NCBI GenBank assembly: GCA_965208665.1
Contig: CBDBPH010000002.1
Span: 1,163,040-1,227,039 of the forward strand
Origin: Dehalococcoidia bacterium
GTDB lineage: Bacteria; Chloroflexota; Dehalococcoidia; Bin125
Length of the DNA stretch: 64,000 bases
Direction: 5' to 3'
Shown: positions 1 to 64,000 of the stretch, piece by piece
Position numbering within the stretch: position 1 is the first letter of the stretch
Layout: the number at the start of each line of letters is the position of its first letter
Program-made: the position numbers and the translations under genes
Notes under the pieces: model-generated
The model's database searches: none
What the model was told of the DNA's origin: nothing
Seen by the model: the letters and a program-made list of their open reading frames with translations, nothing else

Positions 1-1137
1 GCGTTGATGGGCTACTACATCGGCACGCCTGCCGCCGTGATCGCGATGTTGAACGAGCCGGAACGCTACACACACATGGTGTTGCACTTGCCGATCCCGA
101 TGGTCGGCAATCAGATCCTGCCCAGTACAGCGTCCGCTTCACCCCAGGACGAATACAGCGAACTCATGGACGGCACGATCGGCAACCTCCTTCGACTCGG
201 CTGGCAGTATCACGAGGAGTCGGCAAGACGTGCGCTGCTGACGATCATCGCGCCGACGGCCGACGAAGCCACACTGAGAAGCCTCTCGGAACTGATGCAT
301 CACTACCCCTCGATGAATCGGCTCTTCGGTCTCATTCCGGAGATGCGCAGCCTCAATCTGCGTGACGAACTGCGAAGCGTCGAGGTGCCGACACTGATTT
401 CGATCCCGCCCGAGGGCGACGGCTTCGAAGACTCGAATGCTTCATTCGGACGAGACTGGGCGCGGCGAATCCGCGGCGCGCGGCTTCTGGTTGGGCGAGA
501 CGACACTTCAGTGCTTGTGAACGGGGCCCTGACAATCAACCAACTGGCTGAGGCGATGGAGGAGTTCATCGGTCTCGATCTGCAGTCACAGACCTCAGGC
601 CAGGCGACGCGGACCGTGTTGTTCACCGACATTGAAGGGTCGACATCAATGGTCGATCGACTCGGCGATGACGAGGCACGCACCATCACGCGCGAGATCG
701 AACAGCTCACACACACTGCGATTCGTGACCATCAGGGCGTTCAGGTCAAGACAATGGGCGACGGAGTCCTGGCCTGGTTCGGCGCCGCGTCGGCGGGCGT
801 CGAGGCAGCCGTGCAGATCCAGAGTCAACTGGCCAACCACGAGCGTTACAGCGATGTCTACGTTCGGATCGGACTCAGCGCCGGCGAGCCGATCGCCGAG
901 TCCGACGACCTCTACGGCACCACGGTCAACCAGGCCGCGCGCATCATGTCCATGGCACAGGGCGGCGAAATCCTCGTCTCCGACCTCGTCCGCGGTCTGT
1001 TGCAGGGGCGGCGGTACCGCTTCGAGGATCGCGGAGTCCATCAGCTCCGCGGCTTCAGTGAATCGATCCAGCTGTTCAGGGTCGAGTGGCAATCCAGCGA
1101 CGGCGGCGATAGTGCCCTGGAAGGGACAACCCGATGA
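1..1137 (+). CDS. alpha/beta-hydrolase-like region fused to a class III adenylate/guanylate cyclase domain (5' end cut by window edge)
   Basis: The frame is open from the window edge (the track start at 4 is a TTG). The C-terminal half carries class III cyclase blocks: LFTDIEGST, KTMGDGVLAWF, RIGLSAGEP, GTTVNQAARI. The N-terminal half resembles the distal part of an alpha/beta hydrolase. The stop overlaps the next start (ATGA at 1134-1137). Confidence 0.8.
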   Translation, partial: ALMGYYIGTPAAVIAMLNEPERYTHMVLHLPIPMVGNQILPSTASASPQDEYSELMDGTIGNLLRLGWQYHEESARRALLTIIAPTADEATLRSLSELMHHYPSMNRLFGLIPEMRSLNLRDELRSVEVPTLISIPPEGDGFEDSNASFGRDWARRIRGARLLVGRDDTSVLVNGALTINQLAEAMEEFIGLDLQSQTSGQATRTVLFTDIEGSTSMVDRLGDDEARTITREIEQLTHTAIRDHQGVQVKTMGDGVLAWFGAASAGVEAAVQIQSQLANHERYSDVYVRIGLSAGEPIAESDDLYGTTVNQAARIMSMAQGGEILVSDLVRGLLQGRRYRFEDRGVHQLRGFSESIQLFRVEWQSSDGGDSALEGTTR

Positions 1138-2123
1138 CCGAGATGACCAAGCGTGAGCGCGTACGGGCAGCAGTATCTGGCAAGCCGGTCGACCGGGCGC
1201 CTGCGTCCCTCTGGGGACACGATTTCCTGCGCGAGTGGAGCAACGACGAGCTGGTCGGCGCGACCTGCGAGCAGTACGAAGCCTACGACTGGGACTTCGT
1301 CAAGATCAATCCGCGCTGGTCGATGTTCCCCGAAGCCTGGGGCGCCGTCTATCAGCCTCCGGTCGAGCAGACCAATCAGACCATGATCAGTCCCGCCCTC
1401 GCAGAACTCGACGAACTCCACGACGTCGTCTCGGTCCACGCCGAGCGCGGCGTGTTCGGCGAACACATCGAGTCGACCCGCCTGGTCGTCGAGCGAACCA
1501 GGGGCGAAGTTGATGTAGTCCAGACGGTGTTCTCGCCGATGGCCACGGTGGGCCTCATGTTCGGCCATCCACGAGCCTTCAAGCAGGCTGCGGCAGAGGC
1601 GCCCGCTGCCGTACACGGCGCGATCGCGCGAGTGACGGAAACGATCATCAACTACAGCCGCGCGAATCTGAATGCGGGCGCATCAGGGGTGTTCTACGCA
1701 CCGCTGCAGTGGGCCAGCTATGCCAACTCGACGACCGATTTCTACCGGGAGTTCGGCCGGCCCTATGACCTGCAGGTGCTCGACGCGATTCGCGACGCCG
1801 AGTTCAACATCCTTCACGTCTGCTTTAGAAACAACATGCTGAACGAACTGCTCGACTACCCGGTGCACGCCTTCAACTGGGACGACCGCGACGAGACCAA
1901 CGCCAGCCTGTCTGATGTCTGGTCCCAGACCGACAAGGCGGTTATGGGTGGCGTTTGCAGAAGCGGCCTGGGAGAGCTCGGCCCCGCAGAGATTCAGACG
2001 CAAGCCTCGGAGGCGGCCGGCGTAGGCAACACACGGGTGTTCGTCACCGGGGGCTGCTCAATCCCGCCGCACACGACTCACGAGAATCGCGCAGCAGTCG
2101 CGGCCGGCGCTCGCGCCAACTAG
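1134..2123 (+). CDS. uroporphyrinogen decarboxylase (URO-D)-like family protein
   Basis: 329-aa ORF. The N-terminus KRERVRAAVSGKPVDRAP and the overall length and pattern are typical of URO-D/MtaA-like family members. Translationally coupled to the cyclase gene. Confidence 0.7.
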   Translation: MTEMTKRERVRAAVSGKPVDRAPASLWGHDFLREWSNDELVGATCEQYEAYDWDFVKINPRWSMFPEAWGAVYQPPVEQTNQTMISPALAELDELHDVVSVHAERGVFGEHIESTRLVVERTRGEVDVVQTVFSPMATVGLMFGHPRAFKQAAAEAPAAVHGAIARVTETIINYSRANLNAGASGVFYAPLQWASYANSTTDFYREFGRPYDLQVLDAIRDAEFNILHVCFRNNMLNELLDYPVHAFNWDDRDETNASLSDVWSQTDKAVMGGVCRSGLGELGPAEIQTQASEAAGVGNTRVFVTGGCSIPPHTTHENRAAVAAGARAN

Positions 2124-2153
2124 CGAGCGTCGACCAGCGGACTGACCTCCCGC

Positions 2154-2966
2154 TCACTGGTCTCGGGACCATTGCGCGAAACAATTCGTGATCCAGGGCG
2201 CCGCGACACAGGCTCCCGCCGCAATGCCCACGGTGAACAGCAGCCAGGGCCAGTAGATCTCCTGGGTGCCCCACGGATCCGCTCCGATACCCGAGGCATT
2301 GGCTCCGTACTCAAGCCACCAGCAGAGGAAGACGTACAACGCCAGCGCGACATTCAATGGACTCACGACCGGGCCGCCAAAGCCGCGTCCCACGATCCAA
2401 CGGCTGAGCAGGGCCAGGAACGTGAGCGCCGCACCCCAGGTGAGGGCCGGCTCGGGGACACTGGCCTGACTGTGCCACATCCCCACATGCAGCCCGAACG
2501 AGAACAGCGCGAAGATAAGCCACCAGGCGGCGAGCGGATTGATCACATAGGGCGCAACCACGCGAGCACTCAACAGAGTGCCGCAAAACAGCAGCGAGAA
2601 CGGCCAGTAAATCGGCTCTGCCGCGAATGTTTCGCCGAGGCTGGTAAAGCTGATGAGGACCTCCCCGACAATCACGCCGGCTACGCCGAGCACCAGCGTC
2701 AGATTCTCCGCCTCAAGGAGGTCGCCGCGTAACGGGCGTAGTGTCAACGCCCGTGAGATGAACACCAGCGAAATGATCATCGCTGCCCAACCCGCTGATA
2801 GCGCGGGGCCCGCACCGCTGACTTCGAGCAACGTCTCGAGCAGAAACACCAGGACAGCCGCGATGATCACCATCCGTGAACCGGTGTCGTTCCAGCACGC
2901 CAACGCACGTTCGGTCGGTCTCATCGTCGATGCTCCCTGTTCGTCGCCCGGTCGTGTTCGTCTCAA
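2154..2966 (-). CDS. polytopic membrane protein of unknown function (paralogue B)
   Basis: 270-aa ORF with multiple hydrophobic segments. Clearly alignable with the upstream gene (FAAEPIYWPFSL, SPLNVALALYVFLCWWLEYG, EIYWPW). 4-nt overlap with that gene. Confidence 0.6.
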   Translation of the reverse strand: MRRTRPGDEQGASTMRPTERALACWNDTGSRMVIIAAVLVFLLETLLEVSGAGPALSAGWAAMIISLVFISRALTLRPLRGDLLEAENLTLVLGVAGVIVGEVLISFTSLGETFAAEPIYWPFSLLFCGTLLSARVVAPYVINPLAAWWLIFALFSFGLHVGMWHSQASVPEPALTWGAALTFLALLSRWIVGRGFGGPVVSPLNVALALYVFLCWWLEYGANASGIGADPWGTQEIYWPWLLFTVGIAAGACVAAPWITNCFAQWSRDQ

Positions 2967-3748
2967 GCGTTCCGATCCGGCAATCGCTCAACCGCGGAGG
3001 CTACCGCAGCGCACCCCGCGGCCAGACCGGTGTTGACCAGGATCCAGGGCCAGTAGAGGTCCTCGGCCAGCCAGTCCACGCCGACGCCGCTCTCGTGTAG
3101 CCCGAACTCCATCCACCAGTCGAGGAAAACGAACAGCACCAACGCGACGTTGAGCGGGCTCACGATCGGTCCGTCGATGCCCTTGCCGGCGATCCAGCGT
3201 GCAATGAACGCGAACACCGCCAGCGCGCCGGCCCAGGTCCAGGCCGGTGAGGGGTAGCTGACATCGGCCTGCCATATCGCCAGATTCAACCAGAACTGCA
3301 GGAACGAGAAGACCAGCACCCAGATGAACAGCGGTCGATTCGCGTAGGGCGCCAGGATTCGCGCGGCGACGACCGTAAGGATCAACATCAGCGAGAACGG
3401 CCAGAAGATTGGCTCTGCCGCGAAGCTCGCCGAGACCGATGAGTAGGACAGGATGTACTCGCACATCACCAAGCCGAGCACGCTGAGCAGAGCCGTCATG
3501 TTCTCCACGTCGGTCAGGGTTCCGCGGAGCGGTCTCATCGTCAGTACGCGACCGACCACGACGGCCGTGAGCAGTTCCGCACCCCACCAGATCGACGCCT
3601 GATCGACGTTGGCCAGCTCGCCGATCGTCTCTAGCAGGAAGATGAGCAGCGATGTCAGGATGACAAACCGCCAACCGGTGTCATCCCAGATACTGCGCAA
3701 CGATCCGACTGGGTCACTCATGAATCGCTCGTGATGAGGCATAGCCAT
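2963..3748 (-). CDS. polytopic membrane protein of unknown function (paralogue A)
   Basis: 261-aa ORF with the same architecture as 2154-2966 (FAAEPIFWPFSL, SPLNVALVLFVFLDWWMEFG, DLYWPW). No family recognised. Confidence 0.6.
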   Translation of the reverse strand: MAMPHHERFMSDPVGSLRSIWDDTGWRFVILTSLLIFLLETIGELANVDQASIWWGAELLTAVVVGRVLTMRPLRGTLTDVENMTALLSVLGLVMCEYILSYSSVSASFAAEPIFWPFSLMLILTVVAARILAPYANRPLFIWVLVFSFLQFWLNLAIWQADVSYPSPAWTWAGALAVFAFIARWIAGKGIDGPIVSPLNVALVLFVFLDWWMEFGLHESGVGVDWLAEDLYWPWILVNTGLAAGCAAVASAVERLPDRNA

Positions 3749-3842
3749 CTCCTATCGGAAGCGGTGCTCATTGATGCGAACGTAGGGCTTTGGAATCGGC
3801 CATGCCGTACGTTGCAGGCAACCTAGAACACACACGGCGAGG

Positions 3843-4655
3843 ATGAGTATGGGAGCACTCGATGGCAAGGTTGCGTTGATTACAGGTGCGGCATCTGGGA
3901 TTGGACTCGCGACCGCTCAGGTCTTCGCGGAAGCGGGTGCGCGCGTTGCGATGTTTGATCGCAACGCCGACCTCGTCAATGAAACCGCGCGCGAGTTGGG
4001 TTCCAGCGCCCTCGCCATCAACGGCGACGTGACCAGCGAAGAGGATGTCGAAAGAGTGGTTGCGGCCTGCGTCGACCGTTTCGGGCGCCTCGACATCGGG
4101 TTCAACAACGCCGGCATCGCCGGCGCCGCGCCCATTCACGAACAGGAGCTGGGCCACTTCCAGCAAGTCATTGACGTCTGTCTGACGGGTGTGTTCCTCT
4201 GCCTCAAGCACCAGTCGAAGCGATTGATCGACCAGGGCGAGGGTGGCTCGTTGATCAACACTGCCAGCATCAACGCGACCCAGGCGAGCAAGGGTTTGAG
4301 CGCCTATTGCTCAGCGAAGGCGGGGGTCGCCATGCTGACCAAGGTCTCGGCCCTGGAACTCGGAGAGCATGGCATCCGTGTCAACGCGATCGGTCCTGGC
4401 CACACTCGGACTCCGATGACGGAGCGAGCGCGCGATGTCGAAGGGTTCGACGAGGCCATGATCGGCGCCACACCTCTCGGCCGGCTCGGAGAACCTGGCG
4501 ACATCGCGCAGATGGCGCTGTATCTGGGCAGCGACGCCAGTCCATGGGTGTCGGGACAGCTCTTCTACGTCGATGGAGGGATCACGGTGAACGAGCTACC
4601 ACCGGGTTTCAACATGCTGGAATCATCGTTGAGACGCCCGGCTCCGCCTAGCTGA
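3843..4655 (+). CDS. short-chain dehydrogenase/reductase (classical SDR)
   Basis: Has TGAASGIG (the TGxxxGxG cofactor motif), NNAGI, and the YCSAKAG catalytic Tyr-x3-Lys. Confidence 0.9.
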   Translation: MSMGALDGKVALITGAASGIGLATAQVFAEAGARVAMFDRNADLVNETARELGSSALAINGDVTSEEDVERVVAACVDRFGRLDIGFNNAGIAGAAPIHEQELGHFQQVIDVCLTGVFLCLKHQSKRLIDQGEGGSLINTASINATQASKGLSAYCSAKAGVAMLTKVSALELGEHGIRVNAIGPGHTRTPMTERARDVEGFDEAMIGATPLGRLGEPGDIAQMALYLGSDASPWVSGQLFYVDGGITVNELPPGFNMLESSLRRPAPPS

Positions 4656-4675
4656 ACGAATCCAGTCATACCCGA

Positions 4676-5476
4676 ATGGAGCAACCGATGGGACAACTCG
4701 ACGGCAAGGCTGCACTGATCACCGGCGCGGCTTCAGGAATCGGACTGGCAGCGGCGAAACGCTTCGCTGAAGAAGGAGCGCACGTCGCGCTGGCAGATCG
4801 CAATGCGGACGGCGCCGCCGAGGCAGCGCGAGAAATCGGCTCACAGGCGATTGCCGTCACCGCCGATGTCACGGACGAGGACGATGTCGCCGGCATGGTT
4901 ATGTCCTGCGTTGACCGCTTCGGCAGGTTGGATATTGCCTTCAACAACGCCGGCATCGGCGGCTGGTCGCCGATCCAGGACTATCCACTGGACCAGTTCC
5001 AGCGCGTGATCGACGTCTGCCTGACCGGCGTCTTCCTTTGCATCAAGCACGAGTCCAAGCATTTGATCGAGCAGGGCTCGGGCGGCTCAATCATCAATAC
5101 CGCTTCGTTGAACAGCATCCAGGCGACCGAGGGGTTGTCGGCCTACTGCTCGGCCAAGGCGGGCGTGGCGATGCTGACCAAGGTCTCGGCGCTCGAGCTG
5201 GGACGACACAACATCCGCGTGAACAGCATCGGACCCGGCCTGATCAGGACGCCGTTGACCGAAGGCCTGCGCGATGTGCCCGGACTGGAAGACGCCTTCG
5301 CCGCGGAAGCTCCGCTGGGACGAGTGGGCGAACCGGAAGATGTAGCCCAGCTAGCGCTCTGGCTCGCCTCCGATGCGTCGTCGTTGATGACGGGACAGAC
5401 CGTACAGCTCAACGGCGGCGCCGACATCAACAAGTACCCGCCGCTGTTCGAGTTTCTGGGCCAACAGCCGCTGTAG
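4676..5476 (+). CDS. short-chain dehydrogenase/reductase (classical SDR), paralogue of 3843-4655
   Basis: Has TGAASGIG, NNAGI and YCSAKAG. Long blocks are shared with the previous gene (VIDVCLTGVFLC, GVAMLTKVSALELG). Confidence 0.9.
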   Translation: MEQPMGQLDGKAALITGAASGIGLAAAKRFAEEGAHVALADRNADGAAEAAREIGSQAIAVTADVTDEDDVAGMVMSCVDRFGRLDIAFNNAGIGGWSPIQDYPLDQFQRVIDVCLTGVFLCIKHESKHLIEQGSGGSIINTASLNSIQATEGLSAYCSAKAGVAMLTKVSALELGRHNIRVNSIGPGLIRTPLTEGLRDVPGLEDAFAAEAPLGRVGEPEDVAQLALWLASDASSLMTGQTVQLNGGADINKYPPLFEFLGQQPL

Positions 5477-5529
5477 CTCGTAGACTGCCTGCCGACTGAG
5501 CGCTTCGAGACACGGAGTGGGAGCTGATC

Positions 5530-6426
5530 ATGCGCGAATTTGCCGGCAAGACGGCGGTGGTTACCGGAGCGGCGAGCGGGATGGGTCTGGCATTCGCCCG
5601 GCGCTTCGCCGCCGAGGGCATGAACGTGGTCCTCGCCGACATCGAAGAGGATGCGCTCAACGCCCAGATAACCCGGCTCGAACAGGAAGAGCGCAACGTA
5701 CTTGGCGTAATCGTCAACACGATGCGTCGCGAGGCGCTGGAGAATCTGCGCGTGCAGACGATCGAGCGCTTCGGCAACGTTCACATCCTCGTCAACAACG
5801 CCGGTGTCGCCGGCGGCGATGATGCTGGCTTCTCAGCCGACGGTTCGATTCGGGGCTCGTGGGACGTGCCCGACGCCACCTGGGAATGGATCATGGGCGT
5901 CAACTTCTGGGGCGTCCTCTACGGCATCCAGGTCTTCGTCCCGCACATGCTGGAGCACGGCGAAGAGGGACACATTGTCAACACGGCCTCCCTGGCCGGA
6001 CTGATGCCCGGCGGCAGCGCGTACAGCGTGTCGAAGCATGGGGTGCTGACGCTGACCGAGGGTCTCTACAACCAGTTCCGGGCGATGGGCGCCAATCTGA
6101 GCGCGTCGGTGCTTTGTCCGGGCTTCGTCAACACCAAGATCGGCCTCGCCGACCGCAATCGGCCAGCAGAGCTTGGGGGAACCTCTGAGAGATCGCCAGA
6201 GTTGCAGGATGCCATCTCCGCCATGCTCGGCGGCGGCATGGACCCCGACCGCGTCGCCGACATCGTGTTCGATTCGATCGTCGAACAGCGCTGCTACATC
6301 CTGCCGCATCCCGCCTGGGACGATGTCGTCCGCGGCCGGGTCGACCACATCCTCGCCAGGGGCGCGCCGTTCACCGTCGACATGGAGGAGTTGATGCGCC
6401 GCAGAGCAGCCGGCGAAGAAGTCTGA
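5530..6426 (+). CDS. SDR family oxidoreductase, about 295-aa subtype (array member 1 of 5)
   Basis: Has MREFAGKTAVVTGAASGMG, NNAGV and YSVSKHG, plus the C-terminal extension shared by the next four genes. Confidence 0.9.
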   Translation: MREFAGKTAVVTGAASGMGLAFARRFAAEGMNVVLADIEEDALNAQITRLEQEERNVLGVIVNTMRREALENLRVQTIERFGNVHILVNNAGVAGGDDAGFSADGSIRGSWDVPDATWEWIMGVNFWGVLYGIQVFVPHMLEHGEEGHIVNTASLAGLMPGGSAYSVSKHGVLTLTEGLYNQFRAMGANLSASVLCPGFVNTKIGLADRNRPAELGGTSERSPELQDAISAMLGGGMDPDRVADIVFDSIVEQRCYILPHPAWDDVVRGRVDHILARGAPFTVDMEELMRRRAAGEEV

Positions 6427-6455
6427 TCATCTAATCAATTGAAAGGGTCGAAACG

Positions 6456-7349
6456 ATGCGTGAGTTTTCAGGCAAGACGGCAGTAGTTACAGGAGGCGCC
6501 AGCGGGATCGGTCTGGCGATGGTCGAGCGCTTCGCGTCGGAGGGAATGAACGTTGTGCTCGCCGACATCCAGGAGGATGCGCTCAACGCACAGGTCCAGC
6601 ACCTGGAGCAGGAAGAACGCTCGGTGATGGGCATCGTCGTCAACACGATGCAGCGTGAATCACTCCAGCGCGCTCGCGACGAGGTGATCCAGCGCTTCGG
6701 CAACATCCACATCCTCTGCAACAACGCGGGAGTGCTCAGTCGCGAGGATGCGAACAACCTCGGCGAGAGTCCGCTCAACATATGGGACGTCGAGGACAGC
6801 GTCTGGGAGTGGGTCATGGGGGTGAACTTCTGGGGCGTGCTGAACGGCATCAAGGTGTTCCTGCCCCACATGATCGGGCACGGCGAAGACGGACACGTGG
6901 TCAACACTGCCTCGCTCGCAGGGCTGATACCGGGCGGCAGCGCATACAGCGTCTCCAAACACGGCGTGCTCACCCTGACTGAGGGCCTGCATCAGAATCT
7001 GGCGCGGATTGATTCCAAGATCGGTGCTTCCGTGCTCTGCCCGGGCACGGTCAGCACGAAGATCATGATCGCCGACCGCAACCGGCCCGATGAGTTCGGC
7101 GGAGCGGCCGACCTATCGGACGAAGAGTCCGTCGCCGCGAGCGCCTTCCTGGCCGACTCAATGGATCCGTCCAATGTGGCGGAGCAAGTCTTCCAGTCGA
7201 TCGTGGAGGAGCGTTGCTACATCCTGCCGCATCCGGCCTGGGATGACTTCGTACGCCAGCGGGTGGAGAACATCATCGCTCGTGAGACGCCCGTCGAACT
7301 CGATCTCGAGGACATGTTGCAGCGTCGCACAGCGGGCGAGCATCTCTAG
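6456..7349 (+). CDS. SDR family oxidoreductase (array member 2 of 5)
   Basis: Has MREFSGKTAVVTGGASGIG, NNAGV and YSVSKHG. Lies 29 nt after the previous gene. Confidence 0.9.
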   Translation: MREFSGKTAVVTGGASGIGLAMVERFASEGMNVVLADIQEDALNAQVQHLEQEERSVMGIVVNTMQRESLQRARDEVIQRFGNIHILCNNAGVLSREDANNLGESPLNIWDVEDSVWEWVMGVNFWGVLNGIKVFLPHMIGHGEDGHVVNTASLAGLIPGGSAYSVSKHGVLTLTEGLHQNLARIDSKIGASVLCPGTVSTKIMIADRNRPDEFGGAADLSDEESVAASAFLADSMDPSNVAEQVFQSIVEERCYILPHPAWDDFVRQRVENIIARETPVELDLEDMLQRRTAGEHL

Positions 7350-7410
7350 CGGCCGCGCTTAGACTGCGCGAACAATCGGCACAAGATCAGGTGTCCGGAG
7401 AGGACCGACC

Positions 7411-8295
7411 ATGCGCGAATTCGTGGGCAAGACAGCGGTGATCACTGGAGGAGCAAGCGGCATGGGCTACGCCTTCGCCGAGCGCTTCGCCTCCGAGGGC
7501 ATGAACGTCGTCCTCGGCGACATCGAGACCGACGCGCTCAACGCGGCGGTGACACGGCTCGAACAGCAGGAACGCAACGTCCTCGGCGTCGAGGTCAACA
7601 CCATGCGCCGCGAGACGCTTGAGAACCTGCGCGACCAGGCGGTCGACCGCTTCGGCAAGATCCACGTGCTCTGCAACAACGCCGGTGTGACCTCACGTGA
7701 GGACGCAGGCATCGGCGCCTTCCCGGTCTGGGAAGTCCCCGATTCGACCTGGGACTGGGTCATGGGCGTCAACTTCTGGGGCGTGCTCTACGGAGTGCAG
7801 GTGTTCGTGCCCCACATGCTCGAACACGGCGAGACCGGGCACATCGTCAACACGTCGTCGGTCATGGGACTGGTCCCGAGCGGTTCGGCCTATGGCGTCG
7901 CCAAGCACGGCGTGTTGACCCTGACCGAGGGCCTCTGGCACCACCTGCGGGCGGCCGACTCCAACGTCTCCGCGTCCGTACTCTGCCCCGGTTTCGTCAA
8001 CACGCAGATCACTGAGGCCGAGCGCAACCGTCCAGCGGAGTTCGGCGAAACGATCGAGGGAACCGCGGAGCAGCGTGCGTTTTTCGGGCAGTTACTCGGT
8101 GAGGGCATGGAACCGTCCGATGTCGCGGAACTGGTCTGGCAGGCCATGGTCGATGACCGGCTCTACATCCTGCCTCACGAGGGTTGGCGAGAGATCGTCC
8201 GCGGACGCGTCGAAGCCATCCTCGATGGCGGGGAACCAATCGAACTCGATTTCCAGGACATGATGCAGCGTCGAGCACGCGGAGAGATCGTCTAA
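7411..8295 (+). CDS. SDR family oxidoreductase (array member 3 of 5)
   Basis: Has MREFVGKTAVITGGASGMG, NNAGV and YGVAKHG. Confidence 0.9.
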   Translation: MREFVGKTAVITGGASGMGYAFAERFASEGMNVVLGDIETDALNAAVTRLEQQERNVLGVEVNTMRRETLENLRDQAVDRFGKIHVLCNNAGVTSREDAGIGAFPVWEVPDSTWDWVMGVNFWGVLYGVQVFVPHMLEHGETGHIVNTSSVMGLVPSGSAYGVAKHGVLTLTEGLWHHLRAADSNVSASVLCPGFVNTQITEAERNRPAEFGETIEGTAEQRAFFGQLLGEGMEPSDVAELVWQAMVDDRLYILPHEGWREIVRGRVEAILDGGEPIELDFQDMMQRRARGEIV

Positions 8296-8307
8296 CGGAG
8301 CGGCAAC

Positions 8308-9204
8308 ATGCGCGATTTCAGCAATGGCACTGCAGTCGTCACCGGCGCCGCCTCGGGGATGGGCTACGCCTTCGCCGAGCGCTTCGCCGCCGAGGGCATG
8401 AACGTCGTCCTCGCCGACATCGAGGCTGATGCCCTCAACGCCGCCGTCACCCGGCTCGAGCAGCAGGAACGGAACGTCATCGGCGTCGAGGTCAACACAA
8501 TGCGTCGTGAGACGCTCGAGAGCGCCCGCGACCAGGCGATCGACCGCTTCGGCAACATCCATGTGCTCTGCAACAATGCCGGCGTGACCTCGCGCCGCGA
8601 TGGCGGCCTGGGCGCTGGCGTCGGCGCCGTCCCCGTCTGGGAAGTCCCCGATTCGACCTGGGACTGGGTCATGGGTGTCAACTTCTCGGGCGTCCTCTAC
8701 GGGCTCCAGGTCTTCGTCCCGCACATGCTTGAACACGGCGAGACGGGACACATCGTCAACACCGCCTCGCTCGCCGGACTGATCCCGGGAGCCTCCGCCT
8801 ACAGCGTGTCCAAGCACGGCGTCCTGACCCTGACCGAGGGTCTCTGGCACCACCTGCGAGCCGCCGACGCCAACACGTCCGCATCGGTGCTCTGTCCCGG
8901 CTTCGTCAACACCCAGATCAACGAGGCAGAACGCAATCGCCCCAGCGAGTTTGGCCAGTCGATCGAGGCCAATGAAACGCAGCGCGCCGCCTCTCGCGTC
9001 TTCTTGGGCGGTGGCATGGACCCGTCCGATGTGGCCGAGCTCGTCTGGCAGGCCATGGTCAACGATCAGCTCTACATCCTCCCGCACGACGGTTGGAGAG
9101 ACATCGTCCGCGGCCGGGTCGAGGCCATACTCGAGGGCAGCCAACCGGTCGAGGTCGACTTTCAGAAGATGATGGAACGCCGCGCCCAGGGCGAGCTGGT
9201 CTAG
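8308..9204 (+). CDS. SDR family oxidoreductase (array member 4 of 5)
   Basis: Has MRDFSNGTAVVTGAASGMG, NNAGV and YSVSKHG. 12-nt spacer. Confidence 0.9.
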   Translation: MRDFSNGTAVVTGAASGMGYAFAERFAAEGMNVVLADIEADALNAAVTRLEQQERNVIGVEVNTMRRETLESARDQAIDRFGNIHVLCNNAGVTSRRDGGLGAGVGAVPVWEVPDSTWDWVMGVNFSGVLYGLQVFVPHMLEHGETGHIVNTASLAGLIPGASAYSVSKHGVLTLTEGLWHHLRAADANTSASVLCPGFVNTQINEAERNRPSEFGQSIEANETQRAASRVFLGGGMDPSDVAELVWQAMVNDQLYILPHDGWRDIVRGRVEAILEGSQPVEVDFQKMMERRAQGELV

Positions 9205-9216
9205 AACAGGATCAAA

Positions 9217-10092
9217 ATGCGCGACTTCAGCGACCGCACGGCCGTCGTCACCGGCGCCGCCTCCGGAATGGGATACGCCTTCGCGGATCGCTTCGCCGCC
9301 GAGGGCATGAATGTCGTCCTCGCCGACATCGAGACTGATGCGCTCAAGGCGGCGGTTATGCGACTGGAGCAAGAGGAGCGCAACGTCGTCGGGATCGAAG
9401 TCAACACGATGCAGCGCGAGTCGATCGAGTCGCTGCGGGACCAGGCGATCGATCGCTTCGGCAACATTCACGTGCTCTGCAACAACGCCGGCGTGACCAG
9501 CAGCGAGGACGGAGGATCCCGCAACCTGTGGGAGATCCCTGACTCGACCTGGGACTGGGTGCTGGGCGTCAACTTCTACGGCGTGCTCTACGGCATCCAG
9601 ACGTTCCTGCCGCACATGATCGGGCACGACGAGCCTGGGCACGTGGTCAGTACGTCATCGGTGGGCGGCATCATCGCCGGCTCCGGCGCCTACAGCGTGT
9701 CCAAGCACGGCGTGCTGTCGATCAGCGAGGGCCTCTACCTCGATCTACGTGCGAGTGATTCGAATGTTTCGGCGAGCGTGCTTTGTCCAGGACTGGTCAA
9801 CACCAACCTGATCAACGCCGAGCGCAATCGGCCCGATCAGTTCGGCGGGCCTGCCGAGCCCGCAGATGAAGGCTTCGCCGCCGAGATGAACTGGCAGGAC
9901 GCGATGGATCCGAGCAACGTCGCCTCGCTCGTCTGGGACGCCATCGTCAACGACACCTTCTACATCCTGCCGCATCCCGGCTTTGACGAGATCGTCAAGG
10001 ACCGGGTCGAGCGAATCCTCTCCCGAGGGGCCCCGGCGCAACTCGACTATGCCGATTTGGCCCGGCGACGCGAGGCAGGCGAACTGGTCTAG
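9217..10092 (+). CDS. SDR family oxidoreductase (array member 5 of 5)
   Basis: Has MRDFSDRTAVVTGAASGMG, NNAGV and YSVSKHG. 12-nt spacer. Confidence 0.9.
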   Translation: MRDFSDRTAVVTGAASGMGYAFADRFAAEGMNVVLADIETDALKAAVMRLEQEERNVVGIEVNTMQRESIESLRDQAIDRFGNIHVLCNNAGVTSSEDGGSRNLWEIPDSTWDWVLGVNFYGVLYGIQTFLPHMIGHDEPGHVVSTSSVGGIIAGSGAYSVSKHGVLSISEGLYLDLRASDSNVSASVLCPGLVNTNLINAERNRPDQFGGPAEPADEGFAAEMNWQDAMDPSNVASLVWDAIVNDTFYILPHPGFDEIVKDRVERILSRGAPAQLDYADLARRREAGELV

Positions 10093-10104
10093 CTGAGGCC
10101 CCGA

Positions 10105-10650
10105 CTACTCGTCCTCGCCGGAGGCGAGCTGCGCCGCGAACTCTTTGCGGCCCACTCGCTCTTTCTCCGTCTTGGCGAGGATCGTCTCGGGAATCCAGAA
10201 GGGCAGATGTTCGTCGGCGCGGCTGGGGGCGAGCAGGTCGTCCAGGTCCATGACCAATTCGCGTCGGTCGTACTTGGTCTGCTCGTGGCCTTCCCACAAC
10301 GGCAGCATGGCGATCGCGTCGAAGGGGCAAACCTCCACGCAAATGTTGCAGCGCATGCAGCGGCCGAAATCGATGTAGAAGTCGTCAATCACCGACTTGT
10401 GGTTGCTCTTGCCGGCGGCGCTGGCCGGGTTCTTCATCAGGGTCGTGGTCATGCAGTCGACCGGGCAAGCCGCGGCGCACTTACCGCACCCGGTGCAGTT
10501 CGGCTCTTCCAGCTGGTGATTCCAGATCAGATACGGGAACGTCCGCGCCCGCTTCGGAAGCTGCTTCTTCTCGAACGGGTAGTGCACCGTGACCGGCCCG
10601 CGGCCGACTACCTTGGCGCCCCGACCCATGACCTTCAACACACCGCGCAT
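10105..10650 (-). CDS. NuoI-like 2x[4Fe-4S] ferredoxin-type protein (stand-alone)
   Basis: Two CxxCxxCxxxCP motifs (CTGCGKCAAACP and CMRCNICVEVCP). The N-terminal HYPFEKKQLPKRAR block resembles NADH-quinone oxidoreductase subunit I. AGGGAG Shine-Dalgarno upstream. No other nuo genes in the window. Confidence 0.7.
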   Translation of the reverse strand: MRGVLKVMGRGAKVVGRGPVTVHYPFEKKQLPKRARTFPYLIWNHQLEEPNCTGCGKCAAACPVDCMTTTLMKNPASAAGKSNHKSVIDDFYIDFGRCMRCNICVEVCPFDAIAMLPLWEGHEQTKYDRRELVMDLDDLLAPSRADEHLPFWIPETILAKTEKERVGRKEFAAQLASGEDE

Positions 10651-10707
10651 GGCCCGCTCCCTGTGCTAACCCGCTACCGCCTCAGGATAGCGCACCATCT
10701 CATCTCC

Positions 10708-11382
10708 TCAGAGCGACATCTCCGGCACAATTGGCGGAATCAACAGTGGCGCGCCGGTCCACGCAGCCACCTCGTCGGTCGAGATTCCGGGTGCCGTCTC
10801 GCGCAACGCCAGCCCCGCATCCGTCACATCGATCACTGCCAGGTCGGTGATGATCACATCCACACAGCGTTCCGCCGTCAGCGGGTATTCGCAGACATCC
10901 ACGATGCGAGGCTCGCCCTCGCGAGTTACGTGCGCCATCGCGATGATCAGCCGACGCGCTCCGACCGCCAGGTCCATCGCCCCGCCTACGCTTCCCCCGC
11001 CGCGCGCCGGCACGTACCAGTTGGCCAGGTCGCCCCGCGCCGAGACCTGCAGACCGCCCAGGATCGCCGCGTCGATGTGGCCGCCGCGGATCATCGCGAA
11101 CGAGTCGGCGGTGTCGAAGAAGCTCGCGCCCGGCACCAGATCGACCGGCTGTCCGCCCGCGTTGATCAGATCCGAGTCGAAATCCGACTCGGAGATGCCC
11201 GAGTAGCCGAGAATGCCGTTCTCAGCCTGGAAGAGGATGTCGTCTGCGGGCTCGACGAATCCGGCCACCAGCGTCGGCAGACCGATGCCCAGGTTGACCA
11301 CCGAGCCGGGCTCAAGCTCGCGCGCGGCTCGCAGCGCGATCAGTTCCCGGCTGAGGTCCGTCGGTGGTCGCTGGGACACCAT
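10708..11382 (-). CDS. 3-oxoacid CoA-transferase, subunit B (class I)
   Basis: Has the AENGILG block (the SENG-type catalytic Glu region) and NLGIGLPT. Start taken at the internal ATG (MVSQRPP), 2 nt after the subunit A stop; verified as ATG in the sequence. Confidence 0.85.
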   Translation of the reverse strand: MVSQRPPTDLSRELIALRAARELEPGSVVNLGIGLPTLVAGFVEPADDILFQAENGILGYSGISESDFDSDLINAGGQPVDLVPGASFFDTADSFAMIRGGHIDAAILGGLQVSARGDLANWYVPARGGGSVGGAMDLAVGARRLIIAMAHVTREGEPRIVDVCEYPLTAERCVDVIITDLAVIDVTDAGLALRETAPGISTDEVAAWTGAPLLIPPIVPEMSL

Positions 11383-11384
11383 AT

Positions 11385-12077
11385 TCAGCCGTCCCAGCGC
11401 ACCGGAACCGGATCGCATTGGACCAGGCGGTCAACGTAGATGCCCGGCGTCCCGATCTGCTCGGGCGTGATCTGGCCCGCTTCTACGATCTCCTCGACTT
11501 CCGCAATCACCAGGTCGGCCGCTGTCGCCATCACCGGATTGAAATTCAGTCCCGCCAAGCGATACTGCAGGTTGCCCTGACGGTCGCCGCGCCAGGCTTT
11601 GATCAGCGCCGCATCGCCCCGCAGCGGGCGCTCCAGCAGCCAGCGCTCTCCGTCCAGCTCCAGTACCTCCTTGCCCTCGGCTATCGTCGTGCCCAGACCG
11701 GTCTTGGTCAGCACCCCGCCGAGACCGGCCCCGCCCGCTCTCAGACGTTCGATCAGGGTTCCCTGCGGCACCAGTTCCAGCTCCGCTTCGCCCGCGCGGT
11801 ATTGGGCCTCGAAGCGCGACGATCGCGTCCCCGACGCCCGGATTGCAAACGTCGCGATCACCTTGGCCAGTTGACGATGCTCGCAAAGTTCGTCCAGCAG
11901 GTCGCCTAACCCGATGTTGTTGGCCACCGCGGTCAGACCGGTTTGACCGGTCCGCGTCAACCCAAGAATCAGATTCGACGGCGTCCCGGCGGAAACAAAC
12001 CCGCCGACCAGGATCGTCGCGCCGTCGGGGATGTCTGAGACGGCTGCGTCGGGCGTGTCGAAGACCTCGGCCTGCAT
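11385..12077 (-). CDS. 3-oxoacid CoA-transferase, subunit A (class I)
   Basis: Has ILVGGFVSAGTP, VPQGTLIERLRAGGAG and the GNLQYR block, typical of ScoA/AtoD/PcaI-type alpha subunits. Confidence 0.85.
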   Translation of the reverse strand: MQAEVFDTPDAAVSDIPDGATILVGGFVSAGTPSNLILGLTRTGQTGLTAVANNIGLGDLLDELCEHRQLAKVIATFAIRASGTRSSRFEAQYRAGEAELELVPQGTLIERLRAGGAGLGGVLTKTGLGTTIAEGKEVLELDGERWLLERPLRGDAALIKAWRGDRQGNLQYRLAGLNFNPVMATAADLVIAEVEEIVEAGQITPEQIGTPGIYVDRLVQCDPVPVRWDG

Positions 12078-12162
12078 GCGCCGATCCTACCGCCAGTGTC
12101 TCATCAGATATCTTGCACACAGCTGTGGTTGCCTACGCAGCTATGCCAGAAGGAGCACCTCA

Positions 12163-13386
12163 ATGCCAGCGCCACTCGAAGGAATTCGCGTCGTTGACTT
12201 CACCCGATATCAGAACGGCCCCCACGCGACGGCAATGCTGGCCGACATGGGCGCCGACGTGCTCAAGGTCGAGATGCCCGGCAACGGCGACCCGGGCCGA
12301 CAGCTCGGCATGGGCGCCGACGGATTCTGCTCCTACTTCGAGGCACTCAACCGGGGCAAACGCTCGATGACGCTCGACCTGCGCGCGGAGGGCGCGATCG
12401 AGGTCGTGCACAAGCTGATTGAAGATGCCGACGTCCTCACCGAGAACTTCCGACCTGGCTATCTCGACTCCATCGGCCTCGGCTACGACGACCTCAAGCA
12501 GGTCAATCCAAAGCTCATCTACGCAACCAACTCCGGCTTCGGACCCGAGGGCGAATGGGCAACACGCGGCTCATTCGATGTCGTCGCGCAGGGCATGTCG
12601 GGCGCGATGATCGCGCTCGGCGGCGGCCCAGGTGAGCGGCCAATCACCGCGCCCTGGGGTCTCGCGGATCAGACCGGCTCGCTGCTGTTCGCATACGGAA
12701 TCGTAACAGCGCTCTTCGCGCGGTCGCAGCACGGCGTCGGCCAGAAGATTGATGTGTCCCAGCTCGGCGCGATGCTCACCCTCCAGGCGCTCTCGCTGCA
12801 GGCCTACTTGCACAGCGACTACCAGCCGATCCTCAAGCCGGGTCGCTCGTTCTCCGCCACGTTTAGCTGGTACCAGGCGGGCGACGGCAAGTGGTTCACT
12901 ATGGGTCTGCTCGATCCAAAGAGCTGGGCCCCACTCTGCGAAGCGCTGGAGCGTCCGGATCTGCTCAACGACGAGCGTTCCACGGACCCCTTCCAGCGCC
13001 GCGACAACGAAGATTGGCTGCGCACGGAGCTTGAGCAAACGTTTGCAAAACGCACCCGCGATGAGTGGCTGTCGCGATTGATTGGCGCGCGGATTCCCTG
13101 CGGACCAGTCTACGACTACGAGGAAGTCGCCAACGACCAGCACTTCTGGCTCAACGGCTACCTGCAGGAGGCAGCCCATCCGCACTTCGAGCACAACCGG
13201 GTGGTCGGCATCCCGGTCAGCTTCAGCGAGACCAAGACCCAGGTGCAATCGTCGGCGCCCGAGCTGGGTCAGGACACCGAGCTGGAACTGCTCAACCTGG
13301 GCTACGACTGGCCCGACATCGAGCGCTTGCACGACAGCGGTGTGACCGCGGTCAAACGCCAGGGTTCGGCAGCAGCCGGCGACTAG
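12163..13386 (+). CDS. class III (CaiB/BaiF family) CoA-transferase
   Basis: The N-terminus PLEGIRVVDFTRYQNGPHATAMLADMGADVLKVE is the family hallmark. Start placed at the ATG at 12163, preceded by AGGAG; the upstream part of the track ORF looks non-coding. Confidence 0.85.
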   Translation: MPAPLEGIRVVDFTRYQNGPHATAMLADMGADVLKVEMPGNGDPGRQLGMGADGFCSYFEALNRGKRSMTLDLRAEGAIEVVHKLIEDADVLTENFRPGYLDSIGLGYDDLKQVNPKLIYATNSGFGPEGEWATRGSFDVVAQGMSGAMIALGGGPGERPITAPWGLADQTGSLLFAYGIVTALFARSQHGVGQKIDVSQLGAMLTLQALSLQAYLHSDYQPILKPGRSFSATFSWYQAGDGKWFTMGLLDPKSWAPLCEALERPDLLNDERSTDPFQRRDNEDWLRTELEQTFAKRTRDEWLSRLIGARIPCGPVYDYEEVANDQHFWLNGYLQEAAHPHFEHNRVVGIPVSFSETKTQVQSSAPELGQDTELELLNLGYDWPDIERLHDSGVTAVKRQGSAAAGD

Positions 13387-15632
13387 CCGTCCAGCAGATT
13401 CGACAGGCTTGAGTTCCAGACATCGGCCGCGTCGTGAAGCGGCAGATTAAGTTCGCCAATCCTCATCCGATCGCCACCTACCGACCCCAACCTCACAGCA
13501 CCTGCCCCGAGCCTCGCAGCAATCCCCACCAGGTCCGACCCTGATTCCGGGGCCGCACTGACGATCGCCCGGGCGCCAGCTTCACCGAACAGTGTCGCGT
13601 CGAGCCGGCCGCTGAACTCCGCCTCAACTTGCACTCCGATCTCTCCGGCAATGGCTGATTCCGCAATCGCAACGGCGAGGCCACCGTCGGAGCAGTCGTG
13701 GGCGGACTTGAGCAGGCCGGACTCAGCCAGCTCGACGAGTACGTCGATCAACGCAACCTCGGTCTCGAGGTCAACCTCGATTGGTCCGGCCGATTTGCCA
13801 TGCAACACGGACAGGTACTCGCTGCCACCGAGTGTTGAAGTGTCCTGTTCAAGACTCCCGCCGAGCAGCCAGATCTCGTCGCCCTCGTCCTGGAAGGCCA
13901 TCCGCACGGCCTTGGTCACATCCGAGACGATACCCAGCATGCCTACTACCGGCGTTGGTGTGACCGGTCCGTCCTCCGACTCGTTGTAGAGACTCGCATT
14001 GCCCGAAACCACCGGCGTCCCGAAGGCACGGCAAGCGTCGGCCATTCCTCGAATCGACTCCCGAAGCTGGTAGTAGATCGATGCGCGCTCCGGGTTGGCG
14101 AAGTTGAGGCAGTCGGTCACGGCGATCGGTCGAGCTCCAGTGCAGGCAATATTGCGCGCTGCCTCGGCAACCGCGCGAGCGGAACCGCCATACGGATCGA
14201 GTTCGACGGCCCGGCCGGGACCGTCCGTGCAGACTGCGAGCCCCTGCTTGACACCGCGAATACGCAGCACTGCCGCGTCAGAACCCGGCAACACCACGGT
14301 GTTGGTGCCAACCATGTGGTCGTACTGCCGATAGACCCAGCGCTTGGAAGCGATGTTGGGCGAGGCGAGCAGCTTGAGTAGTGCGTCGTTCGCGGCCGAC
14401 GGGTCCAGATCGGGAATCGAACCAGGATCCCAGCGGGACCGAGCTTCAGCGTCAGGGTCGCGCTCCGCATCGGGCGTGTAGGCCGGCGCCCCGGTGAGCA
14501 ACGACACAGGCGCAGCGGCGACTTCACGCTCACCGTCGAAAACGCGCGCGATACCGTCGTCGGTCACCTCGCCGATCACTTCGGCGTGCAGATCCCAGTG
14601 CTCGAACCAGTCCTCAACGTCGGAGACGTGGGCTGGCTTGACTGCGGCAATCATGCGCTCCTGCGACTCGGAGAGCATCACTTCGTATTCCGTCATGCCC
14701 GATTCGCGGCGGGGCACATGCTGGGTCTGGATGCGGATTCCGGCGTTGGCGCGTTCGGCCATCTCGACCGTCGAGGACGTGATCCCTGCCGCGCCGCAGT
14801 CCTGCAGACCTTCCAGCCAATCGCGGTGCTCTCGGACGAGTCCAACGCAGGCGTCCATCAAAGACTTCTCCAGAAATGGATTGCCGACTTGCACCGCGGG
14901 CCGGCGTTCGGCGGACGATTCGTCCAGCTCGACCGAGGCGAACGTCGCACCGTGCAAACCGTCGCGACCGGTGTCGGCGCCGACAATCATGAGCTGCGTC
15001 CCCGGCGGACCGGCGGTCGCCGATATCAACCCGCCACGACGGGCAATTCCTAGACACATCGCATTGACCAGCGGATTGCCGCTGTAGGCGTCGCCGACGA
15101 CGAGCTCTCCGCCAACAGTTGGGATGCCGAGGCAATTCCCATATCCGCCGATACCGGCGACCACCCCCACGCACAGGCGTCGGTTGCGCCGATCCTCCAG
15201 TGGTCCGAAGCGCAGCGAGTCGAGCAACGCGATCGGTTGTGCACCCATCGCGAAGATGTCACGCACGATGCCGCCGACACCGGTCGCGGCGCCCTCATAT
15301 GGTTCAATCGCAGACGGGTGATTGTGAGATTCGATCTTCATCACCGCGACCCAGCCGTCGCCAATGTCGATGGCGCCGGCGTTCTCGTCGCCCAGCTTCG
15401 TCAGAATGCGCTCGTCATCGGTTGGGAAGTGATGGAACAGGGGACGCGAGTGCTTGTAGCCGCAGTGCTCGCTCCACAGCGCTCCAATCATGCCCAGTTC
15501 GACATCCGACGGCGCACGGCCGAGCATGTCGCAGGCGCGCTCGTACTCGTCCCGGCTGAGCGCGATTTGCGCCAGCACATCGGCATCCACTTCGGCCGGC
15601 GGCGCGTCTGCGGGTGCCGGATAGCTGGCCAC
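13383..15632 (-). CDS. purL: phosphoribosylformylglycinamidine synthase subunit PurL
   Basis: Shows PurL blocks over its full length (EHCGYKHS, HNHPSAIEPYEGAATGVGG, GGYGNCLGIP). Start set to the GTG at 15632, 1 nt after the purQ stop; the track ORF extends further upstream. Confidence 0.95.
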   Translation of the reverse strand: MASYPAPADAPPAEVDADVLAQIALSRDEYERACDMLGRAPSDVELGMIGALWSEHCGYKHSRPLFHHFPTDDERILTKLGDENAGAIDIGDGWVAVMKIESHNHPSAIEPYEGAATGVGGIVRDIFAMGAQPIALLDSLRFGPLEDRRNRRLCVGVVAGIGGYGNCLGIPTVGGELVVGDAYSGNPLVNAMCLGIARRGGLISATAGPPGTQLMIVGADTGRDGLHGATFASVELDESSAERRPAVQVGNPFLEKSLMDACVGLVREHRDWLEGLQDCGAAGITSSTVEMAERANAGIRIQTQHVPRRESGMTEYEVMLSESQERMIAAVKPAHVSDVEDWFEHWDLHAEVIGEVTDDGIARVFDGEREVAAAPVSLLTGAPAYTPDAERDPDAEARSRWDPGSIPDLDPSAANDALLKLLASPNIASKRWVYRQYDHMVGTNTVVLPGSDAAVLRIRGVKQGLAVCTDGPGRAVELDPYGGSARAVAEAARNIACTGARPIAVTDCLNFANPERASIYYQLRESIRGMADACRAFGTPVVSGNASLYNESEDGPVTPTPVVGMLGIVSDVTKAVRMAFQDEGDEIWLLGGSLEQDTSTLGGSEYLSVLHGKSAGPIEVDLETEVALIDVLVELAESGLLKSAHDCSDGGLAVAIAESAIAGEIGVQVEAEFSGRLDATLFGEAGARAIVSAAPESGSDLVGIAARLGAGAVRLGSVGGDRMRIGELNLPLHDAADVWNSSLSNLLDG

Positions 15633-15633
15633 G

Positions 15634-16296
15634 TCAGCCCCAGCGCTCGATGATCGATCGCCAGATATGGTTGCCGTCGGTCCCGCCCAGCAACGAATCG
15701 GAGGCACGCTCCGGATGCGGCATCATGCCGAGCACATTGCCCATCGGGTTCATGATGCCGGCGATATCGCGCAACGAGCCATTGGGATTCTCGCCGGAAT
15801 AGCGAAAGATGACGCGACCGGCATCCTCAAGCTCGTCAAGGACTGCGGGAGGTGCGAAGTACTGGCCCTCGCCGTGAGATATCGGTAGCTCGACAATCTG
15901 CCCGGTCCGACAACTGTTGGTGAAACCGGTATCCGCGCGCTCGACCGTCAACTCTTGCGGCTGACAGCGGAACTGCAGCGAAGCGTTGCGCTGCAGAACT
16001 CCTGGGAGCAGCCCGGCCTCACAGAGAATCTGGAAGCCGTTGCATGAGCCGAAGATCGGCCTGCCCGTCACCGAGAACCGTTCCAGCGCGGACATGACCG
16101 GCGAGAAGCGTGCGATGGCCCCGCAGCGTAGATGGTCGCCGTAGGAGAAGCCGCCCGGAAGGATGACGCCGTCGTAATCCTCGAGCGAGGCCTCCTTATG
16201 CCAGACGCGTTCGGCCGTCTGACCCAGGTCTTCCAGCGCGTAGACGCAGTCCCAGTCGCTCCAGGTGCCTGGGAAGACGAGCACGGCGAATCGCAT
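15634..16296 (-). CDS. purQ: phosphoribosylformylglycinamidine synthase glutaminase subunit PurQ
   Basis: MRFAVLVFPG start, GGFSYGD, the SCNGFQ catalytic Cys block and HPE near the C-terminus. Confidence 0.95.
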   Translation of the reverse strand: MRFAVLVFPGTWSDWDCVYALEDLGQTAERVWHKEASLEDYDGVILPGGFSYGDHLRCGAIARFSPVMSALERFSVTGRPIFGSCNGFQILCEAGLLPGVLQRNASLQFRCQPQELTVERADTGFTNSCRTGQIVELPISHGEGQYFAPPAVLDELEDAGRVIFRYSGENPNGSLRDIAGIMNPMGNVLGMMPHPERASDSLLGGTDGNHIWRSIIERWG

Positions 16297-16355
16297 CTCC
16301 CCGATGCTATCCCGCGCACTCGTTACGTCCAGTTGCGGCAGACCCAGAAGCAGAG

Positions 16356-18548
16356 CTAGAGCGCCGGATTGGCCGGCGATTCTTCACGCGGCCCCTCGCG
16401 CGGAGTAGCGCGCAGCTCCGACTCGGCAGCGGGCGGATACTCAATCCGCTGATGATGCACACCAACCAGTGTGTGCTTGAAACTCGCCGAGATCTGACGC
16501 AGCTCGTTCAATGTCAGATCACAGTGATCAAGCTGCCGCTCCCTCAGGCGTTCGTCGAACACGCCGTCAACCAGCATGCCGATCCTGTCCGCTTCATGCT
16601 CTCCGCTGGCCCGCACGACCGCTTCGCAACTATCGGCAAGCATCACGATCGCGGTCTCGCGCGTCTGCGGCGGCGGGCCGGGATAGGTGTAATCGCGAGG
16701 ATCGACTCGCGGATCGGACATCGCCGCCTTGCGATAGAAGAACGCAACCCGACGCGAGCCGTGGTGCTCCAGGATGAAGTCCCGAATCCGCGGCGGCAGC
16801 CGATCGCGACGAGCGAGGTCCTCGCCGGCCGTGACGTGCTGAATGATCAGGCGCGCGCTCTCGCTGGGTTCGAGCGCGTCGTGTGGATTCGTCCCTTCCT
16901 GGTTCTCGATGAACATGGCCGGACGATTGAGTTTGCCAATGTCGTGGTAGTACGCACCAACACGCACCAACAGCGGGTCGGCCCCGATCTGAGCGGCAGC
17001 GCGTTCGGACATCGTCGCAACGAGCAGGGAATGATGGAATGTACCCGGCGCCTCTTCCTGCAGTCGCCGAAGCAGCGGACGCTGCAACTGGGCCAACTCG
17101 AGCAGGCGCATGGGCGTCGTTATGCCGAACAGCGCGCCCAGCAGCGAAAATGCCCCAATCGTGATTACCGCTACCAGTGCGGCCGTAACCAGCGCAGCGA
17201 GCGCCAGCCAGCCGAGCTGGTCGCTGGCTCGCTGAGCATCGAAGAGCCAGATCGCAGCGCCGGCGAGGAATCCGGCCGCGCCCGCGGCCAGCCCGGCCAG
17301 TCCGTACTGCGCCAGCGCCTGCGCTCGAGTGGCGGCAAACACACCTCCCAGGGAACTGGCCAGGAAGAACACCAGTGGTCGCAGGGCCTGTGCGCCTCCG
17401 GGAACGACGCCGTAGTCGGGCAGCACGATCGCGGCCACGCCGGCCAACAACGAGATCAGCACCCCGGTGGTGATGCCGAGGCCCGTGCTCAGCAACGCCG
17501 CTACCAACACCGGTCCGGCCGCCAGGGGCAACATCAGATCCAGTGACTCGTCGACTCCGCCGGGCAGCGCGAACTCGAACCAGGCTCGGGCGGCAGCAAC
17601 TGAAAAGAGAATCAGCATCGCGAGCAGGATGATCCGTCGATCGCTCGCGGCTTGCACGGGTCGCCAGACCATCAGGTAGAGACTGAACACTGCCGAAGCG
17701 CTAATCGCGAAGATCACGATCGCACCAAGCGACTCGACCTCGATTCCCGCTGAGCGAGGGGTCAGATGAGCCAAGGCCTCCGCAGCCGCGTCGTCCACCA
17801 CTGCGCCGCGGGCGACGATGAGTTCACCCTCGGCCACGGTCCTCGGCACGCCGGCGACCGAACGAGCAGCGCGAACTCGGGCCAGCTCTGTCAGGGCCGA
17901 GGACTCAATCATCGTCGGCCGCAGATATGCGCTGACGAGCGACGCGACCAGAGTCGTCTCGGTCAGGCTGAGGTCCGGGTCGATCCGCTCATGCAGCCCA
18001 AGCCTCGCCTCGTCCAACCCTTCCTCATAGAGCCGCTCTTGCAGCAGCGACTCAAGCACCACCGGCGCTTCGCGCTCGATGTTGGCAAACTGCGGATCCG
18101 AGACCGCCAGCAGGAACGTTTCCTCACGCTGCAGCAGCTTTGAGCCCGGGACGACGATGGGTTCTGCCTGCCTGACGTCCTGCGATTCTTCACCCGACTC
18201 CTCAGCAGGCTCCGATTCAACCGCGACAGGTGCACTCCGCGCCCGGCGCTCCAGTATCACTGCGTCGAAGTACAGACGTAGAGCCTCGAGCTGCGCCGGC
18301 CGAATATCGGGATCGAACTCAAACTGGGTGTCGACTTCGGAACGGGCGACGTCCTGCGCCTCTGCCGTCAGCGACTCGCTGATGAACGACGTTTCCTCGG
18401 TCGCGACGATGTCGCGGTCGGCGACGGTCCCCAGGGCCGGAAAGTCCTGTTCAGGCCGAAACGGAGTCAGGGCGAGGACAATCCCGATGGCCAGGGCAAC
18501 CCCGAAGACGCCGACTCGCCAGGGGGTGAAATACGATTGCTGGCTCAT
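16356..18548 (-). CDS. 7TM-receptor-with-HD-domain protein (PgpH/YqfF-like phosphohydrolase)
   Basis: Built as an extracellular N-domain, about 7 hydrophobic helices and a C-terminal HD domain (HHSLLVA...YYHDIGK...HH). Confidence 0.8.
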   Translation of the reverse strand: MSQQSYFTPWRVGVFGVALAIGIVLALTPFRPEQDFPALGTVADRDIVATEETSFISESLTAEAQDVARSEVDTQFEFDPDIRPAQLEALRLYFDAVILERRARSAPVAVESEPAEESGEESQDVRQAEPIVVPGSKLLQREETFLLAVSDPQFANIEREAPVVLESLLQERLYEEGLDEARLGLHERIDPDLSLTETTLVASLVSAYLRPTMIESSALTELARVRAARSVAGVPRTVAEGELIVARGAVVDDAAAEALAHLTPRSAGIEVESLGAIVIFAISASAVFSLYLMVWRPVQAASDRRIILLAMLILFSVAAARAWFEFALPGGVDESLDLMLPLAAGPVLVAALLSTGLGITTGVLISLLAGVAAIVLPDYGVVPGGAQALRPLVFFLASSLGGVFAATRAQALAQYGLAGLAAGAAGFLAGAAIWLFDAQRASDQLGWLALAALVTAALVAVITIGAFSLLGALFGITTPMRLLELAQLQRPLLRRLQEEAPGTFHHSLLVATMSERAAAQIGADPLLVRVGAYYHDIGKLNRPAMFIENQEGTNPHDALEPSESARLIIQHVTAGEDLARRDRLPPRIRDFILEHHGSRRVAFFYRKAAMSDPRVDPRDYTYPGPPPQTRETAIVMLADSCEAVVRASGEHEADRIGMLVDGVFDERLRERQLDHCDLTLNELRQISASFKHTLVGVHHQRIEYPPAAESELRATPREGPREESPANPAL

Positions 18549-18676
18549 TACAGGATCATTGGAGCATGGTCGCGACCGTATGACGCGGAGAACGGCCCCG
18601 CGCCCACCGCTGTAGCAATAGTACAGGTCTCGTTACGTCACCTAGAGTCGCGTCCGAACCATGTCGGAGTTTCGGA

Positions 18677-19144
18677 TTACTCCGATTCTGCCGCTTCGGC
18701 CAGTAGCTCGCCGACCACCGCATTGACCAGCGATCCGTCGGCTTGGCCACGAAGATCCTTCATCAACATCCCCATCACCTTGCCGCGATCGCCCGGACCG
18801 GCCGCGCCCACTTCCGCAATCACCGACCGCGCACGCAGTTCGACTTCATCCCTGGAGAGCTGCTGCGGGAGATAGGCCTCAATGATGGAGATCTCGACGC
18901 GCTCGTTCTCGGCCAAGTCCTCTCGACCACCTTGCGTGAACTGCTCAATCGACTCGCGACGTTGTTTCACTTGTCGCTGGAGAATGGCGAGGATGTCACT
19001 CTCGGCGAGTTCCGTGCCGCGCTTCTCGATCTCGGCATTCTTGATCGCCGCCTCAACCATGCGAATCGTGTTGCGGCGCGGCACATCCTTTGCCCGCATC
19101 GCGTCGCGAAGGTCGGAACGTAGCTGATCTCTTACGCCGGCCAT
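18677..19144 (-). CDS. GatB/YqeY domain protein
   Basis: 155 aa. Has LRDAMRAKD...RMVEAAIKNAEIEK and the C-terminal GKVMG..MK block typical of YqeY. Confidence 0.8.
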   Translation of the reverse strand: MAGVRDQLRSDLRDAMRAKDVPRRNTIRMVEAAIKNAEIEKRGTELAESDILAILQRQVKQRRESIEQFTQGGREDLAENERVEISIIEAYLPQQLSRDEVELRARSVIAEVGAAGPGDRGKVMGMLMKDLRGQADGSLVNAVVGELLAEAAESE

Positions 19145-19205
19145 GGCTCTACGTCATTCAGGCGCGCCTCAACTGGCGCGCGGCTCTAACCGCTGCTCGC
19201 GCGCT

Positions 19206-19349
19206 CTAATCGGCCGACGGCAACACCTTCGGCTGCATCAGCTCCATCTCGCGCTCATCGACTTTCAGGTCGCACTCGCCCGGCTTAATGCAAAGCACCT
19301 CAATGCCTGACTCTTCGTCCCGGTACCGCTTGCCCAGTTGAACTGCCAT
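19206..19349 (-). CDS. small protein (47 aa), degenerate paralogue of the adjacent zinc-ribbon-like peptide
   Basis: Hand-translated: MAVQLGKRYRDEESGIEVLCIKPGECDLKVDEREMELMQPKVLPSAD. GGGGAG lies about 9 nt upstream. Shares GKRY...E.L/I with 19409-19531 but lacks its CxxC. Below the ORF-track length cutoff. Confidence 0.35.
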   Translation of the reverse strand: MAVQLGKRYRDEESGIEVLCIKPGECDLKVDEREMELMQPKVLPSAD

Positions 19350-19408
19350 CTGACCTACTCCCCCACTCGCTCGGTGGTCTGTCTGCTGGCCGACTGCCAG
19401 TGGCGCAG

Positions 19409-19531
19409 CTACTTCTTCTCTTCGAGCGGCGTGTCACCGCACTTGAGCTCTGCGTCACCGCCGCGCGTCACGATAAACTCCGCGCCGCAGCTCGGACAGA
19501 AGTAACGCTTGCCGGTCTGTGCTGCTGCCAT
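19409..19531 (-). CDS. small zinc-ribbon / desulforedoxin-like peptide (40 aa)
   Basis: Hand-translated: MAAAQTGKRYFCPSCGAEFIVTRGGDAELKCGDTPLEEKK. AGGAGA Shine-Dalgarno upstream. The pattern GKRY.C..CG.E..VT..G.....C resembles small metal-binding peptides. Confidence 0.5.
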   Translation of the reverse strand: MAAAQTGKRYFCPSCGAEFIVTRGGDAELKCGDTPLEEKK

Positions 19532-19657
19532 CCTGACTCTCCTGACCCCGCCGGTCGGCTGGCGAGGATTTGCTTGCAACGCCGAACTTGGAATACAGGT
19601 CAGCGTACCAGTGACGATCGATTCAACATGCGCGCGACGGCGACCATCCGACTCAGC

Positions 19658-20659
19658 TTATGACGACCCGCTGTGGCTGCTCAACCAGTCCGCGAGATCC
19701 GCTGAGGTCTGGCCGCACGTGTTCGAGGTGACCTGGGTCGCTGGTGTGGGCACTGGCAGGCCGGCGGCGAACCGCTCCTCGGCCGTCACCAGGTTCTGCT
19801 CGGCCGCACGATAGTCGCTCGCGATCTTGAGCCAGGCACGGTTGATCGCGACTTCCTGTTGCACGCCTGAAGCCGCGCTGAAGGCCGACCGCGCGTCGGC
19901 AATCGAAGCCGAATCGTCCGATGTCCGAATGGTTACGACGGCCAGCACCAGAGCGGTATAACCCTTCTCGTACGCGGCCAACGCATCCTGCGCTTCCTGC
20001 TGACCCTCTCCGGCCTCCTCCGCTGCCGCGACGGCTTCACGCAGGCTCGATAGCTCAGCATCGTCAGCTTCTGTTCGGGCAACTGCGCCTTCGGCTGCCT
20101 GAACATCCGCGAACCATCCCGACGCCTTCAGCGTCGTTTCTGCGGCATCCAGGGCGATGTGCAGATTGCCAATCGTTACCTCGTCCAGGTGGACAGCGTG
20201 CTCCACGGCCCTCTCCCAGGCGTTTCCGGCGTTGGTCGTGATCAGCGTGACAAGGTTGTCGATCTTGAAGCCGTCGAGCGAGCCACCCTGATCGATGCTC
20301 CACGGCGGCATCGGGGTCCCGTTGCGTCCGCAGGTGATCGTGTAGCGGTACTCGGTCTGCAGATTCTGGAGCTGTCCTTGGTTGTCGGTCAGGAAGGCGT
20401 ATGTGTTGTTCGGCGTATTCAGTGCCGGCCCGACCAGAGACGCGTCTGACTCGGAGCCGCGGCCGTCGTTGCCGTGGCACTCGCGGCAGTTGTTGGCGAA
20501 CGTCCAGGCCGCCCGCTCGGCGTCCTTGGTCAGGATCTCCGAGCGAGCCTCGGTGCGGCGCCCGTTGTCGAACCACGTGTAGGCGCCCAGCGAAGCCACC
20601 GACAGCACCAGCAGGATCACCATGGCGAGAATCTGCTTCTCGGTGTTCTGTCCGCTCAT
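19658..20659 (-). CDS. membrane-anchored mono-haem c-type cytochrome with long Ala-rich C-terminal extension (bc-complex cyt c subunit)
   Basis: N-terminal TM helix and a single CRECHG (CxxCH) haem site. Last gene of the cyt b6/subunit IV/Rieske operon. Confidence 0.75.
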   Translation of the reverse strand: MSGQNTEKQILAMVILLVLSVASLGAYTWFDNGRRTEARSEILTKDAERAAWTFANNCRECHGNDGRGSESDASLVGPALNTPNNTYAFLTDNQGQLQNLQTEYRYTITCGRNGTPMPPWSIDQGGSLDGFKIDNLVTLITTNAGNAWERAVEHAVHLDEVTIGNLHIALDAAETTLKASGWFADVQAAEGAVARTEADDAELSSLREAVAAAEEAGEGQQEAQDALAAYEKGYTALVLAVVTIRTSDDSASIADARSAFSAASGVQQEVAINRAWLKIASDYRAAEQNLVTAEERFAAGLPVPTPATQVTSNTCGQTSADLADWLSSHSGSS

Positions 20660-20720
20660 CGTCCTCTATTCCCCGTGTTTGCCGACTGGCCGATTGCTCG
20701 ACAGGCGCCTGGCCAGCTGG

Positions 20721-21449
20721 TTAGCCGTAGGACGTGGTGCGCTGAGGATTGTCCTCACCGCCCTTTTTGATGTTGCCGGTGTTGACCGTCAGTGAGCCAT
20801 CGCTGTTGACGGTGATTTCCATCGTGTCCATTGGGCGCGGCGCCGGCCCGAAGACCCGAATGCCGCCCTTGGTATACGTCGATCCGTGACACGGGCAGCG
20901 GAACCATCCTGTCACCCCCTCAAACGGGAACCCCGCTCGCCAGGGGATGGTGCAGCCGAGATGGGGGCACTTCCACCACAGGGCTAGCAGTCCCTCATCG
21001 CCTTCGAGCCCGAAGCCCGCGTGCGTGCCATCGCCGGCGCGCAGATGGGTCAGGTAAAACTTCCCGATCTGGATTGGCGCAGGGTCGGAGCCCACATCCG
21101 GGACCGCGCCGGCAGCCACGCTAATCCGACCGCCGAAGCCCGTCACGCCGCGCGGCCAGAAGTTCGATAGGAATGCCCCCAGGCCGCCGGTCAACCCGAA
21201 GGTGAAGAAACCCCAGAACGACACGCGAAGAAGCTGGCGCCGGGTGACCTGACCCTGGCGAGCGCGTCGCCGCTGGGCTCGGGTGACCATCGCGCGTGCG
21301 CCTTCGCCCCCGGGCACAACACCAGCACGCGACTCGGCCCGGAGATGCGGAGCGCGCTGCGGCCGCGAACCACCGGACGGCTCAGCCGGCGCGGGCACGC
21401 GGCGCTGCTGTCCGCCTTCGCCCGTCTGTTGTGTGTTGCCGTTGGCCAC
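20721..21449 (-). CDS. Rieske [2Fe-2S] subunit of cytochrome bc complex
   Basis: Rieske boxes CPHLGC and CPCHGS. Tat-like TRRQLL before the TM helix. The first ~53 aa are low complexity, so an alternative start at Met-54 (21290) is possible. Confidence 0.9.
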   Translation of the reverse strand: MANGNTQQTGEGGQQRRVPAPAEPSGGSRPQRAPHLRAESRAGVVPGGEGARAMVTRAQRRRARQGQVTRRQLLRVSFWGFFTFGLTGGLGAFLSNFWPRGVTGFGGRISVAAGAVPDVGSDPAPIQIGKFYLTHLRAGDGTHAGFGLEGDEGLLALWWKCPHLGCTIPWRAGFPFEGVTGWFRCPCHGSTYTKGGIRVFGPAPRPMDTMEITVNSDGSLTVNTGNIKKGGEDNPQRTTSYG

Positions 21450-21452
21450 CGC

Positions 21453-22352
21453 TTACTCCTCCAGCACCACGATGTCCCAGGGCGGCTTGAGGTCCTGTCC
21501 CTGGCCGCGGAAGGCAGTACCGACAATCGTCGTCGTCAGGTAGACGCCGATGAAGGCCGAGAAGATGAGCAGAGCGATGTCGCGCCGAGTTTGGATCCAG
21601 CCGAGCATCTTGCAGAACAGCACGAACGCGATCGGCAGGCCGACCATCGTCGCGACCGGGATGATCTGCTGGGAGAGGAAGGACGGGAAATTGAGGTTTA
21701 GCAGCCACGGATCGGTCGTCGTCCCCGGAATGCCCAGAGGGATGGCCCGCCAATCCTCAAACATCGTGAATCCGCCGATGGTAAACCCTATCGATTCCCA
21801 CGGAATGCCTGTATCGAAGCCGCGCAGGTTGCGGAACCAGTCGAGCCCGCCCGGCCACGAGAAATCGCTGTTCAGGCCCAGGCCGCGGATGATGTTTTCC
21901 GTCCACACGACGTGCAACGAACCGTCCCAGATGATCAGCAGGCTCGTGATCAGCGTCGCGGCGGTGAACCCAAAGACAGTCAGCCGACCCGCGAACTTCG
22001 TCCCGAACCAAACTCCCTGACCTTCCGTGTCGCGGTCCCAGTACGGGATCGCAGCCAGCAGGACGAGGGCAATCGTGGGCACGATCACGCCGGCCCAGGC
22101 GGGTTCCATATGCAGTAGGAGTTCCTGCAGGTTGAGGAAGTACCACGGAGCCTTGGATGGGTTCGGCGTCGTGTCCGGGTCAGCGCGGTTGAGCAACGGC
22201 GCGTTGACCATCGCCGAGAGCACCATCAGCGCAATCGAGAAGATCAGTGCAGAGATGAACTCGATGAAGACGAGGTCCGGCCAGACCAGGACTTCCTGTT
22301 CCCGCTCACGGCGCGGTCGGATGCGGATCGCTGCAGCGGCGCGGCTGACCAT
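21453..22352 (-). CDS. cytochrome b C-terminal domain / subunit IV-like protein (extended)
   Basis: The PSKAPWYFLNLQELL block corresponds to the PEWY region of cyt b/subunit IV. There are several extra TM helices. Confidence 0.85.
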   Translation of the reverse strand: MVSRAAAAIRIRPRREREQEVLVWPDLVFIEFISALIFSIALMVLSAMVNAPLLNRADPDTTPNPSKAPWYFLNLQELLLHMEPAWAGVIVPTIALVLLAAIPYWDRDTEGQGVWFGTKFAGRLTVFGFTAATLITSLLIIWDGSLHVVWTENIIRGLGLNSDFSWPGGLDWFRNLRGFDTGIPWESIGFTIGGFTMFEDWRAIPLGIPGTTTDPWLLNLNFPSFLSQQIIPVATMVGLPIAFVLFCKMLGWIQTRRDIALLIFSAFIGVYLTTTIVGTAFRGQGQDLKPPWDIVVLEE

Positions 22353-22370
22353 TAAGTCTGTCCTCCCCCG

Positions 22371-23126
22371 CTACAGCGGCCGTGCGAGGCCGCCGTCGCG
22401 ACGGACCCGCCAGAAGTGCACGGCCATGAAGATCGAGATCACCAACGGCAATCCAATCACGTGCAGTGTGTAGAACCGAATCAGCGCGTTCGGGCCTACG
22501 GAGAAACCACCAAGCAGGAGGAACTTCGATTCGTCGCCCAGGACCGGCGCCGAGCCGACCATCGTCGTGCCGACGGTGATCGCCCAGAACGCCAGCTGGT
22601 CCCACGGCAGCAGGTAGCCGGTAAAGGAGAGCAGCAACGTCAGGATGAAGAGCACCACGCCCACGACCCAATTGAACTCGCGGGGCGGCTTGTAGGCGCC
22701 GGTGTAGAAGACGCGCATCATGTGCAGCAGCACGAGGATGATCATCGCATGCGCCATCCAGCGGTGCATGTTGCGCAACAGCTGCCCGAAGCGGACATTC
22801 GCCTCAAGCTCCTGGATGTCCTGATAGGCGCGCTCGATCGATGGCACGTAATAGAACATCAAGAGCACGCCGGTCACGGTCAGACCCAGGAACATGAAGA
22901 AGGACAGGCCGCCCAGGCAATAGGTATGGGTGATCTTGACGTGCGTGCGGTGAATTCGCGTCGGATGCAGGTGGAGGAAGACGTTGGTGGCAACGGCCAA
23001 CATCTGATTACGCGGCGTATTGGGGTAGCCCGTCCGGAAGATCGACTGCCAGACGTAATTCTTGAAGATCAGATCGTAGATCAGGTCGTTGAACGACTTG
23101 CGCGGCGCGCGTTCAAGATTCGCCAT
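22371..23126 (-). CDS. cytochrome b6-like (N-terminal haem-binding half of cytochrome b)
   Basis: A four-helix cytochrome b N-domain with conserved His in helices B and D (HLHP..., [16 protein letters not shown]). Confidence 0.9.
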
Positions 23127-23132
23127 GGCCGA

Positions 23133-23213
23133 TTAGCGCTCCCACCAGCGTCCGAGAATCACGAGCGCACCGAAGCAGAAGAGCATTGTCAACCCGACCA
23201 GCGGGAGCTCCAT
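23133..23213 (-). CDS. possible 26-aa single-TM peptide immediately upstream of cyt b6
   Basis: Hand-translated: MELPLVGLTMLFCFGALVILGRWWER. The stop lies 6 nt before the cyt b6 ATG. No clear Shine-Dalgarno. Speculative. Confidence 0.3.
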   Translation of the reverse strand: MELPLVGLTMLFCFGALVILGRWWER

Positions 23214-23290
23214 GATCTCGGAACGGAATGGAATCGTCACGAGGGCGGCTGTCAGCAGGTCCACCAGCTACCTCTTCCCACGATTATCCC

Positions 23291-23311
23291 GCGCGCCCCA
23301 TCGGGGCGCGC
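23291..23311 (-). terminator. perfect 9-bp GC hairpin downstream of purM (possible terminator)
   Basis: GCGCGCCCC-ATC-GGGGCGCGC, about 85 nt after the purM stop. No U-tract follows, so the call is weak. Confidence 0.25.
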
Positions 23312-23394
23312 TCAAGAAATGTAAGCCCGCAGGGAATTCTGGTCAAGATCGCGGCCCCGCTCTGGCTGCTGTCGGGCAAGTCCTGTCGGTCTAC

Positions 23395-24480
23395 TCAGAC
23401 CACCCTGCCTGCCCGCATTATCGCAACTCGACTTGATACAGACGAGTCACCCGGGAGCACCTCGCCGATTCTCGATGCGTCCTCGATTTCATCCACCATC
23501 GTGGCGGCGTCCTCCGCAGCGACCACAACAGCCATGCCGAGGCCCATGTTGAAGACTCGGTACATCTCCGCCGTGGATAGCTCAGCCCGACGGCGGATCA
23601 ACTCGAAAACCGGTGGCTCCGCCCAGCAGGACGAATCGAGCAAGACACGGACATCATCGGGGAGCACGCGCTCGATGTTCCCAGCGATTCCGCCACCAGT
23701 GATGTGCGCAATGCCCTTAATCCGGTGCAAACAGCCGCGCAGCGCCGGCCAGTAGGAGATATGCGGGCGCAGCAGGGCGTCGGCCAGCGCCTCGTTCAGA
23801 TCAGGCTCGTAGCGGTCAAGCCGGGCCTGACGGTCTGTCCAGGATCCGTCTTCCGGTCGCAGCCCGAACACCTGACGGGCCAGCGAGTAACCGTTGGTAT
23901 GCAGTCCGTTGCTCGGTAGTCCCAGCAACACGTCGCCCGACGCGATCGACGCGCCGGTGATCTCCCGACCCCGTTCGACTACACCGACGATCGTGCCGGC
24001 CAGGTCGAAATGCCCGGCGGGATACAGGTCAGGCATATCGGCCGTCTCACCGCCGAGTAGCGCAATCCCGCTCTCCCGGCAGGCGGCGGCGACACCCGAA
24101 ACAACGGCGACCTTGTCGTCCTCCGACAGTTCGTTCGCCGCGAGGTAGTCGAGGAAGAAGAGCGGCGCCGCTCCCACACAGAGAATGTCGTTAATGCAGT
24201 GGTTGACCAGGTCGTGGCCGACGCCTTCGAGGCGTCCGGCCAGGCTCGCCAGCATGACCTTGGTTCCGACGCCGTCGGTCGATGCGGCCAGCACGGGCCG
24301 TTCGTACCCGGACAGTTCGAACAGGCCGCTGAACGCGCCCACATCGCCCAGTTGCTCAGGGCGTGTCGCTGAATGCGCCAGATCGCGGTATCGGGGGATC
24401 AGCCGATCATTGGCATCCACGTCGACGCCGACGGCCGCGTAAGCGGATGCGCTCTGCTCGATTCGCTCGGTCTGGGACAT
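23395..24480 (-). CDS. purM: phosphoribosylformylglycinamidine cyclo-ligase (AIR synthetase)
   Basis: Has DGVGTK, NDILCVGA.PLFFLDY and GGETAxMP blocks. Confidence 0.95.
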   Translation of the reverse strand: MSQTERIEQSASAYAAVGVDVDANDRLIPRYRDLAHSATRPEQLGDVGAFSGLFELSGYERPVLAASTDGVGTKVMLASLAGRLEGVGHDLVNHCINDILCVGAAPLFFLDYLAANELSEDDKVAVVSGVAAACRESGIALLGGETADMPDLYPAGHFDLAGTIVGVVERGREITGASIASGDVLLGLPSNGLHTNGYSLARQVFGLRPEDGSWTDRQARLDRYEPDLNEALADALLRPHISYWPALRGCLHRIKGIAHITGGGIAGNIERVLPDDVRVLLDSSCWAEPPVFELIRRRAELSTAEMYRVFNMGLGMAVVVAAEDAATMVDEIEDASRIGEVLPGDSSVSSRVAIMRAGRVV

Positions 24481-24483
24481 CGC

Positions 24484-26073
24484 TCAGCGGCGCTCCGGCG
24501 CGAGCGCAACCCGTGTTTCGTCCGAGCGGCCGTTCCGAGGTGGCGTAGCGCCGTTCCCATTGCCGTTCACGCGCGGAGGGGCAGCAGTGACCAGAGGAAC
24601 CGCCAACGTGTCGATCTCGAAATCAGTCTGGACCGATACCGGGTAGTCGCCGTTGAAACAGGCCAGGCAGGTGGTTTTCCCCAGCGACAGGGCGCGCTGC
24701 AGACCCTCCTGGCTCAGGTAGCCAAGCGAATCCGCGCCCAGGTGTTGGCGAATCTCTTCGACTGACTGCCGCGCCGCGATCAGTTCCTGCCGTGTCGCCA
24801 TGTCGACGCCGAAGTGACAGGGATGGCGGATCGGCGGAGCAGCGATGCGCATATGGATCTCCGCCGCGCCCGCTTCACGCAACAGCTTCACGATCCGTGG
24901 CGTCGTCGTGCCGCGGACGATCGTGTCGTCTACGACGACCACACGCCGGCCGGCCAACACCGAGGGCATCGGGTTGTACTTCAGATGCGCGCCCAGGTCG
25001 CGCAGACGCTGGTCAGGGGAGATAAACGTGCGCCCCACATAGCGGTTCTTGACCAGACCCTCCGAGTAGGGAATCCCCGACTCGGACGAGTAACCGATCG
25101 CGTGCGCCGTCGCCGAGTCGGGTACGCCAATCACGATGTCCCCGTCCGCCGGTTGTTCGCGCGCCAGCTCGACGCCCAGCTGCGTCCGCGATTGCCATGC
25201 CGCCTGACCATCGAGGATCGAGTCAGGTCGCGCGAAGTAGATGTGCTCGAACACGCAGCCGGCCGGCTGGGCGGGGAAGATCGCCTGGTACGAGCGCATG
25301 CCGCGATCGTCGATCGTGATCAGCTCACCCGGCCTGACTTCGCGCAGCAGTGTCGCGCCGAGTTGGTCAAGCGCACAGGTCTCCGACGCCACCACGTAGC
25401 GGCCGCCGACCTCTCCGATGCACAGCGGCCGGACGCCATATGGATCGCGAGCGGCCATCAGCCGATCGGGGGTCAGTAAGACCAATGAGTACGCCACTTC
25501 GATATGCCGCATCAGCGCACTGAAGCGCGTCTCCCAGACCTCGTCGATCTCCTCCTCGTCGTCGCCGAAGAGCAGCAGGTACTTGGCCAGCACCTCGGTG
25601 TCTGTCGAGGTTTCGAAGGTGGCCCCGTTCTCACTCAGCTCGACCCGGACCTGAGCCGCGTTGACGACGTTGCCGTTGTGCGCGATCGCCATCTGCTCGC
25701 CTGTCAAAGGATCGTCAAGCAGGATTGGCTGCGCGTTGCGAAATCGGCTGGCGCCGGTCGTGGAGTAGCGCGTGTGCCCAATGGCGGCGATGCCTTCCAG
25801 CTCTGCCGCGCTCTCTTCGTCGAATACCTGGGCGACCAGACCCATGCCGGTCTTGACCGTGAGCCTGCGGCCGTCGGTAGTGCAAATCCCGGCGCTCTCC
25901 TGCCCGCGATGCTGCAGCGTGTGGATGCCATAGAACGTTTCGACCGCGACATCCACCTCGGGCGCCCAGATGCCGAACACGCCGCATGCCTCGCGCGGGC
26001 GGTCGTCAATCGCGCGTACCGGGATGTCGGGATGCGGCGGTTCTGGATCCGAGTCGGCAATCGGCTGCTGCAC
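24484..26073 (-). CDS. purF: amidophosphoribosyltransferase
   Basis: N-terminal nucleophile CGVFGI after a propeptide, the Ntn-glutaminase domain, and the PRTase motif VVVVDDTIVRGTT. Confidence 0.95.
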   Translation of the reverse strand: MQQPIADSDPEPPHPDIPVRAIDDRPREACGVFGIWAPEVDVAVETFYGIHTLQHRGQESAGICTTDGRRLTVKTGMGLVAQVFDEESAAELEGIAAIGHTRYSTTGASRFRNAQPILLDDPLTGEQMAIAHNGNVVNAAQVRVELSENGATFETSTDTEVLAKYLLLFGDDEEEIDEVWETRFSALMRHIEVAYSLVLLTPDRLMAARDPYGVRPLCIGEVGGRYVVASETCALDQLGATLLREVRPGELITIDDRGMRSYQAIFPAQPAGCVFEHIYFARPDSILDGQAAWQSRTQLGVELAREQPADGDIVIGVPDSATAHAIGYSSESGIPYSEGLVKNRYVGRTFISPDQRLRDLGAHLKYNPMPSVLAGRRVVVVDDTIVRGTTTPRIVKLLREAGAAEIHMRIAAPPIRHPCHFGVDMATRQELIAARQSVEEIRQHLGADSLGYLSQEGLQRALSLGKTTCLACFNGDYPVSVQTDFEIDTLAVPLVTAAPPRVNGNGNGATPPRNGRSDETRVALAPERR

Positions 26074-26115
26074 GCGCAGGCCTCGCGTTAGTCGATACCG
26101 TGGTGTGTCTGCACG

Positions 26116-26592
26116 TTAACGCACCTGATCCGTCGGTACCAGACGCCGATGTTCAACCATGAGGCATCTGTCCTCGATGGCACGTAGGCCGGCGGCTCGC
26201 GCCTGATTCAGACCATCGGGATTGACGATCCCGAGCTGCAGCCAGACCGTGCGCACGCCCCCCGACCACGCGGCGATCGCGTCGGCAATCGGTCGGTCGG
26301 TGTCGACCGAGCGTCGGAACACGTTGACCGTGTCGATTTCGAGGCCCGGCAGCGCCTGCCGCGCATCCTCAAGCGAGGCGTAAACGTGCTCGCCCAGGAT
26401 CTCCGTCCCCGCCGCAGCCGGATTGATTGGGATGATCCGATATCCGTGCCGCTGCATGTACGCGCTCACGCGATGAGAATCGCGCTCCGCATTCGGAGAG
26501 AGTCCAATCACCGCAATCGTTGCCATGTCGGAGAGCGAAGCCCGGACATCGGCGTCGATCCGCGCTTGCCAACCAGATACGGTGTCGGTCAT
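26116..26592 (-). CDS. CoA-binding domain protein (YccU/YneT-like)
   Basis: Has IAVIGLSPN..RDSHRV..Y....GY.IIPINP. Start set at the internal ATG (MTDTVSG, verified), 8 nt after the upstream gene stop. Confidence 0.8.
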   Translation of the reverse strand: MTDTVSGWQARIDADVRASLSDMATIAVIGLSPNAERDSHRVSAYMQRHGYRIIPINPAAAGTEILGEHVYASLEDARQALPGLEIDTVNVFRRSVDTDRPIADAIAAWSGGVRTVWLQLGIVNPDGLNQARAAGLRAIEDRCLMVEHRRLVPTDQVR

Positions 26593-26600
26593 CAGTGCTC

Positions 26601-27299
26601 CTACCAGATCGGCCCGCGGATCGGCGCTTCCGTCAGCGCCGAAAACGCCTCTGCGACTTCGAAGATTTGCTGTAGTCCCTCTTCCTCGTGCTGGCGTGGC
26701 GTCGAGACGGATCCGAGCACGTGTCTCGTACCGCTCTTCTTGACCAGGACCAGTTGCCACTGCGCGAACTCCTCGGCCGGAATCGTCCCGCCCGCGCGGG
26801 CGATCTCGCGGCCCTCGTCTTCCACCAGCAGCTCGCGGATCTTCCAGAACGGGATCAGTTCGTTCGTCCCAATCCCGAGTCCCAGGAATCGTTGCTTCAT
26901 CGAAACGTTTTGACCGCCGCGATCGGCGACGATATTGGCGCCCATCAGGGCGTACACCAACGAGATCCCGGACAGCGGCAGGAGCACCACGGCGAAGAGC
27001 AGCAGGATGCCCATCAGCCAGAACGGGAACGAGTCGACCGACGCTCCCATCAGTACCAGCAGGCCCGCGGTCAGAGCTACGCCAAACAAGGGCACAATCA
27101 CAGCCGACCGTGGCGGCCGAACCTCGATTCGCTCCGGCGTAATCGTCACTACGCGACGGTGCAGAATCAGCACCCGAGCGGCGAGCGGTTCGGCGATAGC
27201 GTCTGGACGATCCAGCAGCCGCTCTTCGACATCGTCGAGCCCGTCGTCGACGTCAGCCAACTGGGTCGAGTGGGTTGATTCGGTCGATTCCGTGGTCAC
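26601..27299 (-). CDS. hypothetical membrane protein (2 TM helices plus soluble C-terminal domain)
   Basis: 232-aa ORF with an acidic N-terminus and two long hydrophobic stretches. No recognised motif. Confidence 0.5.
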   Translation of the reverse strand: MTTESTESTHSTQLADVDDGLDDVEERLLDRPDAIAEPLAARVLILHRRVVTITPERIEVRPPRSAVIVPLFGVALTAGLLVLMGASVDSFPFWLMGILLLFAVVLLPLSGISLVYALMGANIVADRGGQNVSMKQRFLGLGIGTNELIPFWKIRELLVEDEGREIARAGGTIPAEEFAQWQLVLVKKSGTRHVLGSVSTPRQHEEEGLQQIFEVAEAFSALTEAPIRGPIW

Positions 27300-27333
27300 A
27301 ACGCAAGCCTATCAACGGCGATATGCTCGCTGC

Positions 27334-27573
27334 ATGGCCCCGATGGACCGAACCCGTCTGACCGGTCTCACCCTGATGATCGCCGCTGCGTTTCAGGCGA
27401 TCTGGTTCCTGGCGGGCGTCCGCCGCCGCAGCTACGCCGCCGTCGCCATCCCCGCCGCCGCAATCACGTTGACCGCGGCCGTCTTGCTCTTCTGGGTTGG
27501 CTGGACAACCTACGAACTCGAAGACGACCTCGAGGGTCTCAACTTCGTCCCCGAGCCGCTCGACGACATCTAG
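27334..27573 (+). CDS. hypothetical small membrane protein (79 aa, 2 TM helices)
   Basis: An internal ATG of the track ORF 26935-27573 gives MAPMDRTRLTGLTLMIAAAFQAIWFLAG...AAITLTAAVLLFWVGW. The upstream part of that ORF is Ser/Arg-rich junk antisense to 26601-27299. Confidence 0.4.
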   Translation: MAPMDRTRLTGLTLMIAAAFQAIWFLAGVRRRSYAAVAIPAAAITLTAAVLLFWVGWTTYELEDDLEGLNFVPEPLDDI

Positions 27574-28073
27574 TCGTCTCGCGGGGCTGCCCAACCCGGA
27601 CCCTCGATCCTCCGTAGGTCATTCTGATCGACCGTCGTTAACAGCTCCCCGACCAGCGATCCGTCGGGCAATGTCAATCCTGGCGCCAGATCCGCAAGCG
27701 GCCGCAAGACGAATCCGCGCTGGTTCATGTGGGGATGCGGAACCCTGAGCCGAGGCTCATCAATCACCTTGCTTCCATAGAGCAGGATGTCAATGTCAAT
27801 CAGACGTGGACCCCAGTGCTGTTCGCGCACGCGGCCCAGTTCATTCTCGATCGCCTGCACGGCATCCAGGAGCTCAACCGGCCCAAGTGACGTTCGACCG
27901 CGCGCGACCGCGTTGAGAAATGCCGCCTGTTCAGTCACACCCCAGGCCGCCGACTCGTAGAGGGAAGAGACCGCAACATCGTCCAAGACATGGCGAATCC
28001 CCTCCACGGCAGAGCGCATCATCGCCCGCCGATCGCCCATGTTCCCGCCGAGGCCGAGGAAGACGCTCGTCAT
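27570..28073 (-). CDS. folK: 2-amino-4-hydroxy-6-hydroxymethyldihydropteridine pyrophosphokinase
   Basis: Has LGLGGNMGDR, GPR.IDIDILLY and VPHP.M..R.FVL.PL. Confidence 0.9.
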   Translation of the reverse strand: MTSVFLGLGGNMGDRRAMMRSAVEGIRHVLDDVAVSSLYESAAWGVTEQAAFLNAVARGRTSLGPVELLDAVQAIENELGRVREQHWGPRLIDIDILLYGSKVIDEPRLRVPHPHMNQRGFVLRPLADLAPGLTLPDGSLVGELLTTVDQNDLRRIEGPGWAAPRDD

Positions 28074-28873
28074 TGGCGCACGATGTCGTCGGCCATCCGC
28101 ACAACCCGGGTCATCTCGGCGACGTCGTGGACGCGCACCAGATCCGCCCCGTTGGCGACGGCCAGCGCCGTCACGGCAGCCGAACCTTCGAGCCGTTGCT
28201 CAACGCCCCAGCCGAATTGCTCCCCCGTCATCCGCTTGCGTGACATCCCAACCATGATCGGACGTCGCAACACCCGCAATTCCGACAGCCGCCGAAGAAT
28301 CTCAGCGTTCTCGACCAGTTCCCAGCCAAAACCGAAACCGGGATCCAGGATGACCCGCTCTTGCGAGACCCCGTGCCGGGTCGCGATGTCCAGCGATTCG
28401 CGAAATCCATCCAGCGTGGCCGCAACGGGATCGGTCGCAGCGGGTCGGAGGCGCTGATTGTGCATGGCGAGAACCCAGGCGTCACGAGCAGCAGCGACAT
28501 CGGCCAGCGCGGGATCGCCCTGCAGACCGTTCGTGTCGTTAAGTATGGTCGCCCCCGCCTCGAACGCGTCCAGCGCCACCTCTGGCTTGGTCGTGTCGAT
28601 CGAGATCGGCGTCACGTGCAAACGCGCCGCTGCGCGCTCCACGACTCGAACCACGCGCTCCCGCTCAACCTCCGTGCTCACCGGCTGGAATCCGGGGCGA
28701 GTCGACTCTCCACCGATGTCGATGATGTCCGCGCCGTCGAGCACCATCTGCTCGGCCACGGCGACCGCTCCCTCAACATCGACGATCCCGTCCCCGGCAA
28801 ACGAATCAGGTGTGACGTTGAGAATCCCGACTATCAGCGTCCGCGAACCCCACGGAAACGCATCCAGCTCCAC
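28070..28873 (-). CDS. folP: dihydropteroate synthase
   Basis: Has GILNVTPDSFAGDG, DIGGESTRPG and the C-terminal VRVHDV. Start set to the GTG at 28873 (AGGGA 5 nt upstream), after the JAMM stop. The track start at 28921 is a TTG with poor Shine-Dalgarno spacing. Confidence 0.9.
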   Translation of the reverse strand: MELDAFPWGSRTLIVGILNVTPDSFAGDGIVDVEGAVAVAEQMVLDGADIIDIGGESTRPGFQPVSTEVERERVVRVVERAAARLHVTPISIDTTKPEVALDAFEAGATILNDTNGLQGDPALADVAAARDAWVLAMHNQRLRPAATDPVAATLDGFRESLDIATRHGVSQERVILDPGFGFGWELVENAEILRRLSELRVLRRPIMVGMSRKRMTGEQFGWGVEQRLEGSAAVTALAVANGADLVRVHDVAEMTRVVRMADDIVRQ

Positions 28874-28883
28874 TACAGTCCCT

Positions 28884-29390
28884 TCACAACGTTGACTCCC
28901 GCACTCTCGGCCTGCCGTCAACCTCGATCATCTCCAACAGCTTCCGCTCGGCGTCACCCCCGGAGATCACCAACTCAATCTCCGACGCCTTCACCGTATC
29001 CGGTTCGTCGCCGTCGTCGATCCGCCACGCGCGCACCGACGGCGGCTCGTCGGCCAGTGAGACCAGCACCCAGTACGGCCACTCCGTCGCGCCCTTATGC
29101 AGCCGAGCGATGTTCAGATCGGTCGGCGAGGGCCGCGCCTCCGAGGCCACGTGCGAGTGATAGATCACCAGCAGGTCACCGTCGACATCGTCAATCGCGT
29201 TGTACAGATGCAGCAACTGCTGCGCAGGAATATTGAATCGCCAGGGCGAGGCCTGATCGTTGGTCGCCCGCCAGAGTGTCATGGCGCCATCGGACCCGCG
29301 CCCGATCACCCCGCAGCATTCGTTTGGCAAGTCCTCGCGCGAGTGGGCGACCATCTCGTCGATCAGGACCTGCGGCAACTCCAGGCTCAT
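28884..29390 (-). CDS. JAMM/MPN+ (Mov34) metalloprotease, Mec-like
   Basis: Has E..ECCG plus HSHVASEARPSPTD, i.e. the JAMM motif HxHx7Sx2D. Confidence 0.85.
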   Translation of the reverse strand: MSLELPQVLIDEMVAHSREDLPNECCGVIGRGSDGAMTLWRATNDQASPWRFNIPAQQLLHLYNAIDDVDGDLLVIYHSHVASEARPSPTDLNIARLHKGATEWPYWVLVSLADEPPSVRAWRIDDGDEPDTVKASEIELVISGGDAERKLLEMIEVDGRPRVRESTL

Positions 29391-30031
29391 GTTCCTGCCG
29401 CCTCCCGCTGCTCTTGCCAGAATGTCCGCTCCGTCTGTGGATGAGGAATCTCCGCGCCCCAGGTGTCCCAGCCGTGGACATCGGCGTCTCGCGCGAATAG
29501 CTCGAGCTTACGTTGGCGTGGGAACATCTCCTCGATCCGGCGCCGCACCTCGACCGGCTTGCGCGAATGCTCCTCGCGCCGTTCCGACACCAGTTGTCGA
29601 ACGTTACGCGCGCCGCGTGGAGCAGGAATCCGGCCACGCTTGAAGACCAGACAAAGCTCGCACTGCGACATCGTGTAGAACCCCGGATTGACCCGCTGCT
29701 TGTCCCAGACGAACGCCACGGTGGCCCACGCGAAACCCCAGGCCTTCCCCAGCTCGATCGCCTGATCCAGATGCGGCGACGTTGCCCACATGAACAGCAG
29801 CGAATCGTCCGCAGCAATCGACTGGACCTCGAGCGCGATTAAGTCCTGTAGCTGCACCGTCTCATAGTGCCGAATCGCCCCACCCGAGTCGCCGCTGCCC
29901 GGCCCGGCATGCTGGAGTTGGCCCTTGTAGTCCCAGGGCGGGTCGGCATAGATGACGCCGTAGCGCTCGTCGCCGTCCGGCGTGGGCAACGGAGGGAACT
30001 CGACCGGCACCGCTACGCCTCGGGAACCCAC
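29387..30031 (-). CDS. MT-A70 family (N6-adenine-type) methyltransferase
   Basis: Has IYADPPWDY (DPPW catalytic motif), LFMWAT and HSRKP. 4-nt overlap with the JAMM start. Confidence 0.85.
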   Translation of the reverse strand: MGSRGVAVPVEFPPLPTPDGDERYGVIYADPPWDYKGQLQHAGPGSGDSGGAIRHYETVQLQDLIALEVQSIAADDSLLFMWATSPHLDQAIELGKAWGFAWATVAFVWDKQRVNPGFYTMSQCELCLVFKRGRIPAPRGARNVRQLVSERREEHSRKPVEVRRRIEEMFPRQRKLELFARDADVHGWDTWGAEIPHPQTERTFWQEQREAAGT

Positions 30032-30393
30032 TCGCGCAGCTCACCGTCATCATGACAGGCCCCGGGCTGCAACGTCATCTGCAGATACGGACGACTCGTC
30101 GACGGAGGGACCAGATGGTCCAGCCAGTGGACACGCTCCGATTCGGGAATCAGCGAGCCGATATCGCCGAATCGCAGGTGGATAACGGTGTCCCCCTCGA
30201 CGATGCCGAAGTCGATCACCGCCTTGCCCGGTTGCATCAGCCGGCCGACCGTGTCGGTGCGCAGGATCTTCGCGCCGCTGTCCGTGTAGCGGCGTAGGAC
30301 CAAAGGAGAGAAATGGACCGGCAGCGCAGATGCATCGCCCGAACTCACGGCTCGGGCGACGGTGCGCTTCCAGACCTGATCGACCTCGGCCAT
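30013..30393 (-). CDS. hypothetical protein (126 aa)
   Basis: ORF with an ATG start that shares 1 nt with the rhodanese stop. Its 3' end overlaps the MT-A70 start by 19 nt. No recognisable motif. Confidence 0.5.
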   Translation of the reverse strand: MAEVDQVWKRTVARAVSSGDASALPVHFSPLVLRRYTDSGAKILRTDTVGRLMQPGKAVIDFGIVEGDTVIHLRFGDIGSLIPESERVHWLDHLVPPSTSRPYLQMTLQPGACHDDGELREWVPEA

Positions 30394-31238
30394 TACGCCG
30401 ATGGATTGTCGATCGGCACGCCAACCACGGAGCCGTACTCGGTCCAGGAGCCGTCGTAGTTCGTCGTGTGGTCGATGCCCAGCAGGTAACGCAGCGCGAA
30501 CCAGCTATGCGACGAGCGCTCGCCGATCCGGCAGTAGGCGATCACCGACTGGTCACCGGTGATGCCCTGCGCCTGGTAGATATCGCTGAGCTCGTCGGCC
30601 GACTTGAACGTGCCGTCCTCGGCCACGGCGGTCGCCCAGGGGATGTTCGACGCGCCGGGCACGTGACCCTTGCGCTGCGCGGTCTCGGGCAGTCCCGGAG
30701 GCGCCATGATCACCCCGTTGAACTCGTCCGGCGAGCGAACGTCGACCAGTTGTCCGCCGGCCTCAACGTGCGCCAGCACGTCGCTCAGACGGGCGCGCAG
30801 CGTCTCATCGCGCTCGGCGACGGCGATACTGCCCGATCCGGCCGAAGGTCCGTCGGTCGTGGTCGCACGACCTTCGGCCAGCCACTTGACTCGGCCGCCG
30901 TCCATCAACGCGGTGTTCGTGACGCCGTACAGCTCCAGCATCCACAGCGCGTACGCCGCGAACCAGTTGTTGTTGTCGCCGAACAGCACGATCTGCGAGT
31001 CATCGTTCGCGCCGGCGCTGCGTAGCAGGTCGGTGATCACCTCGCGGGATGCGACATCGCGCGAAACCTGGTCCTGCAACTGCGAAGTCCAGTTCCACGC
31101 CACCGCTCCCGGCGGGTGCCCCTCGTCGTACGCCGAAGTGTCGACATCGACCTCGATCAGAACCACGTTCGGATCATCCAAGTTGTTGGCGACCCAGTCG
31201 GTCGAGACGAGCTTCTCGGGGTGTGCATAGTCAGCCAT
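30393..31238 (-). CDS. two-domain rhodanese (thiosulfate/3-mercaptopyruvate sulfurtransferase-like)
   Basis: Tandem rhodanese architecture with the active-site loop CRIGERSS in the second domain. Confidence 0.9.
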   Translation of the reverse strand: MADYAHPEKLVSTDWVANNLDDPNVVLIEVDVDTSAYDEGHPPGAVAWNWTSQLQDQVSRDVASREVITDLLRSAGANDDSQIVLFGDNNNWFAAYALWMLELYGVTNTALMDGGRVKWLAEGRATTTDGPSAGSGSIAVAERDETLRARLSDVLAHVEAGGQLVDVRSPDEFNGVIMAPPGLPETAQRKGHVPGASNIPWATAVAEDGTFKSADELSDIYQAQGITGDQSVIAYCRIGERSSHSWFALRYLLGIDHTTNYDGSWTEYGSVVGVPIDNPSA

Positions 31239-31268
31239 GTTGCTGTCCTTTCTTCGGACCCTGGTGGC

Positions 31269-32228
31269 TCACCACCAGATTTTGCCTTCGATTTCCTCGT
31301 CGCCGGCGATGTCGTCGTATTCGCGGTTCCAGAGGCCGGTGGAGAGGTACTTCCACCCGCCGTCGGCGAGCAGGACCACGATGTTGCCCGAGTCGAGCCG
31401 CTCTGCGGCTCGCTGCGCCGCGCGAATTGCAGCGCCGCACGAGATACCCGCGAAGATGCCTTCCTCTTCGAGTAGCCGTTTGACGACTGCGAAGGACGTG
31501 CGGGAGTCGACCATGATGCGGGCGTCAAGCACCGACTCGTCCAGGACCGGCGGGATGTAGCCCTCATCGAGCGAGCGCAGCCCCTGCACCAGATCGCCGG
31601 GATGCGGCGCAGCCGCGACGATCTTGATCTCCGGGTTCTGCTCCTTGAGATACCGGCCAACGCCGGTCAGCGTGCCGCCTGTGCCGAGACCGGCGACGAA
31701 GTGTGTGATCTCGGGGCAGTCGCGGTAGATCTCCGGGCCCGTCGTCTCGTAGTGCGCGCCCGGATTGGCCGCGTTCTCGTACTGCATCGGCATGAACACC
31801 GACGGATCCGCCTCGTACATTTCCTTGGCCATGCGCACCGCGCCGTTCGAGCCGGTCTCTCCCGGCGAGAGCACGACCTCGGCGCCGAAAAAGGAAAGCA
31901 GATCGCGCCGCTCGACCGAGACCGACTCCGGCATGACGCAACGCACCGGATGACCCGTCAGCCGGCCCATTAGCGCGATCGACAGTCCGGTGTTGCCGGA
32001 TGTCGGTTCAAGGATCGTCTGGCCAGGTCGAAGCGAGCCGTCGGCGTGCGCAGCGTCGATCATCGCCCTCGCGATCCGGTCCTTGACCGAACCGGTTGGA
32101 TTCTGGCCTTCCAGCTTCACCCAGATCGCCACATCAGGATTCGGCGACATCCGCTGCAGTCGGACCAGCGGTGTGTCGCCGATCGTGTCCAGCAAGGACT
32201 GATAGCGGGCGGGCGCGGCCGTGACCAT
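31269..32228 (-). CDS. cysM: CysO-thiocarboxylate-dependent cysteine synthase (CysM-like PLP enzyme)
   Basis: Has KLEGQNPTGSVKDR (PLP lysine), TSGNTG and GTGGT. Sits immediately downstream of, and coupled to, a ThiS/MoaD-like gene, as in the mycobacterial mec-cysO-cysM arrangement. Confidence 0.85.
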   Translation of the reverse strand: MVTAAPARYQSLLDTIGDTPLVRLQRMSPNPDVAIWVKLEGQNPTGSVKDRIARAMIDAAHADGSLRPGQTILEPTSGNTGLSIALMGRLTGHPVRCVMPESVSVERRDLLSFFGAEVVLSPGETGSNGAVRMAKEMYEADPSVFMPMQYENAANPGAHYETTGPEIYRDCPEITHFVAGLGTGGTLTGVGRYLKEQNPEIKIVAAAPHPGDLVQGLRSLDEGYIPPVLDESVLDARIMVDSRTSFAVVKRLLEEEGIFAGISCGAAIRAAQRAAERLDSGNIVVLLADGGWKYLSTGLWNREYDDIAGDEEIEGKIWW

Positions 32229-32506
32229 CAGGTTGCGCCGCCAGCGAGCGCCGGCAAGATCGCGAGCACATCGCCATCGGACAGCGACGTGTCCATGCCG
32301 TCAAGGAAGCGAATGTCCTCGTCGTTCAGGTAGATGTTGACGAAACGGCGCAGTTCGCCGTCTTCCATCAGTTGCTCGCCGATCCCCGGATATGAAGTCT
32401 CCAGCGTGGTTAGCAACTCGCCAATGTTGGCGGACTCGAGTCGCACTTTCTTCTCGCCGTCGGTGAACTTCTGCAGCATCGACGGGACCCGAACTTCTAC
32501 AGCCAT
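32228..32506 (-). CDS. cysO: ThiS/MoaD-family sulfur-carrier protein (CysO-like), C-terminus ...ALAGGAT
   Basis: 92 aa counted from the internal ATG (MAVEVRVPS; GAGAGG upstream). Beta-grasp-like pattern with VNIYLNDEDI and DGDVLAILPALAGG, followed by two extra residues. Confidence 0.8.
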   Translation of the reverse strand: MAVEVRVPSMLQKFTDGEKKVRLESANIGELLTTLETSYPGIGEQLMEDGELRRFVNIYLNDEDIRFLDGMDTSLSDGDVLAILPALAGGAT

Positions 32507-32549
32507 GCGGTGATACCTCTCGCTCATGAGCGGGGGAGATGAATGCAAC

Positions 32550-33668
32550 CTAGCCTCCGGCGGCGACTGCGGGACCCTCGTGGAACGGCGAGCCGCAGAA
32601 CTCTTCGTAGTCGATCAGTTTGGTCACCGTCGGCGCGTCCCCGCAGAGCGGGCAGCCCGGATCTCGACGAATCTTCACAGTGCGGAAGTCCATCGCCAGC
32701 GCGTCGTACAGCAGCAACCGATTCTTGAGCGGTTCCCCCTGCTCGAGCAGCACTTTGATCGCCTCAGTCGCCTGGATCGCGCCGACCGTCCCCGGCAGCA
32801 CACCGAGCACGCCGGCCTCGGAGCAGGACGGAACCATGCCCGGCGGCGGCGGCGATGGGTACAGGCAGCGGTAGCATCCCTCGCCCGGGAAAAACGTGGT
32901 GACTTGACCCTCGAACAGGAAGATCGAGCCGTCCACCAGGACCTTCTCCGCCAGGAACGCGGCGTCGTTGACCAGGTAGCGGGTGGCGAAGTTGTCCGCC
33001 CCGTTGATGATTACGTCGTACTCCGGGATGATCTCCATCGCGTTGTCCGAGGTCAGCGGCGAAGTGTGGGTGATCACGTTGACGTTCGGATTCATGTCAA
33101 GAATCCGGTCCTTGGCCGAGTCGACCTTCAGCCGTCCGATGTCGGACGTGCCGTGGATGATCTGGCGTTGCAGGTTGGACCGATCAACCACGTCGAAATC
33201 GACAATCCCGATCGTGCCGACCCCGGCCGCGGCCAGGTACACCAGCACGGGAGATCCCAGGCCGCCGGCGCCGACTGCGAGAATCTTGCCGTCGATCAGC
33301 TTGCGCTGACCAAGCGGGCCGACCTGGTCCATGATCAGGTGCCGCGAGTAGCGCTCAACCATCTCCGGCGTCATCACGGTTGGTGCTGGGCCGGCACCGC
33401 CCGCGATCGCGGGAATCACTGCCAGTTCGTCCCCGTCCGCGACCGGCGTTTCGGGCCCGTTCAACGATGTGATCTCGTGATTGTTCACGTAGACGTTGAC
33501 GTGTTCGAGCAGTTCCTGCTCGCCGTCGAAAACCATCTCGCCGAAGCCCGGGAAGCGCTGATCAAGGTCGCGCAGTACTCCGTTGACGTCGATGCCCTCG
33601 GCGTCGACAAAGGTGCGGTTCCCGGTGATCTTCCGAAACGGAGTCGGAATGTAGACCTTCACGCTCAT
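32550..33668 (-). CDS. fusion of an N-terminal ThiS/MoaD-like Ubl domain (ending AIAGG) to a MoeB/ThiF/MoeZ-type E1 adenylyltransferase
   Basis: Residues 1-91 are paralogous to CysO (VNVYVNNHEI, DGDELAVIPAIAGG). They are followed by an APAPT linker, RYSRHL, the nucleotide loop VGAGGLGSP, and zinc CxxC pairs (CYRC, CPLC). There is no C-terminal rhodanese domain. Confidence 0.85.
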   Translation of the reverse strand: MSVKVYIPTPFRKITGNRTFVDAEGIDVNGVLRDLDQRFPGFGEMVFDGEQELLEHVNVYVNNHEITSLNGPETPVADGDELAVIPAIAGGAGPAPTVMTPEMVERYSRHLIMDQVGPLGQRKLIDGKILAVGAGGLGSPVLVYLAAAGVGTIGIVDFDVVDRSNLQRQIIHGTSDIGRLKVDSAKDRILDMNPNVNVITHTSPLTSDNAMEIIPEYDVIINGADNFATRYLVNDAAFLAEKVLVDGSIFLFEGQVTTFFPGEGCYRCLYPSPPPPGMVPSCSEAGVLGVLPGTVGAIQATEAIKVLLEQGEPLKNRLLLYDALAMDFRTVKIRRDPGCPLCGDAPTVTKLIDYEEFCGSPFHEGPAVAAGG

Positions 33669-33690
33669 GACTCGTCCTCTCAGCTCGCTC

Positions 33691-34644
33691 TTAGCTGTCA
33701 GAGAGCGGCATCGACAGATACCGTTCGCCTGTGTCGCAGATCGTCGTCACGACCCGACAATCGGGACCGAGACGTTCGGCGACGATGTTCGCCGCGTACA
33801 CGTTCGCGCCCGATGAAACGCCGCACAAGATCCCCTCTTCGCGCGTCAACCGAAGCATCATCTGCTCGGCATCACGATCCGAGACGCCAATCACCTCGTC
33901 GTAGATCTCGCGGTTCAGGACGCCGGGCACGAACGATGCGCCGATGCCCTGAATGGCATGGACCGAGAACTTGCCGCCCTGCAGTACCGGCGACCGCTCC
34001 GGTTCCACCGCAGTCACCGCCAGGCTCGGCTGACGATCCCGCAGCACTTCGCCGACCCCGGTGATCGTGCCGCCGGTTCCTACGCCGGTCACGAACGCGT
34101 GCAGACGCTCGCCGTCTGGCATCTCGCGACCTTCCAGCGCAGACCAGATTTCCAGGGCCGTGGTCCGTCGGTGGATCTCCGGATTGGACAGATTCTGGAA
34201 TTGCTGCGGCATGAAGTAACCGTCATCCGAGGCCAACTCCTCCGCCGCATACACCGCCCCGGTCATCCCTTCGATCGCTGGCGTCAGCACCACCTCCGCG
34301 CCGAAACGCTCCAACAGTCGTCGCCGCTCGTGTGACATGTCCTCGGGCATGGTCAGAATCAGTCGATAGCCCTTGACCGCCGCAACCAATGCCAGCCCAA
34401 CGCCGGTGTTCCCCGATGTCGGTTCGACGATCACGTCACCCGGCCGCAACGCGCCGCTGCACTCTGCATCGTCGACCATCGACTTCGCGATCCGGTCCTT
34501 GACCGAACCGCCCGGATTGAGGGACTCCAGCTTCGCCACCACCTCGGCTCCGCCATCAGGCACGACCCGATGCAGTCGGACCATCGGTGTGGCGCCGATC
34601 AGTTCAAGCACGGAGTTTGCCAACTGCGGTCGAGTCAGGCTCAA
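33691..34644 (-). CDS. cysK: cysteine synthase A / O-acetylserine sulfhydrylase family PLP enzyme
   Basis: Has KLESLNPGGSVKDR, TSGNTG and GVGTGGTITG. Confidence 0.9.
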   Translation of the reverse strand: MSLTRPQLANSVLELIGATPMVRLHRVVPDGGAEVVAKLESLNPGGSVKDRIAKSMVDDAECSGALRPGDVIVEPTSGNTGVGLALVAAVKGYRLILTMPEDMSHERRRLLERFGAEVVLTPAIEGMTGAVYAAEELASDDGYFMPQQFQNLSNPEIHRRTTALEIWSALEGREMPDGERLHAFVTGVGTGGTITGVGEVLRDRQPSLAVTAVEPERSPVLQGGKFSVHAIQGIGASFVPGVLNREIYDEVIGVSDRDAEQMMLRLTREEGILCGVSSGANVYAANIVAERLGPDCRVVTTICDTGERYLSMPLSDS

Positions 34645-34670
34645 GGTGGATTCGTCTCGTAGGGATTGCG

Positions 34671-35132
34671 CTAGATCTGGTACCGTCCGCCGCTCGGCGC
34701 CCCCAGCTGGGCCGTTTCCGCTGCCAGGTCGGCGATCGTGCGGTCGGCCAGAGTGTTCAAAATGGCGGCACGCACGTCGTCCCAGAGGCGGACTTGCGCG
34801 GCCGCCCCGGTACAGCGCTCCGAGGCTCGCCCGTTCTGCGCGCCGCGTTCCAGGCAGGCCGCCAGCGTGAGCGGGCCTTCGAGCGCCTGAACGACACGAT
34901 CAAGTCGAATCTCCTCGGCCGGCAACGCCAGTTGGTGTCCCCCTTGGGATCCGCGCGCCGAGGAGATGAACCCCGCCGCGCGCAAGCGTCCCAGTACCTG
35001 ACCGGCCAGCGAGCCCGGAATGCCCTGTCGTTCCGCGATCTCCGCCGACGGAATCGGCGCGCCGTCATCGTGCTGCGCCAGATCGACCAGGGCGCGAATG
35101 CCATAATCGCTCGTGGAAGACAGCTTCATCAT
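34671..35132 (-). CDS. Rrf2 family transcriptional regulator (CymR/IscR-like)
   Basis: Has MMKLSSTSDYGIRALVDLA...IAERQGIP...L..L..AG.I.S.RG..GG. Start at ATG 35132/35129 (verified). The upstream part of the track ORF is Ser/Ala junk. Confidence 0.85.
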   Translation of the reverse strand: MMKLSSTSDYGIRALVDLAQHDDGAPIPSAEIAERQGIPGSLAGQVLGRLRAAGFISSARGSQGGHQLALPAEEIRLDRVVQALEGPLTLAACLERGAQNGRASERCTGAAAQVRLWDDVRAAILNTLADRTIADLAAETAQLGAPSGGRYQI

Positions 35133-35153
35133 CGGGAACACGATTCTCAGGTA

Positions 35154-35173
35154 CCGCATCTCAGACGATGCGG
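35154..35173. promoter_or_regulatory. inverted repeat CCGCATC-N6-GATGCGG in the rrf2/cysH divergent region (candidate operator)
   Basis: A perfect 7-bp inverted repeat 22 nt upstream of the rrf2 ATG, next to the only AT-rich patch (TTGACTGAAATAGTAACATTT) in this intergenic region. Confidence 0.3.
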
Positions 35174-35250
35174 ATAATCTTGACTGAAATAGTAACATTT
35201 CTCGTCGGCCAACCGAGCCGCCCGCCCGCCTCACCTCCCGGAGCCCGCGC

Positions 35251-36006
35251 ATGACCACCTCCAGCAGTGCAATCGACGCGACACAGATCGAGGCCGACTC
35301 CCAGCGACTGGCCGATTCACATCCGGCCGACATCGTCGCCGAGGCGCTCGCCCGCTTCGACAACATCACCATCTCATTCAGCGGGGCCGAAGATGTGGTG
35401 CTCGTCGACTTCGCCGCTCGCGAAGCACAGAGACTGGGCCGATCGTTCAACGTCTTCACGCTCGACACCGGCCGACTGCATCCCGAAACGCTCGAATTCA
35501 TCCAGCAGGTGCGCGAGCACTACGACGTGCCGATCGAGGCCTACTATCCCAACGCTGAGGCCGTCCAGGCGTTGGTCCGCGAGAAGGGTCTGTTCAGCTT
35601 CCGCACCGACGGGCACCAGGAGTGCTGCGGAATCCGCAAGGTCGAGCCGCTTGGACGCGCGCTGGCCCATGTCGACGCCTACATCACCGGACAGCGCAAG
35701 GACCAGTCGCCGGGCACGCGCGCCGAGATTCCGGTCGTCCAACTTGATCCCGGGTTCGGTCGAGAGGACGATCCTCTGGTCAAGTTCAATCCGCTGGCCA
35801 ACTGGTCGTCCACTCAGGTCTGGCAGCACATCATGGCCTATGGCGTGCCCTACAACCCGCTCCACGACCAGGGTTTCAAGTCGATCGGCTGCGCCCCGTG
35901 CACCCGAGCCACCCATCCCGGCGAGCACGAGCGAGCCGGCCGCTGGTGGTGGGAAGAGGCCACGCAAAAGGAGTGCGGCCTGCACTCGATCAATCTCGAG
36001 CAGTAG
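35251..36006 (+). CDS. cysH: adenylyl-sulfate (APS)/PAPS reductase, Fe-S type
   Basis: Has the ECCGIRKVEPL (Cys-Cys), CAPC and C-terminal ECGLH motifs. Confidence 0.9.
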   Translation: MTTSSSAIDATQIEADSQRLADSHPADIVAEALARFDNITISFSGAEDVVLVDFAAREAQRLGRSFNVFTLDTGRLHPETLEFIQQVREHYDVPIEAYYPNAEAVQALVREKGLFSFRTDGHQECCGIRKVEPLGRALAHVDAYITGQRKDQSPGTRAEIPVVQLDPGFGREDDPLVKFNPLANWSSTQVWQHIMAYGVPYNPLHDQGFKSIGCAPCTRATHPGEHERAGRWWWEEATQKECGLHSINLEQ

Positions 36007-36229
36007 CCGCCAGAATCGCATCGACCAGATCGCCCGCCCGGATCGGCGCCTCGGCCAGGACTCGTCCATCGGCCGTCGCCACGACCGGCACCGCATCCCC
36101 AAACTCGCCTTCTTGCTCCGACCATTCGAACAGCATCGCCACCGAGAGCGAAGCCATCAGTTCCCGCGCCCGCTCGCAGGCGTCGCAATCAGACCTCACC
36201 CAGAGGATCAGCTCCACTCCATCAGCCAC
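35990..36229 (-). CDS. small glutaredoxin/thioredoxin-fold protein (CxxC)
   Basis: 79 aa. Has LILWVRSDCDACERARELM followed by a PVV..DG pattern. The start overlaps the lgt stop by 8 nt; the 3' end overlaps the cysH 3' end by 17 nt (convergent). Confidence 0.6.
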   Translation of the reverse strand: MADGVELILWVRSDCDACERARELMASLSVAMLFEWSEQEGEFGDAVPVVATADGRVLAEAPIRAGDLVDAILAATARD

Positions 36230-37148
36230 GGCCGAGACCTCCGCGTCGGCTGCCGCGGTGCGTTTGCCGCTCCGTCGTAACGCCGGTCGGCACCGGTGCC
36301 TGCTGATGTCGCCGCAAGTGCAGCGCCATCCAGACCGCGGCGATGGCCGTGATGATCGCCAGCAGTTGCGGCACGCTCAGCGCACCGGCGAGCGCCGCCT
36401 CGTCGGTCCGCAGCAACGACAGCGAGCCGCGCACAACCGCGTAGGCGAAGACGTAGAACGTGAATCCCCAACCGGCGCCGACCCCCAGCCGACGCAGCAA
36501 GAACAGCCCACCGAGGATCATGAAGTCCAGAATCGGCTCGTAGCCCCCCGCGACCGGGTGCACCGCGACCGGCGCCTCATCGACCAACCCGCGAGATCCG
36601 CGGTACCACTCATCGACTCCGGGCGAAGACCAGGGCCCGTCGGTCAGCGGATGCGTGTAGCGAAAGGCCCACGGCAGATCGGAGGCGTTGGCGAAGTGCT
36701 CGCCGTTGATCGTGTCGCCAAACCTACCCACCGCCTGCCCCAGGATCATTCCCGGCGCAGCGACGTCCAACGCCACCCACTTGGGAAAGTTCGGCTTGAA
36801 GAACGTCACAAACAGAAAGCCGCCCAACACGCCGCCGATCATCGCGCCGTAAATCGAGATCCCACCGTCGGTCAGGGCGAATATGTCGCCGACGGAGCCG
36901 ATCTGGTCAGTGTGTTCCAGCACCCAAAGCAGCCGTGCGCCGACGATCCCCGAGAGCACCGAGACCACAGCGATCGACATCGCATCGTCCTCGGAGATGC
37001 GCGCGCGACGCGCCAGACGCACCGCCAACCACACCCCCAGCGCGATCCCGACTGCCGTGAACAGTCCGTGCCACGTGAGCTCGAATCCGCCGGTGTCGAC
37101 CAACACCGGATTGATATTGATGTTGATGATCCCGACCAGCTCAATCAT
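36222..37148 (-). CDS. lgt: prolipoprotein diacylglyceryl transferase
   Basis: Has INPVLV..GGFELTWHGL near the N-terminus and GRFGDTINGEH (the Lgt signature GR.GN..N.E). Start taken at ATG 37148 (MIELVG, verified), overlapping the resB stop. An upstream start at 37166 or 37241 is possible. Confidence 0.85.
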   Translation of the reverse strand: MIELVGIINININPVLVDTGGFELTWHGLFTAVGIALGVWLAVRLARRARISEDDAMSIAVVSVLSGIVGARLLWVLEHTDQIGSVGDIFALTDGGISIYGAMIGGVLGGFLFVTFFKPNFPKWVALDVAAPGMILGQAVGRFGDTINGEHFANASDLPWAFRYTHPLTDGPWSSPGVDEWYRGSRGLVDEAPVAVHPVAGGYEPILDFMILGGLFLLRRLGVGAGWGFTFYVFAYAVVRGSLSLLRTDEAALAGALSVPQLLAIITAIAAVWMALHLRRHQQAPVPTGVTTERQTHRGSRRGGLGRG

Positions 37149-39318
37149 CGTCACCACTCCCGTCATCACCTTGAGCGTAGTCGCCGCCGAACATACCGCG
37201 ACCACCAAAGCGGCGGCGCGGTTTGCCCTGCTGGTCTTCACCGGATGCGAGCCGTTCCAGTTCAGATGTCAGGTCAACGCCGTGTCCGGCCTGTCCCGCC
37301 AGTTGGATGCGATCCGCCGTCACTCGTGCCCAGACCCGGCGCCGCGGCATGAAAAAGGTCGTGCTCATCCCGACAATCCCGAGTCCGATCCCCACCCAGA
37401 ACGCCGTCCCGCCCGGATCGCGGCGCACGTTGAGCCCGGTGAACTCGCGCGGGCCGGCGAACTGGTAGCGCATCCCGCCGTGCACGATCTCCTGCCCCTC
37501 GTCCAGCTCGATCCGGCCCGCAGCGCCGCCCAAACCCAGCACCATCCGTGCCGGCCGTCCTACCTGTCCGCCCGCCGACGACGTATTCGTCGACCCTTCC
37601 GCCAGCCGCACGCTCTCTCCACCGAGCGCGTTGAACTGCTCCGCCGTCCGCGCCTGTCCGAATCGCTCCAACGCGATCAGCGCATCACCCGCCGCCCCGG
37701 GGATATCCGACGCCACCTCAAAGAACACGGACTCCGCGCCTAGCCAGGTCAGGTCGATCGCCCCGACTCGTCGCGTCTCATTGATCGCGAGCGAGCCCTG
37801 GAGCCCTTCGTCTGGCTCAGCGCCGAGATAGGTCAGGCTCATACCATTGCTCAGCTCGATCGAACCGCCCGTCGACAGCGCACCACGATCGGACTCTCGA
37901 CTTGGCGAGTAGTAAAAGAACCCCTCGCCCGTTTCTCCGTCTCGAAATCCCACGTAAAGCAACTCGTCCTCGCCGACCGCCAGCGCGGTCAATCGAGCCT
38001 CGCCCTCCTCCTGATCGAGCGACACCACACCCTCGAACGCCCGCTCGCCATTTATCGACAAGAGCACTCGAGGTCCCGTCGGCGCTTCCATTCCGACGCC
38101 GAGGTCGGCCAATGTCAACCCCGCAGCGTCCTGCGGTGTCTGGATCACGCGGTACCAGAACTCGAAGTCGACCTCCGTCGGGATCAGCACGATCGCCAGG
38201 GATCGGACCGCGTCGAGCGGCGCCAGGCTGTAACCCGAGACCCGCTCATCACCCCCCGATCCGGCAACTTCGTCCACAACCTGATGCTGCAGCGAAATCA
38301 CCTCTTCCGACACCACCGCGCCACCGCGTTCAACCCGAATTCTTGGTCCGACGATCTGCCCGTCAAGGAAGTGCGTCTCCGCGTAGAGCAACTGGCCCGA
38401 CGCATGATCGAACACGCGCAACTCCGCGCCATGCTCCCAGTACGCCGCCTGGTGGACTCGGTAGCCCGCCGCGTGGACGGGCCCGTTGACGGTCACCTCT
38501 CCGCCGCCGACCTCTCGGCCGGCCTCTGCCACTCGGACGATGCTGCGGAAATCCAACGCCTGACCGTCGTCGGCAAACCGCGCGATCGCATCGTCAACGA
38601 CGATCTGCACCTGCGCACGATCGTCTCCCGGCGGGAAGAGAATGTGAGACTCGCCCTCGGCCACCCAGAACTGATACTCCTCGCCTGCGAACTTGGTCAC
38701 CAGTGTCGCGCCGAGCAGCAGCAGCAAGGCCAGGTGAGTTGCGAAGGTGGCCAGTTGCGCCCAGCCGTAACGATCGGCGAAGAGCATCACTTCGCCGTCG
38801 CCGGACTCGACCTCCTCGACCCGATAGCGCGCGGCGCGTAGCCGGGCTACCAGCTGATCGCGAGCTGAGCCCTGTTCCTCGTCCTCACCAATCGCGGCTG
38901 ACGCCCGGTGTCGCGCCCGCTCGAAATAGGCCGCGTTCACCCGCTTCGGCGGCCGCCGAACGGTACGCCAGATCGGCGGCGCGCGGCTGACCGTACAGAC
39001 CGAGATCGCCAGCGCGACCAGCGCCACCACCGCGTACCAGTAGGGCTGCTTGTACAGGTTGAAGACGCCGCCGTTGGTCTCGTAGAACCAGGGGAACTCC
39101 GCCAACACATCGGTGAACCAGCCCCAGGTCGGGCGCTGAGCCTCGATGTGTTCCTCGACCTGCTCCGGAATGTCTGCCAACTGCGGCGGAACCTGGGGAA
39201 TGATCACGCCGACGGCCGAGAACAACGCGGCCGCAAGAATCAAGCCAATCGCCCACTTGACCGACGTCAACCGACGCCAGATCCACCAGGCAGGGTCGGG
39301 CCACGCATCTCGCCGCAT
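37141..39318 (-). CDS. resB: ResB/Ccs1-family cytochrome c biogenesis protein (System II), enlarged extracytoplasmic domain
   Basis: Has the ResB-type N-terminus (WRRLTSVKWAIGLILAAALFSAVGVIIPQ) and TM helices at both ends around a large soluble middle. 725 aa. Confidence 0.75.
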   Translation of the reverse strand: MRRDAWPDPAWWIWRRLTSVKWAIGLILAAALFSAVGVIIPQVPPQLADIPEQVEEHIEAQRPTWGWFTDVLAEFPWFYETNGGVFNLYKQPYWYAVVALVALAISVCTVSRAPPIWRTVRRPPKRVNAAYFERARHRASAAIGEDEEQGSARDQLVARLRAARYRVEEVESGDGEVMLFADRYGWAQLATFATHLALLLLLGATLVTKFAGEEYQFWVAEGESHILFPPGDDRAQVQIVVDDAIARFADDGQALDFRSIVRVAEAGREVGGGEVTVNGPVHAAGYRVHQAAYWEHGAELRVFDHASGQLLYAETHFLDGQIVGPRIRVERGGAVVSEEVISLQHQVVDEVAGSGGDERVSGYSLAPLDAVRSLAIVLIPTEVDFEFWYRVIQTPQDAAGLTLADLGVGMEAPTGPRVLLSINGERAFEGVVSLDQEEGEARLTALAVGEDELLYVGFRDGETGEGFFYYSPSRESDRGALSTGGSIELSNGMSLTYLGAEPDEGLQGSLAINETRRVGAIDLTWLGAESVFFEVASDIPGAAGDALIALERFGQARTAEQFNALGGESVRLAEGSTNTSSAGGQVGRPARMVLGLGGAAGRIELDEGQEIVHGGMRYQFAGPREFTGLNVRRDPGGTAFWVGIGLGIVGMSTTFFMPRRRVWARVTADRIQLAGQAGHGVDLTSELERLASGEDQQGKPRRRFGGRGMFGGDYAQGDDGSGDDD

Positions 39319-39323
39319 GAGTC

Positions 39324-40388
39324 TCAGCGTATCGGCGGCTGCTTCAATCCCGACCCCGTCAACGGCACCAGCACTCGCTCATCCTCGGCCAGCATCCCGC
39401 GCTCCAGCAGACGCCGCAGCGCCGCCAACGGCACCGCCGATGTCGGCTCCACGAACAGGCCGCGCTGCGAGATCGTTGTCCGCGCCAGCTCGATCTCCAA
39501 CTCCGACACGACGCCGGCGGCTCCACCCGTCTCCCGCACAGCCTCCAGCATCTGCGCCAGACGCGGCGGCTGCGCGACCGCGATGCCGTCGGCCATGGTT
39601 GGCTGCGGTTCGCGGGGCTCATGGTTGCGGAAGGCGGAAGCCAGTGGGCTGACATTCATCGCCTGGATCGCGTACAACCGCGGCATCCGTTCGATCCGAC
39701 CCAGTTGTACGAATTCCCGGAATCCACGATGCAGGCCGATCAGCAATGAACCATTGCCGACCGGCAACACGATCGCGTCGGGCAGCCCGTGCTCGGCGAT
39801 CTCCTCGGCGGCCGACTTCATGCCCTCGCAGAAATATGGACTCTGGTTGTGCGAGAGGTAGGGAATGCCCCGTTCCTGGGCATACTGCTCAGCGGCCGCG
39901 GCGACGGCCTCACGGTCACCGTCGACGGAGTGAATGTTGCCGCCGACGGCGATGATTTGCGCTTTCTTGGTCTCCGAAGCATCGGCTGGGACGAAAATCT
40001 CGGCCGACATCCGGGCCGCGGCGGCGTACGCGGCGAGCGCAGCGCCGGCATTGCCAGATGAGTCCTCGACGAATGCGGACGCGCCGCCGCTCCAGGCTGC
40101 CGAGACCAGCATCGCCGCCCCGCGATCCTTGAACGAACCCGTCGGCGAGAGGAACTCGAGCTTCAGCTCCAACCGCAGGCGCAGCGCGTCAGGCCAGTCG
40201 AAGCTGATTGTCGGCGTATCTCCTTGCCCCAGCGGCAACGGGGTGAGCGGCAGGCGGATGCCGCCCTCCGGCAGCCGCGGATAGTCGATCTCGTAGAGGC
40301 CGCCGCAACTCTCGCAGGAGAGCTCCAACGAGGCCGGCGCCAGGGAGACACAACCGAGACAACTCAGGTGGTGTCGCACGACGGGCAT
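39324..40388 (-). CDS. threonine synthase-family PLP enzyme (short form with N-terminal Cys4 ribbon)
   Basis: Has CLGC...CESCGG, then the LSPTGSFKDRGAA PLP-lysine block and SSGNAG. Confidence 0.8.
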   Translation of the reverse strand: MPVVRHHLSCLGCVSLAPASLELSCESCGGLYEIDYPRLPEGGIRLPLTPLPLGQGDTPTISFDWPDALRLRLELKLEFLSPTGSFKDRGAAMLVSAAWSGGASAFVEDSSGNAGAALAAYAAAARMSAEIFVPADASETKKAQIIAVGGNIHSVDGDREAVAAAAEQYAQERGIPYLSHNQSPYFCEGMKSAAEEIAEHGLPDAIVLPVGNGSLLIGLHRGFREFVQLGRIERMPRLYAIQAMNVSPLASAFRNHEPREPQPTMADGIAVAQPPRLAQMLEAVRETGGAAGVVSELEIELARTTISQRGLFVEPTSAVPLAALRRLLERGMLAEDERVLVPLTGSGLKQPPIR

Positions 40389-41578
40389 CAGGCGAAGAAC
40401 TCTCTGATGTCGTCGATCAGCAGGTCAGGCACCTCCATCGCCGGGAAGTGCCCGCCCTCGCGGAACTCCGTCCACTGGACCACGTTGAAGGCGCGCTCAC
40501 ACCACGACCTGGGCGGCAGCGGCGTGCCTCGCTTGAGCTTGACGAAGCCGGCAGGCACATCCGTGCGCGCTCCCTCACGCAATCGCACCTGACCGCCGAT
40601 TTCCGCCTCAACCTCCGCCGGCGGCCGCATCGCCTCGTGGTAGATCCGCATTGCCGACGACTGCGTCCGCGTGAACCAGTAAATCGCCACGGTCGCCAGC
40701 AGCTCGTCCTTCGAAAAGCGTCGATACAGGTCGCCGCCTCGCGGCTGCTCGTCTTCCCGCATGATGTCGGCCAGGATCCACCACTTGTCGACGATCCAGG
40801 CCAGCAGACCGACCGGCGAATCCTCAAGGTGAAACGCCATCGTCTGGAACTTGGTGCCATGAATGCCGCGATGCGCAGCGTCGTCGCGGACGTACGGTTC
40901 CTGCTCATCGACGAAGAACCGTTGCTCCACCTCACTCTGTGGAGCAGCCGCTGATCCGCCCGGAGCCAGCGCGGCCATCGTCATGTGGATGCGGGGGATC
41001 CGGTCGGCATGCCGTAGCGCGAGCTGTCCGCCGATGGCCGCGCCCCAATCCCCACCGTGGTACAGGAACTCGTCATAGCCCAGCCGCGACATCAGCTCGA
41101 CCCACATGTCGGCAATCGCCGCCGGACCCAACCCGCCCTGTCGCGGAATGTCCGACCAGCCGTAGCCGGGCAACGACGGCGCGATCACATGGAACGCAGG
41201 AGCGTTTGGATTCGCCGGTTCGGCCAACTCGTCGATGATCTTGTGGAAGTCGTAGACCGTCGAAGGCCAGCCATGCTGGATCATCAGCGGTCGCGCGTCG
41301 CGTCGCGGACTGCGCCGATGAATGAAGTGAATCCCCAGCGACTCGCCATTCCAGGCGGTCAGCGACGCCTTGAATTGGGGAAACCCGTTGAGCAGCGACT
41401 CAATCGAACGCCAGTCGAACTCGTCCGTCCAGTAGTCGACAAGATCTTGCGTGAAAGCAAGGTCGATGCCGTACAGCCAGTCAGATCCGGGAACCTCACT
41501 CAACCAGCGCGCGTCGCGCAGGCGCCGTCGAAGCTCGCTGATCTCGGACTCAGGGACGGCGATTTTGTACGGCTCCAC
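40388..41578 (-). CDS. epoxide hydrolase (EH N-terminal domain plus alpha/beta hydrolase), paralogue 1
   Basis: Has PYKIAVPESEISELRRRL..ARW and HGWPS, with HGGDWGA around the nucleophile. Start set to the GTG at 41578, 5 nt after GGGAGG. The upstream track extension covers the REP hairpins. Confidence 0.85.
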   Translation of the reverse strand: MEPYKIAVPESEISELRRRLRDARWLSEVPGSDWLYGIDLAFTQDLVDYWTDEFDWRSIESLLNGFPQFKASLTAWNGESLGIHFIHRRSPRRDARPLMIQHGWPSTVYDFHKIIDELAEPANPNAPAFHVIAPSLPGYGWSDIPRQGGLGPAAIADMWVELMSRLGYDEFLYHGGDWGAAIGGQLALRHADRIPRIHMTMAALAPGGSAAAPQSEVEQRFFVDEQEPYVRDDAAHRGIHGTKFQTMAFHLEDSPVGLLAWIVDKWWILADIMREDEQPRGGDLYRRFSKDELLATVAIYWFTRTQSSAMRIYHEAMRPPAEVEAEIGGQVRLREGARTDVPAGFVKLKRGTPLPPRSWCERAFNVVQWTEFREGGHFPAMEVPDLLIDDIREFFA

Positions 41579-41623
41579 CGTTGCCTCCCTCTGCCTATGA
41601 ACAATCGATGCCGCCGCGCACGC

Positions 41624-41683
41624 ACGGGCGACCACAAGGGTCGCCCGTACAGAGAGTTGTAGGGGCAGGCCTTGTCCCTGCCC
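41624..41683. repeat. two REP-like GC hairpins between epoxide hydrolase genes
   Basis: 41624-41648 is ACGGGCGACC-ACAAG-GGTCGCCCGT (10-bp stem). 41663-41683 is GGGCAGG-CCTTGTC-CCTGCCC (7-bp stem). Confidence 0.7.
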
Positions 41684-41718
41684 GCGCGCGATGCACAATT
41701 CCCCGCTTAACTCCCCGC

Positions 41719-42876
41719 TTAACGAAGAGGCCGGAAGAAGTCCCGAATGTCCTGCACCAACAGATCCGGCTCCTCCAGCGCGGCGAAGTGACCGCCCTTC
41801 TCATGCTCCGACCACTGGGTGATGTTGTAACCCGGCTCGCACCAGCTGCGCGGCGCAGTGATGATTTCCTTGGGGAAGATCGAGAAACCGGTCGGCGTCT
41901 CGAGTCGGCCCGGCAGGAAGTTCTCGGCCTGGTTCTGGCGCATCTCGTAGTAGTAGCGGGTCGACGAGTTGATCGTCTGGCCGAACCAGTAGATCGAGAT
42001 GTTGGTCAGGATCTCATCCTTGGTGAAGCGCTTCTCGATATCGCCGTCGCAGTCCGACCACGACCGCCACTTCTCCGTGATCCAGGCGGCCAGCCCGGCC
42101 GGCGAATCGGTCAGCCCGTATGCCAGCGTCTGCGGCTTGGTCCCCTGGATCGCCTGGTAACCCGTCTCCTGGGCCTGCCAGTGCGCCATCTGCGCCGCGA
42201 CCTCTCGTTCCCGGTCGGTCCATTCCTCTTGCGGCTTGTCCTGCGGCGGACGACCGATTGGCATGTTGATCTGCGCGCCGACGCAGTTGTCCGGGTGCTG
42301 GTAGGCGACCTGTGCGGTCACAATCGCGCCCCAGTCGCCGCCCTGCGCTCCGTACTGCTCGTAGCCGAGCTGCTCCATCAGCGCGCCCCAGAGCAGCGCG
42401 GTCCGCTTCTGACCGAAGCCGCCCGACGTCGGGATCTGCGAGAACCCATAGCCGGGGATCGACGGCGCGACCACGGTGAAGGCGTCGGCCGGGTCGCCAC
42501 CGTGCGACGCCGGATCGGTCAAGGGCCCGAGGATCTTGACCACCTCGTAGAACGTGCCCGGCCAACCGTGAGTGAACACCAACGGCAGCGGGTTCGGTCC
42601 GTTGCCTTCCTGGTGCACGTAGTGAACCGTGTAGTCCTCGACGCCGTCTGCAGACACCTGCGTCGTGAACTGCGGGATGCGATTGAGATACGTCTCCTGG
42701 ACGCGCCAGTCATAGCCGGTGCGCCAGTATTCACAGAGCTCCTGCATGTAAGCCAGGTTCGAGCCGTACTGCCAGCCGGAATCGCTCACTTCCGAGGGCC
42801 AACGGGTCTGCGCCAACCGGCGCTTGAGGTCGCGGATATCGGTGTCGGACACATCGATCTTGAATGGTTCGGGCAT
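41719..42876 (-). CDS. epoxide hydrolase, paralogue 2
   Basis: Has MPEPFKIDVSDTDIRDLKRRLAQTRWPSEV, HGWPG and GGDWGA. Collinear with 46601-47758. Confidence 0.9.
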   Translation of the reverse strand: MPEPFKIDVSDTDIRDLKRRLAQTRWPSEVSDSGWQYGSNLAYMQELCEYWRTGYDWRVQETYLNRIPQFTTQVSADGVEDYTVHYVHQEGNGPNPLPLVFTHGWPGTFYEVVKILGPLTDPASHGGDPADAFTVVAPSIPGYGFSQIPTSGGFGQKRTALLWGALMEQLGYEQYGAQGGDWGAIVTAQVAYQHPDNCVGAQINMPIGRPPQDKPQEEWTDREREVAAQMAHWQAQETGYQAIQGTKPQTLAYGLTDSPAGLAAWITEKWRSWSDCDGDIEKRFTKDEILTNISIYWFGQTINSSTRYYYEMRQNQAENFLPGRLETPTGFSIFPKEIITAPRSWCEPGYNITQWSEHEKGGHFAALEEPDLLVQDIRDFFRPLR

Positions 42877-42996
42877 GTTCGTAATCCTCTCGCCGAATGC
42901 GAGTCTGCGTACAAAATGATCCGCGCGCAGTATCGCACGAGCCCGACGGCACGCTCAGCTTGCCAGGCGAATCAACAAACGCCCCCCGCCAACTCC

Positions 42997-43141
42997 CCTT
43001 CCCTCCTGGAGAGAGCCTGCCCCTCGAAGGCGGGGGCTGGGGTGAGGCTCCGGTTGGGATGAGGGGACCGTAGGGCTCTGGCTCCCTCTCCCGCTGGGAG
43101 AGCGCCAGCCCCCGCGACGGCGGGGGCTGGGGGTGAGAGTC
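42997..43141. repeat. two copies of a REP/MITE-like double-hairpin element
   Basis: Copy 2 (about 43080-43141) has CTCTCCC-GCT-GGGAGAG followed by CCAGCCCCCGC-GACG-GCGGGGGCTGG (11-bp perfect stem). Copy 1 (about 42997-43050) is a degenerate version ending GGCGGGGGCTGGGGTGAGG. Confidence 0.7.
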
Positions 43142-43144
43142 CGT

Positions 43145-46100
43145 CTAGTCGTTGGGCCTGGCCGCGCGCGTATGCGACCACTCCGCCTCGCCAGCCTGGT
43201 TCATGGCCCAGCCGTTGGCGGTCTTGGCGCGGACTTGCACCTCGTAGCGCGTGCCCGCGGTGAGATCCTCGATCTCGTAACTCCTGGGATTCCAGCACAT
43301 GTTGTGGGAGCACATGCGGCGCGTCGATCGGGGGAAGAGCTCGTCGCTCGTGGTCCAGGCGGTGGTTCCCGACTCCCGGTGACGTACCTCGTAGGCGTAC
43401 GCCGGCGAGGCGCTGTCGGGCTCCTCCCACTCGACGATCAGCGACTCGCTCTCCCCGGGCGTCACCGTGACATGCACCGGGATGGCCGTGTCGGTCTGAT
43501 CGGCCGCCAGGGTGACGGTGACGATCTCCGAGGTGAAGCCCAGTATGGGCGTGTCGGTGGTCATCGGGTCGTCGTCGTCGCCGTCGGCGCGGCCCTGGAC
43601 GCGGACCTGCCAGGTGCCGTTTGTCAGCCCGGTAAAGGTATGCGAGCTGTCGGTCGCCGCCTTCTGGACACCGCTCGTCGGCCAGGCGGCCCAGGTCTTG
43701 TCCGCGTTCTGCTTGCGGTGCTCGACAAACCAGGCGTCAAGGCTGCCGACGATACCCGAAGTGCTGGCGCCATGCCAGGCGACCACCAGCTTGCCGTTCC
43801 CGCCGGACGCGGCCACCTGGGGCGCCCCCGGCCCGGCGGTATCGCCTTCATAGTCCGACGACTGCACCACCGCGCCATCAAGCGTGTACGACGCCCTGAT
43901 TGAGACCTCGCCTTCAGCTTCCGGGGAGACCAGGCTGCCGGGCGGGCAATTGATTTCACCGGATTCGCCGTCGTCTTCGTAATTGCAGACCGTGTTCTGG
44001 TCGATGTTCTTGTTGGTCTGGGCTTCGATCCACACGCGGCCAAGCAGACCCGACGGGCCGGTGCCGAACCAGATCTGGGTCGGCTCGAACCAGGTCCTGA
44101 CGGCCGGCGTCCAGACCGACCAGGCGGTGGTGGCGGTCGAGGCGGGTTGGCTGCTCAGGTGAGTTTTGGCGCCGACGCGCGCCGACCAGTAGAAGTCGCG
44201 AGTCAGGTTGGTGAGGCGGTGGAATGTCTCAGAAGCGTCTGGGGTCTCGGTACTCTTGAAGCCGGCGCATTCCGTCGCGACCCTGGCGTTGGGACATGGC
44301 TGGTACTCCACGACAAGATTGACCAACGTCCGTCCCGTCGGCGCAGTGTAGGCATTCCACAAGACGACCATGTTGCCGTGATTGTTGGCCAGCGTGCGCA
44401 CGCCCGTGGGGCTGTTCGCGTCGGCGGTCGCCGAGGGATCCTGGGCGTTGAGCGTGATGCTCTGGGTGCTGGTCGTGTACTCGCTGTCGGAGGCGTCGTA
44501 CGCGCGGATGCGGAAGTCGTAGCTGACGTAGGGCTCCAGCAGGTCGTAGGCGATGAAATCAGGCTGGCCGGCGTCGGACTGCGTGCTGATAAGCGACCAG
44601 GGGAATCGGCCGTAGCTGTACCAGTAGTCGTCCACGGAGCGTTTGAACTCGAAGCTGAACATCTGGCGAGTCACACAGCCGGTGCCGTTGACGCTGGTGA
44701 TCTTGCCGCTCACGGCGTTGAAGGCGTACGGCTTGACCGCCAGCGAAATGCAGGCGTCCGGCACGTTGTTCGCTTCCATCGTCACGAGGTCTTCGGATGC
44801 GCCGTCGGCGTACTCGACCCGGACGGCGAAGGTGTAATCGCCCGGTGTGAGGCCGCGCATGGTGTGCGAGCGGGCTTCGGGGTCGGGAATGGTGGCATCG
44901 AGGCTGAGGCCCGCCGCCTCGTTGGCGGCGCTGACGACGAAGCCGGTCACCTCGCAGGCGTCGGACATGTCGCTGGGCAGGGTCCAGGAGACGACCGCTC
45001 CCTGGCCGATGGTCAGGGCCGAGACGGAGGACGGCGCGACCGGGTCGCAGGCGTGCGCCTGTTGCCAGTCGACCTGGTGAGCGCTGTCATGCGTCAGGCC
45101 CTGGTGCACGAGCAAGGCGGCGCTGCCCGACCCGGCGGCCGCAATCGTCCCGCCGTTGAGCTTGAGGGTGTTGGCCAGCACGGCGACGCCGCCGGTGGAG
45201 AGGTTGGGTTCAACGACGGTGTGGGCGAAGGTCAGCGCATTGGAACCGGAGCCGGCCTGGTAGGCAGCCCACCTGGTTCCCCAGTCGGCCGGGTCCATGT
45301 CGATGGCGATCTGCGGCGTCCCACTGACCGTCACGGGTTCGCTGAACGCGACCGACACCTCGATCACGTCGCCTTTGGTATAGGTGTCGTCGTCGCCCGG
45401 GTCGGAGGTGATCGCGACGGCGAGCACGGTCGGCGCGGAGGCCTGCCAGTTGACCTTGTGGTTGGCGTCGTGGGCGAGTCCGGCGTGCGCGCGCTGCACA
45501 TCGGTGGTGGAGGAGACCGAGCGGATCGTGCCGCCGTTGAGCTTGAGGCTGTTGGCGAGCACGGCGACGCCCCTGGTCGAGATGTTGGGTGCGACAACGG
45601 TGTGGGCGAAGGTCAGCGCGGTGGAACCGCTGCCGGCGGAGTACCAGGCGCGCTTGACGCCGTAGCTGGGGTCCATCTTAATGTCCACCCTCGGCGTCCC
45701 GCTGACGTTGACCGCCTCGCTGAAGGTCAGCGTCACCTGGATCGCGTCGCCCTTGCGATAATTGTCGTCGTCGCCCGGATCGGAGGTGATGGCGACGCCG
45801 GTCACGGTGGGGGCGGTTGCCTGCCAGTTGACCCTGTGATTGGGGTCATGGGGGAGTCCGGCGTGTGAGAGCGCGGCGGCCGCTCCGGCGGAGGCAGAGG
45901 TGATCGAGCCGCCGTTGAGCGTCAACGAATCGGCGAGCACGGCGACGCCCTGGGTGGAGATGTTGGGTTCGACGACCTGGTGCGCGAAGGTCAGCTGGGT
46001 CGATCCGCTGCCGCTCGAGTAGGCGGCCGGCTTGGTTCCCCAGTCGGCCGGATCCATGTCGATCGAGACTTGCGGCGTGCCGGAGACGTTGACGGCTTCG

Positions 46101-46324
46101 CTGAAGGTGAGGGTGACGCGGACGTGGTGTCCAAGGGCATAGGTCTGGTCGGGTCCGGCTTTGGAGCTGATGGCGACTGAGGTGACGGTCGGCGCGGTCT
46201 GACCTTGCACGGCCGAACTGCCGACCAGTAGGGCGAGGAAGACGAGTAAGACGAAGCCCGTGTGCGCGAGGGCCGTCCGGCCCGCGAGCCCATACGCTCG
46301 ATAAAGCTTGAGATCAACGCGCAC
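43145..46324 (-). CDS. large secreted/cell-surface protein: signal anchor, 3 tandem ~127-aa Ig-like repeats, then several FN3-like beta-sandwich modules
   Basis: 1059-aa ORF. N-terminal hydrophobic signal FVLLVFLALLVGSSAVQG. Three repeats starting APTV(T/L). The C-terminal segments show FN3-like W...Y.V.V.A patterns (for example YEVRHRE...TRYEVQVRA). Confidence 0.8.
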   Translation of the reverse strand: MRVDLKLYRAYGLAGRTALAHTGFVLLVFLALLVGSSAVQGQTAPTVTSVAISSKAGPDQTYALGHHVRVTLTFSEAVNVSGTPQVSIDMDPADWGTKPAAYSSGSGSTQLTFAHQVVEPNISTQGVAVLADSLTLNGGSITSASAGAAAALSHAGLPHDPNHRVNWQATAPTVTGVAITSDPGDDDNYRKGDAIQVTLTFSEAVNVSGTPRVDIKMDPSYGVKRAWYSAGSGSTALTFAHTVVAPNISTRGVAVLANSLKLNGGTIRSVSSTTDVQRAHAGLAHDANHKVNWQASAPTVLAVAITSDPGDDDTYTKGDVIEVSVAFSEPVTVSGTPQIAIDMDPADWGTRWAAYQAGSGSNALTFAHTVVEPNLSTGGVAVLANTLKLNGGTIAAAGSGSAALLVHQGLTHDSAHQVDWQQAHACDPVAPSSVSALTIGQGAVVSWTLPSDMSDACEVTGFVVSAANEAAGLSLDATIPDPEARSHTMRGLTPGDYTFAVRVEYADGASEDLVTMEANNVPDACISLAVKPYAFNAVSGKITSVNGTGCVTRQMFSFEFKRSVDDYWYSYGRFPWSLISTQSDAGQPDFIAYDLLEPYVSYDFRIRAYDASDSEYTTSTQSITLNAQDPSATADANSPTGVRTLANNHGNMVVLWNAYTAPTGRTLVNLVVEYQPCPNARVATECAGFKSTETPDASETFHRLTNLTRDFYWSARVGAKTHLSSQPASTATTAWSVWTPAVRTWFEPTQIWFGTGPSGLLGRVWIEAQTNKNIDQNTVCNYEDDGESGEINCPPGSLVSPEAEGEVSIRASYTLDGAVVQSSDYEGDTAGPGAPQVAASGGNGKLVVAWHGASTSGIVGSLDAWFVEHRKQNADKTWAAWPTSGVQKAATDSSHTFTGLTNGTWQVRVQGRADGDDDDPMTTDTPILGFTSEIVTVTLAADQTDTAIPVHVTVTPGESESLIVEWEEPDSASPAYAYEVRHRESGTTAWTTSDELFPRSTRRMCSHNMCWNPRSYEIEDLTAGTRYEVQVRAKTANGWAMNQAGEAEWSHTRAARPND
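45056..46195 (-). repeat. three in-frame tandem coding repeats (~381 bp each) inside the 1059-aa gene
   Basis: Residues 44-170, 171-296 and 297-423 align end to end (TFSE.V.VSGTP, SGSGS..LTFAH.VV.PN.ST.GVAVLA, LNGG.I, H.V.WQ). Confidence 0.85.
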
Positions 46325-46600
46325 GTGTACCTCGTCTCCCCGCGGATCGGATGTTCATGACCCAGGACTGTATCGAATGATCTGGATTGTTTCCTCACTA
46401 TTGGAACACCGTTAACGACAATTTTGTGAAGTTGTGTGTCATTTGGATTTCCTTGAGTTCACATCGACACGCCGGACACGCATACGTCAGCGAAGCGACG
46501 GCGAAGAACCGCAGCACGTCTTCACGCAGCCCCGAGCCGGATATCGGATGCCGAAGAGGGAGACGATGAGGAAAGACGAATCGCCAGCGGCGCAGGGAGA

Positions 46601-47758
46601 TTAGCGCAACGGTCGGAAAAACTCGCGGATGTCCCCGACCAGCAGCTCCGGCTCCTCCATCGCGGCGAAGTGTCCACCGCGATCATGCACCGACCACTGC
46701 TGCACGTTGTACTCCGCCTCGACCCAGTGCCGCGGCGGCCCGAAGATTTCCTTTGGGAAGACCGAGAATCCGGCCGGCGTCTCCAGCCGACCCGGCAGAG
46801 AGTTCGCCTGATCGTGCTGTCGGCGTTCGTAGTAGTAGCGCGTGGCCGAGTTCATCGTCCTGGTAAACCAGTAAATCGAGATGTTGGTCAGGATCTCGTC
46901 CTTGCTGAATCGCGTCTCAATGTCGCCGTCGCAGTCCGACCACGACCGCCACTTCTCCACAACCCAGGCCGCCAAACCCGCCGGAGAATCCGTCAATCCA
47001 TACGACAACGTCTGCGGCCGAGTCCCCTGGATCCACTGGTAGGCCGCCTCCTGCGACAGCCACTCCCGCATCCGAGCGACAAACGCACGCTCCTCGTCGC
47101 TCCACGCCTCCTCGGGATGGTCCGCCGGCGCCGGACTGTTCGGCATGTTGATCTGCGCGCCAATGCAATGCTCCGAGTCTTCATACGCGGTCAGCGCCGA
47201 GACCCGCGCGCCAATGTCGCCGCCCTGCGCTCCATAACGCTCAAAGCCAAGCTCCGACATCAACGCCACCCACATCCGAGCCGCCCGCATATGCCCGAAC
47301 CCGCCACTGCTGGGTATCTCCGAAAAGCCGTATCCGGGCAGCGACGGAGCGACAACCGTAAACGCATCAGCCGGATCGCCACCATGCGCACCGGGATCGG
47401 TGAGCGGCCCCAGGATCTTCGAAACCTCAACGAACGATCCCGGCCAGCCATGAGTGAAGACGAGCGGCAGCGGATCCGGCCCAACGCCCTCCTGCAGCAC
47501 GAAATGAACGCTGTAATCCTCGACCCCGTCCGCCGACACCTGCGTCGTGAACTGAGGCATCCGGTTCAGTCGAGCCTGCTGGGCCGCCCAGTCAAACTCC
47601 GTCCGCCAGTACTCGCAAAGCTCCTGGATGTAACCCAGGTTCGACCCGTACTGCCAACCTGAGTCCGCCACCTCCGACGGCCACCGAGTCTGCGCCAGCC
47701 GACGCCTCAGGTCCCTGACCTCTGCGTCCGGAATGTCAATCGTGTACGGCTCAGGCAT
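46601..47758 (-). CDS. epoxide hydrolase, paralogue 3
   Basis: Has MPEPYTIDIPDAEVRDLRRRLAQTRWPSEV, HGWPG and GGDIGA. Same length (385 aa) as paralogue 2. Confidence 0.9.
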   Translation of the reverse strand: MPEPYTIDIPDAEVRDLRRRLAQTRWPSEVADSGWQYGSNLGYIQELCEYWRTEFDWAAQQARLNRMPQFTTQVSADGVEDYSVHFVLQEGVGPDPLPLVFTHGWPGSFVEVSKILGPLTDPGAHGGDPADAFTVVAPSLPGYGFSEIPSSGGFGHMRAARMWVALMSELGFERYGAQGGDIGARVSALTAYEDSEHCIGAQINMPNSPAPADHPEEAWSDEERAFVARMREWLSQEAAYQWIQGTRPQTLSYGLTDSPAGLAAWVVEKWRSWSDCDGDIETRFSKDEILTNISIYWFTRTMNSATRYYYERRQHDQANSLPGRLETPAGFSVFPKEIFGPPRHWVEAEYNVQQWSVHDRGGHFAAMEEPELLVGDIREFFRPLR

Positions 47759-47809
47759 AACAATCCCTCCGCCAGCCGGCCTGCGCGCCCAGACTAGAGG
47801 GACGGAACC

Positions 47810-48052
47810 CTAGCTCTCGACCACGTCTCCGGCGACCGGGTCGATGCGCACGCCCTTGGCCTCGACCCAGGCGAGCGCGCGGTCGATCTCATCGTGGTCG
47901 CCATCGAGCTCCAAAACCACCCAGCCGAAGTCATGCTCGACATCGGCCATCCGGATATTGGTCACCACGTCAAACTCATGCCCGACGAGATAGATCACCG
48001 GTTCCTTGACCGCGTCGCCCTCGAACGTGAAGCGGACTCGTCGGGTCGCCAT
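47810..48052 (-). CDS. NIL-domain (ferredoxin-fold) small protein
   Basis: 80 aa. Has VRFTFEGDAVKEPVIY.....F.V..NI..A........G..VLEL.G......AL......GV, as in the NIL domain of MetN-type proteins. Lies 2 nt downstream of the thrC-like gene. Confidence 0.7.
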   Translation of the reverse strand: MATRRVRFTFEGDAVKEPVIYLVGHEFDVVTNIRMADVEHDFGWVVLELDGDHDEIDRALAWVEAKGVRIDPVAGDVVES

Positions 48053-48054
48053 CG

Positions 48055-49305
48055 CTAACCTCCCACGCCAACGGCCTGCGGTGCCTCGGCAAAGGCGTCC
48101 TCGAACGATTGCAGCGTACCTTCGACCGGAATCGGCTGCGTCACGTGCTCAACGACCGCGTCCGCCGTCTTCAGCCCGCCGCCGGTGATGAACGCCACCG
48201 TCGTCTCGTCCGGGTCCACCTGCCCGGTCTCGATCGCCTGGCGCAACCCGGCGATCGTCACCCCGCCGGCAGTCTCGGCGAAGACGCCTTCGCACTCGGC
48301 CAGCATTCGAATCCCTTCGACGACCTCCGGATCCGTCACCGCCGTCGAGCCGCCGTCAGTGCGCTTCATCGTCTTCAGCGCGTAGTAGCCGTCGGCCGGA
48401 TTGCCGATCGCCAGCGACTTGGCAATCGTGTTCGGCTTGACCGGTCGGATGTTGGTCGTCTCGTTGCGCCACGCCGTCGTAATCGGCGAGCAGCCCTCGG
48501 CCTGCGCCCCGATCATCCGCACCGGCGTCTCCTCGATCAGTCCATACTGCTGGAACTCCTGGAACCCCTTATGGATCTTTGTGAACAGCGACCCCGACGC
48601 CATCGGCGCAATCACCTGCCGCGGTGCGCGCCAGCCAAGCTGCTCCGCCACCTCATACGCCAGCGTGCGCGAACCTTCGGCGTAGTACGGACGCACATTA
48701 ATGTTGACGAACGCCCACTGTCGGTTGTCGGCCAGCTCCGAGCAGAGCCGGTTCACATCGTCATAGGAGCCATTGACCGACACGATCGTCGGGTTGTAGA
48801 CAGCCGATCCCAGCACCTTCCCCGCTTCCAGATCGTGCGGGATGAAGACAATCGCCTCCATCCCCGCTCTGGCCGCATGGGCCGAGACCGAGTTGGCCAG
48901 GTTGCCGGTCGAGGCACAGGCCAGTGTCTTGAAGCCCATCTGCTTGGCACGCGAAGAGGCCACCGCCACCACGCGGTCCTTGAACGACCAGGACGGATTA
49001 CAGGTGTCGTTCTTGATCCATAGCTCCCGCATACCAAGCCGGTCGGCGAGTCGATCTGCCTTGAGCAGCGGAGTCCAGCCGACGTTCAGGTCGACGATGA
49101 AGTCCTCGTCCACCGGCAACAGGTCGATGTAGCGCCAGATTGAGCGCGGTCCAGACTCGATTCGCTCTCGCGAGATCTTCGACTGAATCCCGTCGTGGTC
49201 GTAGGCGACCTCCAGCGGCCCGAAGCAGAAGTCACAGACGTGGAGAGCTTCGAGCGGGAACTCGCGGTCACACTCACGACAGTCGAGGCAGGTGGCATAT
49301 GTCAT
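48055..49305 (-). CDS. threonine synthase-family PLP enzyme (long form with N-terminal Cys-rich ribbon)
   Basis: Has CLDCRECD...CDFCFG, then the NPSWSFKDR PLP-lysine block and STGNLA. Confidence 0.85.
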   Translation of the reverse strand: MTYATCLDCRECDREFPLEALHVCDFCFGPLEVAYDHDGIQSKISRERIESGPRSIWRYIDLLPVDEDFIVDLNVGWTPLLKADRLADRLGMRELWIKNDTCNPSWSFKDRVVAVASSRAKQMGFKTLACASTGNLANSVSAHAARAGMEAIVFIPHDLEAGKVLGSAVYNPTIVSVNGSYDDVNRLCSELADNRQWAFVNINVRPYYAEGSRTLAYEVAEQLGWRAPRQVIAPMASGSLFTKIHKGFQEFQQYGLIEETPVRMIGAQAEGCSPITTAWRNETTNIRPVKPNTIAKSLAIGNPADGYYALKTMKRTDGGSTAVTDPEVVEGIRMLAECEGVFAETAGGVTIAGLRQAIETGQVDPDETTVAFITGGGLKTADAVVEHVTQPIPVEGTLQSFEDAFAEAPQAVGVGG

Positions 49306-49491
49306 GGTCGGTTGGGGCTTTCGCTAGCAGGGGACAGGCGGCGGAGCGGGAACGTGTCGGTCCTTACCCGCCGCGCCTGTTCCAGGAGGCGCTAGCGAGG
49401 CAGGACCACGGGCATCGCCATGCGGCCCAGCATCATCACGTCAGCAGTCACACGCGTCGTCATCAACGAAATCCTACAACAGGCCGACCGC

Positions 49492-50127
49492 TCAGTCCCA
49501 GACCCGCGACATATCGATTACAAGCCCGCTACAAACGTCCCCTCCCGACAGCTCCGCTGGATCGTCCAACTCGTCCACATCGCCGTTCGCCCGATAGATC
49601 CAGACCTTCCGCTCAAAGGGATCGATCAGCCACCCGAGCCGCACACCGCCCTCGATCCACTCCACCATCTTCTCCTGTTGCTGCCGAATCGATTGACCCG
49701 GCGACCGAACCTCAACAACAAGATCGCCGACGATATCGAACTTCTGTCTCCACGGTCTTGGTGCAGTCGGCTTCTGTTTCGGTGACACCCACGAACAATC
49801 AGGTCGCTTGCGGAAGCCACTTGGTAGGTCATATGCGGCAGCGCTTTCGAGTACCATGCCGCCCCCGCCGGCGCGAACCCACAGTTCAATCTGAAACACC
49901 AACTGTGCTGCTACGAACGAACCTTCGTTGGAGACTATGGCGACTCGCAACTCCCTGTTCGGGGTCAGTTCAATCCGGACGTGGCGATTCTCCTGGCGCA
50001 GCCACTCCCACCACTCCTCAGTGAGCTCGAAGTCCTCCGGCAAGGGGATGCGCAACTGACCGTCGATCTCGTCAGGGATCGCCGGCGACCAGCCGTAGAC
50101 GGCTGTCGCTTCGCTGACTTCGGTCAT
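49492..50127 (-). CDS. Uma2 family (DUF820) putative restriction-endonuclease-fold protein
   Basis: Has ELT.N.EL.V....EG and DLVVEVRSPGQS......KM.EW...GVRLGWLIDP, the PD-(D/E)xK-like core typical of Uma2. Start at ATG 50127 (verified). The upstream track extension is Arg/Gly junk. Confidence 0.8.
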   Translation of the reverse strand: MTEVSEATAVYGWSPAIPDEIDGQLRIPLPEDFELTEEWWEWLRQENRHVRIELTPNRELRVAIVSNEGSFVAAQLVFQIELWVRAGGGGMVLESAAAYDLPSGFRKRPDCSWVSPKQKPTAPRPWRQKFDIVGDLVVEVRSPGQSIRQQQEKMVEWIEGGVRLGWLIDPFERKVWIYRANGDVDELDDPAELSGGDVCSGLVIDMSRVWD

Positions 50128-50144
50128 GACGACTCCAGCCGGAC

Positions 50145-50801
50145 TCAGCCGTAGCGCTCCTCGAGCCACGGATCGCCGTGCATGTGGTAACCGTACATTT
50201 CCCAGAATCCCGGCGCGTCCCGATTCATGAACTCCAGACCGCCCACCCACTTCGCCGACTTCCAGAAATACAGCGAGGGAATCACCGCCCGAACCGGCCC
50301 GCCGTGCATTGCGTCCAACGGACGCCCGTCGTGCGCGATCGCCAGCATCGCATGATCGTCCGCGCGGATATCGGCCATCGGCACGTTCGACGTGTATCCG
50401 CCGTAGCAGTGGAACATGATGTGTGTCGCCGAATCTTTGACACCCAATGCCTCGAACAGGTCCGAGAGCAGAACACCGTCCCAGGTGTTGTCGTAGCGCG
50501 ACCAGTGCGTCACGCAATGAATGTCGTTCTTCTTCTCCGAGACGCCGATCTCGGCGAACTGCTCGTACGACAGAATCCGCTCCCGCTCGACCTCACCCCA
50601 CACCTGCAGATTCCAGTCCTTCGTCTCGACCACTGGCGTGCCGCCGTACGTCAACACCGGCCACTCGCGGATCAGACGCTGGCCCGGTGGCAGCCGATCG
50701 TGCCCCGTCTCCTTGCGCCGACGCTGAAGCTCCGAAAACGGCACGCCGGCCAGAATCTCGCTCACAAGCCTGCTCCCCCAGATCTCCATCGTGCGGCGCA
50801 C
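50145..50801 (-). CDS. small sulfite-oxidase-like molybdopterin oxidoreductase
   Basis: Has LPPGQ...WPVL..G, W.L.V.G.V and IHCVTHWS (the Mo-ligand Cys block), and is about 200 aa long. Confidence 0.8.
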   Translation of the reverse strand: MRRTMEIWGSRLVSEILAGVPFSELQRRRKETGHDRLPPGQRLIREWPVLTYGGTPVVETKDWNLQVWGEVERERILSYEQFAEIGVSEKKNDIHCVTHWSRYDNTWDGVLLSDLFEALGVKDSATHIMFHCYGGYTSNVPMADIRADDHAMLAIAHDGRPLDAMHGGPVRAVIPSLYFWKSAKWVGGLEFMNRDAPGFWEMYGYHMHGDPWLEERYG

Positions 50802-50851
50802 GACCCGTCCAGATTATCCGAATCCCTGGAGCGCGAGTGTAATCTCGACGT

Positions 50852-51403
50852 ATGGCCGACTTTCAGCCGGTGGCGCAAGACGAACCAACGCTCGAACCTG
50901 TGCCCGAGCCACCCCGTCCCGAGCCACCCAGGCGCCGCCGCTCACATCGCCGCTTCATGCTGTTGGCCGCCCTCGTCGTCATCTTCGACCAGATCACCAA
51001 GGTCATCCTGCGCGAGACACTGGAACTCGGCGACCGCGAGTGGCTGGCCGAGTTCTTCGCCTTCTCCCACATCGCCAACGACGGCGGCGCATTCGGCGTG
51101 TTCGGAGGACAGAACACCGTGCTTGCCGTCTCGGCCGTCGTCGCGATCGGCGTGGTCGCGATCTACTACTTCTTCCCACCGATGGACCACTGGCTCATTC
51201 GCAGTGGCCTCGCCCTGATCCTCGGCGGCGCCATCGGCAACCTGCTCGACCGTATCTACCAGGGACACGTCACCGACTTCATCGACTTCATCCACTTCCC
51301 AGCCTTCAACGTCGCCGATGCGGCGATCAACGTCGGCGTCGCCGCCATCGTCATAGCGTTGCTGTTCAGCGACTTCCTCAAACGCAACCCTCGTTCGCCA
51401 TGA
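50852..51403 (+). CDS. lspA: lipoprotein signal peptidase (signal peptidase II)
   Basis: Has DQITK, NDGGAFG, GGAIGNLLDR and FNVADAAI. Confidence 0.9.
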   Translation: MADFQPVAQDEPTLEPVPEPPRPEPPRRRRSHRRFMLLAALVVIFDQITKVILRETLELGDREWLAEFFAFSHIANDGGAFGVFGGQNTVLAVSAVVAIGVVAIYYFFPPMDHWLIRSGLALILGGAIGNLLDRIYQGHVTDFIDFIHFPAFNVADAAINVGVAAIVIALLFSDFLKRNPRSP

Positions 51404-52446
51404 CCGACCCCTCGACACCTGCGCTCGAATTGATGGCCGATCAGGACGGCGAGCGGCTCGACCAGTTCCTCGCGCGGCGACTCGACGGGGCCTCTCGCAC
51501 CCAGGCCAGACAGCTCATCGACGATGGCCTCGTCCGCATTGACGGCTCCCTCGAGCGGCCGGCCTACAAACTGCGATTCGGCGAACTCGTCGCCATCTTT
51601 CCGCGCGACGCCGGACCGGTCGAAGCACCGGCCGAGGTAGAGCTTGCGGTCGTCTACGAAGACGACGATCTCGCCGTCATCGACAAGCCGGCGAGCCTCA
51701 CCGTCCATCCCGCCCCCGGAGAGACGCAGCCGACGCTGATCGGCGCAATCCTCCATCGCTGGCCAGAAGTCTCCAGGATCAGCGACCACGATCAGGACGC
51801 CGACCCACTTCGGCCCGGGCTCGTCCACCGGCTCGACCGCGACACCACCGGCCTGCTGACGATCGCCAAGAACGCCCCCGCGCTTCGCTCGCTCCGCAAC
51901 CAGCTACGCAACCGATCCATGGACAAGCGATATCTCGCTGTTGTCGTCGGCGCGCCTGACCCGCCCGCCGGACTGATCGACGCCCCCATTGGCCGCGACC
52001 CCGCAGACCCCCGCCGCATGGCGATCCTTGACCGTGCTCGTCCGTCGCAGACCGGTTACGAGACCGTCGAGCGATTCGCCGATGCCGCCCTCCTCGAGTG
52101 CAAGCTGATCACAGGACGCACCCACCAGATCCGCGTCCATCTCTCCGCGATAGGACATCCGATCGCCGGCGACACGATGTATGGCCTGCCCACGCCGCTG
52201 ATCGGTCGCCAGGCGCTACACGCTGCCAGGCTGACGATCCGCCACCCGGCGACCAAACAACCGCTGACCCTGGAGGCCGACCCTCCGGCCGACTTCCGCA
52301 GCCTGCTCGGCCATCTGCGCGAAGGCGAACTGCTGCTCGGCGACCAACCGTCGCCGAGAGCAGAGCGAGGCTCGGCGGACAGCACAAACCGACGGTCACG
52401 GTCGGTAAAATCCAATCGCCGCCGCCGCACGCAGCGCATCCGCTAG
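51400..52446 (+). CDS. rluD: RluA-family 23S rRNA pseudouridine synthase (RluD-like)
   Basis: N-terminal S4-like domain (RLDQFLARRL...SR), HRLDRDTTGLL and RTHQIRVH. The ATG overlaps the lspA stop (ATGA). Confidence 0.9.
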   Translation: MTDPSTPALELMADQDGERLDQFLARRLDGASRTQARQLIDDGLVRIDGSLERPAYKLRFGELVAIFPRDAGPVEAPAEVELAVVYEDDDLAVIDKPASLTVHPAPGETQPTLIGAILHRWPEVSRISDHDQDADPLRPGLVHRLDRDTTGLLTIAKNAPALRSLRNQLRNRSMDKRYLAVVVGAPDPPAGLIDAPIGRDPADPRRMAILDRARPSQTGYETVERFADAALLECKLITGRTHQIRVHLSAIGHPIAGDTMYGLPTPLIGRQALHAARLTIRHPATKQPLTLEADPPADFRSLLGHLREGELLLGDQPSPRAERGSADSTNRRSRSVKSNRRRRTQRIR

Positions 52447-52603
52447 CGTCTCCTGCGCAACACCACGCCCTCCTCGGCGAGCCCGAAATCGACTACAGTT
52501 AGAACATATGCGCACTGTGAACCGAGAAGCGGCAGTCATGCTCCAGCGGACAACTCCGTCGCGTTCACGCGTGCGCCGCCCACCGCCAACCCTGTTCCGG
52601 TCA

Positions 52604-52653
52604 GATCCGAACGGATCCGAACAGATCCGAACAAATCCGAACGCATCTCGACA
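52604..52653 (+). repeat. 10-bp tandem repeat x5 (RRATCCGAAC)
   Basis: AGATCCGAAC GGATCCGAAC AGATCCGAAC AAATCCGAAC GCATCTCGAC, exactly in 10-nt register, inside the 576-bp spacer upstream of gltX. Confidence 0.85.
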
Positions 52654-53022
52654 CCCAGCCGGTCTGAACAACGCTGAAAACCACCGAAAAAGCCTGAAAG
52701 AACCTGAAAGCTTCAGACACGCGATCTCCCGCAAAACACTGGGATTTCGACCCACAACCATCACGAAAAAAAAACTGCCACGAAGACTGAACCTCCGTCA
52801 GCCGTCATCGCCTGGTCGGCCTGCGCGTCCCCGTCAGCCTGAACACGCTGCCGCGCTCGCTCTCCGTCGACAGAACCGTCGCCCAGCCGACAAAACCACA
52901 CCGAAACTGACCAAAACTGTCCACCCGCAGGATGCGATCGCCTGTAAAACACGGGAGATCCGCCAATCCTGCCCCCCCAGAAATAGTTTCCCCGAAATAC
53001 CATCCACTCGGGAGTCCCAACC

Positions 53023-54483
53023 ATGAGTGTCCGCGTTCGCTACGGTCCTTCACCAACCGGCGAGCCGCACGTCGGCAATATCCGCACGGCTCTGTTCGAC
53101 TGGCTGCTCGCCCGACGTTTCGGCGGTCAATTCATCGTCCGCATCGAGGACACCGACCAGTCGCGCGCCGTCGAGGGTGCCGAACAGCTCATCCTCGACG
53201 CGCTCACCTGGCTCGGTATGGACTGGGACGAAGGCCCCGATGTCGGCGGACCGTACGCTCCCTATCGGCAATCAGAGCGCTTGCCGTTGTACGTCGAAGC
53301 CGCGCAACGACTGATCGACGAGGACAAGGCGTATCGCTGCGTTTGCAGCGCTGAGCGCCTCGATGCCTTGCGTAAGTCCCAGCAGAAGGCCAAGCAGCCG
53401 CCTGGCTACGACCGCCGCTGCCGCGGGCAGAACCGATCCGCCGACGAACCGCATGTCGTCCGTCTCACCATGCCCCTGACCGGCGAAACGATCGTCAACG
53501 ACTATCTGCGCGGCCAAGTCTCGTTCCAGAACGCCTTGCTCGACGATCACGTGCTGCTCAAGCGCGACGGCTTCCCGACCTACCACCTCGCCTCCGTCGT
53601 CGACGACCACCACATGCAGATCACCCACGTCATCCGCGGCGAGGAGTGGCTCTCCTCTGCCCCTCGGCACGTCCAGACCTACGCCGCGCTCGGTTGGCAG
53701 GAACCGGCCTGGGTCCACATCCCCATCATTCGCGGTCCGGACAAGGGCAAGCTCTCCAAGCGGCACGGCGCCACATCAATCCGCCAGTACGCCGAGGAAG
53801 GCTTCCTGCCCGAGGCGCTACTCAACTTCCTCGCCTTGCTCGGCTGGTCCCGCGACGAGACCACCACGATCATGTCCTGCGAAGAGATCACCGAAGCCTT
53901 CGACCTCGACGGTCTTGGCCTCGCCTCGGCCATGTTCGACATCGAGCGCCTGCGCGAAATGAATGCCCGCTACATCCGTGACCTCGAACCCGCCGACTTC
54001 CTGCGCCGCGGTCGGTCGTACCTCGAGTCCCGAGTCGCATGCTCCATCGACGACGAGGCGCTGGACCGCCTGCTGCCCATTGCGCCCGCGATCCAGGAGC
54101 GGGTCAAGCTCATGCCTGAGTTCGCCGACTACACCGACTTTTTCTTCACCGAAGGCCCACTCGAATACGCCAACGCCGACCTCATGGGTCGTGCCTACAA
54201 GAACAAGCCCTGGGCCGCTCTGGAGTCGGTCGAGGCGTCGCTCAAGGCCCTGCGCCACGTCGAAGAGTCCGATTGGACCACTCCCAGGCTCGAGACCGCG
54301 CTTCGAAACCTCGCCACAGCGCGGGGTGAGAAGCCCGGTGCCCTCTTCACACCCATCCGGGTCGCCACCACCGGCAAGCGAATTGCCCCGCCGCTCTTTG
54401 AAACGCTGGAAACACTCGGCCAGGATCTAACGGTCGAGCGCCTCAATGCCGCAGCCGAACGCCTCGCCAGACCCGACGATTAG
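53023..54483 (+). CDS. gltX: glutamyl-tRNA synthetase
   Basis: Has PSPTGEPHVGNIRTAL (HIGH region), the KLSKR (KMSKS) motif and the class I GluRS layout. Confidence 0.95.
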   Translation: MSVRVRYGPSPTGEPHVGNIRTALFDWLLARRFGGQFIVRIEDTDQSRAVEGAEQLILDALTWLGMDWDEGPDVGGPYAPYRQSERLPLYVEAAQRLIDEDKAYRCVCSAERLDALRKSQQKAKQPPGYDRRCRGQNRSADEPHVVRLTMPLTGETIVNDYLRGQVSFQNALLDDHVLLKRDGFPTYHLASVVDDHHMQITHVIRGEEWLSSAPRHVQTYAALGWQEPAWVHIPIIRGPDKGKLSKRHGATSIRQYAEEGFLPEALLNFLALLGWSRDETTTIMSCEEITEAFDLDGLGLASAMFDIERLREMNARYIRDLEPADFLRRGRSYLESRVACSIDDEALDRLLPIAPAIQERVKLMPEFADYTDFFFTEGPLEYANADLMGRAYKNKPWAALESVEASLKALRHVEESDWTTPRLETALRNLATARGEKPGALFTPIRVATTGKRIAPPLFETLETLGQDLTVERLNAAAERLARPDD

Positions 54484-54504
54484 AGTGATAAGCTGAGGCT
54501 CCGT

Positions 54505-54578
54505 TGGGGATTGGTCTAGTGGTAGGACGGCTGACTCTGGATCAGTTAGCGGGGGTTCGAATCCTCCATCCCCAGCCA
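54505..54578 (+). tRNA. tRNA-Gln (anticodon CUG)
   Basis: Folded by hand: acceptor TGGGGAT/ATCCCCA, D-arm GTCT-AGTGGTA-GGAC, anticodon arm GCTGA-CTCTGGA-TCAGT, T-arm GGGGG-TTCGAAT-CCTCC, and an encoded CCA. Confidence 0.9.
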
Positions 54579-54599
54579 ACCAACATCGTCCAACTGCGT

Positions 54600-54676
54600 G
54601 GGGCATTCGTCTAGCGGCCAAGGACACCGCCCTCTCAAGGCGGAGATCAGGGGTTCGAATCCCCTATGCCCTACCA
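54600..54676 (+). tRNA. tRNA-Glu (anticodon CUC)
   Basis: Folded by hand: acceptor GGGGCAT/ATGCCCT (G1-U72), D-arm GTCT...GGAC, anticodon arm CCGCC-CTCTCAA-GGCGG, T-arm AGGGG-TTCGAAT-CCCCT, and an encoded CCA. Confidence 0.9.
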
Positions 54677-54891
54677 CCCTGATGTCAAGTATTCGGCTCT
54701 GCTTTGGTGACTTTCCTTGAGCCGGCACTTGCCTGAGGCCGCGGGCCAGCGTCGCTGCTCTCGGGATCTCCAGCAATCGCGGACCCCTCCACGCTCGCAG
54801 CTCAGACGGCGGAGCATCTACCCGTTGCCTGTCCCGGGGCTGAGTCGTCGTCGCCCGTCGACACCTGCGCGAAACGTGGTTGCGCTCAACG

Positions 54892-56904
54892 TCATCTCGG
54901 TTCGCGCGACGCGCGACGAACCGCGGTCGCGAGCGATGTCTCGTTGAGCTGATCGAGCGCGACATAGTCACCGCCGAGTTCCTCGGCCAGGCGTCTGGCC
55001 ATCCCGAGTCGCACGTAACCTTCCTCGGCGTCGATCACCAGCGTGCGCACACCGAGCGAGCGGAAGCGTTGCGCCGCCTCAATCGTCGCCTGCGAAGGTC
55101 CGAGCGCCCCGCGGGAGGCGTTGGCGCGTCCATCGCTGACGAGGACGAGAAGGGGAATCAGATTGGCGCCGCTGTCTTGTTCGGCGATGACGAGCTCGGC
55201 CGCGCGATCGATGCCGGCCCAGAGCGGCGTCCGACCTCCAGTCGGCAGCTCCGCCAGCCGCCGATGAGCCAACTCGACACTGCGGGTCGGTGGTAGGGCC
55301 AGAGTCGCACCAGCGCCCCGCACACTGATCAGCGCAACCCGGTCTCGGCTCTGGTACGCGTCTATCAGGAGCGAGAAGACCGCGCCTTTAGTAGTCTCCA
55401 TGCGACGCCGCGCACCCATCGATCCGCTGGCATCGAGGACGAAGACAACCAGTGCAGCTGTCTTCGTCTCTCGCTCCTTGACGCGTACGTCGGATGGTCG
55501 GATCTCGAATGCGGTAGCGCCGCGCTCATGCTGCCTGGGGGCGGCGTTCAGCACCGTTGCCGCAACGTCGAGGTCGGCGATGGCCCCATCGGGCCGGCGC
55601 GCGCCGATCCGTCGTCCGTTTCTCCCCTCGCTGAGCGCGGTCGCGCGCCGTCCGGACGCGTTGCGTGGTCTAGCGTCTCGAGGCGGCGCACTGGGCGGCT
55701 GGATGGGGACAGATGCCCCGATTTCAGCGTGACGGTCGGCGGCCGGCGGGCTGCCAGCTTGCTCGCTCTCCGAGGACGGTTCGGGTTCCGGCGCTGGGGC
55801 CGGCTTGGCTTCCGCTTCGGGCTGTGCTGCCGCCTCGCCCGAAAGCGGACTGCCCGACTCTCCCTCGCTGCGGTCTTCCTCGAATGAAGCGAGCATGTCG
55901 TTGAGGCGTTCCGAGTCGAGTTTCGGCTGCTCAAAGGGCGTTCTCCGCAACCGATGCGCCAGCGCTAACTCGGCGGCCTCCGCGATATCCGAAATCGCAA
56001 CTTCTTCACGCTCATCCCAGGCGGCAATCGTGCTTGCGGTTCGATGGATCACGATGTCGGCGCGAAGTCCGTCAACGCCATGCTCGCTGCACACGTGCGC
56101 GATGGCCTCACGCACTGCGTCCGGGACGACAACTTGCGACAGCCTCGCCTGTGCGAGAAGGATGCGCCGCCGAAGCCGGCGGTCCTGCTCCTGCCACGAT
56201 TCGATGAAGGCCAAGGGATCGGATTCGAACGCGATCCGGCGCTTGACGACCTCGATCCGTTCCGAGGTGCTGAACTCGGCGTCGGCTTCGACCATCAGCC
56301 CGAAGCGGTCCAGCAATTGCGGACGCAGCTCGCCTTCCTCCGGGTTCATGGTGCCGACGAGGATGAAGCCCGCGGGATGGCTGATTGAGAGGCCGTCGCG
56401 CTCGACGAAGTTGCGGCCCATGGCGGCGGCATCGAGCAGCACGTCGACCAGGTGATCGGTGAGCAGGTTGACCTCGTCCACATAGAGGATGCCTCGGTGC
56501 GCTGCGGCCAGGATCCCCGGTTCAAACGCCTGCTCGCCTGACTGAAGCGCCCGCTCGAGGTCGAGCGAGCCGATCAGCCGATCCTCGGACGCGCCGACCG
56601 GCAACTCTACGATGCGAACGCGACGTTCGACAACATCAGCAGGCTGATCCGGTTGCGCACAGTAGAGACAGGTCGCCAGCTCGTCAACGGGATGGCATGA
56701 ATACGGGCAACCCTGGACGACATCAATTGATGGCAGCACGCCCGCCAGAGCGCGTACGGCGGTCGACTTCGCCGTTCCCTTGTTGCCGCGGATCAGCGCC
56801 CCGCCGATGCGAGGATTCACCGCGTTCAGCAGCAGCGCGCGTTTCATCCGCTCCTGGGCGACGATGGCGCTGAACGGGAAACGCGGCTCCGAGATGTGCT
56901 GCAC
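54892..56904 (-). CDS. fused ChlI-like AAA+ ATPase / ChlD-like vWA protein (chelatase ATPase component partnering CobN)
   Basis: The N-terminus has FPFSAIVAQERMKRALLL and GNKGTAKST (Walker A) with an AAA+ core. An acidic/Pro-rich linker follows. The C-terminal vWA domain has VVFVLDASGSM (MIDAS). The GTG start directly follows the cobN stop. Confidence 0.85.
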   Translation of the reverse strand: MQHISEPRFPFSAIVAQERMKRALLLNAVNPRIGGALIRGNKGTAKSTAVRALAGVLPSIDVVQGCPYSCHPVDELATCLYCAQPDQPADVVERRVRIVELPVGASEDRLIGSLDLERALQSGEQAFEPGILAAAHRGILYVDEVNLLTDHLVDVLLDAAAMGRNFVERDGLSISHPAGFILVGTMNPEEGELRPQLLDRFGLMVEADAEFSTSERIEVVKRRIAFESDPLAFIESWQEQDRRLRRRILLAQARLSQVVVPDAVREAIAHVCSEHGVDGLRADIVIHRTASTIAAWDEREEVAISDIAEAAELALAHRLRRTPFEQPKLDSERLNDMLASFEEDRSEGESGSPLSGEAAAQPEAEAKPAPAPEPEPSSESEQAGSPPAADRHAEIGASVPIQPPSAPPRDARPRNASGRRATALSEGRNGRRIGARRPDGAIADLDVAATVLNAAPRQHERGATAFEIRPSDVRVKERETKTAALVVFVLDASGSMGARRRMETTKGAVFSLLIDAYQSRDRVALISVRGAGATLALPPTRSVELAHRRLAELPTGGRTPLWAGIDRAAELVIAEQDSGANLIPLLVLVSDGRANASRGALGPSQATIEAAQRFRSLGVRTLVIDAEEGYVRLGMARRLAEELGGDYVALDQLNETSLATAVRRASREPR

Positions 56905-59900
56905 TCAGACCTCGATTCCAGCGCCCGAGGCTGGAACAGGTTCGCCGCGGCCTTCGATATCTCCTTCAGCTTCGAGCAGCGCGGACTCGATCGCTGTCTG
57001 AGTGTTGGGCTCGGGCGACTCCCACAGGCCGCGCTGGATCGCCTCCAGCAGACGCTCGGCGATCTCTTTTCTTGCCCACGGATTGCTTGCGGCGAAGAAA
57101 TCGGCCATCGATTCGTCCAGTAGGTAGCGCTGCGTGAGTTGCTCGTACTGCCAGTCGTGCACCACATGTGCCGTCGCGTCGTAGCCGAAGATGTAGTCGA
57201 CGGTTGCGGCGACCTCCAGCGCGCCCTTGTAACCGTGACGCTTCATCGCGTCGATCCACTTGGGGTTGACCACGCGCGAGCGGAAGACGCGGTTCGCTTC
57301 CTCCTGGAGTGAGCGGACTCGCGGCTGATCGGGATCCTGCGTGTCGCCGAAGTAGCGCTGCGGGTTGCGGCCGGTCAGCGAGCGGATCGTAGCGATCATC
57401 CCGCCGTGGAACTGCATGTAGTCGTCGGAGTCGAAGATGTCGTGCTCGCGGTTGTCCTGGTTCTTGACCGCGATTGAGACGGTGGAGAGCGCGCTGCGGA
57501 ATGCGGAGCGGGCGTCCGCACCAAACACATCACGGGTGTAGGCGTGCCCGCCCCAGTTCACGTACGTCTCTGCGAGGTCGGCGTCGTCGCGCCAGTTGCG
57601 TTCGTCGAGGAGCTGCAGAATGCCGGCCCCATAGGTGCCTGGAGGACTCCCAAAGATGCGATACCCCGCGTCGCGCCAAGCGTTCGGCTCGCTCAGGCCT
57701 TCCGAGCGCAACTGTGCGGCCTGATCCAGGCGATTCGAGCGAACGAAGTTGTCATCGGGCGATTCCTCGAGATTGGAGACGCGCTCGACCGCCTCGTCGA
57801 TCATGGCGATCGCATGGGGGAACGCGTCGCGGAAGAACCCGGAGATGCGGCAGACCACATCGATCCGCGGGCGGCCAAGTTCGGCGAGTGGGATCACTTC
57901 GATGCCGGTGACGCGGCGGCTCTCGGGTTGCCAGACCGGCCGGACGCCGAGTAGGGCCAGCACCTGGGCGATGTCGTCACCCGAGGTGCGCATCGCCGAC
58001 GTACCCCAGATCGAAATACCGACTGACCGCGGCGGCTCGCCCTGTTCGCGGATGTGCCGGTCGATCAGGCCCTGGGCCAGATCCTGTCCCACCTGCCAGG
58101 CGGTCGCGCTGGGGATCGAGCGTGGATCGACTGCGTAGAAGTTGCGGCCGGTGGGGAGCACGTGCGCCATACCGCGAGTGGGCGCGCCGCTGGGTCCCGA
58201 GGGGACGTAGCGGCCCTCCAGCGCCGAGAGGATGTGCAGCATCTCCTCGTCGGTGCGATGCAGGGCGGGTACGAGCCTGTCGCACACGAACGTCAGTGTC
58301 TCTCGAACACTCCGCAAGCCGGTCTGGTCTGTCGCACGCGGCAGCGAATCGGCCACGCAGTCGTCGAGCTGGGCCGAGTCGAACTCGACCCGGTCCAGGG
58401 CGCGCAGCACCATCCGGGCCATCTCCTGCACTGCCCCCAGAGCAGTCGCGTTGGACTCCACGGGGACGCCGCTGTCCGCATTGAGCGCGTCAAGAGATCC
58501 GACAGGCCGCTGTCCGGGCGCTCGCAACGCCGCCGGTACATCGAGGCCGTACGCCGCGCCGATGCCAACACGCAGGCTGGGAACGGCGCCGTTCGCCAGG
58601 CGCACCAGCATCAGCAACGTGTCGATCAACTGCTCGCCGCTCGGCGGACGGCCGAGCACGTGCAGACCGTCACGGATTGGAGCGGTACCGAGTTCGTGGA
58701 GGTAGGCGTGGACCGCCTCGACCAGGTGCGCGAACTCGTTGCCGGAGAGATCGGAGATGGAGTATGGAACCCCATCTTCGTGCGTGGTTGGATCCCAGTC
58801 GTGCGTGTGGTCCTCGGCGTTGTCAGCATTGAGCAGCGCGCCCAGATCCTTGTCCAGGTCAGCGTCCTGCAACACCGCCCAGATTTGCTGCTGCAGCAGC
58901 GGGAGTTTGTCGGGATCGGTGCGTTCGAGCAGGTAGTACTCGTCGACCAGGCGGCCGAGCTGGTCCAGCTCGCCGTAGGTGTCGGCGGTGGTCATCGGCG
59001 GCGGCAGGTGATCGACGATCGTGGCGTGAGCTCGCCGCTTCGCTGCCGCGCCTTCGCCAGGGTCGTCGACGATGAACGGATAAACCAGAGGCAGGCTGCC
59101 AAGGAAGGCGTCCGGGTAGCACTCTTCGGAGAGGCCGACGCCCTTGCCGGGCAGCCACTCGAGTGAGCCGTGTTTGCCCAGGTGGACGACGGCGTCCGCG
59201 CCGAATCCGCCGGCGGACTCGGGCTCGGCAAGCCAGCGATACATCGCGTGGTACGGATAGGGAGGAGCGAGGTCTGCCCGATGCATGATCGCGGTCTTGT
59301 CCATGCCGTATCCGCGCGGTGGCTGGACGGCAACCAAGACGTTGCCGAAGCGCAATCCGGCGAGCGCGAGCATTCCCGTGTCGTCCACGTAATGCTCGCC
59401 GGGAGGGATTCCCCATTGCTCGCGCATTTCGTCCGCCCGACGGGCCGGCAACTGGCCAAACCAGACGTCGTACCGACCAGCAGACACGCGGGCAACTGCG
59501 CCTCGAAGTTGCTCCTCCGTGAGCAGGTCGCGGTCGTAATGGCCGCGCTCGACGATCAACGCCATCATGGCGTCGGGGTCCGCAGGTAGTTCATCAACTT
59601 CATAGCCTGCGTCGCGCAACCGCCTGAGCAGTTCCAACAACGACGCGGGAGAGTCAAGTCCTACAGCGTTCGCAATGCGCGCGGCCTTGGCATTGTGGTT
59701 CGTCAGCACGACGGCGATTCGCTTCTCGGCCGGAGGCGTGCGCCGCAGCGCTGCAAGTCGCGCCGCCAGCTCCATCAGGCGCTTGGCTCGATCCGCTTCC
59801 GTGACGCGGCGCGTGAGCCGCTGGCCGTCGAGTCCGCTGCCTTCCTCCTTGAACGCAACCGGAACGCCGATAATGCGCCCGTCGAGTTCCGGAATCGCGA

Positions 59901-61353
59901 CGTTCATCGCCACGTCGAGCGGAGGCAGGCCGCTCTCGGACTCGCGCCAACGATCGGCCGAAATGCCCGCATTGACCGCCTGGATCTGGGGCACATCCAT
60001 GCGGCGCAGGACATCCGTCGCCCACTCGTCCTCCGTACGCTGCTCGGGAGCGGACGCTCCCATGGCGAATGACATGGTGTGCACCACAGCGTCGACGATT
60101 AGCGACCCGTCATCATCGAAGAAGTACGAGCAGGCATCGGGCAGATTGAGGCCGTCCTCACCGACTGATCCATCCTTCAGCGAGTAGGCGAACACCGGCA
60201 ACACATTGAGGCCCGCAGCCTCGCCGGCCTCGACCAGCGCGTCGATGAAGTCGGTGTCACCGGCGAGCCAGTACGAGCGGTAAAACGTGAGTCCCACAGT
60301 GGGCTTTGCCGGATCGGAGATGGCGAACCAGTCATCGAGATCGTCGCCGGTGATGCGCCGATGGTAGATGCCGGTACGAGGCTGCTCCGCTGGCGGGTCG
60401 TATCCGATCCCGGTGGCCAGCAGGTGGTCGCTCAGGAAGTAGAGGCACTGACGGAAGTTCTCGAGACCGCCAAGCTGTAGGTACGCTTTCGCCTCGTGTG
60501 CGATCGCCACGCCAGTGTTCGAGTAGGCGGTCAGCTCAGGATCCAGATCGTCGGTGGCGGGCATCGCGATGAGCCATTGGGATTCACGATCGATTGTCGC
60601 GGCCAGGCGCCGGAATCCTGGCAGTCCTGCCGCTCCGCCGTAGATCTTGACGAGCACGACCTCGGCCGACGGCACCACGGACTCGAAGAACGCTGTCGCC
60701 TCCGCCTCGTCCTGAAGGTGGGAGACGTTGATCACCTGGACTGGAGGCAACTGCTCGTCGAGGCCGCCGGAGACGGCGGAAGCCATCAACAAGTCGGTAT
60801 CGGCGTGAGTCAGCACGAGGATGCCCTCTCGGTGAGCGGCGACCTCGTCATGCACGGGCGGAGGCGCTACCGGCTCTACCAACTTGCCGTCCGTGCGAAC
60901 GGCTGAGAACGCAACGTCTCGCAGAGCCGCTGGCGGCGGCAGCCAGCGCTCTTCGGTGATCAGCGTGTCGATGTAGTCGTATAGATCGACGATCCGTTGC
61001 TCCGTGTTCATCGAGTGGAAGAAGGTGGTCGTGCCTTCGAACAGGAGCATGCAGACGTTGGCGAGCGGGCAGGGCCCGAGGCAACCGGCCATGTTGAGGT
61101 GCACCTGGTTGCGGATGCGTCGGCGTTCCCACTCCTCGTGGTACAGGTCGAAATGGCCTTCCGGCTTGCCCTCCTCCTCACGTCCGCAGCAGCAGCCGAA
61201 CCGACAGACGAAGAGCTGTCCCATCTGCCGGTTGACGTTGACCATCTTGCCGTCGGCGCGGGTGACGAGATTGCGGGCCCTACGGGGTCGTCGTGCGTTC
61301 TCAGCGTCGCGGACGCGCGCCTCGGTGTCGCCGGGAAGTTCCTGGGTGCCCAC
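56905..61353 (-). CDS. cobN: cobaltochelatase large subunit CobN with an N-terminal Cys-rich extension
   Basis: Very long ORF of the CobN/Mg-chelatase H family (CobN-type blocks throughout). Start proposed at the GTG at 61353 (GGAGGGA 8 nt upstream). The track start at 61443 lies 3 nt after the predicted riboswitch P1 and has no Shine-Dalgarno. Confidence 0.9.
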   Translation of the reverse strand: MGTQELPGDTEARVRDAENARRPRRARNLVTRADGKMVNVNRQMGQLFVCRFGCCCGREEEGKPEGHFDLYHEEWERRRIRNQVHLNMAGCLGPCPLANVCMLLFEGTTTFFHSMNTEQRIVDLYDYIDTLITEERWLPPPAALRDVAFSAVRTDGKLVEPVAPPPVHDEVAAHREGILVLTHADTDLLMASAVSGGLDEQLPPVQVINVSHLQDEAEATAFFESVVPSAEVVLVKIYGGAAGLPGFRRLAATIDRESQWLIAMPATDDLDPELTAYSNTGVAIAHEAKAYLQLGGLENFRQCLYFLSDHLLATGIGYDPPAEQPRTGIYHRRITGDDLDDWFAISDPAKPTVGLTFYRSYWLAGDTDFIDALVEAGEAAGLNVLPVFAYSLKDGSVGEDGLNLPDACSYFFDDDGSLIVDAVVHTMSFAMGASAPEQRTEDEWATDVLRRMDVPQIQAVNAGISADRWRESESGLPPLDVAMNVAIPELDGRIIGVPVAFKEEGSGLDGQRLTRRVTEADRAKRLMELAARLAALRRTPPAEKRIAVVLTNHNAKAARIANAVGLDSPASLLELLRRLRDAGYEVDELPADPDAMMALIVERGHYDRDLLTEEQLRGAVARVSAGRYDVWFGQLPARRADEMREQWGIPPGEHYVDDTGMLALAGLRFGNVLVAVQPPRGYGMDKTAIMHRADLAPPYPYHAMYRWLAEPESAGGFGADAVVHLGKHGSLEWLPGKGVGLSEECYPDAFLGSLPLVYPFIVDDPGEGAAAKRRAHATIVDHLPPPMTTADTYGELDQLGRLVDEYYLLERTDPDKLPLLQQQIWAVLQDADLDKDLGALLNADNAEDHTHDWDPTTHEDGVPYSISDLSGNEFAHLVEAVHAYLHELGTAPIRDGLHVLGRPPSGEQLIDTLLMLVRLANGAVPSLRVGIGAAYGLDVPAALRAPGQRPVGSLDALNADSGVPVESNATALGAVQEMARMVLRALDRVEFDSAQLDDCVADSLPRATDQTGLRSVRETLTFVCDRLVPALHRTDEEMLHILSALEGRYVPSGPSGAPTRGMAHVLPTGRNFYAVDPRSIPSATAWQVGQDLAQGLIDRHIREQGEPPRSVGISIWGTSAMRTSGDDIAQVLALLGVRPVWQPESRRVTGIEVIPLAELGRPRIDVVCRISGFFRDAFPHAIAMIDEAVERVSNLEESPDDNFVRSNRLDQAAQLRSEGLSEPNAWRDAGYRIFGSPPGTYGAGILQLLDERNWRDDADLAETYVNWGGHAYTRDVFGADARSAFRSALSTVSIAVKNQDNREHDIFDSDDYMQFHGGMIATIRSLTGRNPQRYFGDTQDPDQPRVRSLQEEANRVFRSRVVNPKWIDAMKRHGYKGALEVAATVDYIFGYDATAHVVHDWQYEQLTQRYLLDESMADFFAASNPWARKEIAERLLEAIQRGLWESPEPNTQTAIESALLEAEGDIEGRGEPVPASGAGIEV

Positions 61354-61446
61354 TGATGCGCTCCCTCCGTCGAGGGGGAGGAAGTGAGCAGGCCCGAACC
61401 CGGCCGACTCGCCCTCTCCCGTGCCGCGCGGGCTGGACGTCACGTT

Positions 61447-61547
61447 GCTTGTCGGCGACCTGGCTGACCACCGCTTTCGGGCGGATCACAGTTGCGGGAC
61501 AGCGCCGGATTCGCACCGGCTTCGCGACTTTACAGCAGCCAACAGGC
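61447..61547 (-). promoter_or_regulatory. probable compact cobalamin riboswitch aptamer upstream of cobN
   Basis: The minus-strand RNA reads GCCTGTTGGC...AAAGTCGCGAAGCCGGTGCGAATCCGGCGCTGTCCCGCAACTGTGA...CCGCCCGAAAGCGG...TCAGCCAGGTCGCCGACAAGC. It matches the core GGTG..AATCC....C.G..CCCGC.ACTGT, has a B12-box-like GCCAGG..GCC, and a 10-bp P1 with one mismatch. Downstream, CCCTC-GACG-GAGGG can sequester the Shine-Dalgarno. Confidence 0.5.
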
Positions 61548-61640
61548 TACTACGGACTGCCATTCGTTCATCGCGCACAATGCACGAATCGCGGCCAACC
61601 AGGTGGAGGCGGGCCTCGCCTTCGCCTTGACAGGCCGAGG

Positions 61641-62312
61641 TTACGAGTCTTCTATAGGAGCATGGAACACGAGGATTGTGAGGTCGCTCCACCGCCTATC
61701 GTCCGAGGCGAGGGACGCGAGCGTTCGCCTCGTGATGCGTTCGTCTGGCAGTGAGAGGCGTTCCAGCACCTGCACATCCATGTCGGCACGCACGCCGGCT
61801 TCGATCAAACGGCGTGCGATTGCGGCAGGCATCAGGTCGAACGGGCGAGGCAAGACGATCAAGTTCCGGCTTCCCTCTCGCAGCGCTGCGACCAGCGTGT
61901 CCATTCCTGCCTCGTGACCGTCGCGCACGTGGAGGGTGATGAACAGCGACGCCTCCATGGCGAGCCCGAAACGGGCGCACGCGATTTGCACGGAGCTGAT
62001 TCCTGGAATCGGCTCGATCTCGGCTCTGTCGCGGATCCGCGCGAGGAGTTCGCCGGCGGAGAAGTTGAGGTCTCCCCAGACACAGAGCACGCATCGCTTA
62101 CCCGCCCCAGCGTGGCTCGCCAACTCATCCAGCACCAGATCCTGGTCCCGGTAGCTCATGGCCAGCGCTGTGCCATGAATCCAGCGACCAACCGGCTCAA
62201 GCACGGTCGCGAACCCGGCGACGTAGTCGGCCGCTTCAATCGCTGCCCGCGCCTTCAAGGTGAGCAGCTCGGGGTCTCCGGGTCCTACTCCAACCACGGC
62301 AATCGTTGCCAC
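61641..62312 (-). CDS. tetrapyrrole (corrin/porphyrin) methylase family protein, CbiE/CobL-N-like
   Basis: Has IAVVGVGPGDPELLTLKA (the TP-methylase N-terminal motif) and is 223 aa long, with a B12 context. GTG start with GGAGAGG upstream. Confidence 0.7.
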   Translation of the reverse strand: MATIAVVGVGPGDPELLTLKARAAIEAADYVAGFATVLEPVGRWIHGTALAMSYRDQDLVLDELASHAGAGKRCVLCVWGDLNFSAGELLARIRDRAEIEPIPGISSVQIACARFGLAMEASLFITLHVRDGHEAGMDTLVAALREGSRNLIVLPRPFDLMPAAIARRLIEAGVRADMDVQVLERLSLPDERITRRTLASLASDDRRWSDLTILVFHAPIEDS

Positions 62313-62353
62313 CGCTTCGCCTCTCCAGGTTTGCTACCGACGCCCGCTGCCGC

Positions 62354-63652
62354 CTACTCCGCCAGGCTGAACGACTCAGCCGGCGGATCTGGAAAGTCCT
62401 CAGGCCAGAGCAGCCTCGCCAGGTCTTCTGCCCCCCGAATGTTCCAGTAGGAGAGCGTCGTGAAGTGCTTACTCACCACTACATGTACGGCTCCGCTCTT
62501 GACCGCGGGAACTTCGGCCAACGCCTCGTTGTCGAGCAGGCTCTGGCGAAACTCCTCGGCCCCGAACTCGAGCGGCTGGGCAATGATGACGATCTCGGGT
62601 GCCATCGCAATCACGCCTTCGAGACTGGTCGTCTGGATGCCGGCAATGCCTGCCGTCTCCGCCGCGTTAACGCCGCCGGCGGCGACGATCACGCCGCCCT
62701 CGGTCGAGTTCCCGCCGGCGACCCAGAGCGAGTCCGAGTACCGGGTCAAGGCCAGCACGCTGGGCCGAGGCGATTTCGCGCTGGTTACCGCGATCAAGGA
62801 CTGATAGCGCGCCTGGACCTCAGCGGCGAACTCCAGGGCGCGTTCCTCCTCGCCAAAGATGTAGCCCATCAGCAGAATGTTGTTGATTCGCGCTTCAGGG
62901 CTCTGAATCAGCTCCGTCTGGATGACGGGAATGCCAGCCCGCTGCAGCGCATCGACGGCTTCCACCGGGAAGAACGGGCTCGTGACCACGACATCGGGAG
63001 ATTGCGCAATAATCACTTCCGGATCACGCGTGATCTCAGCTTTCTCTTGCACCAGCGCTGCGACGTTTGAGTAGGTGGCGTTTTTGGTCGATGAGCCGAC
63101 AGCGACCAGGCGATCGTTGGGCACCAACGCCAGCGCCATCTCATCGTGCCCGACCGACGCGGTGATGATCCGCATCGGCTTGGCCGGGATGCTGACGACG
63201 CCGTTCAGGCCCTCGACCTCGCGCGGCCAGCCGGAGTTGCTCGGATCGACGATGCCCCGCACACCTTGGAGCGTGCTCGATTTTGCCGGTGAGGGTTGCG
63301 TCTGTTCGGTCGTCGCCTCCTCTTCGGCCTGCTTCTGAGACTCGGCTTGCTGCGGTGGAGCGGCCTGTTCCGACTCTTGAGACTCTGCCTGGCGGTTCTG
63401 AGTTTGCTCAGTCTGGGCGACGGCGGCGTCCGCCTCTGGTTGTTGTTCACTGCCGGTCGGCGACTGCTCGGAAGGCGCAGCCTCTTGCTGAGCTTGCGCT
63501 TGGTCCTGAACCGGCTGTGCTTCGGTCTGGGCGGCGAGAGGTTGCGGCTCAGGCTGTGCCTGTTGCGGTTCGTCCGATGAACAAGCCACCAAGATCAAAC
63601 CAGCGACCACTACCGCCAGCCATCCGACCCAACGCGACGATGATGCAGACAT
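62354..63652 (-). CDS. lipoprotein, periplasmic-binding-protein type 2 (BtuF/FhuD-like cobalamin/siderophore SBP) with long Q/E/A/P-rich linker
   Basis: Signal plus lipobox LILVAC, about 110 aa of low complexity, then a BtuF-like fold (RIITASVGHDEMALAL, PDVVVTS, EIVIIAQ). Start at ATG 63652 (AGGAG 6 nt upstream). Confidence 0.85.
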   Translation of the reverse strand: MSASSSRWVGWLAVVVAGLILVACSSDEPQQAQPEPQPLAAQTEAQPVQDQAQAQQEAAPSEQSPTGSEQQPEADAAVAQTEQTQNRQAESQESEQAAPPQQAESQKQAEEEATTEQTQPSPAKSSTLQGVRGIVDPSNSGWPREVEGLNGVVSIPAKPMRIITASVGHDEMALALVPNDRLVAVGSSTKNATYSNVAALVQEKAEITRDPEVIIAQSPDVVVTSPFFPVEAVDALQRAGIPVIQTELIQSPEARINNILLMGYIFGEEERALEFAAEVQARYQSLIAVTSAKSPRPSVLALTRYSDSLWVAGGNSTEGGVIVAAGGVNAAETAGIAGIQTTSLEGVIAMAPEIVIIAQPLEFGAEEFRQSLLDNEALAEVPAVKSGAVHVVVSKHFTTLSYWNIRGAEDLARLLWPEDFPDPPAESFSLAE

Positions 63653-63734
63653 GCCCAACTCCTTCGGCTCCGCCGGAGGGTTGAGGTTCGACCTAACCGG
63701 AGCATGCGCCCGGAGATCGAGGGACCTCTCTGAA

Positions 63735-63925
63735 GCGGAGAGTTGTCACCTCTCGTCCAGGCAGGTCTCCTGGCTTGCGGGAGGAGGTCCTGGCCGAGCC
63801 CTTCCCATCGACGCGTGGGCGGTCGACAGTAGGCGTCAGCTCTCCATTCTGCTCACTCGAGTGAGCCCCGCTTACAGTGGCGCTACCGCGTCGGAATCTC
63901 ACCGACTTCCCTATTCTCCCAGGAC
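63735..63925 (-). promoter_or_regulatory. cobalamin (B12) riboswitch, long class
   Basis: The minus-strand RNA contains AATAGGGAAGTCGGTGAGATTCCGACGCGGTAGCGCCACTGTAAGCGGGG and, downstream, the B12 box AAGCCAGGAGACCTGCC (63760-63776). It lies directly 5' of the SBP gene. Confidence 0.85.
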
Positions 63926-64000
63926 GGGCACCTGGACGAATGCTGCTGCGAATGAGCCTAACACCGGCCCTTGCCGCGTGACCCTATTGCTGACTCTTGG

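Follow-up and report, generated by a model that had tools for sequence, protein, structure and literature searches.

Sulfur carriers of the ThiS/MoaD type require a free C-terminal Gly-Gly in order to be adenylated and thiocarboxylated by their E1. In the window (the whole 64,000-nucleotide stretch of DNA of a Dehalococcoidia bacterium analyzed here), one open reading frame places such a carrier at the N-terminus of an E1, so that the Gly-Gly is internal. The questions raised by this locus are whether the two domains are really one protein and, if so, how the carrier is used.

The fusion, 372 amino acids in length, is encoded by an uninterrupted open reading frame at 32550-33668 on the minus strand. 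Its ATG start codon has the sequence GAGAGGA just before it, and its TAG stop codon occupies positions 32550-32552. Residues 1-91 (33396-33668) are a CysO/SAMP1-type beta-grasp sulfur-carrier domain that ends in AIAGG (residues 87-91). This domain is followed by a linker of 7 amino acids, AGPAPTV (residues 92-98, 33375-33395), and then by a MoeB/ThiF-type adenylyltransferase, i.e., an E1, that has no rhodanese domain (residues 99-372, 32553-33374) and opens, after the linker, with MTPEMVERYSRH. A Pfam search assigned residues 5-91 to ThiS (PF02597, E = 8e-14, 52.4 bits, cut-off 22.5) and residues 107-340 to ThiF (PF00899, E = 1.5e-78). The C-terminal ...AAGG of the fusion was considered as a second functional di-glycine and discarded, as it is shared by the closest relatives only.

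An assembly or sequencing artefact, in which a lost stop codon or a frameshift merges two ordinary genes, has to be considered, since several other lineages (L013, L016, L018, L030, L035 and L049) have a carrier gene followed directly, in frame, by that of the E1, with one stop codon in between, and a single base error could yield such a fusion. However, of the 120 best homologues in the database, which come from many independent assemblies and sources, 119 have both Pfam domains in one protein. Among the top 150 representatives of clusters at 50% identity, about 57 span the junction, and the same continuous carrier-E1 junction is found in 19 independent loci. These data refute the artefact, whose probability we regard as negligible: the carrier-E1 fusion is real, and no frameshift is involved. 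The family is large and is represented in six phyla or more, one archaeon among its members; loci in which it lies in a cysteine operon with a JAMM gene are mainly those of Chloroflexota. At present, the fusion family is annotated simply as "MoeB".

Residues 1-91 align end to end with CysO of M. tuberculosis (phmmer, PDB 3DWG_C, E = 2.8e-14, the best PDB sequence match), and G90-G91 of the fusion fall on the terminal GG of CysO in this alignment. An AF2 model of residues 1-95 alone is a beta-grasp with pLDDT 89. When this model was compared with known structures using Foldseek, it matched CysO (4N6E_B, 3DWG_C and 3DWM_A) with TM 0.85-0.90 and rmsd 1.4-1.9 Å, and SAMP1 structures with TM of about 0.8. 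By fold, profile and position of the GG, the N-terminal domain is a bona fide CysO-like carrier of the ThiS/MoaD family, which agrees with the beta-grasp carrier recognized in the initial annotation.

The junction itself is strikingly constant. A89, G90 and G91 are unchanged in 110 of 110 aligned homologues, with identity down to 64%, and Ala-Gly-Gly stands at the junction in all 19 fused loci; orthologues thus keep the GG, and no stop codon is hidden behind it. The distance between the GG and the arginine of the RYSRH motif of the E1 varies from 9 to 28 residues in homologues, and the sequence in between is not conserved. An invariant GG followed by a freely varying linker indicates that the GG, unlike the linker, is important. 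In the AF2 model of the full-length protein, residues 88-94 have pLDDT below 50, and this junction is the only low-confidence stretch in the N-terminal half of the model. The GG of the gene product does not end in a free carboxylate, as the frame runs 281 residues further. It follows that a free Gly-Gly end can arise only via proteolysis. The predicted site of cleavage by a JAMM peptidase is Gly91-Ala92.

The E1 part contains the RYSRH motif (arginine finger), VGAGGLGSP and two CxxC pairs, CYRC and CPLC; in the alignment of homologues all of these, together with the loop residue Cys282, are invariant. The succession described in the initial annotation, AIAGG, the AGPAPTV linker and an E1 with VGAGGLGSP, CYRC and CPLC, is therefore present in full. 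The NCBIfam MoeB subfamily NF004281 is matched above its cut-off (277.8 bits, cut-off 266), the PDB match is MoeB (1JW9_B, E = 2.4e-54), and Foldseek gives TMt 0.93-0.95 to ThiF (1ZUD) and MoeB (1JW9). With the NCBIfam model for MoeZ, the score is 380 bits (cut-off 647), and the alignment stops at model position 284 of 392. Pfam found no rhodanese domain in the fusion protein, which sets it apart from E1-rhodanese enzymes of the MoeZ/Uba4 type and bears out the earlier observation that the rhodanese of this operon is a separate, two-domain protein.

The window contains only two Ubl domains. The second one is a free CysO orthologue of 92 amino acids (32228-32506, minus strand, Pfam ThiS E = 1.2e-14) that ends in ...ALAGG-AT, i.e., two residues past the GG. 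Its likely start is the ATG at 32506, 43 nucleotides past the stop codon of the fusion. As had been claimed, the two domains are paralogous (37% identity, E = 4e-22). In a neighbour-joining tree, free CysO groups with M. tuberculosis and actinobacterial CysO proteins and the fused domain falls into a separate clade; a recent duplication as the source of the two carriers was dismissed on this basis, a tree of 90-residue domains being weak evidence. Mean pairwise identity across 10 genomes is 0.55 for the fused carrier and 0.55 for free CysO. Since both have diverged equally, the fused domain is no decaying decoy. In the window's lineage (L001-L006 and L081-L086), the fused and the free carrier both stand beside a single CysM gene, and simple redundancy does not explain this arrangement.

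The fusion and free CysO belong to a string of genes, all on the minus strand, in the order Rrf2, CysK, fusion, free CysO, CysM, double rhodanese, 126-amino-acid protein, MT-A70 and JAMM. At its head is an Rrf2-family regulator (34671-35129, with the start at the methionine of MKLSS, Pfam Rrf2 E = 6.1e-32), and most related loci likewise have an Rrf2 gene ahead of the operon. The next gene, immediately upstream of the fusion, encodes a classical CysK of the O-acetylserine sulfhydrylase type (33691-34644; NCBIfam cysK TIGR01139, 402.9 bits against a cut-off of 351), whose best PDB matches are CysK enzymes. The start of the CysM gene (31269-32228) overlaps the stop codon of CysO. Its product is an M. 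tuberculosis-type (O-phosphoserine sulfhydrylase-like) cysteine synthase, with M. tuberculosis CysM as the best PDB match (3DKI/3DWG_A, E = 5e-95, 321 bits; 252 bits for the next family), and is by this likeness a putative user of O-phosphoserine and carrier thiocarboxylate. The two-domain rhodanese sulfurtransferase (30393-31238, Pfam Rhodanese E = 8.3e-29 in two stretches) resembles 3-mercaptopyruvate sulfurtransferase with an NCBIfam score under the cut-off. A double rhodanese takes the equal operon position in L001, L005, L014 and L086, and it likely supplies the persulfide for which the E1 has no donor in cis.

A conserved protein of 126 amino acids is encoded between the genes for the rhodanese and the JAMM protein (30013-30393); for this protein, no match was obtained in Pfam, NCBIfam or PDB; homologues are found at the equal position in L001, L005 and L014, and a 125-amino-acid gene stands there in L086. 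The MT-A70 family methyltransferase gene inside the string (29387-30031, Pfam MT-A70 E = 2e-21) is present in L001 and absent from L005, L014, L082, L085 and L086, and is probably an insertion that lies outside the pathway. At the other end of the string, where the initial annotation had placed a JAMM protease, there is indeed a Mec-like JAMM/MPN+ metallopeptidase (28884-29390, Pfam Prok-JAB E = 2.8e-19) with an intact E...HxHx7SxxD metal-site motif (E24, H78-x-H80, S88 and D91). This enzyme is the candidate for cutting the fusion after the GG, trimming the -AT tail of CysO and freeing cysteine from the CysO-Cys adduct. A divergent PAPS reductase is also part of the gene context. No thiamine gene (thiG, thiH, thiC, etc.) was found among the window ORFs scanned, and Pfam revealed no E2-like domain in the gene string. 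Scanning the string for terminators and promoters gave counts no higher than those for shuffled sequence. Elsewhere in the window, a MetM-like ThrC homologue with a NIL protein is encoded at 47810-49305 (ThrC at 48055-49305); the window encodes no carrier dedicated to it. The C-terminal GVGG of this ThrC homologue was set aside, being unconserved in 10 homologues.

The initial annotation had likened this set of genes to a minimal prokaryotic ubiquitin-like system. That comparison does not hold: there is no E2-like gene, and, judged by gene content, the setting is a cysteine pathway of the M. tuberculosis CysO/CysM/Mec type and not a minimal ubiquitin-like conjugation system. As in the M. tuberculosis CysO/CysM/Mec/MoeZ system, a CysO-family carrier, an M. 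tuberculosis-type CysM and a JAMM protein are encoded together, and the E1 and rhodanese functions are both represented. The CysO of M. tuberculosis is a free protein with GG as its last residues, and the MoeZ gene of that species lies elsewhere. In contrast, the E1 studied here is devoid of a rhodanese domain and a separate two-domain rhodanese is encoded, a second CysO-type carrier sits on the N-terminus of the E1, and free CysO has a two-residue tail.

Comparison of related loci shows that residues past the GG are common in this family. Among free carriers of the CysO type in these loci, 22 of 32 have 1-7 residues past the GG and one has 24; the free carrier of L085 has 14. Trimming after the GG thus appears to be a routine need. 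CysO-type carriers fused via GG were also found on E1 proteins that do carry a rhodanese domain (L010, L011, L015 and L023) and on NIL domains (L031, L037, L047, L049 and L076). Of 42 loci with a carrier, 30 have a JAMM gene no farther than 8 kb away, vs. 1 of 38 loci without one (Fisher p = 4e-11); for fused loci, the figure is 10 of 14. The JAMM gene adjoins the fusion in L007, L010, L011, L012, L015 and L023 and immediately follows CysM in L082 and L085, where the compact order fusion-CysO-CysM-JAMM results. No JAMM gene was found within 8-10 kb in L002-L004 and L006 (4 of the 14 fused loci), nor in L081 and L084. Five loci (L007, L008, L009, L012 and L023) have no carrier other than the fused one, which stands beside a cysteine synthase and/or a JAMM gene. 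Finally, L014 has the same operon with the carrier (ending in AGG-AGGRS) and the E1 as separate genes that share an ATGA stop/start overlap, which indicates that the covalent linkage is dispensable.

Of the two roles that had been put forward for the fusion, a substrate cleaved by the JAMM protein or an E1 with a built-in non-carrier module, cleavage is the one better supported by the comparisons. The invariant GG, the tails of free carriers, the other GG fusions, the JAMM linkage, the loci with a sole fused carrier, the split genes of L014, the equal divergence of the two carriers and the precedents discussed below suggest that the fusion is probably a precursor, which the JAMM protein cleaves after Gly91, releasing carrier and E1. 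Counting against a precursor are the lack of a JAMM gene near the six fused loci just named and the fact that the window's lineage, with only one CysM, retains a free carrier in addition to the fused one. It should also be noted that in CysO/CysM pathways a JAMM protein (Mec) is needed for CysO-Cys hydrolysis, and its co-occurrence is therefore no specific proof of precursor processing.

From these comparisons, we infer the following route. The JAMM protein of the operon would cut the Gly91-Ala92 bond of the 372-residue precursor, which would yield two proteins. One would be a CysO-type carrier of 91 residues whose Gly-Gly carboxylate is free; the other, an E1 of the MoeB type, would begin with a short tail as unfused E1s do. 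The same peptidase would also strip the -AT tail off free CysO. The released E1 would adenylate the carrier(s), and the carrier thiocarboxylate would be made with persulfide sulfur from the double rhodanese. The M. tuberculosis-type CysM would then use the thiocarboxylate to form a carrier-cysteine adduct, from which the JAMM protein would hydrolytically release free cysteine. Such a fusion would ensure one-to-one synthesis of the carrier and its activator and would make the use of the carrier dependent on a peptidase, much as in ubiquitin fusion precursors.

The acceptor enzyme of the fused carrier may or may not be that of free CysO. CysK had been suggested as its dedicated partner by L007-L009, in which the fusion stands with a CysK orthologue and a JAMM gene and CysM is absent; this candidate is weakened by orthologous loci L082 and L086, which have no CysK. 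It is conceivable, if unlikely, that the fused carrier serves an acceptor other than that of CysO, for example, the MetM-like ThrC homologue with the NIL protein. A MetO-type partnership of the fused carrier with ThrC/NIL is attractive in view of there being only two Ubl domains in the window, but it is not supported, since L005 and L014 have a third carrier beside ThrC-NIL; in these two loci, the carrier of the fused clade is, respectively, part of a fusion and a separate gene.

Processing of a carrier after an internal Gly-Gly has several parallels. In polyubiquitin and in fusions of ubiquitin to ribosomal proteins, an N-terminal beta-grasp protein is freed by a peptidase that cuts after Gly-Gly, and its supply is tied to that of its partner; eukaryotic ubiquitin precursors are an analogy only, as the partners, the peptidase families acting in vivo and the purpose (tagging vs. 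sulfur transfer here) differ. The carriers of the QbsE/QbsD and HcyS/HcyD systems have C-terminal extensions of 1-2 residues. According to a preprint (10.1101/2024.10.14.618325), the carrier extension in MetO/Mec is likewise 1-2 residues, and Mec is listed as required for MetO maturation. Free CysO with its GG-AT end and 22 of its 32 free relatives resemble these three systems in having residues past the GG, so that a JAMM protein is needed before the E1 acts; unlike in these systems, the "extension" of the fused carrier is a whole enzyme of 281 residues. Closer in architecture are MoaD-MoaE fusions. MoaX, the MoaD-MoaE fusion of M. tuberculosis, has to be cleaved after Gly82 in order to function (PMC4326299), and linear fusions of MoaD-MoaE and of SAMP1 are cut by two JAMM proteins, DR0402 and HvJAMM1 (PMC8832034). 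As in MoaX, D. radiodurans DR2607/DR0402 and H. volcanii SAMP1-MoaE/HvJAMM1, the carrier studied here is N-terminal to its functional partner, the GG is internal, and a JAMM protein with an intact metal site is available. Unlike in those fusions, the partner is the activating E1 and not a synthase large subunit, the pathway is cysteine and not molybdopterin synthesis, and cleavage, demonstrated there, is proposed here by comparison.

The initial annotation knew of no characterized case of this arrangement. This is correct as far as experiment is concerned: a full-text literature search retrieved no experimental study of a natural Ubl-E1 fusion, only comparative-genomic mentions. The architecture as such is common and has already been described, as Ubl-ThiF and "Ubl-E1-TBP" fusions, in the comparative-genomic work of Iyer, Burroughs and Aravind in 2006 (PMC1779556) and of Makarova and Koonin in 2010 (PMC2948915). 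The Ubl-ThiF fusions of 2006 come from thiamine operons of delta/epsilon-proteobacteria and Firmicutes and have a domain distinct from ThiS; where they lie beside a solo ThiS, a different, non-carrier role was inferred for them, the opposite of a precursor (PMC1779556). One reported case, in Pelobacter, adjoins a cysteine synthase. The fusion described here shares with the 2006 and 2010 examples a ubiquitin-like domain N-terminal to an E1-like domain and a second, solo carrier in the operon. It differs from the 2006 fusions in that its carrier matches PF02597 ThiS and CysO, has an invariant GG and lies in a cysteine operon with a JAMM gene. Seen against these systems, the fusion looks like a predictable variant of what is known.

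What would the fusion do if it were not cut? The N-terminal domain might stay on the E1 as a built-in regulatory or docking module and not act as a carrier, free CysO being the only true one; it could then block the partner subunit's adenylation site in the manner of a pseudo-substrate, or recruit CysM, rhodanese or the JAMM protein in the way the ubiquitin-fold domain of eukaryotic E1 recruits E2. In the MoeB-MoaD structure, the arginine finger reaches the active site of the partner subunit, and with the shortest linkers, in which only 9-14 residues separate the GG from this arginine, a docked uncleaved state is geometrically conceivable. Throughout the window's lineage, a free CysO gene of its own stands just ahead of CysM, so that a second carrier looks unnecessary, a JAMM gene is not nearby in some fused loci, and Iyer et al. 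(PMC1779556) reasoned similarly about Ubl-ThiF fusions with a solo ThiS. However, a Gly-Gly that never changes, with a hypervariable linker behind it, is what marks a C-terminus as processed or activated, the fused domain is as strongly conserved as the true carrier, and it is the only carrier available in L007-L009, L012 and L023. In addition, L014 encodes the same Ubl as its own gene with a 5-residue tail, and the fusion of Ubl domains via GG to unrelated partners (NIL) argues against a role specific to the E1. We thus consider a permanently attached module rather unlikely. Unlikely, in our estimate, is also a scheme in which the uncleaved fusion would be a self-inhibited "zymogen" E1, with the Ubl docked in the adenylation site of the other chain of the homodimer, and the JAMM protein would both activate the E1 and free a carrier already in position. 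Under this scheme, the JAMM protein would be the control point of protein-thiocarboxylate sulfur flux, and the joint retention of a fused and a free carrier would be accounted for.

A pathway of protein modification similar to that of SAMPs or TtuB can also be envisaged, in which the Ubl would be attached to target lysines by an E2-independent E1, the JAMM protein would serve as a deconjugase, and sulfur transfer would be a secondary or minor function. Archaeal SAMPs and TtuB of Thermus serve both as modifiers and in sulfur transfer; the model of the N-terminal domain does match SAMP1 structures, and the closest NCBIfam models include SAMP1, the SAMP-activating E1 UbaA and desampylase. Yet all three scores are under the cut-offs (57.1 vs. 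60 for SAMP1, 358.8 vs. 450 for UbaA and 47.3 vs. 130 for desampylase), the best matches in both structure and sequence are CysO, the context is purely one of cysteine and sulfur assimilation (Rrf2, CysK, CysM, rhodanese and the divergent PAPS reductase), and the gene string has neither an E2-like nor a target-like gene. Protein modification is, therefore, highly improbable as the main function.

If the precursor is cleaved as proposed, this family would offer the clearest case among prokaryotes of a Ubl that is synthesized as a precursor in one chain with the enzyme activating it and matures through a JAMM protein, a logic equal to that of eukaryotic ubiquitin fusion precursors and deubiquitinases and put to the service of sulfur transfer. 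Comprising four or five proteins, the system is compact and easily reconstituted, and would be a test bed for the recognition of Ubl junctions by JAMM peptidases. It would also correct pathway predictions that are based on the search for a free CysO-type carrier, and it could show whether precursor processing regulates the synthesis of cysteine, and perhaps of homocysteine, in Chloroflexota and other poorly studied groups.

The fusion is encoded on the minus strand by an unbroken ORF of 372 aa, whose ATG at 33668 follows GAGAGGA and whose TAG ends at 32550. Pfam assigns residues 5-91 to ThiS (E 8e-14) and residues 107-340 to ThiF (E 1.5e-78). The junction between the two reads ...DGDELAVIPAIAGG-AGPAPTV-MTPEMVERYSRH..., in agreement with the initial annotation. 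The E1 part, a MoeB/ThiF-type adenylyltransferase, contains a VGAGGLGSP glycine loop together with CYRC and CPLC as CxxC pairs; among solved structures it is closest to MoeB and ThiF from E. coli (E 2.4e-54; Foldseek TMt 0.93-0.95). Its score exceeds the cut-off of the MoeB subfamily model in NCBIfam (277.8 bits vs. 266) but falls far below that of MoeZ (380 bits vs. 647), because it lacks a rhodanese domain.

Among proteins of solved structure, CysO from M. tuberculosis (3DWG_C) is the top sequence match of the fused carrier (E 2.8e-14). Residues 1-91 are covered by the alignment, in which the terminal Gly-Gly of CysO pairs with G90-G91. An AlphaFold2 model of residues 1-95 (pLDDT 89, with disorder confined to residues 90-95) superposes on CysO structures with a TM of 0.85-0.90, followed by SAMP1, MoaD and Urm1. 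The model of the whole protein (pLDDT 85) has a single low-confidence stretch between the two domains, at residues 88-94. The beta-grasp fold proposed in the initial annotation therefore holds, and the N-terminal domain is, as judged from sequence and model, a CysO-type carrier.

Both Pfam domains are present in 119 of the 120 best database homologues (from NCBI, ENA, JGI and Logan assemblies), down to 64% identity. An alignment of 110 of these 120 sequences shows no variation at A89, G90 and G91; conservation of the junction was also viewed in a set of 33 sequences. When query residues 1-135 were compared with cluster representatives at 50% identity, ca. 57 of the best 150 matches spanned the junction in one stretch, with identities down to 34%. 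The fusion is not an artefact and is common. A scan with one genome per species (loci are given as L numbers) found it in Dehalococcoidia, other Chloroflexota, a Moorellaceae genome, Gemmatimonadales, an uncultured Bacteroidetes MAG and a Thermoplasmata archaeon; the genome closest to the window is a Dehalococcoidia MAG (L001, 95% identity). The carrier ends in AGG in 14 of 14 fused loci of the scan and in five more from the look-up, and is separated from the Arg of an RYSRH motif by 9-28 residues of unconserved sequence. E1s without the fusion in sister lineages begin 8-20 residues ahead of this motif, so that an E1 freed by a cut after Gly-Gly would resemble an ordinary E1. Fused carriers occupy at least three places in a neighbour-joining tree, which is weak evidence, and their E1 partners differ, some having a rhodanese domain and some not; the fusion therefore probably arose more than once.

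In the window, the fusion lies in a tightly packed string of minus-strand genes that overlap or nearly abut. Their order is an Rrf2 regulator (ca. 34671-35129), a classical CysK (33691-34644), the fusion, free CysO (32228-32506), CysM (31269-32228), a two-domain rhodanese (30393-31238), a 126-aa protein (30013-30393), an MT-A70 family methyltransferase (29387-30031), the JAMM peptidase (28884-29390), folP and folK; a PAPS reductase gene (35251-36006) is divergent from the string. Free CysO ends in GG-AT and groups with M. tuberculosis and actinobacterial CysO in the tree. The best solved relative of CysM is M. tuberculosis CysM (E 5e-95), a match ca. 70 bits above every other family, and the JAMM peptidase has a full E...HxHx7SxxD metal site (E24, H78, H80, S88 and D91). 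A compact core of fusion, CysO, CysM, JAMM, folP and folK is found in L082 and L085, orthologous loci with the same flanking synteny; in L086, also orthologous, a rhodanese and a 125-aa gene are inserted into this core. CysK and MT-A70 are optional across the orthologous loci. The MT-A70 gene, which overlaps both the 126-aa and the JAMM genes between which it lies, is present in L001 but missing from L082, L085 and L086, and therefore appears to have been inserted into the operon recently. The 126-aa protein has no match in Pfam, NCBIfam or PDB. Its place between rhodanese and JAMM is kept in L001, L005 and L014, and likewise by the 125-aa gene of L086; the protein may belong to the sulfur-carrier pathway as a member so far overlooked.

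Starting from the observed domain identities and comparative pattern, we infer cleavage, protease, sulfur route and acceptor. The fusion is probably a precursor that is cut by the JAMM peptidase after Gly91 and feeds the CysM sulfur route. The cut would yield an E1 and a carrier whose Gly-Gly end is free. The E1 would adenylate both carriers; the separate rhodanese would provide their sulfur, and CysM would use up the thiocarboxylate. The same JAMM peptidase would also remove the -AT tail of free CysO and later free cysteine from the CysO-Cys adduct, as its M. tuberculosis counterpart Mec reportedly does according to Burns et al. in 2005. There are direct precedents for precursor cleavage: the MoaD-MoaE fusion MoaX requires a cut after Gly82, for which Gly81 is needed (PMC4326299); linear fusions of MoaD-MoaE and of SAMP1 are substrates of the JAMM proteins DR0402 and HvJAMM1 (PMC8832034); and a preprint lists Mec among the requirements for MetO carrier maturation (10.1101/2024.10.14.618325).

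Alternatively, the fused domain could stay uncleaved and have a regulatory or docking role. In every locus examined of the window's lineage (L001-L006, L081-L086), a fused and a free carrier are retained beside a single CysM, for which redundancy is a poor explanation, and Iyer et al. (2006), faced with the same pattern of Ubl-ThiF fusions alongside solo ThiS, assigned the fused domain a different role. We nevertheless consider this reading unlikely in view of the following, which favours the precursor. When profile HMMs of the carrier and JAMM, made from related loci, were run on all ORFs of the 80 loci, 22 of 32 free carriers were found to extend 1-7 residues past Gly-Gly (24 residues in one, none in nine). 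The same carrier family is joined via Gly-Gly to other partners, confirmed by Pfam. Carrier-GG-E1-rhodanese proteins, each with a JAMM gene immediately upstream, occur in Gemmatimonadales, the Bacteroidetes MAG and the Thermoplasmata archaeon (L010:7986-9434, L011, L015:7992-9485 and L023:5906-7417), and a C-terminal NIL domain (E 4e-14) follows the carrier in L031 (3008-3535), L037, L047, L049 and L076. The latter architecture may be shared by PDB 1V8C, a Thermus "MoaD related protein" of 165-168 aa whose N-terminal half matches the carrier part.

Of 42 carrier-containing loci, 30 have a JAMM gene at a distance of up to 8 kb, vs. 1 of 38 carrier-free ones (Fisher p = 4e-11), an association that is not in itself specific to precursor processing, since CysO/CysM pathways need Mec anyway. 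Such a gene, often directly adjacent, is found in 10 of the 14 fused loci of the scan; six fused loci (L002-L004, L006, L081 and L084) have none within 8-10 kb. Also at odds with an uncleaved domain, the fused carrier is the sole carrier of L007, L008, L009, L012 and L023, and L014, with the operon order of the window, encodes carrier (ending AGG-AGGRS) and E1 as separate genes with an ATGA stop/start overlap. Moreover, in the ten genomes with both carriers, the fused one is as conserved as free CysO (mean pairwise identity 0.55 each; 0.73 for the E1 domain and 0.66 for CysM). A SAMP-like conjugation role of the released carrier is weakly supported and appears very improbable: none of the SAMP1, UbaA and desampylase models reaches its cut-off, and the surrounding genes point purely to sulfur assimilation.

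Another possible client of the E1 is encoded by a ThrC homologue gene (48055-49305, minus strand, 416 aa) directly followed by that of an 80-aa NIL-domain protein (47810-48052, minus strand). In several phyla, at least ten loci (L005, L013, L014, L031, L037, L047, L049, L075, L076 and L080) have homologues of this pair next to an E1 and a carrier of the CysO family, either free or as Ubl-GG-NIL, and in most cases a JAMM gene as well. These loci fit the recently described MetM/MetO thiocarboxylate route to homocysteine (10.1101/2024.10.14.618325) and suggest that the pair is a MetM-type thiocarboxylate-dependent homocysteine synthase with its NIL accessory protein. No carrier gene adjoins the pair in the window, whose 64 kb contain two carrier domains only. 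The fused carrier could serve the pair, but this is not supported, because L005 and L014 have a third carrier beside ThrC-NIL. A second ThrC-like PLP enzyme (39324-40388, minus strand, 354 aa) does not reach any of the cut-offs that NCBIfam sets for threonine synthases; either of the two ThrC homologues may be the true enzyme.

Elsewhere in the window, three paralogous epoxide-hydrolase-like genes (EHN plus alpha/beta hydrolase; 40388-41698, 41719-42876 and 46601-47758, minus strand) surround a 1059-aa fibronectin-III-containing protein (43145-46324). Two tRNA genes (54505-54575 and 54600-54673) are on the plus strand, and two cobalamin riboswitches (61452-61572 and 63743-63950, minus strand; 42 and 89 bits) precede ORFs of 1512 aa (56905-61443) and 434 aa (62354-63658). 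Across lineages, rhodanese, carrier and E1 modules occur in several shuffled orders. In many related E1s (L025, L029, L030 at 8271-9521, L035, L045, L050 and others), the rhodanese is N-terminal rather than C-terminal, and a separate carrier gene lies just upstream of rhodanese-E1 in L025, L029, L030 and L035.

The window system resembles a combination of the CysO/CysM/Mec/MoeZ pathway of M. tuberculosis with precursors of the MoaD-MoaE type that are processed by JAMM. Its E1 without rhodanese, its separate rhodanese and its second carrier fused to E1 set it apart from the former, and its fusion partner sets it apart from the latter. The Ubl-E1 architecture was described in 2006 for thiamine-operon ThiF fusions and one Pelobacter case next to cysteine synthase (Iyer et al.), and in 2010 as "Ubl-E1-TBP", stated to be common to bacteria too (Makarova and Koonin, PMC2948915); a full-text literature search yielded no experimental study of a naturally occurring Ubl-E1 fusion. 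The mechanism of the fusion, including its putative cleavage, is predictable from known systems. The fusion family is real, widespread and mis-annotated as plain "MoeB".

Follow-up and report, generated by a model that had tools for sequence, protein, structure and literature searches.

What is the function of a gene that databases call 'threonine synthase' when it is followed, 2 nt later, by a gene for a small stand-alone NIL-domain protein? The first-pass annotation of the window (the whole stretch of 64,000 nucleotides analysed here) had noticed this arrangement, in which a 416-aa ThrC homologue with a Cys-rich ribbon precedes an 80-aa NIL protein, as well as a second ThrC paralogue, and had suggested that the pair may belong to the methionine branch. 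All three ORFs were recovered on the minus strand.

48055..49305, minus strand: MetM-like, ThrC-family PLP enzyme of 416 aa (PF00291 and TIGR00260 matches, invariant residues, tree, orthologue context)
47810..48052, minus strand: stand-alone NIL protein of 80 aa, translationally coupled to the enzyme gene (PF09383, synteny, structural model)
39324..40388, minus strand: ThrC-family paralogue of 354 aa with a zinc ribbon, outside the proposed system (profile matches, tree)

In Streptomyces albulus, MetM and MetO, with Mec and MoeZ, convert O-phospho-L-homoserine to homocysteine (Hasebe et al. 2024, summarised in PMC13759103, preprint 10.1101/2024.10.14.618325 and PMC12172450). We propose that the 416-aa protein is probably a homocysteine synthase of the MetM type, with the NIL protein as an accessory partner, and that this database 'threonine synthase' most likely makes homocysteine by the route first described in 2024.

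The enzyme among its threonine synthase paralogues

In profile searches, the 416-aa protein matched PF00291 (PALP) at 239 bits and TIGR00260 (thrC) at 284.8 bits, above the cut-off of 167.1. TIGR00260 is the generic thrC model of NCBI, and passing it counts against a methionine-branch assignment. The catalytic Lys109, in the SFKDR motif, was invariant in 34 homologues, which places the protein among the fold-type II PLP enzymes of the ThrC family, and the N-terminal zinc ribbon (CxxC...CxxC; C9, C12, C24 and C27) showed no variation across the alignment of 34 homologues. The PRK08197 equivalog model gave 295.2 bits, under its cut-off of 303. A word-indexed search with the enzyme as query matched close Chloroflexota relatives only, all named 'threonine synthase'.

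Comparison with characterised enzymes separated the protein from the housekeeping enzyme. Against four solved ThrCs it scored 181–198 bits, whereas a third paralogue, linked to hom on contig C1 and therefore outside the window and the view of the first-pass annotation, scored 390–424 bits. The tree, which that annotation had suggested as a check, placed the 416-aa enzyme, in a clade of 56 rows, and the housekeeping ThrC on opposite sides of a branch with 100% SH-aLRT. A housekeeping role for the 416-aa protein was rejected, as closeness to the solved ThrCs and linkage to hom fit the C1 paralogue instead. Judged by its sequence, the 416-aa enzyme is not the housekeeping threonine synthase; the paralogue at 39324–40388 is not the true ThrC either, which lies beside hom on contig C1.

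Other assignments were considered for the 416-aa protein. Cysteate synthase was rejected, with TIGR03844 giving only 69.5 bits against a cut-off of 324.9. Chemistry resembling that of cystathionine gamma-synthase is unlikely, because the genome has no Cys_Met_Meta_PP lyase to complete such a route. The C-terminal Gly-Gly (...VGVGG) was not accepted as a self-carrier tail: the ending varies in homologues (GVA, GKN, GQS and others), and in this protein it is encoded by the Shine–Dalgarno sequence of the NIL gene.

Methionine context in orthologous loci and in the genome

Eleven of the 16 orthologous loci scanned with Rfam carried a SAM-I riboswitch (RF00162) 180–310 nt upstream of the orthologue, at 68–77 bits against a gathering score of 44.4, and nhmmer detected one in 29 of 32 more distant orthologous loci. 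In 32 of 33 more distant loci the NIL gene is followed by one for a ThiS-family protein of 91 aa that ends in DEVSIVPAVAGG. These strongest context signals come from relatives, since the window has neither: no SAM riboswitch was found in the window or in 48 close-clade loci, and the carrier gene is adjacent neither in the window nor in any of the 48. The clade of the window has lost both the riboswitch and the linked carrier.

Homologues from other lineages adjoin ThiS alone, ThiS with a ThiF-rhodanese, or ThiS with NIL. The homologue of Nonomuraea gerenzanensis, which is 52% identical, is preceded by a SAM-I riboswitch and followed by a ThiS Gly-Gly carrier, and groups in the tree with the 416-aa enzyme, apart from the housekeeping ThrC. 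Its layout matches the succession of SAM riboswitch, enzyme and carrier reported for Streptomyces MetM/MetO (PMC12172450; PMC13759103), and so supports the MetM assignment; orthology to the characterised MetM rests on this shared context and on Nonomuraea as a stand-in, rather than on the S. albulus sequence (UniProt A0A059WBP2).

MetA, MetX, any real Cys_Met_Meta_PP enzyme and HcyBio were not found in the genome (95.7% complete and searched in all but 8000 bases), and hom with its adjacent ThrC, thrB and metH are present. The suggested check for metA/metX and metB/metC/metY thus turned up no canonical gene; these pathway gaps, the riboswitch and carrier of the orthologues and the tree support the earlier suggestion of a methionine-branch role over true threonine synthesis.

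The neighbourhood had also been described as rich in sulfur-transfer genes. This is accurate only at a distance: the sulfur-transfer cluster occupies 28.9–35.5 kb of the window, 13–19 kb from the enzyme/NIL pair; the genes next to the pair itself encode an epoxide hydrolase and a Uma2 nuclease. The relevant genes of the cluster are as follows.

32550..33668, minus strand: fusion of a ThiS-like domain with a MoeB/MoeZ-type E1 adenylyltransferase, which may activate sulfur carriers, the MetO-like one among them (PF02597 and PF00899, internal AGG-AGP junction)
32228..32506, minus strand: CysO-like ThiS/MoaD carrier ending GG-AT
31269..32228, minus strand: CysM-like cysteine synthase belonging to the carrier-dependent cysteine cluster, listed for context (TIGR01136, 352.6 bits)
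30393..31238, minus strand: two-domain rhodanese, candidate sulfur donor to the E1
28884..29390, minus strand: JAMM/MPN+ peptidase (Mec-like), candidate carrier maturase

The window therefore holds a JAMM peptidase and a MoeZ-type E1, together with a separate rhodanese. A MetO-like partner of the ThiS/MoaD type with a C-terminal Gly-Gly is encoded by an unlinked, orphan carrier gene about 1 Mb away (G000 C2:173666-173938). Its product also ends in DEVSIVPAVAGG, and is on average 59% identical to 32 operon-linked carriers and 56% identical to the Nonomuraea carrier.

A MetM-like gene was present in approximately 92 of the 121 genomes sampled from the class. Among the approximately 28 without one, 19 had HcyBio, the enzyme of another homocysteine route (24 occurrences in the sample), and five more had a Cys_Met_Meta_PP enzyme. 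The four genomes of the window's own family had neither of these alternatives. This phyletic complementarity is not strict, because 34 of the 121 genomes carry both a MetM-like gene and a Cys_Met_Meta_PP enzyme. Within the same class, a stand-alone NIL protein is encoded beside the MetM-like gene, and a NIL protein with two [4Fe-4S] clusters beside HcyBio in genomes without a MetM-like gene.

The NIL protein and the Met-codon leader

The 80-aa protein matched PF09383 (NIL) at 62.1 bits (cut-off 24) and is the sole NIL domain detected in the genome. The TAG stop of the enzyme gene lies 2 nt before the ATG of the NIL gene, with a GGAGG Shine–Dalgarno sequence within the final enzyme codons. Co-occurrence with this ThrC clade, another check proposed at the outset, was complete: in all 80 related loci from Chloroflexota NIL lies immediately 3' of the ThrC homologue, at identities down to 62% and with overlapping or 2-nt junctions throughout. 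The pairing is not due to chance. A search for longer NIL forms yielded two PALP+NIL proteins, each on single contigs, which are probably read-through or frameshift calls over the 2-nt junction, and no NIL-carrier fusion was found among close relatives.

The structural model of NIL (pLDDT 85.5) has a ferredoxin-like beta-alpha-beta-beta-alpha-beta fold, and its top structural matches are MetN C2 domains (TM 0.80–0.85, rmsd 1.2–1.7 Å) with 21–24% sequence identity. N32 of NIL aligns with MetN N295, which binds L-methionine in the C2 domain of the Escherichia coli MetNI importer (PMC6233128), and is kept in 26 of 28 orthologues. Its conservation is not specific evidence for methionine binding, as the same Asn belongs to the eponymous 'NIL' motif of the family and is also retained in the NIL/ferredoxin partner of HcyBio. 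Profile, fold and Asn motif all identify the protein as a member of the NIL family. The equation of a ThrC homologue plus NIL with MetM/MetO, which the first-pass annotation had put forward tentatively, is not supported: GapMind 2026 describes MetO as a sulfur-carrier protein that works in thiocarboxylate form with Mec and MoeZ (PMC13759103 and the preprint), a role filled by the ThiS Gly-Gly protein, and NIL has a MetN C2-like fold and no Gly-Gly. From the GapMind text and the genomic context, MetO is the ThiS-like carrier and not NIL.

Prediction of an enzyme–NIL complex gave a median score of 0.56 against 0.01 for the best control, which lends weak support to an interaction; the mark applied was passed by 58 of the 80 solved complexes and by 2 of the 110 mismatched pairs used to calibrate it, and the passing scores of 0.60 or below comprise 7 of the 80 solved complexes and both of the passing mismatches. 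The three prediction runs had at least 87% of contacts in common, with a partner pLDDT of at least 82. We found no description of a NIL partner of a MetM-type enzyme. NIL is probably a regulatory subunit of the enzyme, a tightly coupled accessory. By analogy with MetN, it may sense a small ligand, either methionine or something closely related, and regulate the enzyme by feedback, a role to which we give slightly less than even weight.

Upstream of the enzyme gene lies a short, putatively translated leader with two predicted alternative hairpins.

49392..49463, minus strand: leader mini-ORF, 23 codons long; its five Met codons include those of the conserved G-R-M-x-M core
49403..49428, minus strand: hairpin A, GGGCC pairing with GGUCC around two conserved AUG codons (predicted in essentially all sequences of both clades)
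49356..49409, minus strand: hairpin B, long and GC-rich, holding the leader stop codon and excluding hairpin A

Of approximately 79 loci that could be judged, 72 have an ATG-NNN-ATG core after GGGCC ahead of the enzyme gene by a strict pattern, and about six more by a looser one. The leader stands alone in the clade of the window and behind the SAM-I riboswitch in more distant relatives, and the mini-ORFs of the riboswitch clade have Shine–Dalgarno sequences. The 3' arm of hairpin A is the start of hairpin B, the segment in common being GGYCC. Hairpin B arms vary by subclade yet stay complementary (GGUCC/GGACC, GGCCC/GGGCC, GGCUC/GAGCC and GGCCUG/CAGGCC). The leader sequences were folded one by one, because MAFFT misplaces 3' arms in pair counts; these counts had covered hairpin B and a possible long-range helix joining the leader stop to the pre-RBS GCUAGCG.

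A short ORF with regulatory codons and overlapping alternative hairpins has the make-up of an attenuator. No intrinsic terminator was found, in that no U-run follows hairpin A, hairpin B or the downstream GC helix. The spacer is rich in C, with 28 C to 13 G over 60 nt and an excess of C over G in 64 of 73 loci; this is only a hint of Rho-type attenuation. Known RNA families gave nothing credible in the leader, the best match being a snoRNA model at E = 0.14. A wider leader regulon was rejected: GGGCC-NN-ATG-NNN-ATG has two other matches in the genome, one in an ORF-free region (probably rRNA) and one inside an ORF, and both look like chance. The Met-codon leader may represent an attenuator of a rare kind, which could show how methionine and SAM are sensed separately.

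These features lead us to speculate that NIL is a dedicated methionine (or homocysteine/SAM) sensor throttling the MetM-type enzyme, and that the conserved G-R-M-x-M mini-ORF is a methionine-sensing leader-peptide switch, the sole cis-regulator left in the lineage after loss of the SAM riboswitch. We consider this conjunction doubtful. If true, NIL would be a portable feedback module common to the methionine importer and two unrelated homocysteine synthases, MetM and HcyBio.

Proposed route, rival explanations and known systems

In the route that we propose, hom and thrB would supply O-phospho-L-homoserine to the enzyme, which would exchange phosphate for sulfur to yield homocysteine, and MetH would methylate homocysteine to methionine. 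The likeliest form of the incoming sulfur is a C-terminal thiocarboxylate borne by a Gly-Gly carrier of the ThiS type, for which the orphan MetO-like protein is the best candidate; this carrier may be charged by the E1 and rhodanese of the window and matured by the JAMM peptidase. NIL would sense its ligand and feed back on the enzyme, like the homologous C2 domain in the MetN importer, and expression would be governed by the translated Met-codon leader within its two mutually exclusive hairpins.

The enzyme could instead be a second, differently regulated threonine synthase (or synthase/deaminase), with NIL as an amino-acid sensor unrelated to methionine synthesis. Its passing of the TIGR00260 cut-off would agree with this, as would a cyanobacterial homologue, 51.6% identical to MetM, which in vitro acted mainly as a threonine synthase/deaminase and brought no rise in methionine (PMC12172450), a result showing that context does not guarantee activity. 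We nevertheless judge this explanation very unlikely, given the SAM-I riboswitch in orthologous loci, the linkage to ThiS carriers and MoeZ, the conventional hom-linked ThrC already in the genome and the fact that MetH would be left with no other detectable homocysteine route. A variant compatible with the MetM-type reading in all but the sulfur donor is that the enzyme of the window's clade takes free sulfide, independently of a carrier. This would account for the loss of carrier gene and riboswitch from the operon, the carrier being unlinked in the window and all 48 close-clade loci, and MetM assays did turn O-phosphohomoserine to homocysteine with Na2S (PMC12172450). However, the genome keeps the orphan carrier, with the same DEVSIVPAVAGG end and its 59% mean identity to operon-linked carriers, as well as genes for E1, rhodanese and JAMM, and we regard free sulfide as quite unlikely.

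For NIL, the main rival to feedback regulation is a part in sulfur delivery, such as docking the carrier in its thiocarboxylated form, or else a donor of persulfide or sulfide, onto the enzyme, on the model of the NIL/ferredoxin protein required by the unrelated HcyBio route. NIL domains do accompany both non-canonical homocysteine routes in the class, and NIL sits between enzyme and carrier in most operons. Against this, the stand-alone NIL has no Cys-rich or Fe-S part, and ligand sensing in MetN is the sole biochemically defined NIL function (PMC6233128). Moreover, the homologues of Nonomuraea and of locus L107 have a carrier and no NIL, and the GapMind steps are MetM, MetO, Mec and MoeZ only, from which it follows that NIL is dispensable for the chemistry. 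Such a delivery role seems unlikely to us. That NIL is itself the sulfur carrier, equivalent to MetO, is suggested by its place directly after the enzyme gene and by the missing adjacent carrier gene in the window's clade, but is extremely improbable: its C-terminus among orthologues is ES, EG, EP or DR and never Gly-Gly, the profile search gave no PF02597 match, the predicted fold resembles MetN C2 rather than a beta-grasp, and a separate ThiS Gly-Gly carrier is encoded in the operon in 32 of 33 distant loci, with its orthologue elsewhere in this genome.

With the enzyme annotated as threonine synthase, standard pathway reconstruction would class the genome studied here, and about 58 of the 121 genomes sampled from the class, as methionine auxotrophs. 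Once the MetM route is recognised, this false gap disappears for a large and mostly uncultured group, which includes MAGs from sponge metagenomes. NIL is conserved throughout Chloroflexota, and stays beside the enzyme even where carrier and riboswitch have left the operon. Such conservation suggests that the pathway has a further layer, so far undescribed, of which post-translational feedback is the likeliest form.

The system shares with MetM/MetO a ThrC-like PLP enzyme that annotations often name threonine synthase; a ThiS-type Gly-Gly carrier and SAM-riboswitch control, both in orthologous loci; an E1 and a JAMM peptidase in the genome; and 52% identity to an actinomycete homologue with the SAM, enzyme and carrier layout. 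It differs in that NIL, absent from the published pathway steps, is inserted right after the enzyme, the carrier is unlinked by about 1 Mb, the clade has no SAM riboswitch and instead a Met-codon leader ORF, and the E1 of the window has a fused ThiS domain in place of a fused rhodanese. The NIL partner is an extra relative to the published pathway, and looks like a methionine sensor.

Protein thiocarboxylates also serve the CysO/CysM/Mec/MoeZ system of Mycobacterium tuberculosis, which synthesizes cysteine, and a protein-thiocarboxylate pathway to methionine is likewise known. The CysO system and the proposed MetM route have in common a fold-type II PLP enzyme, an O-phospho amino acid and a carrier thiocarboxylate (for MetM, a proposed one), and the CysO/CysM-type cluster in the same window could share its E1 and JAMM peptidase with the MetM route. 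Here the enzyme is ThrC-like rather than of the CysM subfamily, the product would be homocysteine rather than cysteine, and CysO/CysM has no NIL partner.

Leader-peptide attenuation is known from the trp, his, thr and leu operons of enteric bacteria and from tnaC. The leader described here resembles these in having a short ORF with end-product codons over mutually exclusive hairpins, upstream of a biosynthetic gene. It is unlike them in that the regulatory codons are Met codons, which double as start codons, that there is no U-tract terminator, and that relatives have a SAM riboswitch in front of the leader.

DUF39 (HcyBio) and its NIL/ferredoxin protein form homocysteine from aspartate semialdehyde in Methanosarcina, Desulfovibrio and Dehalococcoides (PMC5764234, in which a protein-thiocarboxylate methionine pathway is also cited). 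That route, which also occurs in the class studied here, likewise pairs a NIL-domain gene with the gene of a non-canonical enzyme forming homocysteine. It has an unrelated catalytic protein, however, carries two 4Fe-4S clusters fused to its NIL domain and does not pass through homoserine, and HcyBio was not found in the genome studied here. With MetN C2 (PDB 3DHW, 3DHX, 3TUZ and 6CVL) the NIL protein shares the Pfam NIL family, a superposable predicted fold and the alignment of N295 with N32; unlike MetN C2, which is the C-terminal domain of an ABC ATPase, it stands alone as 80 aa, with a PLP enzyme as its putative partner.

A threonine-synthase homologue paired with a NIL protein

The gene pair proposed by the first-pass annotation was confirmed, with both ORFs on the minus strand and 2 nt between the enzyme gene and the NIL gene:

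48055-49305, minus strand: enzyme ORF, 416 aa (ORF call)
47810-48052, minus strand: NIL ORF, 80 aa (ORF call)

The host is a Dehalococcoidia-type Chloroflexota genome (2.85 Mb, 95.7% complete), the nearest relatives of which are MAGs; for several of these, the isolate names alone (IRC, RHO, SB) suggest a sponge-metagenome origin. The enzyme is a fold-type II PLP protein of the threonine-synthase family (PF00291, 239 bits; TIGR00260, 284.8 bits), scoring slightly below the cut-off of the PRK08197 model (295.2 against 303 bits). The four-cysteine ribbon at its N-terminus (C9, C12, C24 and C27) and the PLP lysine K109 were invariant in 34 homologues. A search of the genome found no NIL domain besides that of the NIL protein (PF09383, 62.1 bits), which was encoded immediately after the enzyme in 80/80 related loci (62-98% identity), with junctions that overlap or leave a gap of a few nt. 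Two database proteins, P0278 and P0279, join PALP to NIL within one polypeptide, and each was found on just one contig; these are probably frameshifts or read-throughs across the 2-nt junction, not true fusions.

The Shine-Dalgarno sequence of the NIL gene, GGAGG, sits within the final codons of the enzyme ORF, where it encodes the protein's Gly-Gly end. The C-terminal VGVGG (48059-48064, minus strand) was accordingly rejected as a carrier tail, and relatives end in GVA, GKN or GQS.

The enzyme is distinct from the housekeeping threonine synthase. Three ThrC-like genes were found in the genome, one of which, on contig C1, adjoins the homoserine dehydrogenase gene. Against four solved bacterial threonine synthases, this hom-linked ThrC scored 390-424 bits, the enzyme 181-198 bits and a 354-aa paralogue 130-145 bits. 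A quick maximum-likelihood tree built from 81 sequences (short search, midpoint root, many rows functionally uncharacterised) contained a branch with 100% SH-aLRT that separated a 56-row group, containing the window enzyme and every homologue with methionine-type context, from a 25-row group that includes the 354-aa paralogue together with the hom-linked ThrC.

The 354-aa paralogue (39324-40388, minus strand) has its own CxxC...CxxC ribbon, falls below all NCBIfam threonine-synthase cut-offs and, in the tree, groups on the ThrC side at the end of a very long branch. Two epoxide-hydrolase genes immediately precede it, and ResB lies downstream. Three epoxide-hydrolase paralogues occupy 40388-47758 (minus strand); a 1059-aa FN3-containing protein, encoded between the two ThrC-like genes, has one of these paralogues on either side.

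Methionine context and pathway genes

In a set of 33 Chloroflexota loci further removed from the window (62-67% identity to the enzyme), an Rfam scan placed a SAM-I riboswitch upstream in 11 of 16 (68-77 bits), and nhmmer detected it in 29 of 32, one additional locus being truncated. A 91-aa ThiS-family protein ending in DEVSIVPAVAGG immediately follows NIL in 32 of the 33. Representatives of other 50%-identity clusters had as neighbours ThiS, ThiS extended by 17 residues beyond Gly-Gly, ThiS plus ThiF-rhodanese, or ThiS plus NIL. The 52% identical homologue of Nonomuraea gerenzanensis is preceded by a SAM-I riboswitch (68.7 bits) and followed by a ThiS-family Gly-Gly protein. At one locus (L102:4432-4758), the ThiS-type carrier beside the MetM-like gene extends 17 residues past Gly-Gly, and a JAMM peptidase would be needed for its maturation.

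Searches of the window's genome found no MetA, MetX or HcyBio and no real Cys_Met_Meta_PP enzyme, the sole match being partial (30 bits); hom, thrC, thrB (218 bits) and a full-length metH are present. The suggestion that the enzyme belongs to the methionine branch was supported by the riboswitch and carrier in relatives, the failure to find the canonical genes and the split from ThrC in the tree.

An orphan MetO-like carrier (C2:173666-173938) has the C-terminal motif of the operon-linked carriers and 59% mean identity to them. The window also contains a cysteine cluster:

28884-35501 (28.9-35.5 kb), minus strand: CysO/CysM/Mec-type cysteine cluster (gene content)

It encodes Rrf2, CysK, a ThiS-E1 fusion with an internal AGG-AGP junction, a CysO-like carrier ending GG-AT, a CysM-like enzyme, a rhodanese of two domains, an unknown protein of 126 aa, an MT-A70 methylase, a JAMM peptidase and FolP. 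Judged by gene content, the genome encodes a complete set of accessory parts for a carrier route. Elsewhere in the window, two cobalamin riboswitches (61452-61572 and 63743-63950, minus strand) lie close to a large gene cluster of chelatase type, and gltX is followed by two tRNA genes (54505-54673, plus strand).

Across the class, the distribution of the MetM-like gene and of alternative routes is complementary, but not strictly so; only counts are given for this sample, because related genomes are non-independent. An enzyme orthologue (at least 51% identity) was present in ~92 of 121 genomes, and by our reading of coordinates NIL adjoined it in ~80 of these. HcyBio occurred in 24 of the 121, 19 of them among the ~28 without a MetM-like gene; five further genomes of those ~28 had a Cys_Met_Meta_PP enzyme, and the remainder are incomplete assemblies. 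The window's own family (four genomes) has neither HcyBio nor a Cys_Met_Meta_PP enzyme. The MetM-like and Cys_Met_Meta_PP genes occurred together in 34 genomes, at times adjacent.

Direct adjacency (Cys_Met_Meta_PP at ~510-535 bits) was seen at G118:C9, G009:C1, G071:C121, G077:C108, G043:C7, G052:C58 and G024:C2 (genome:contig), and may link homocysteine synthesis to transsulfuration. Families f4 (g5) and f5 (g6) have a MetM-like gene at 58-61% identity, a Cys_Met_Meta_PP enzyme and no NIL domain in the genome.

A methionine-rich leader

Neither a SAM aptamer nor a carrier next to the enzyme gene was seen in the window or its 48 closest loci (at least 75% identity). These loci retain a short ORF upstream of the enzyme gene, which in the window is:

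49463-49392, minus strand: leader mini-ORF, 23 codons, five Met codons (short upstream ORF)

Its core, GGGCC-NN-AUG-NNN-AUG (G-R-M-x-M), is present in both this clade and the riboswitch-bearing one: of ~79 judgeable loci, 72 have it ahead of the enzyme gene when a strict pattern is applied, and a looser pattern adds ~6. Within the genome, the core is unique to the enzyme gene. The mini-ORF of the riboswitch clade has a good Shine-Dalgarno sequence, and in one subgroup it lies downstream of the riboswitch terminator with its U-tract, which suggests two stacked regulators.

In a predicted hairpin A, GGGCC pairs with GGYCC or GCCC 16 nt downstream, enclosing two AUG codons. The segment that closes hairpin A doubles as the 5' side of a second, longer predicted hairpin, B, the arms of which vary by subclade with complementarity retained; the leader stop codon falls inside or immediately before hairpin B. 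No U-tract was seen after the leader hairpins, and the spacer ahead of the enzyme start is C-rich. We read the leader as a putative translation-coupled RNA switch sensing methionine supply; its output might be termination of the Rho type, or else the start region might be masked.

The NIL protein and the MetM/MetO system

The first-pass annotation had equated NIL with MetO, which was not borne out. NIL was rejected as a sulfur carrier: it and its relatives end in ES, EG, EP or DR, with no Gly-Gly, and the true, separate carrier stands beside NIL in relatives.

The NIL model (pLDDT 85.5) adopts a beta-alpha-beta-beta-alpha-beta fold, and its top structural matches were methionine-binding MetN C2 domains (TM 0.80-0.85, rmsd 1.2-1.7 Å), followed by ACT domains. 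In MetN, N295 touches L-methionine and N295A abolishes binding (PMC6233128). N32 of NIL stands at the aligned position and is shared by 26 of 28 orthologues. That fits methionine sensing without being specific evidence for it, since this Asn is the NIL family's own motif and is retained in the NIL/ferredoxin partner of HcyBio. Prediction of an enzyme-NIL complex gave a median score of 0.56 (best control 0.01), which the tool rates as weak support; runs shared at least 87% of contacts, with partner pLDDT of at least 82. Of 80 solved complexes, 58 attained the tool's mark, as did 2 of 110 mismatched pairs; the band up to 0.60 held only seven of the 80 solved complexes and both passing mismatches.

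NIL is missing from the actinomycete operon of Nonomuraea and from the GapMind step list, and is therefore dispensable for the chemistry, yet in the window's clade it remains adjacent to the enzyme gene though the carrier has left the operon. For this reason we tentatively prefer to read NIL as a regulatory subunit of the enzyme, a reading that we hold at a little under even chances, over a sulfur-delivery adaptor, which we consider unlikely.

HcyBio (DUF39) adjoins a 136-aa protein with NIL and 2x[4Fe-4S] at L111:1044-2734 (genome G055) and in other genomes without a MetM-like gene, so that both non-canonical homocysteine routes in the class are associated with NIL domains.

Streptomyces albulus MetM is reported to be a frequently misannotated ThrC homologue with a SAM riboswitch ahead of its gene; it draws on MetO in thiocarboxylated form, along with Mec and MoeZ (PMC13759103, 10.1101/2024.10.14.618325, PMC12172450). 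This agrees with the context of the window enzyme's relatives, which combine a SAM riboswitch, a ThrC homologue and a ThiS carrier. The searched literature yielded no description of a NIL partner and Met leader of a MetM-type enzyme, and the locus appears to be a variant of the 2024 MetM/MetO system that carries both.
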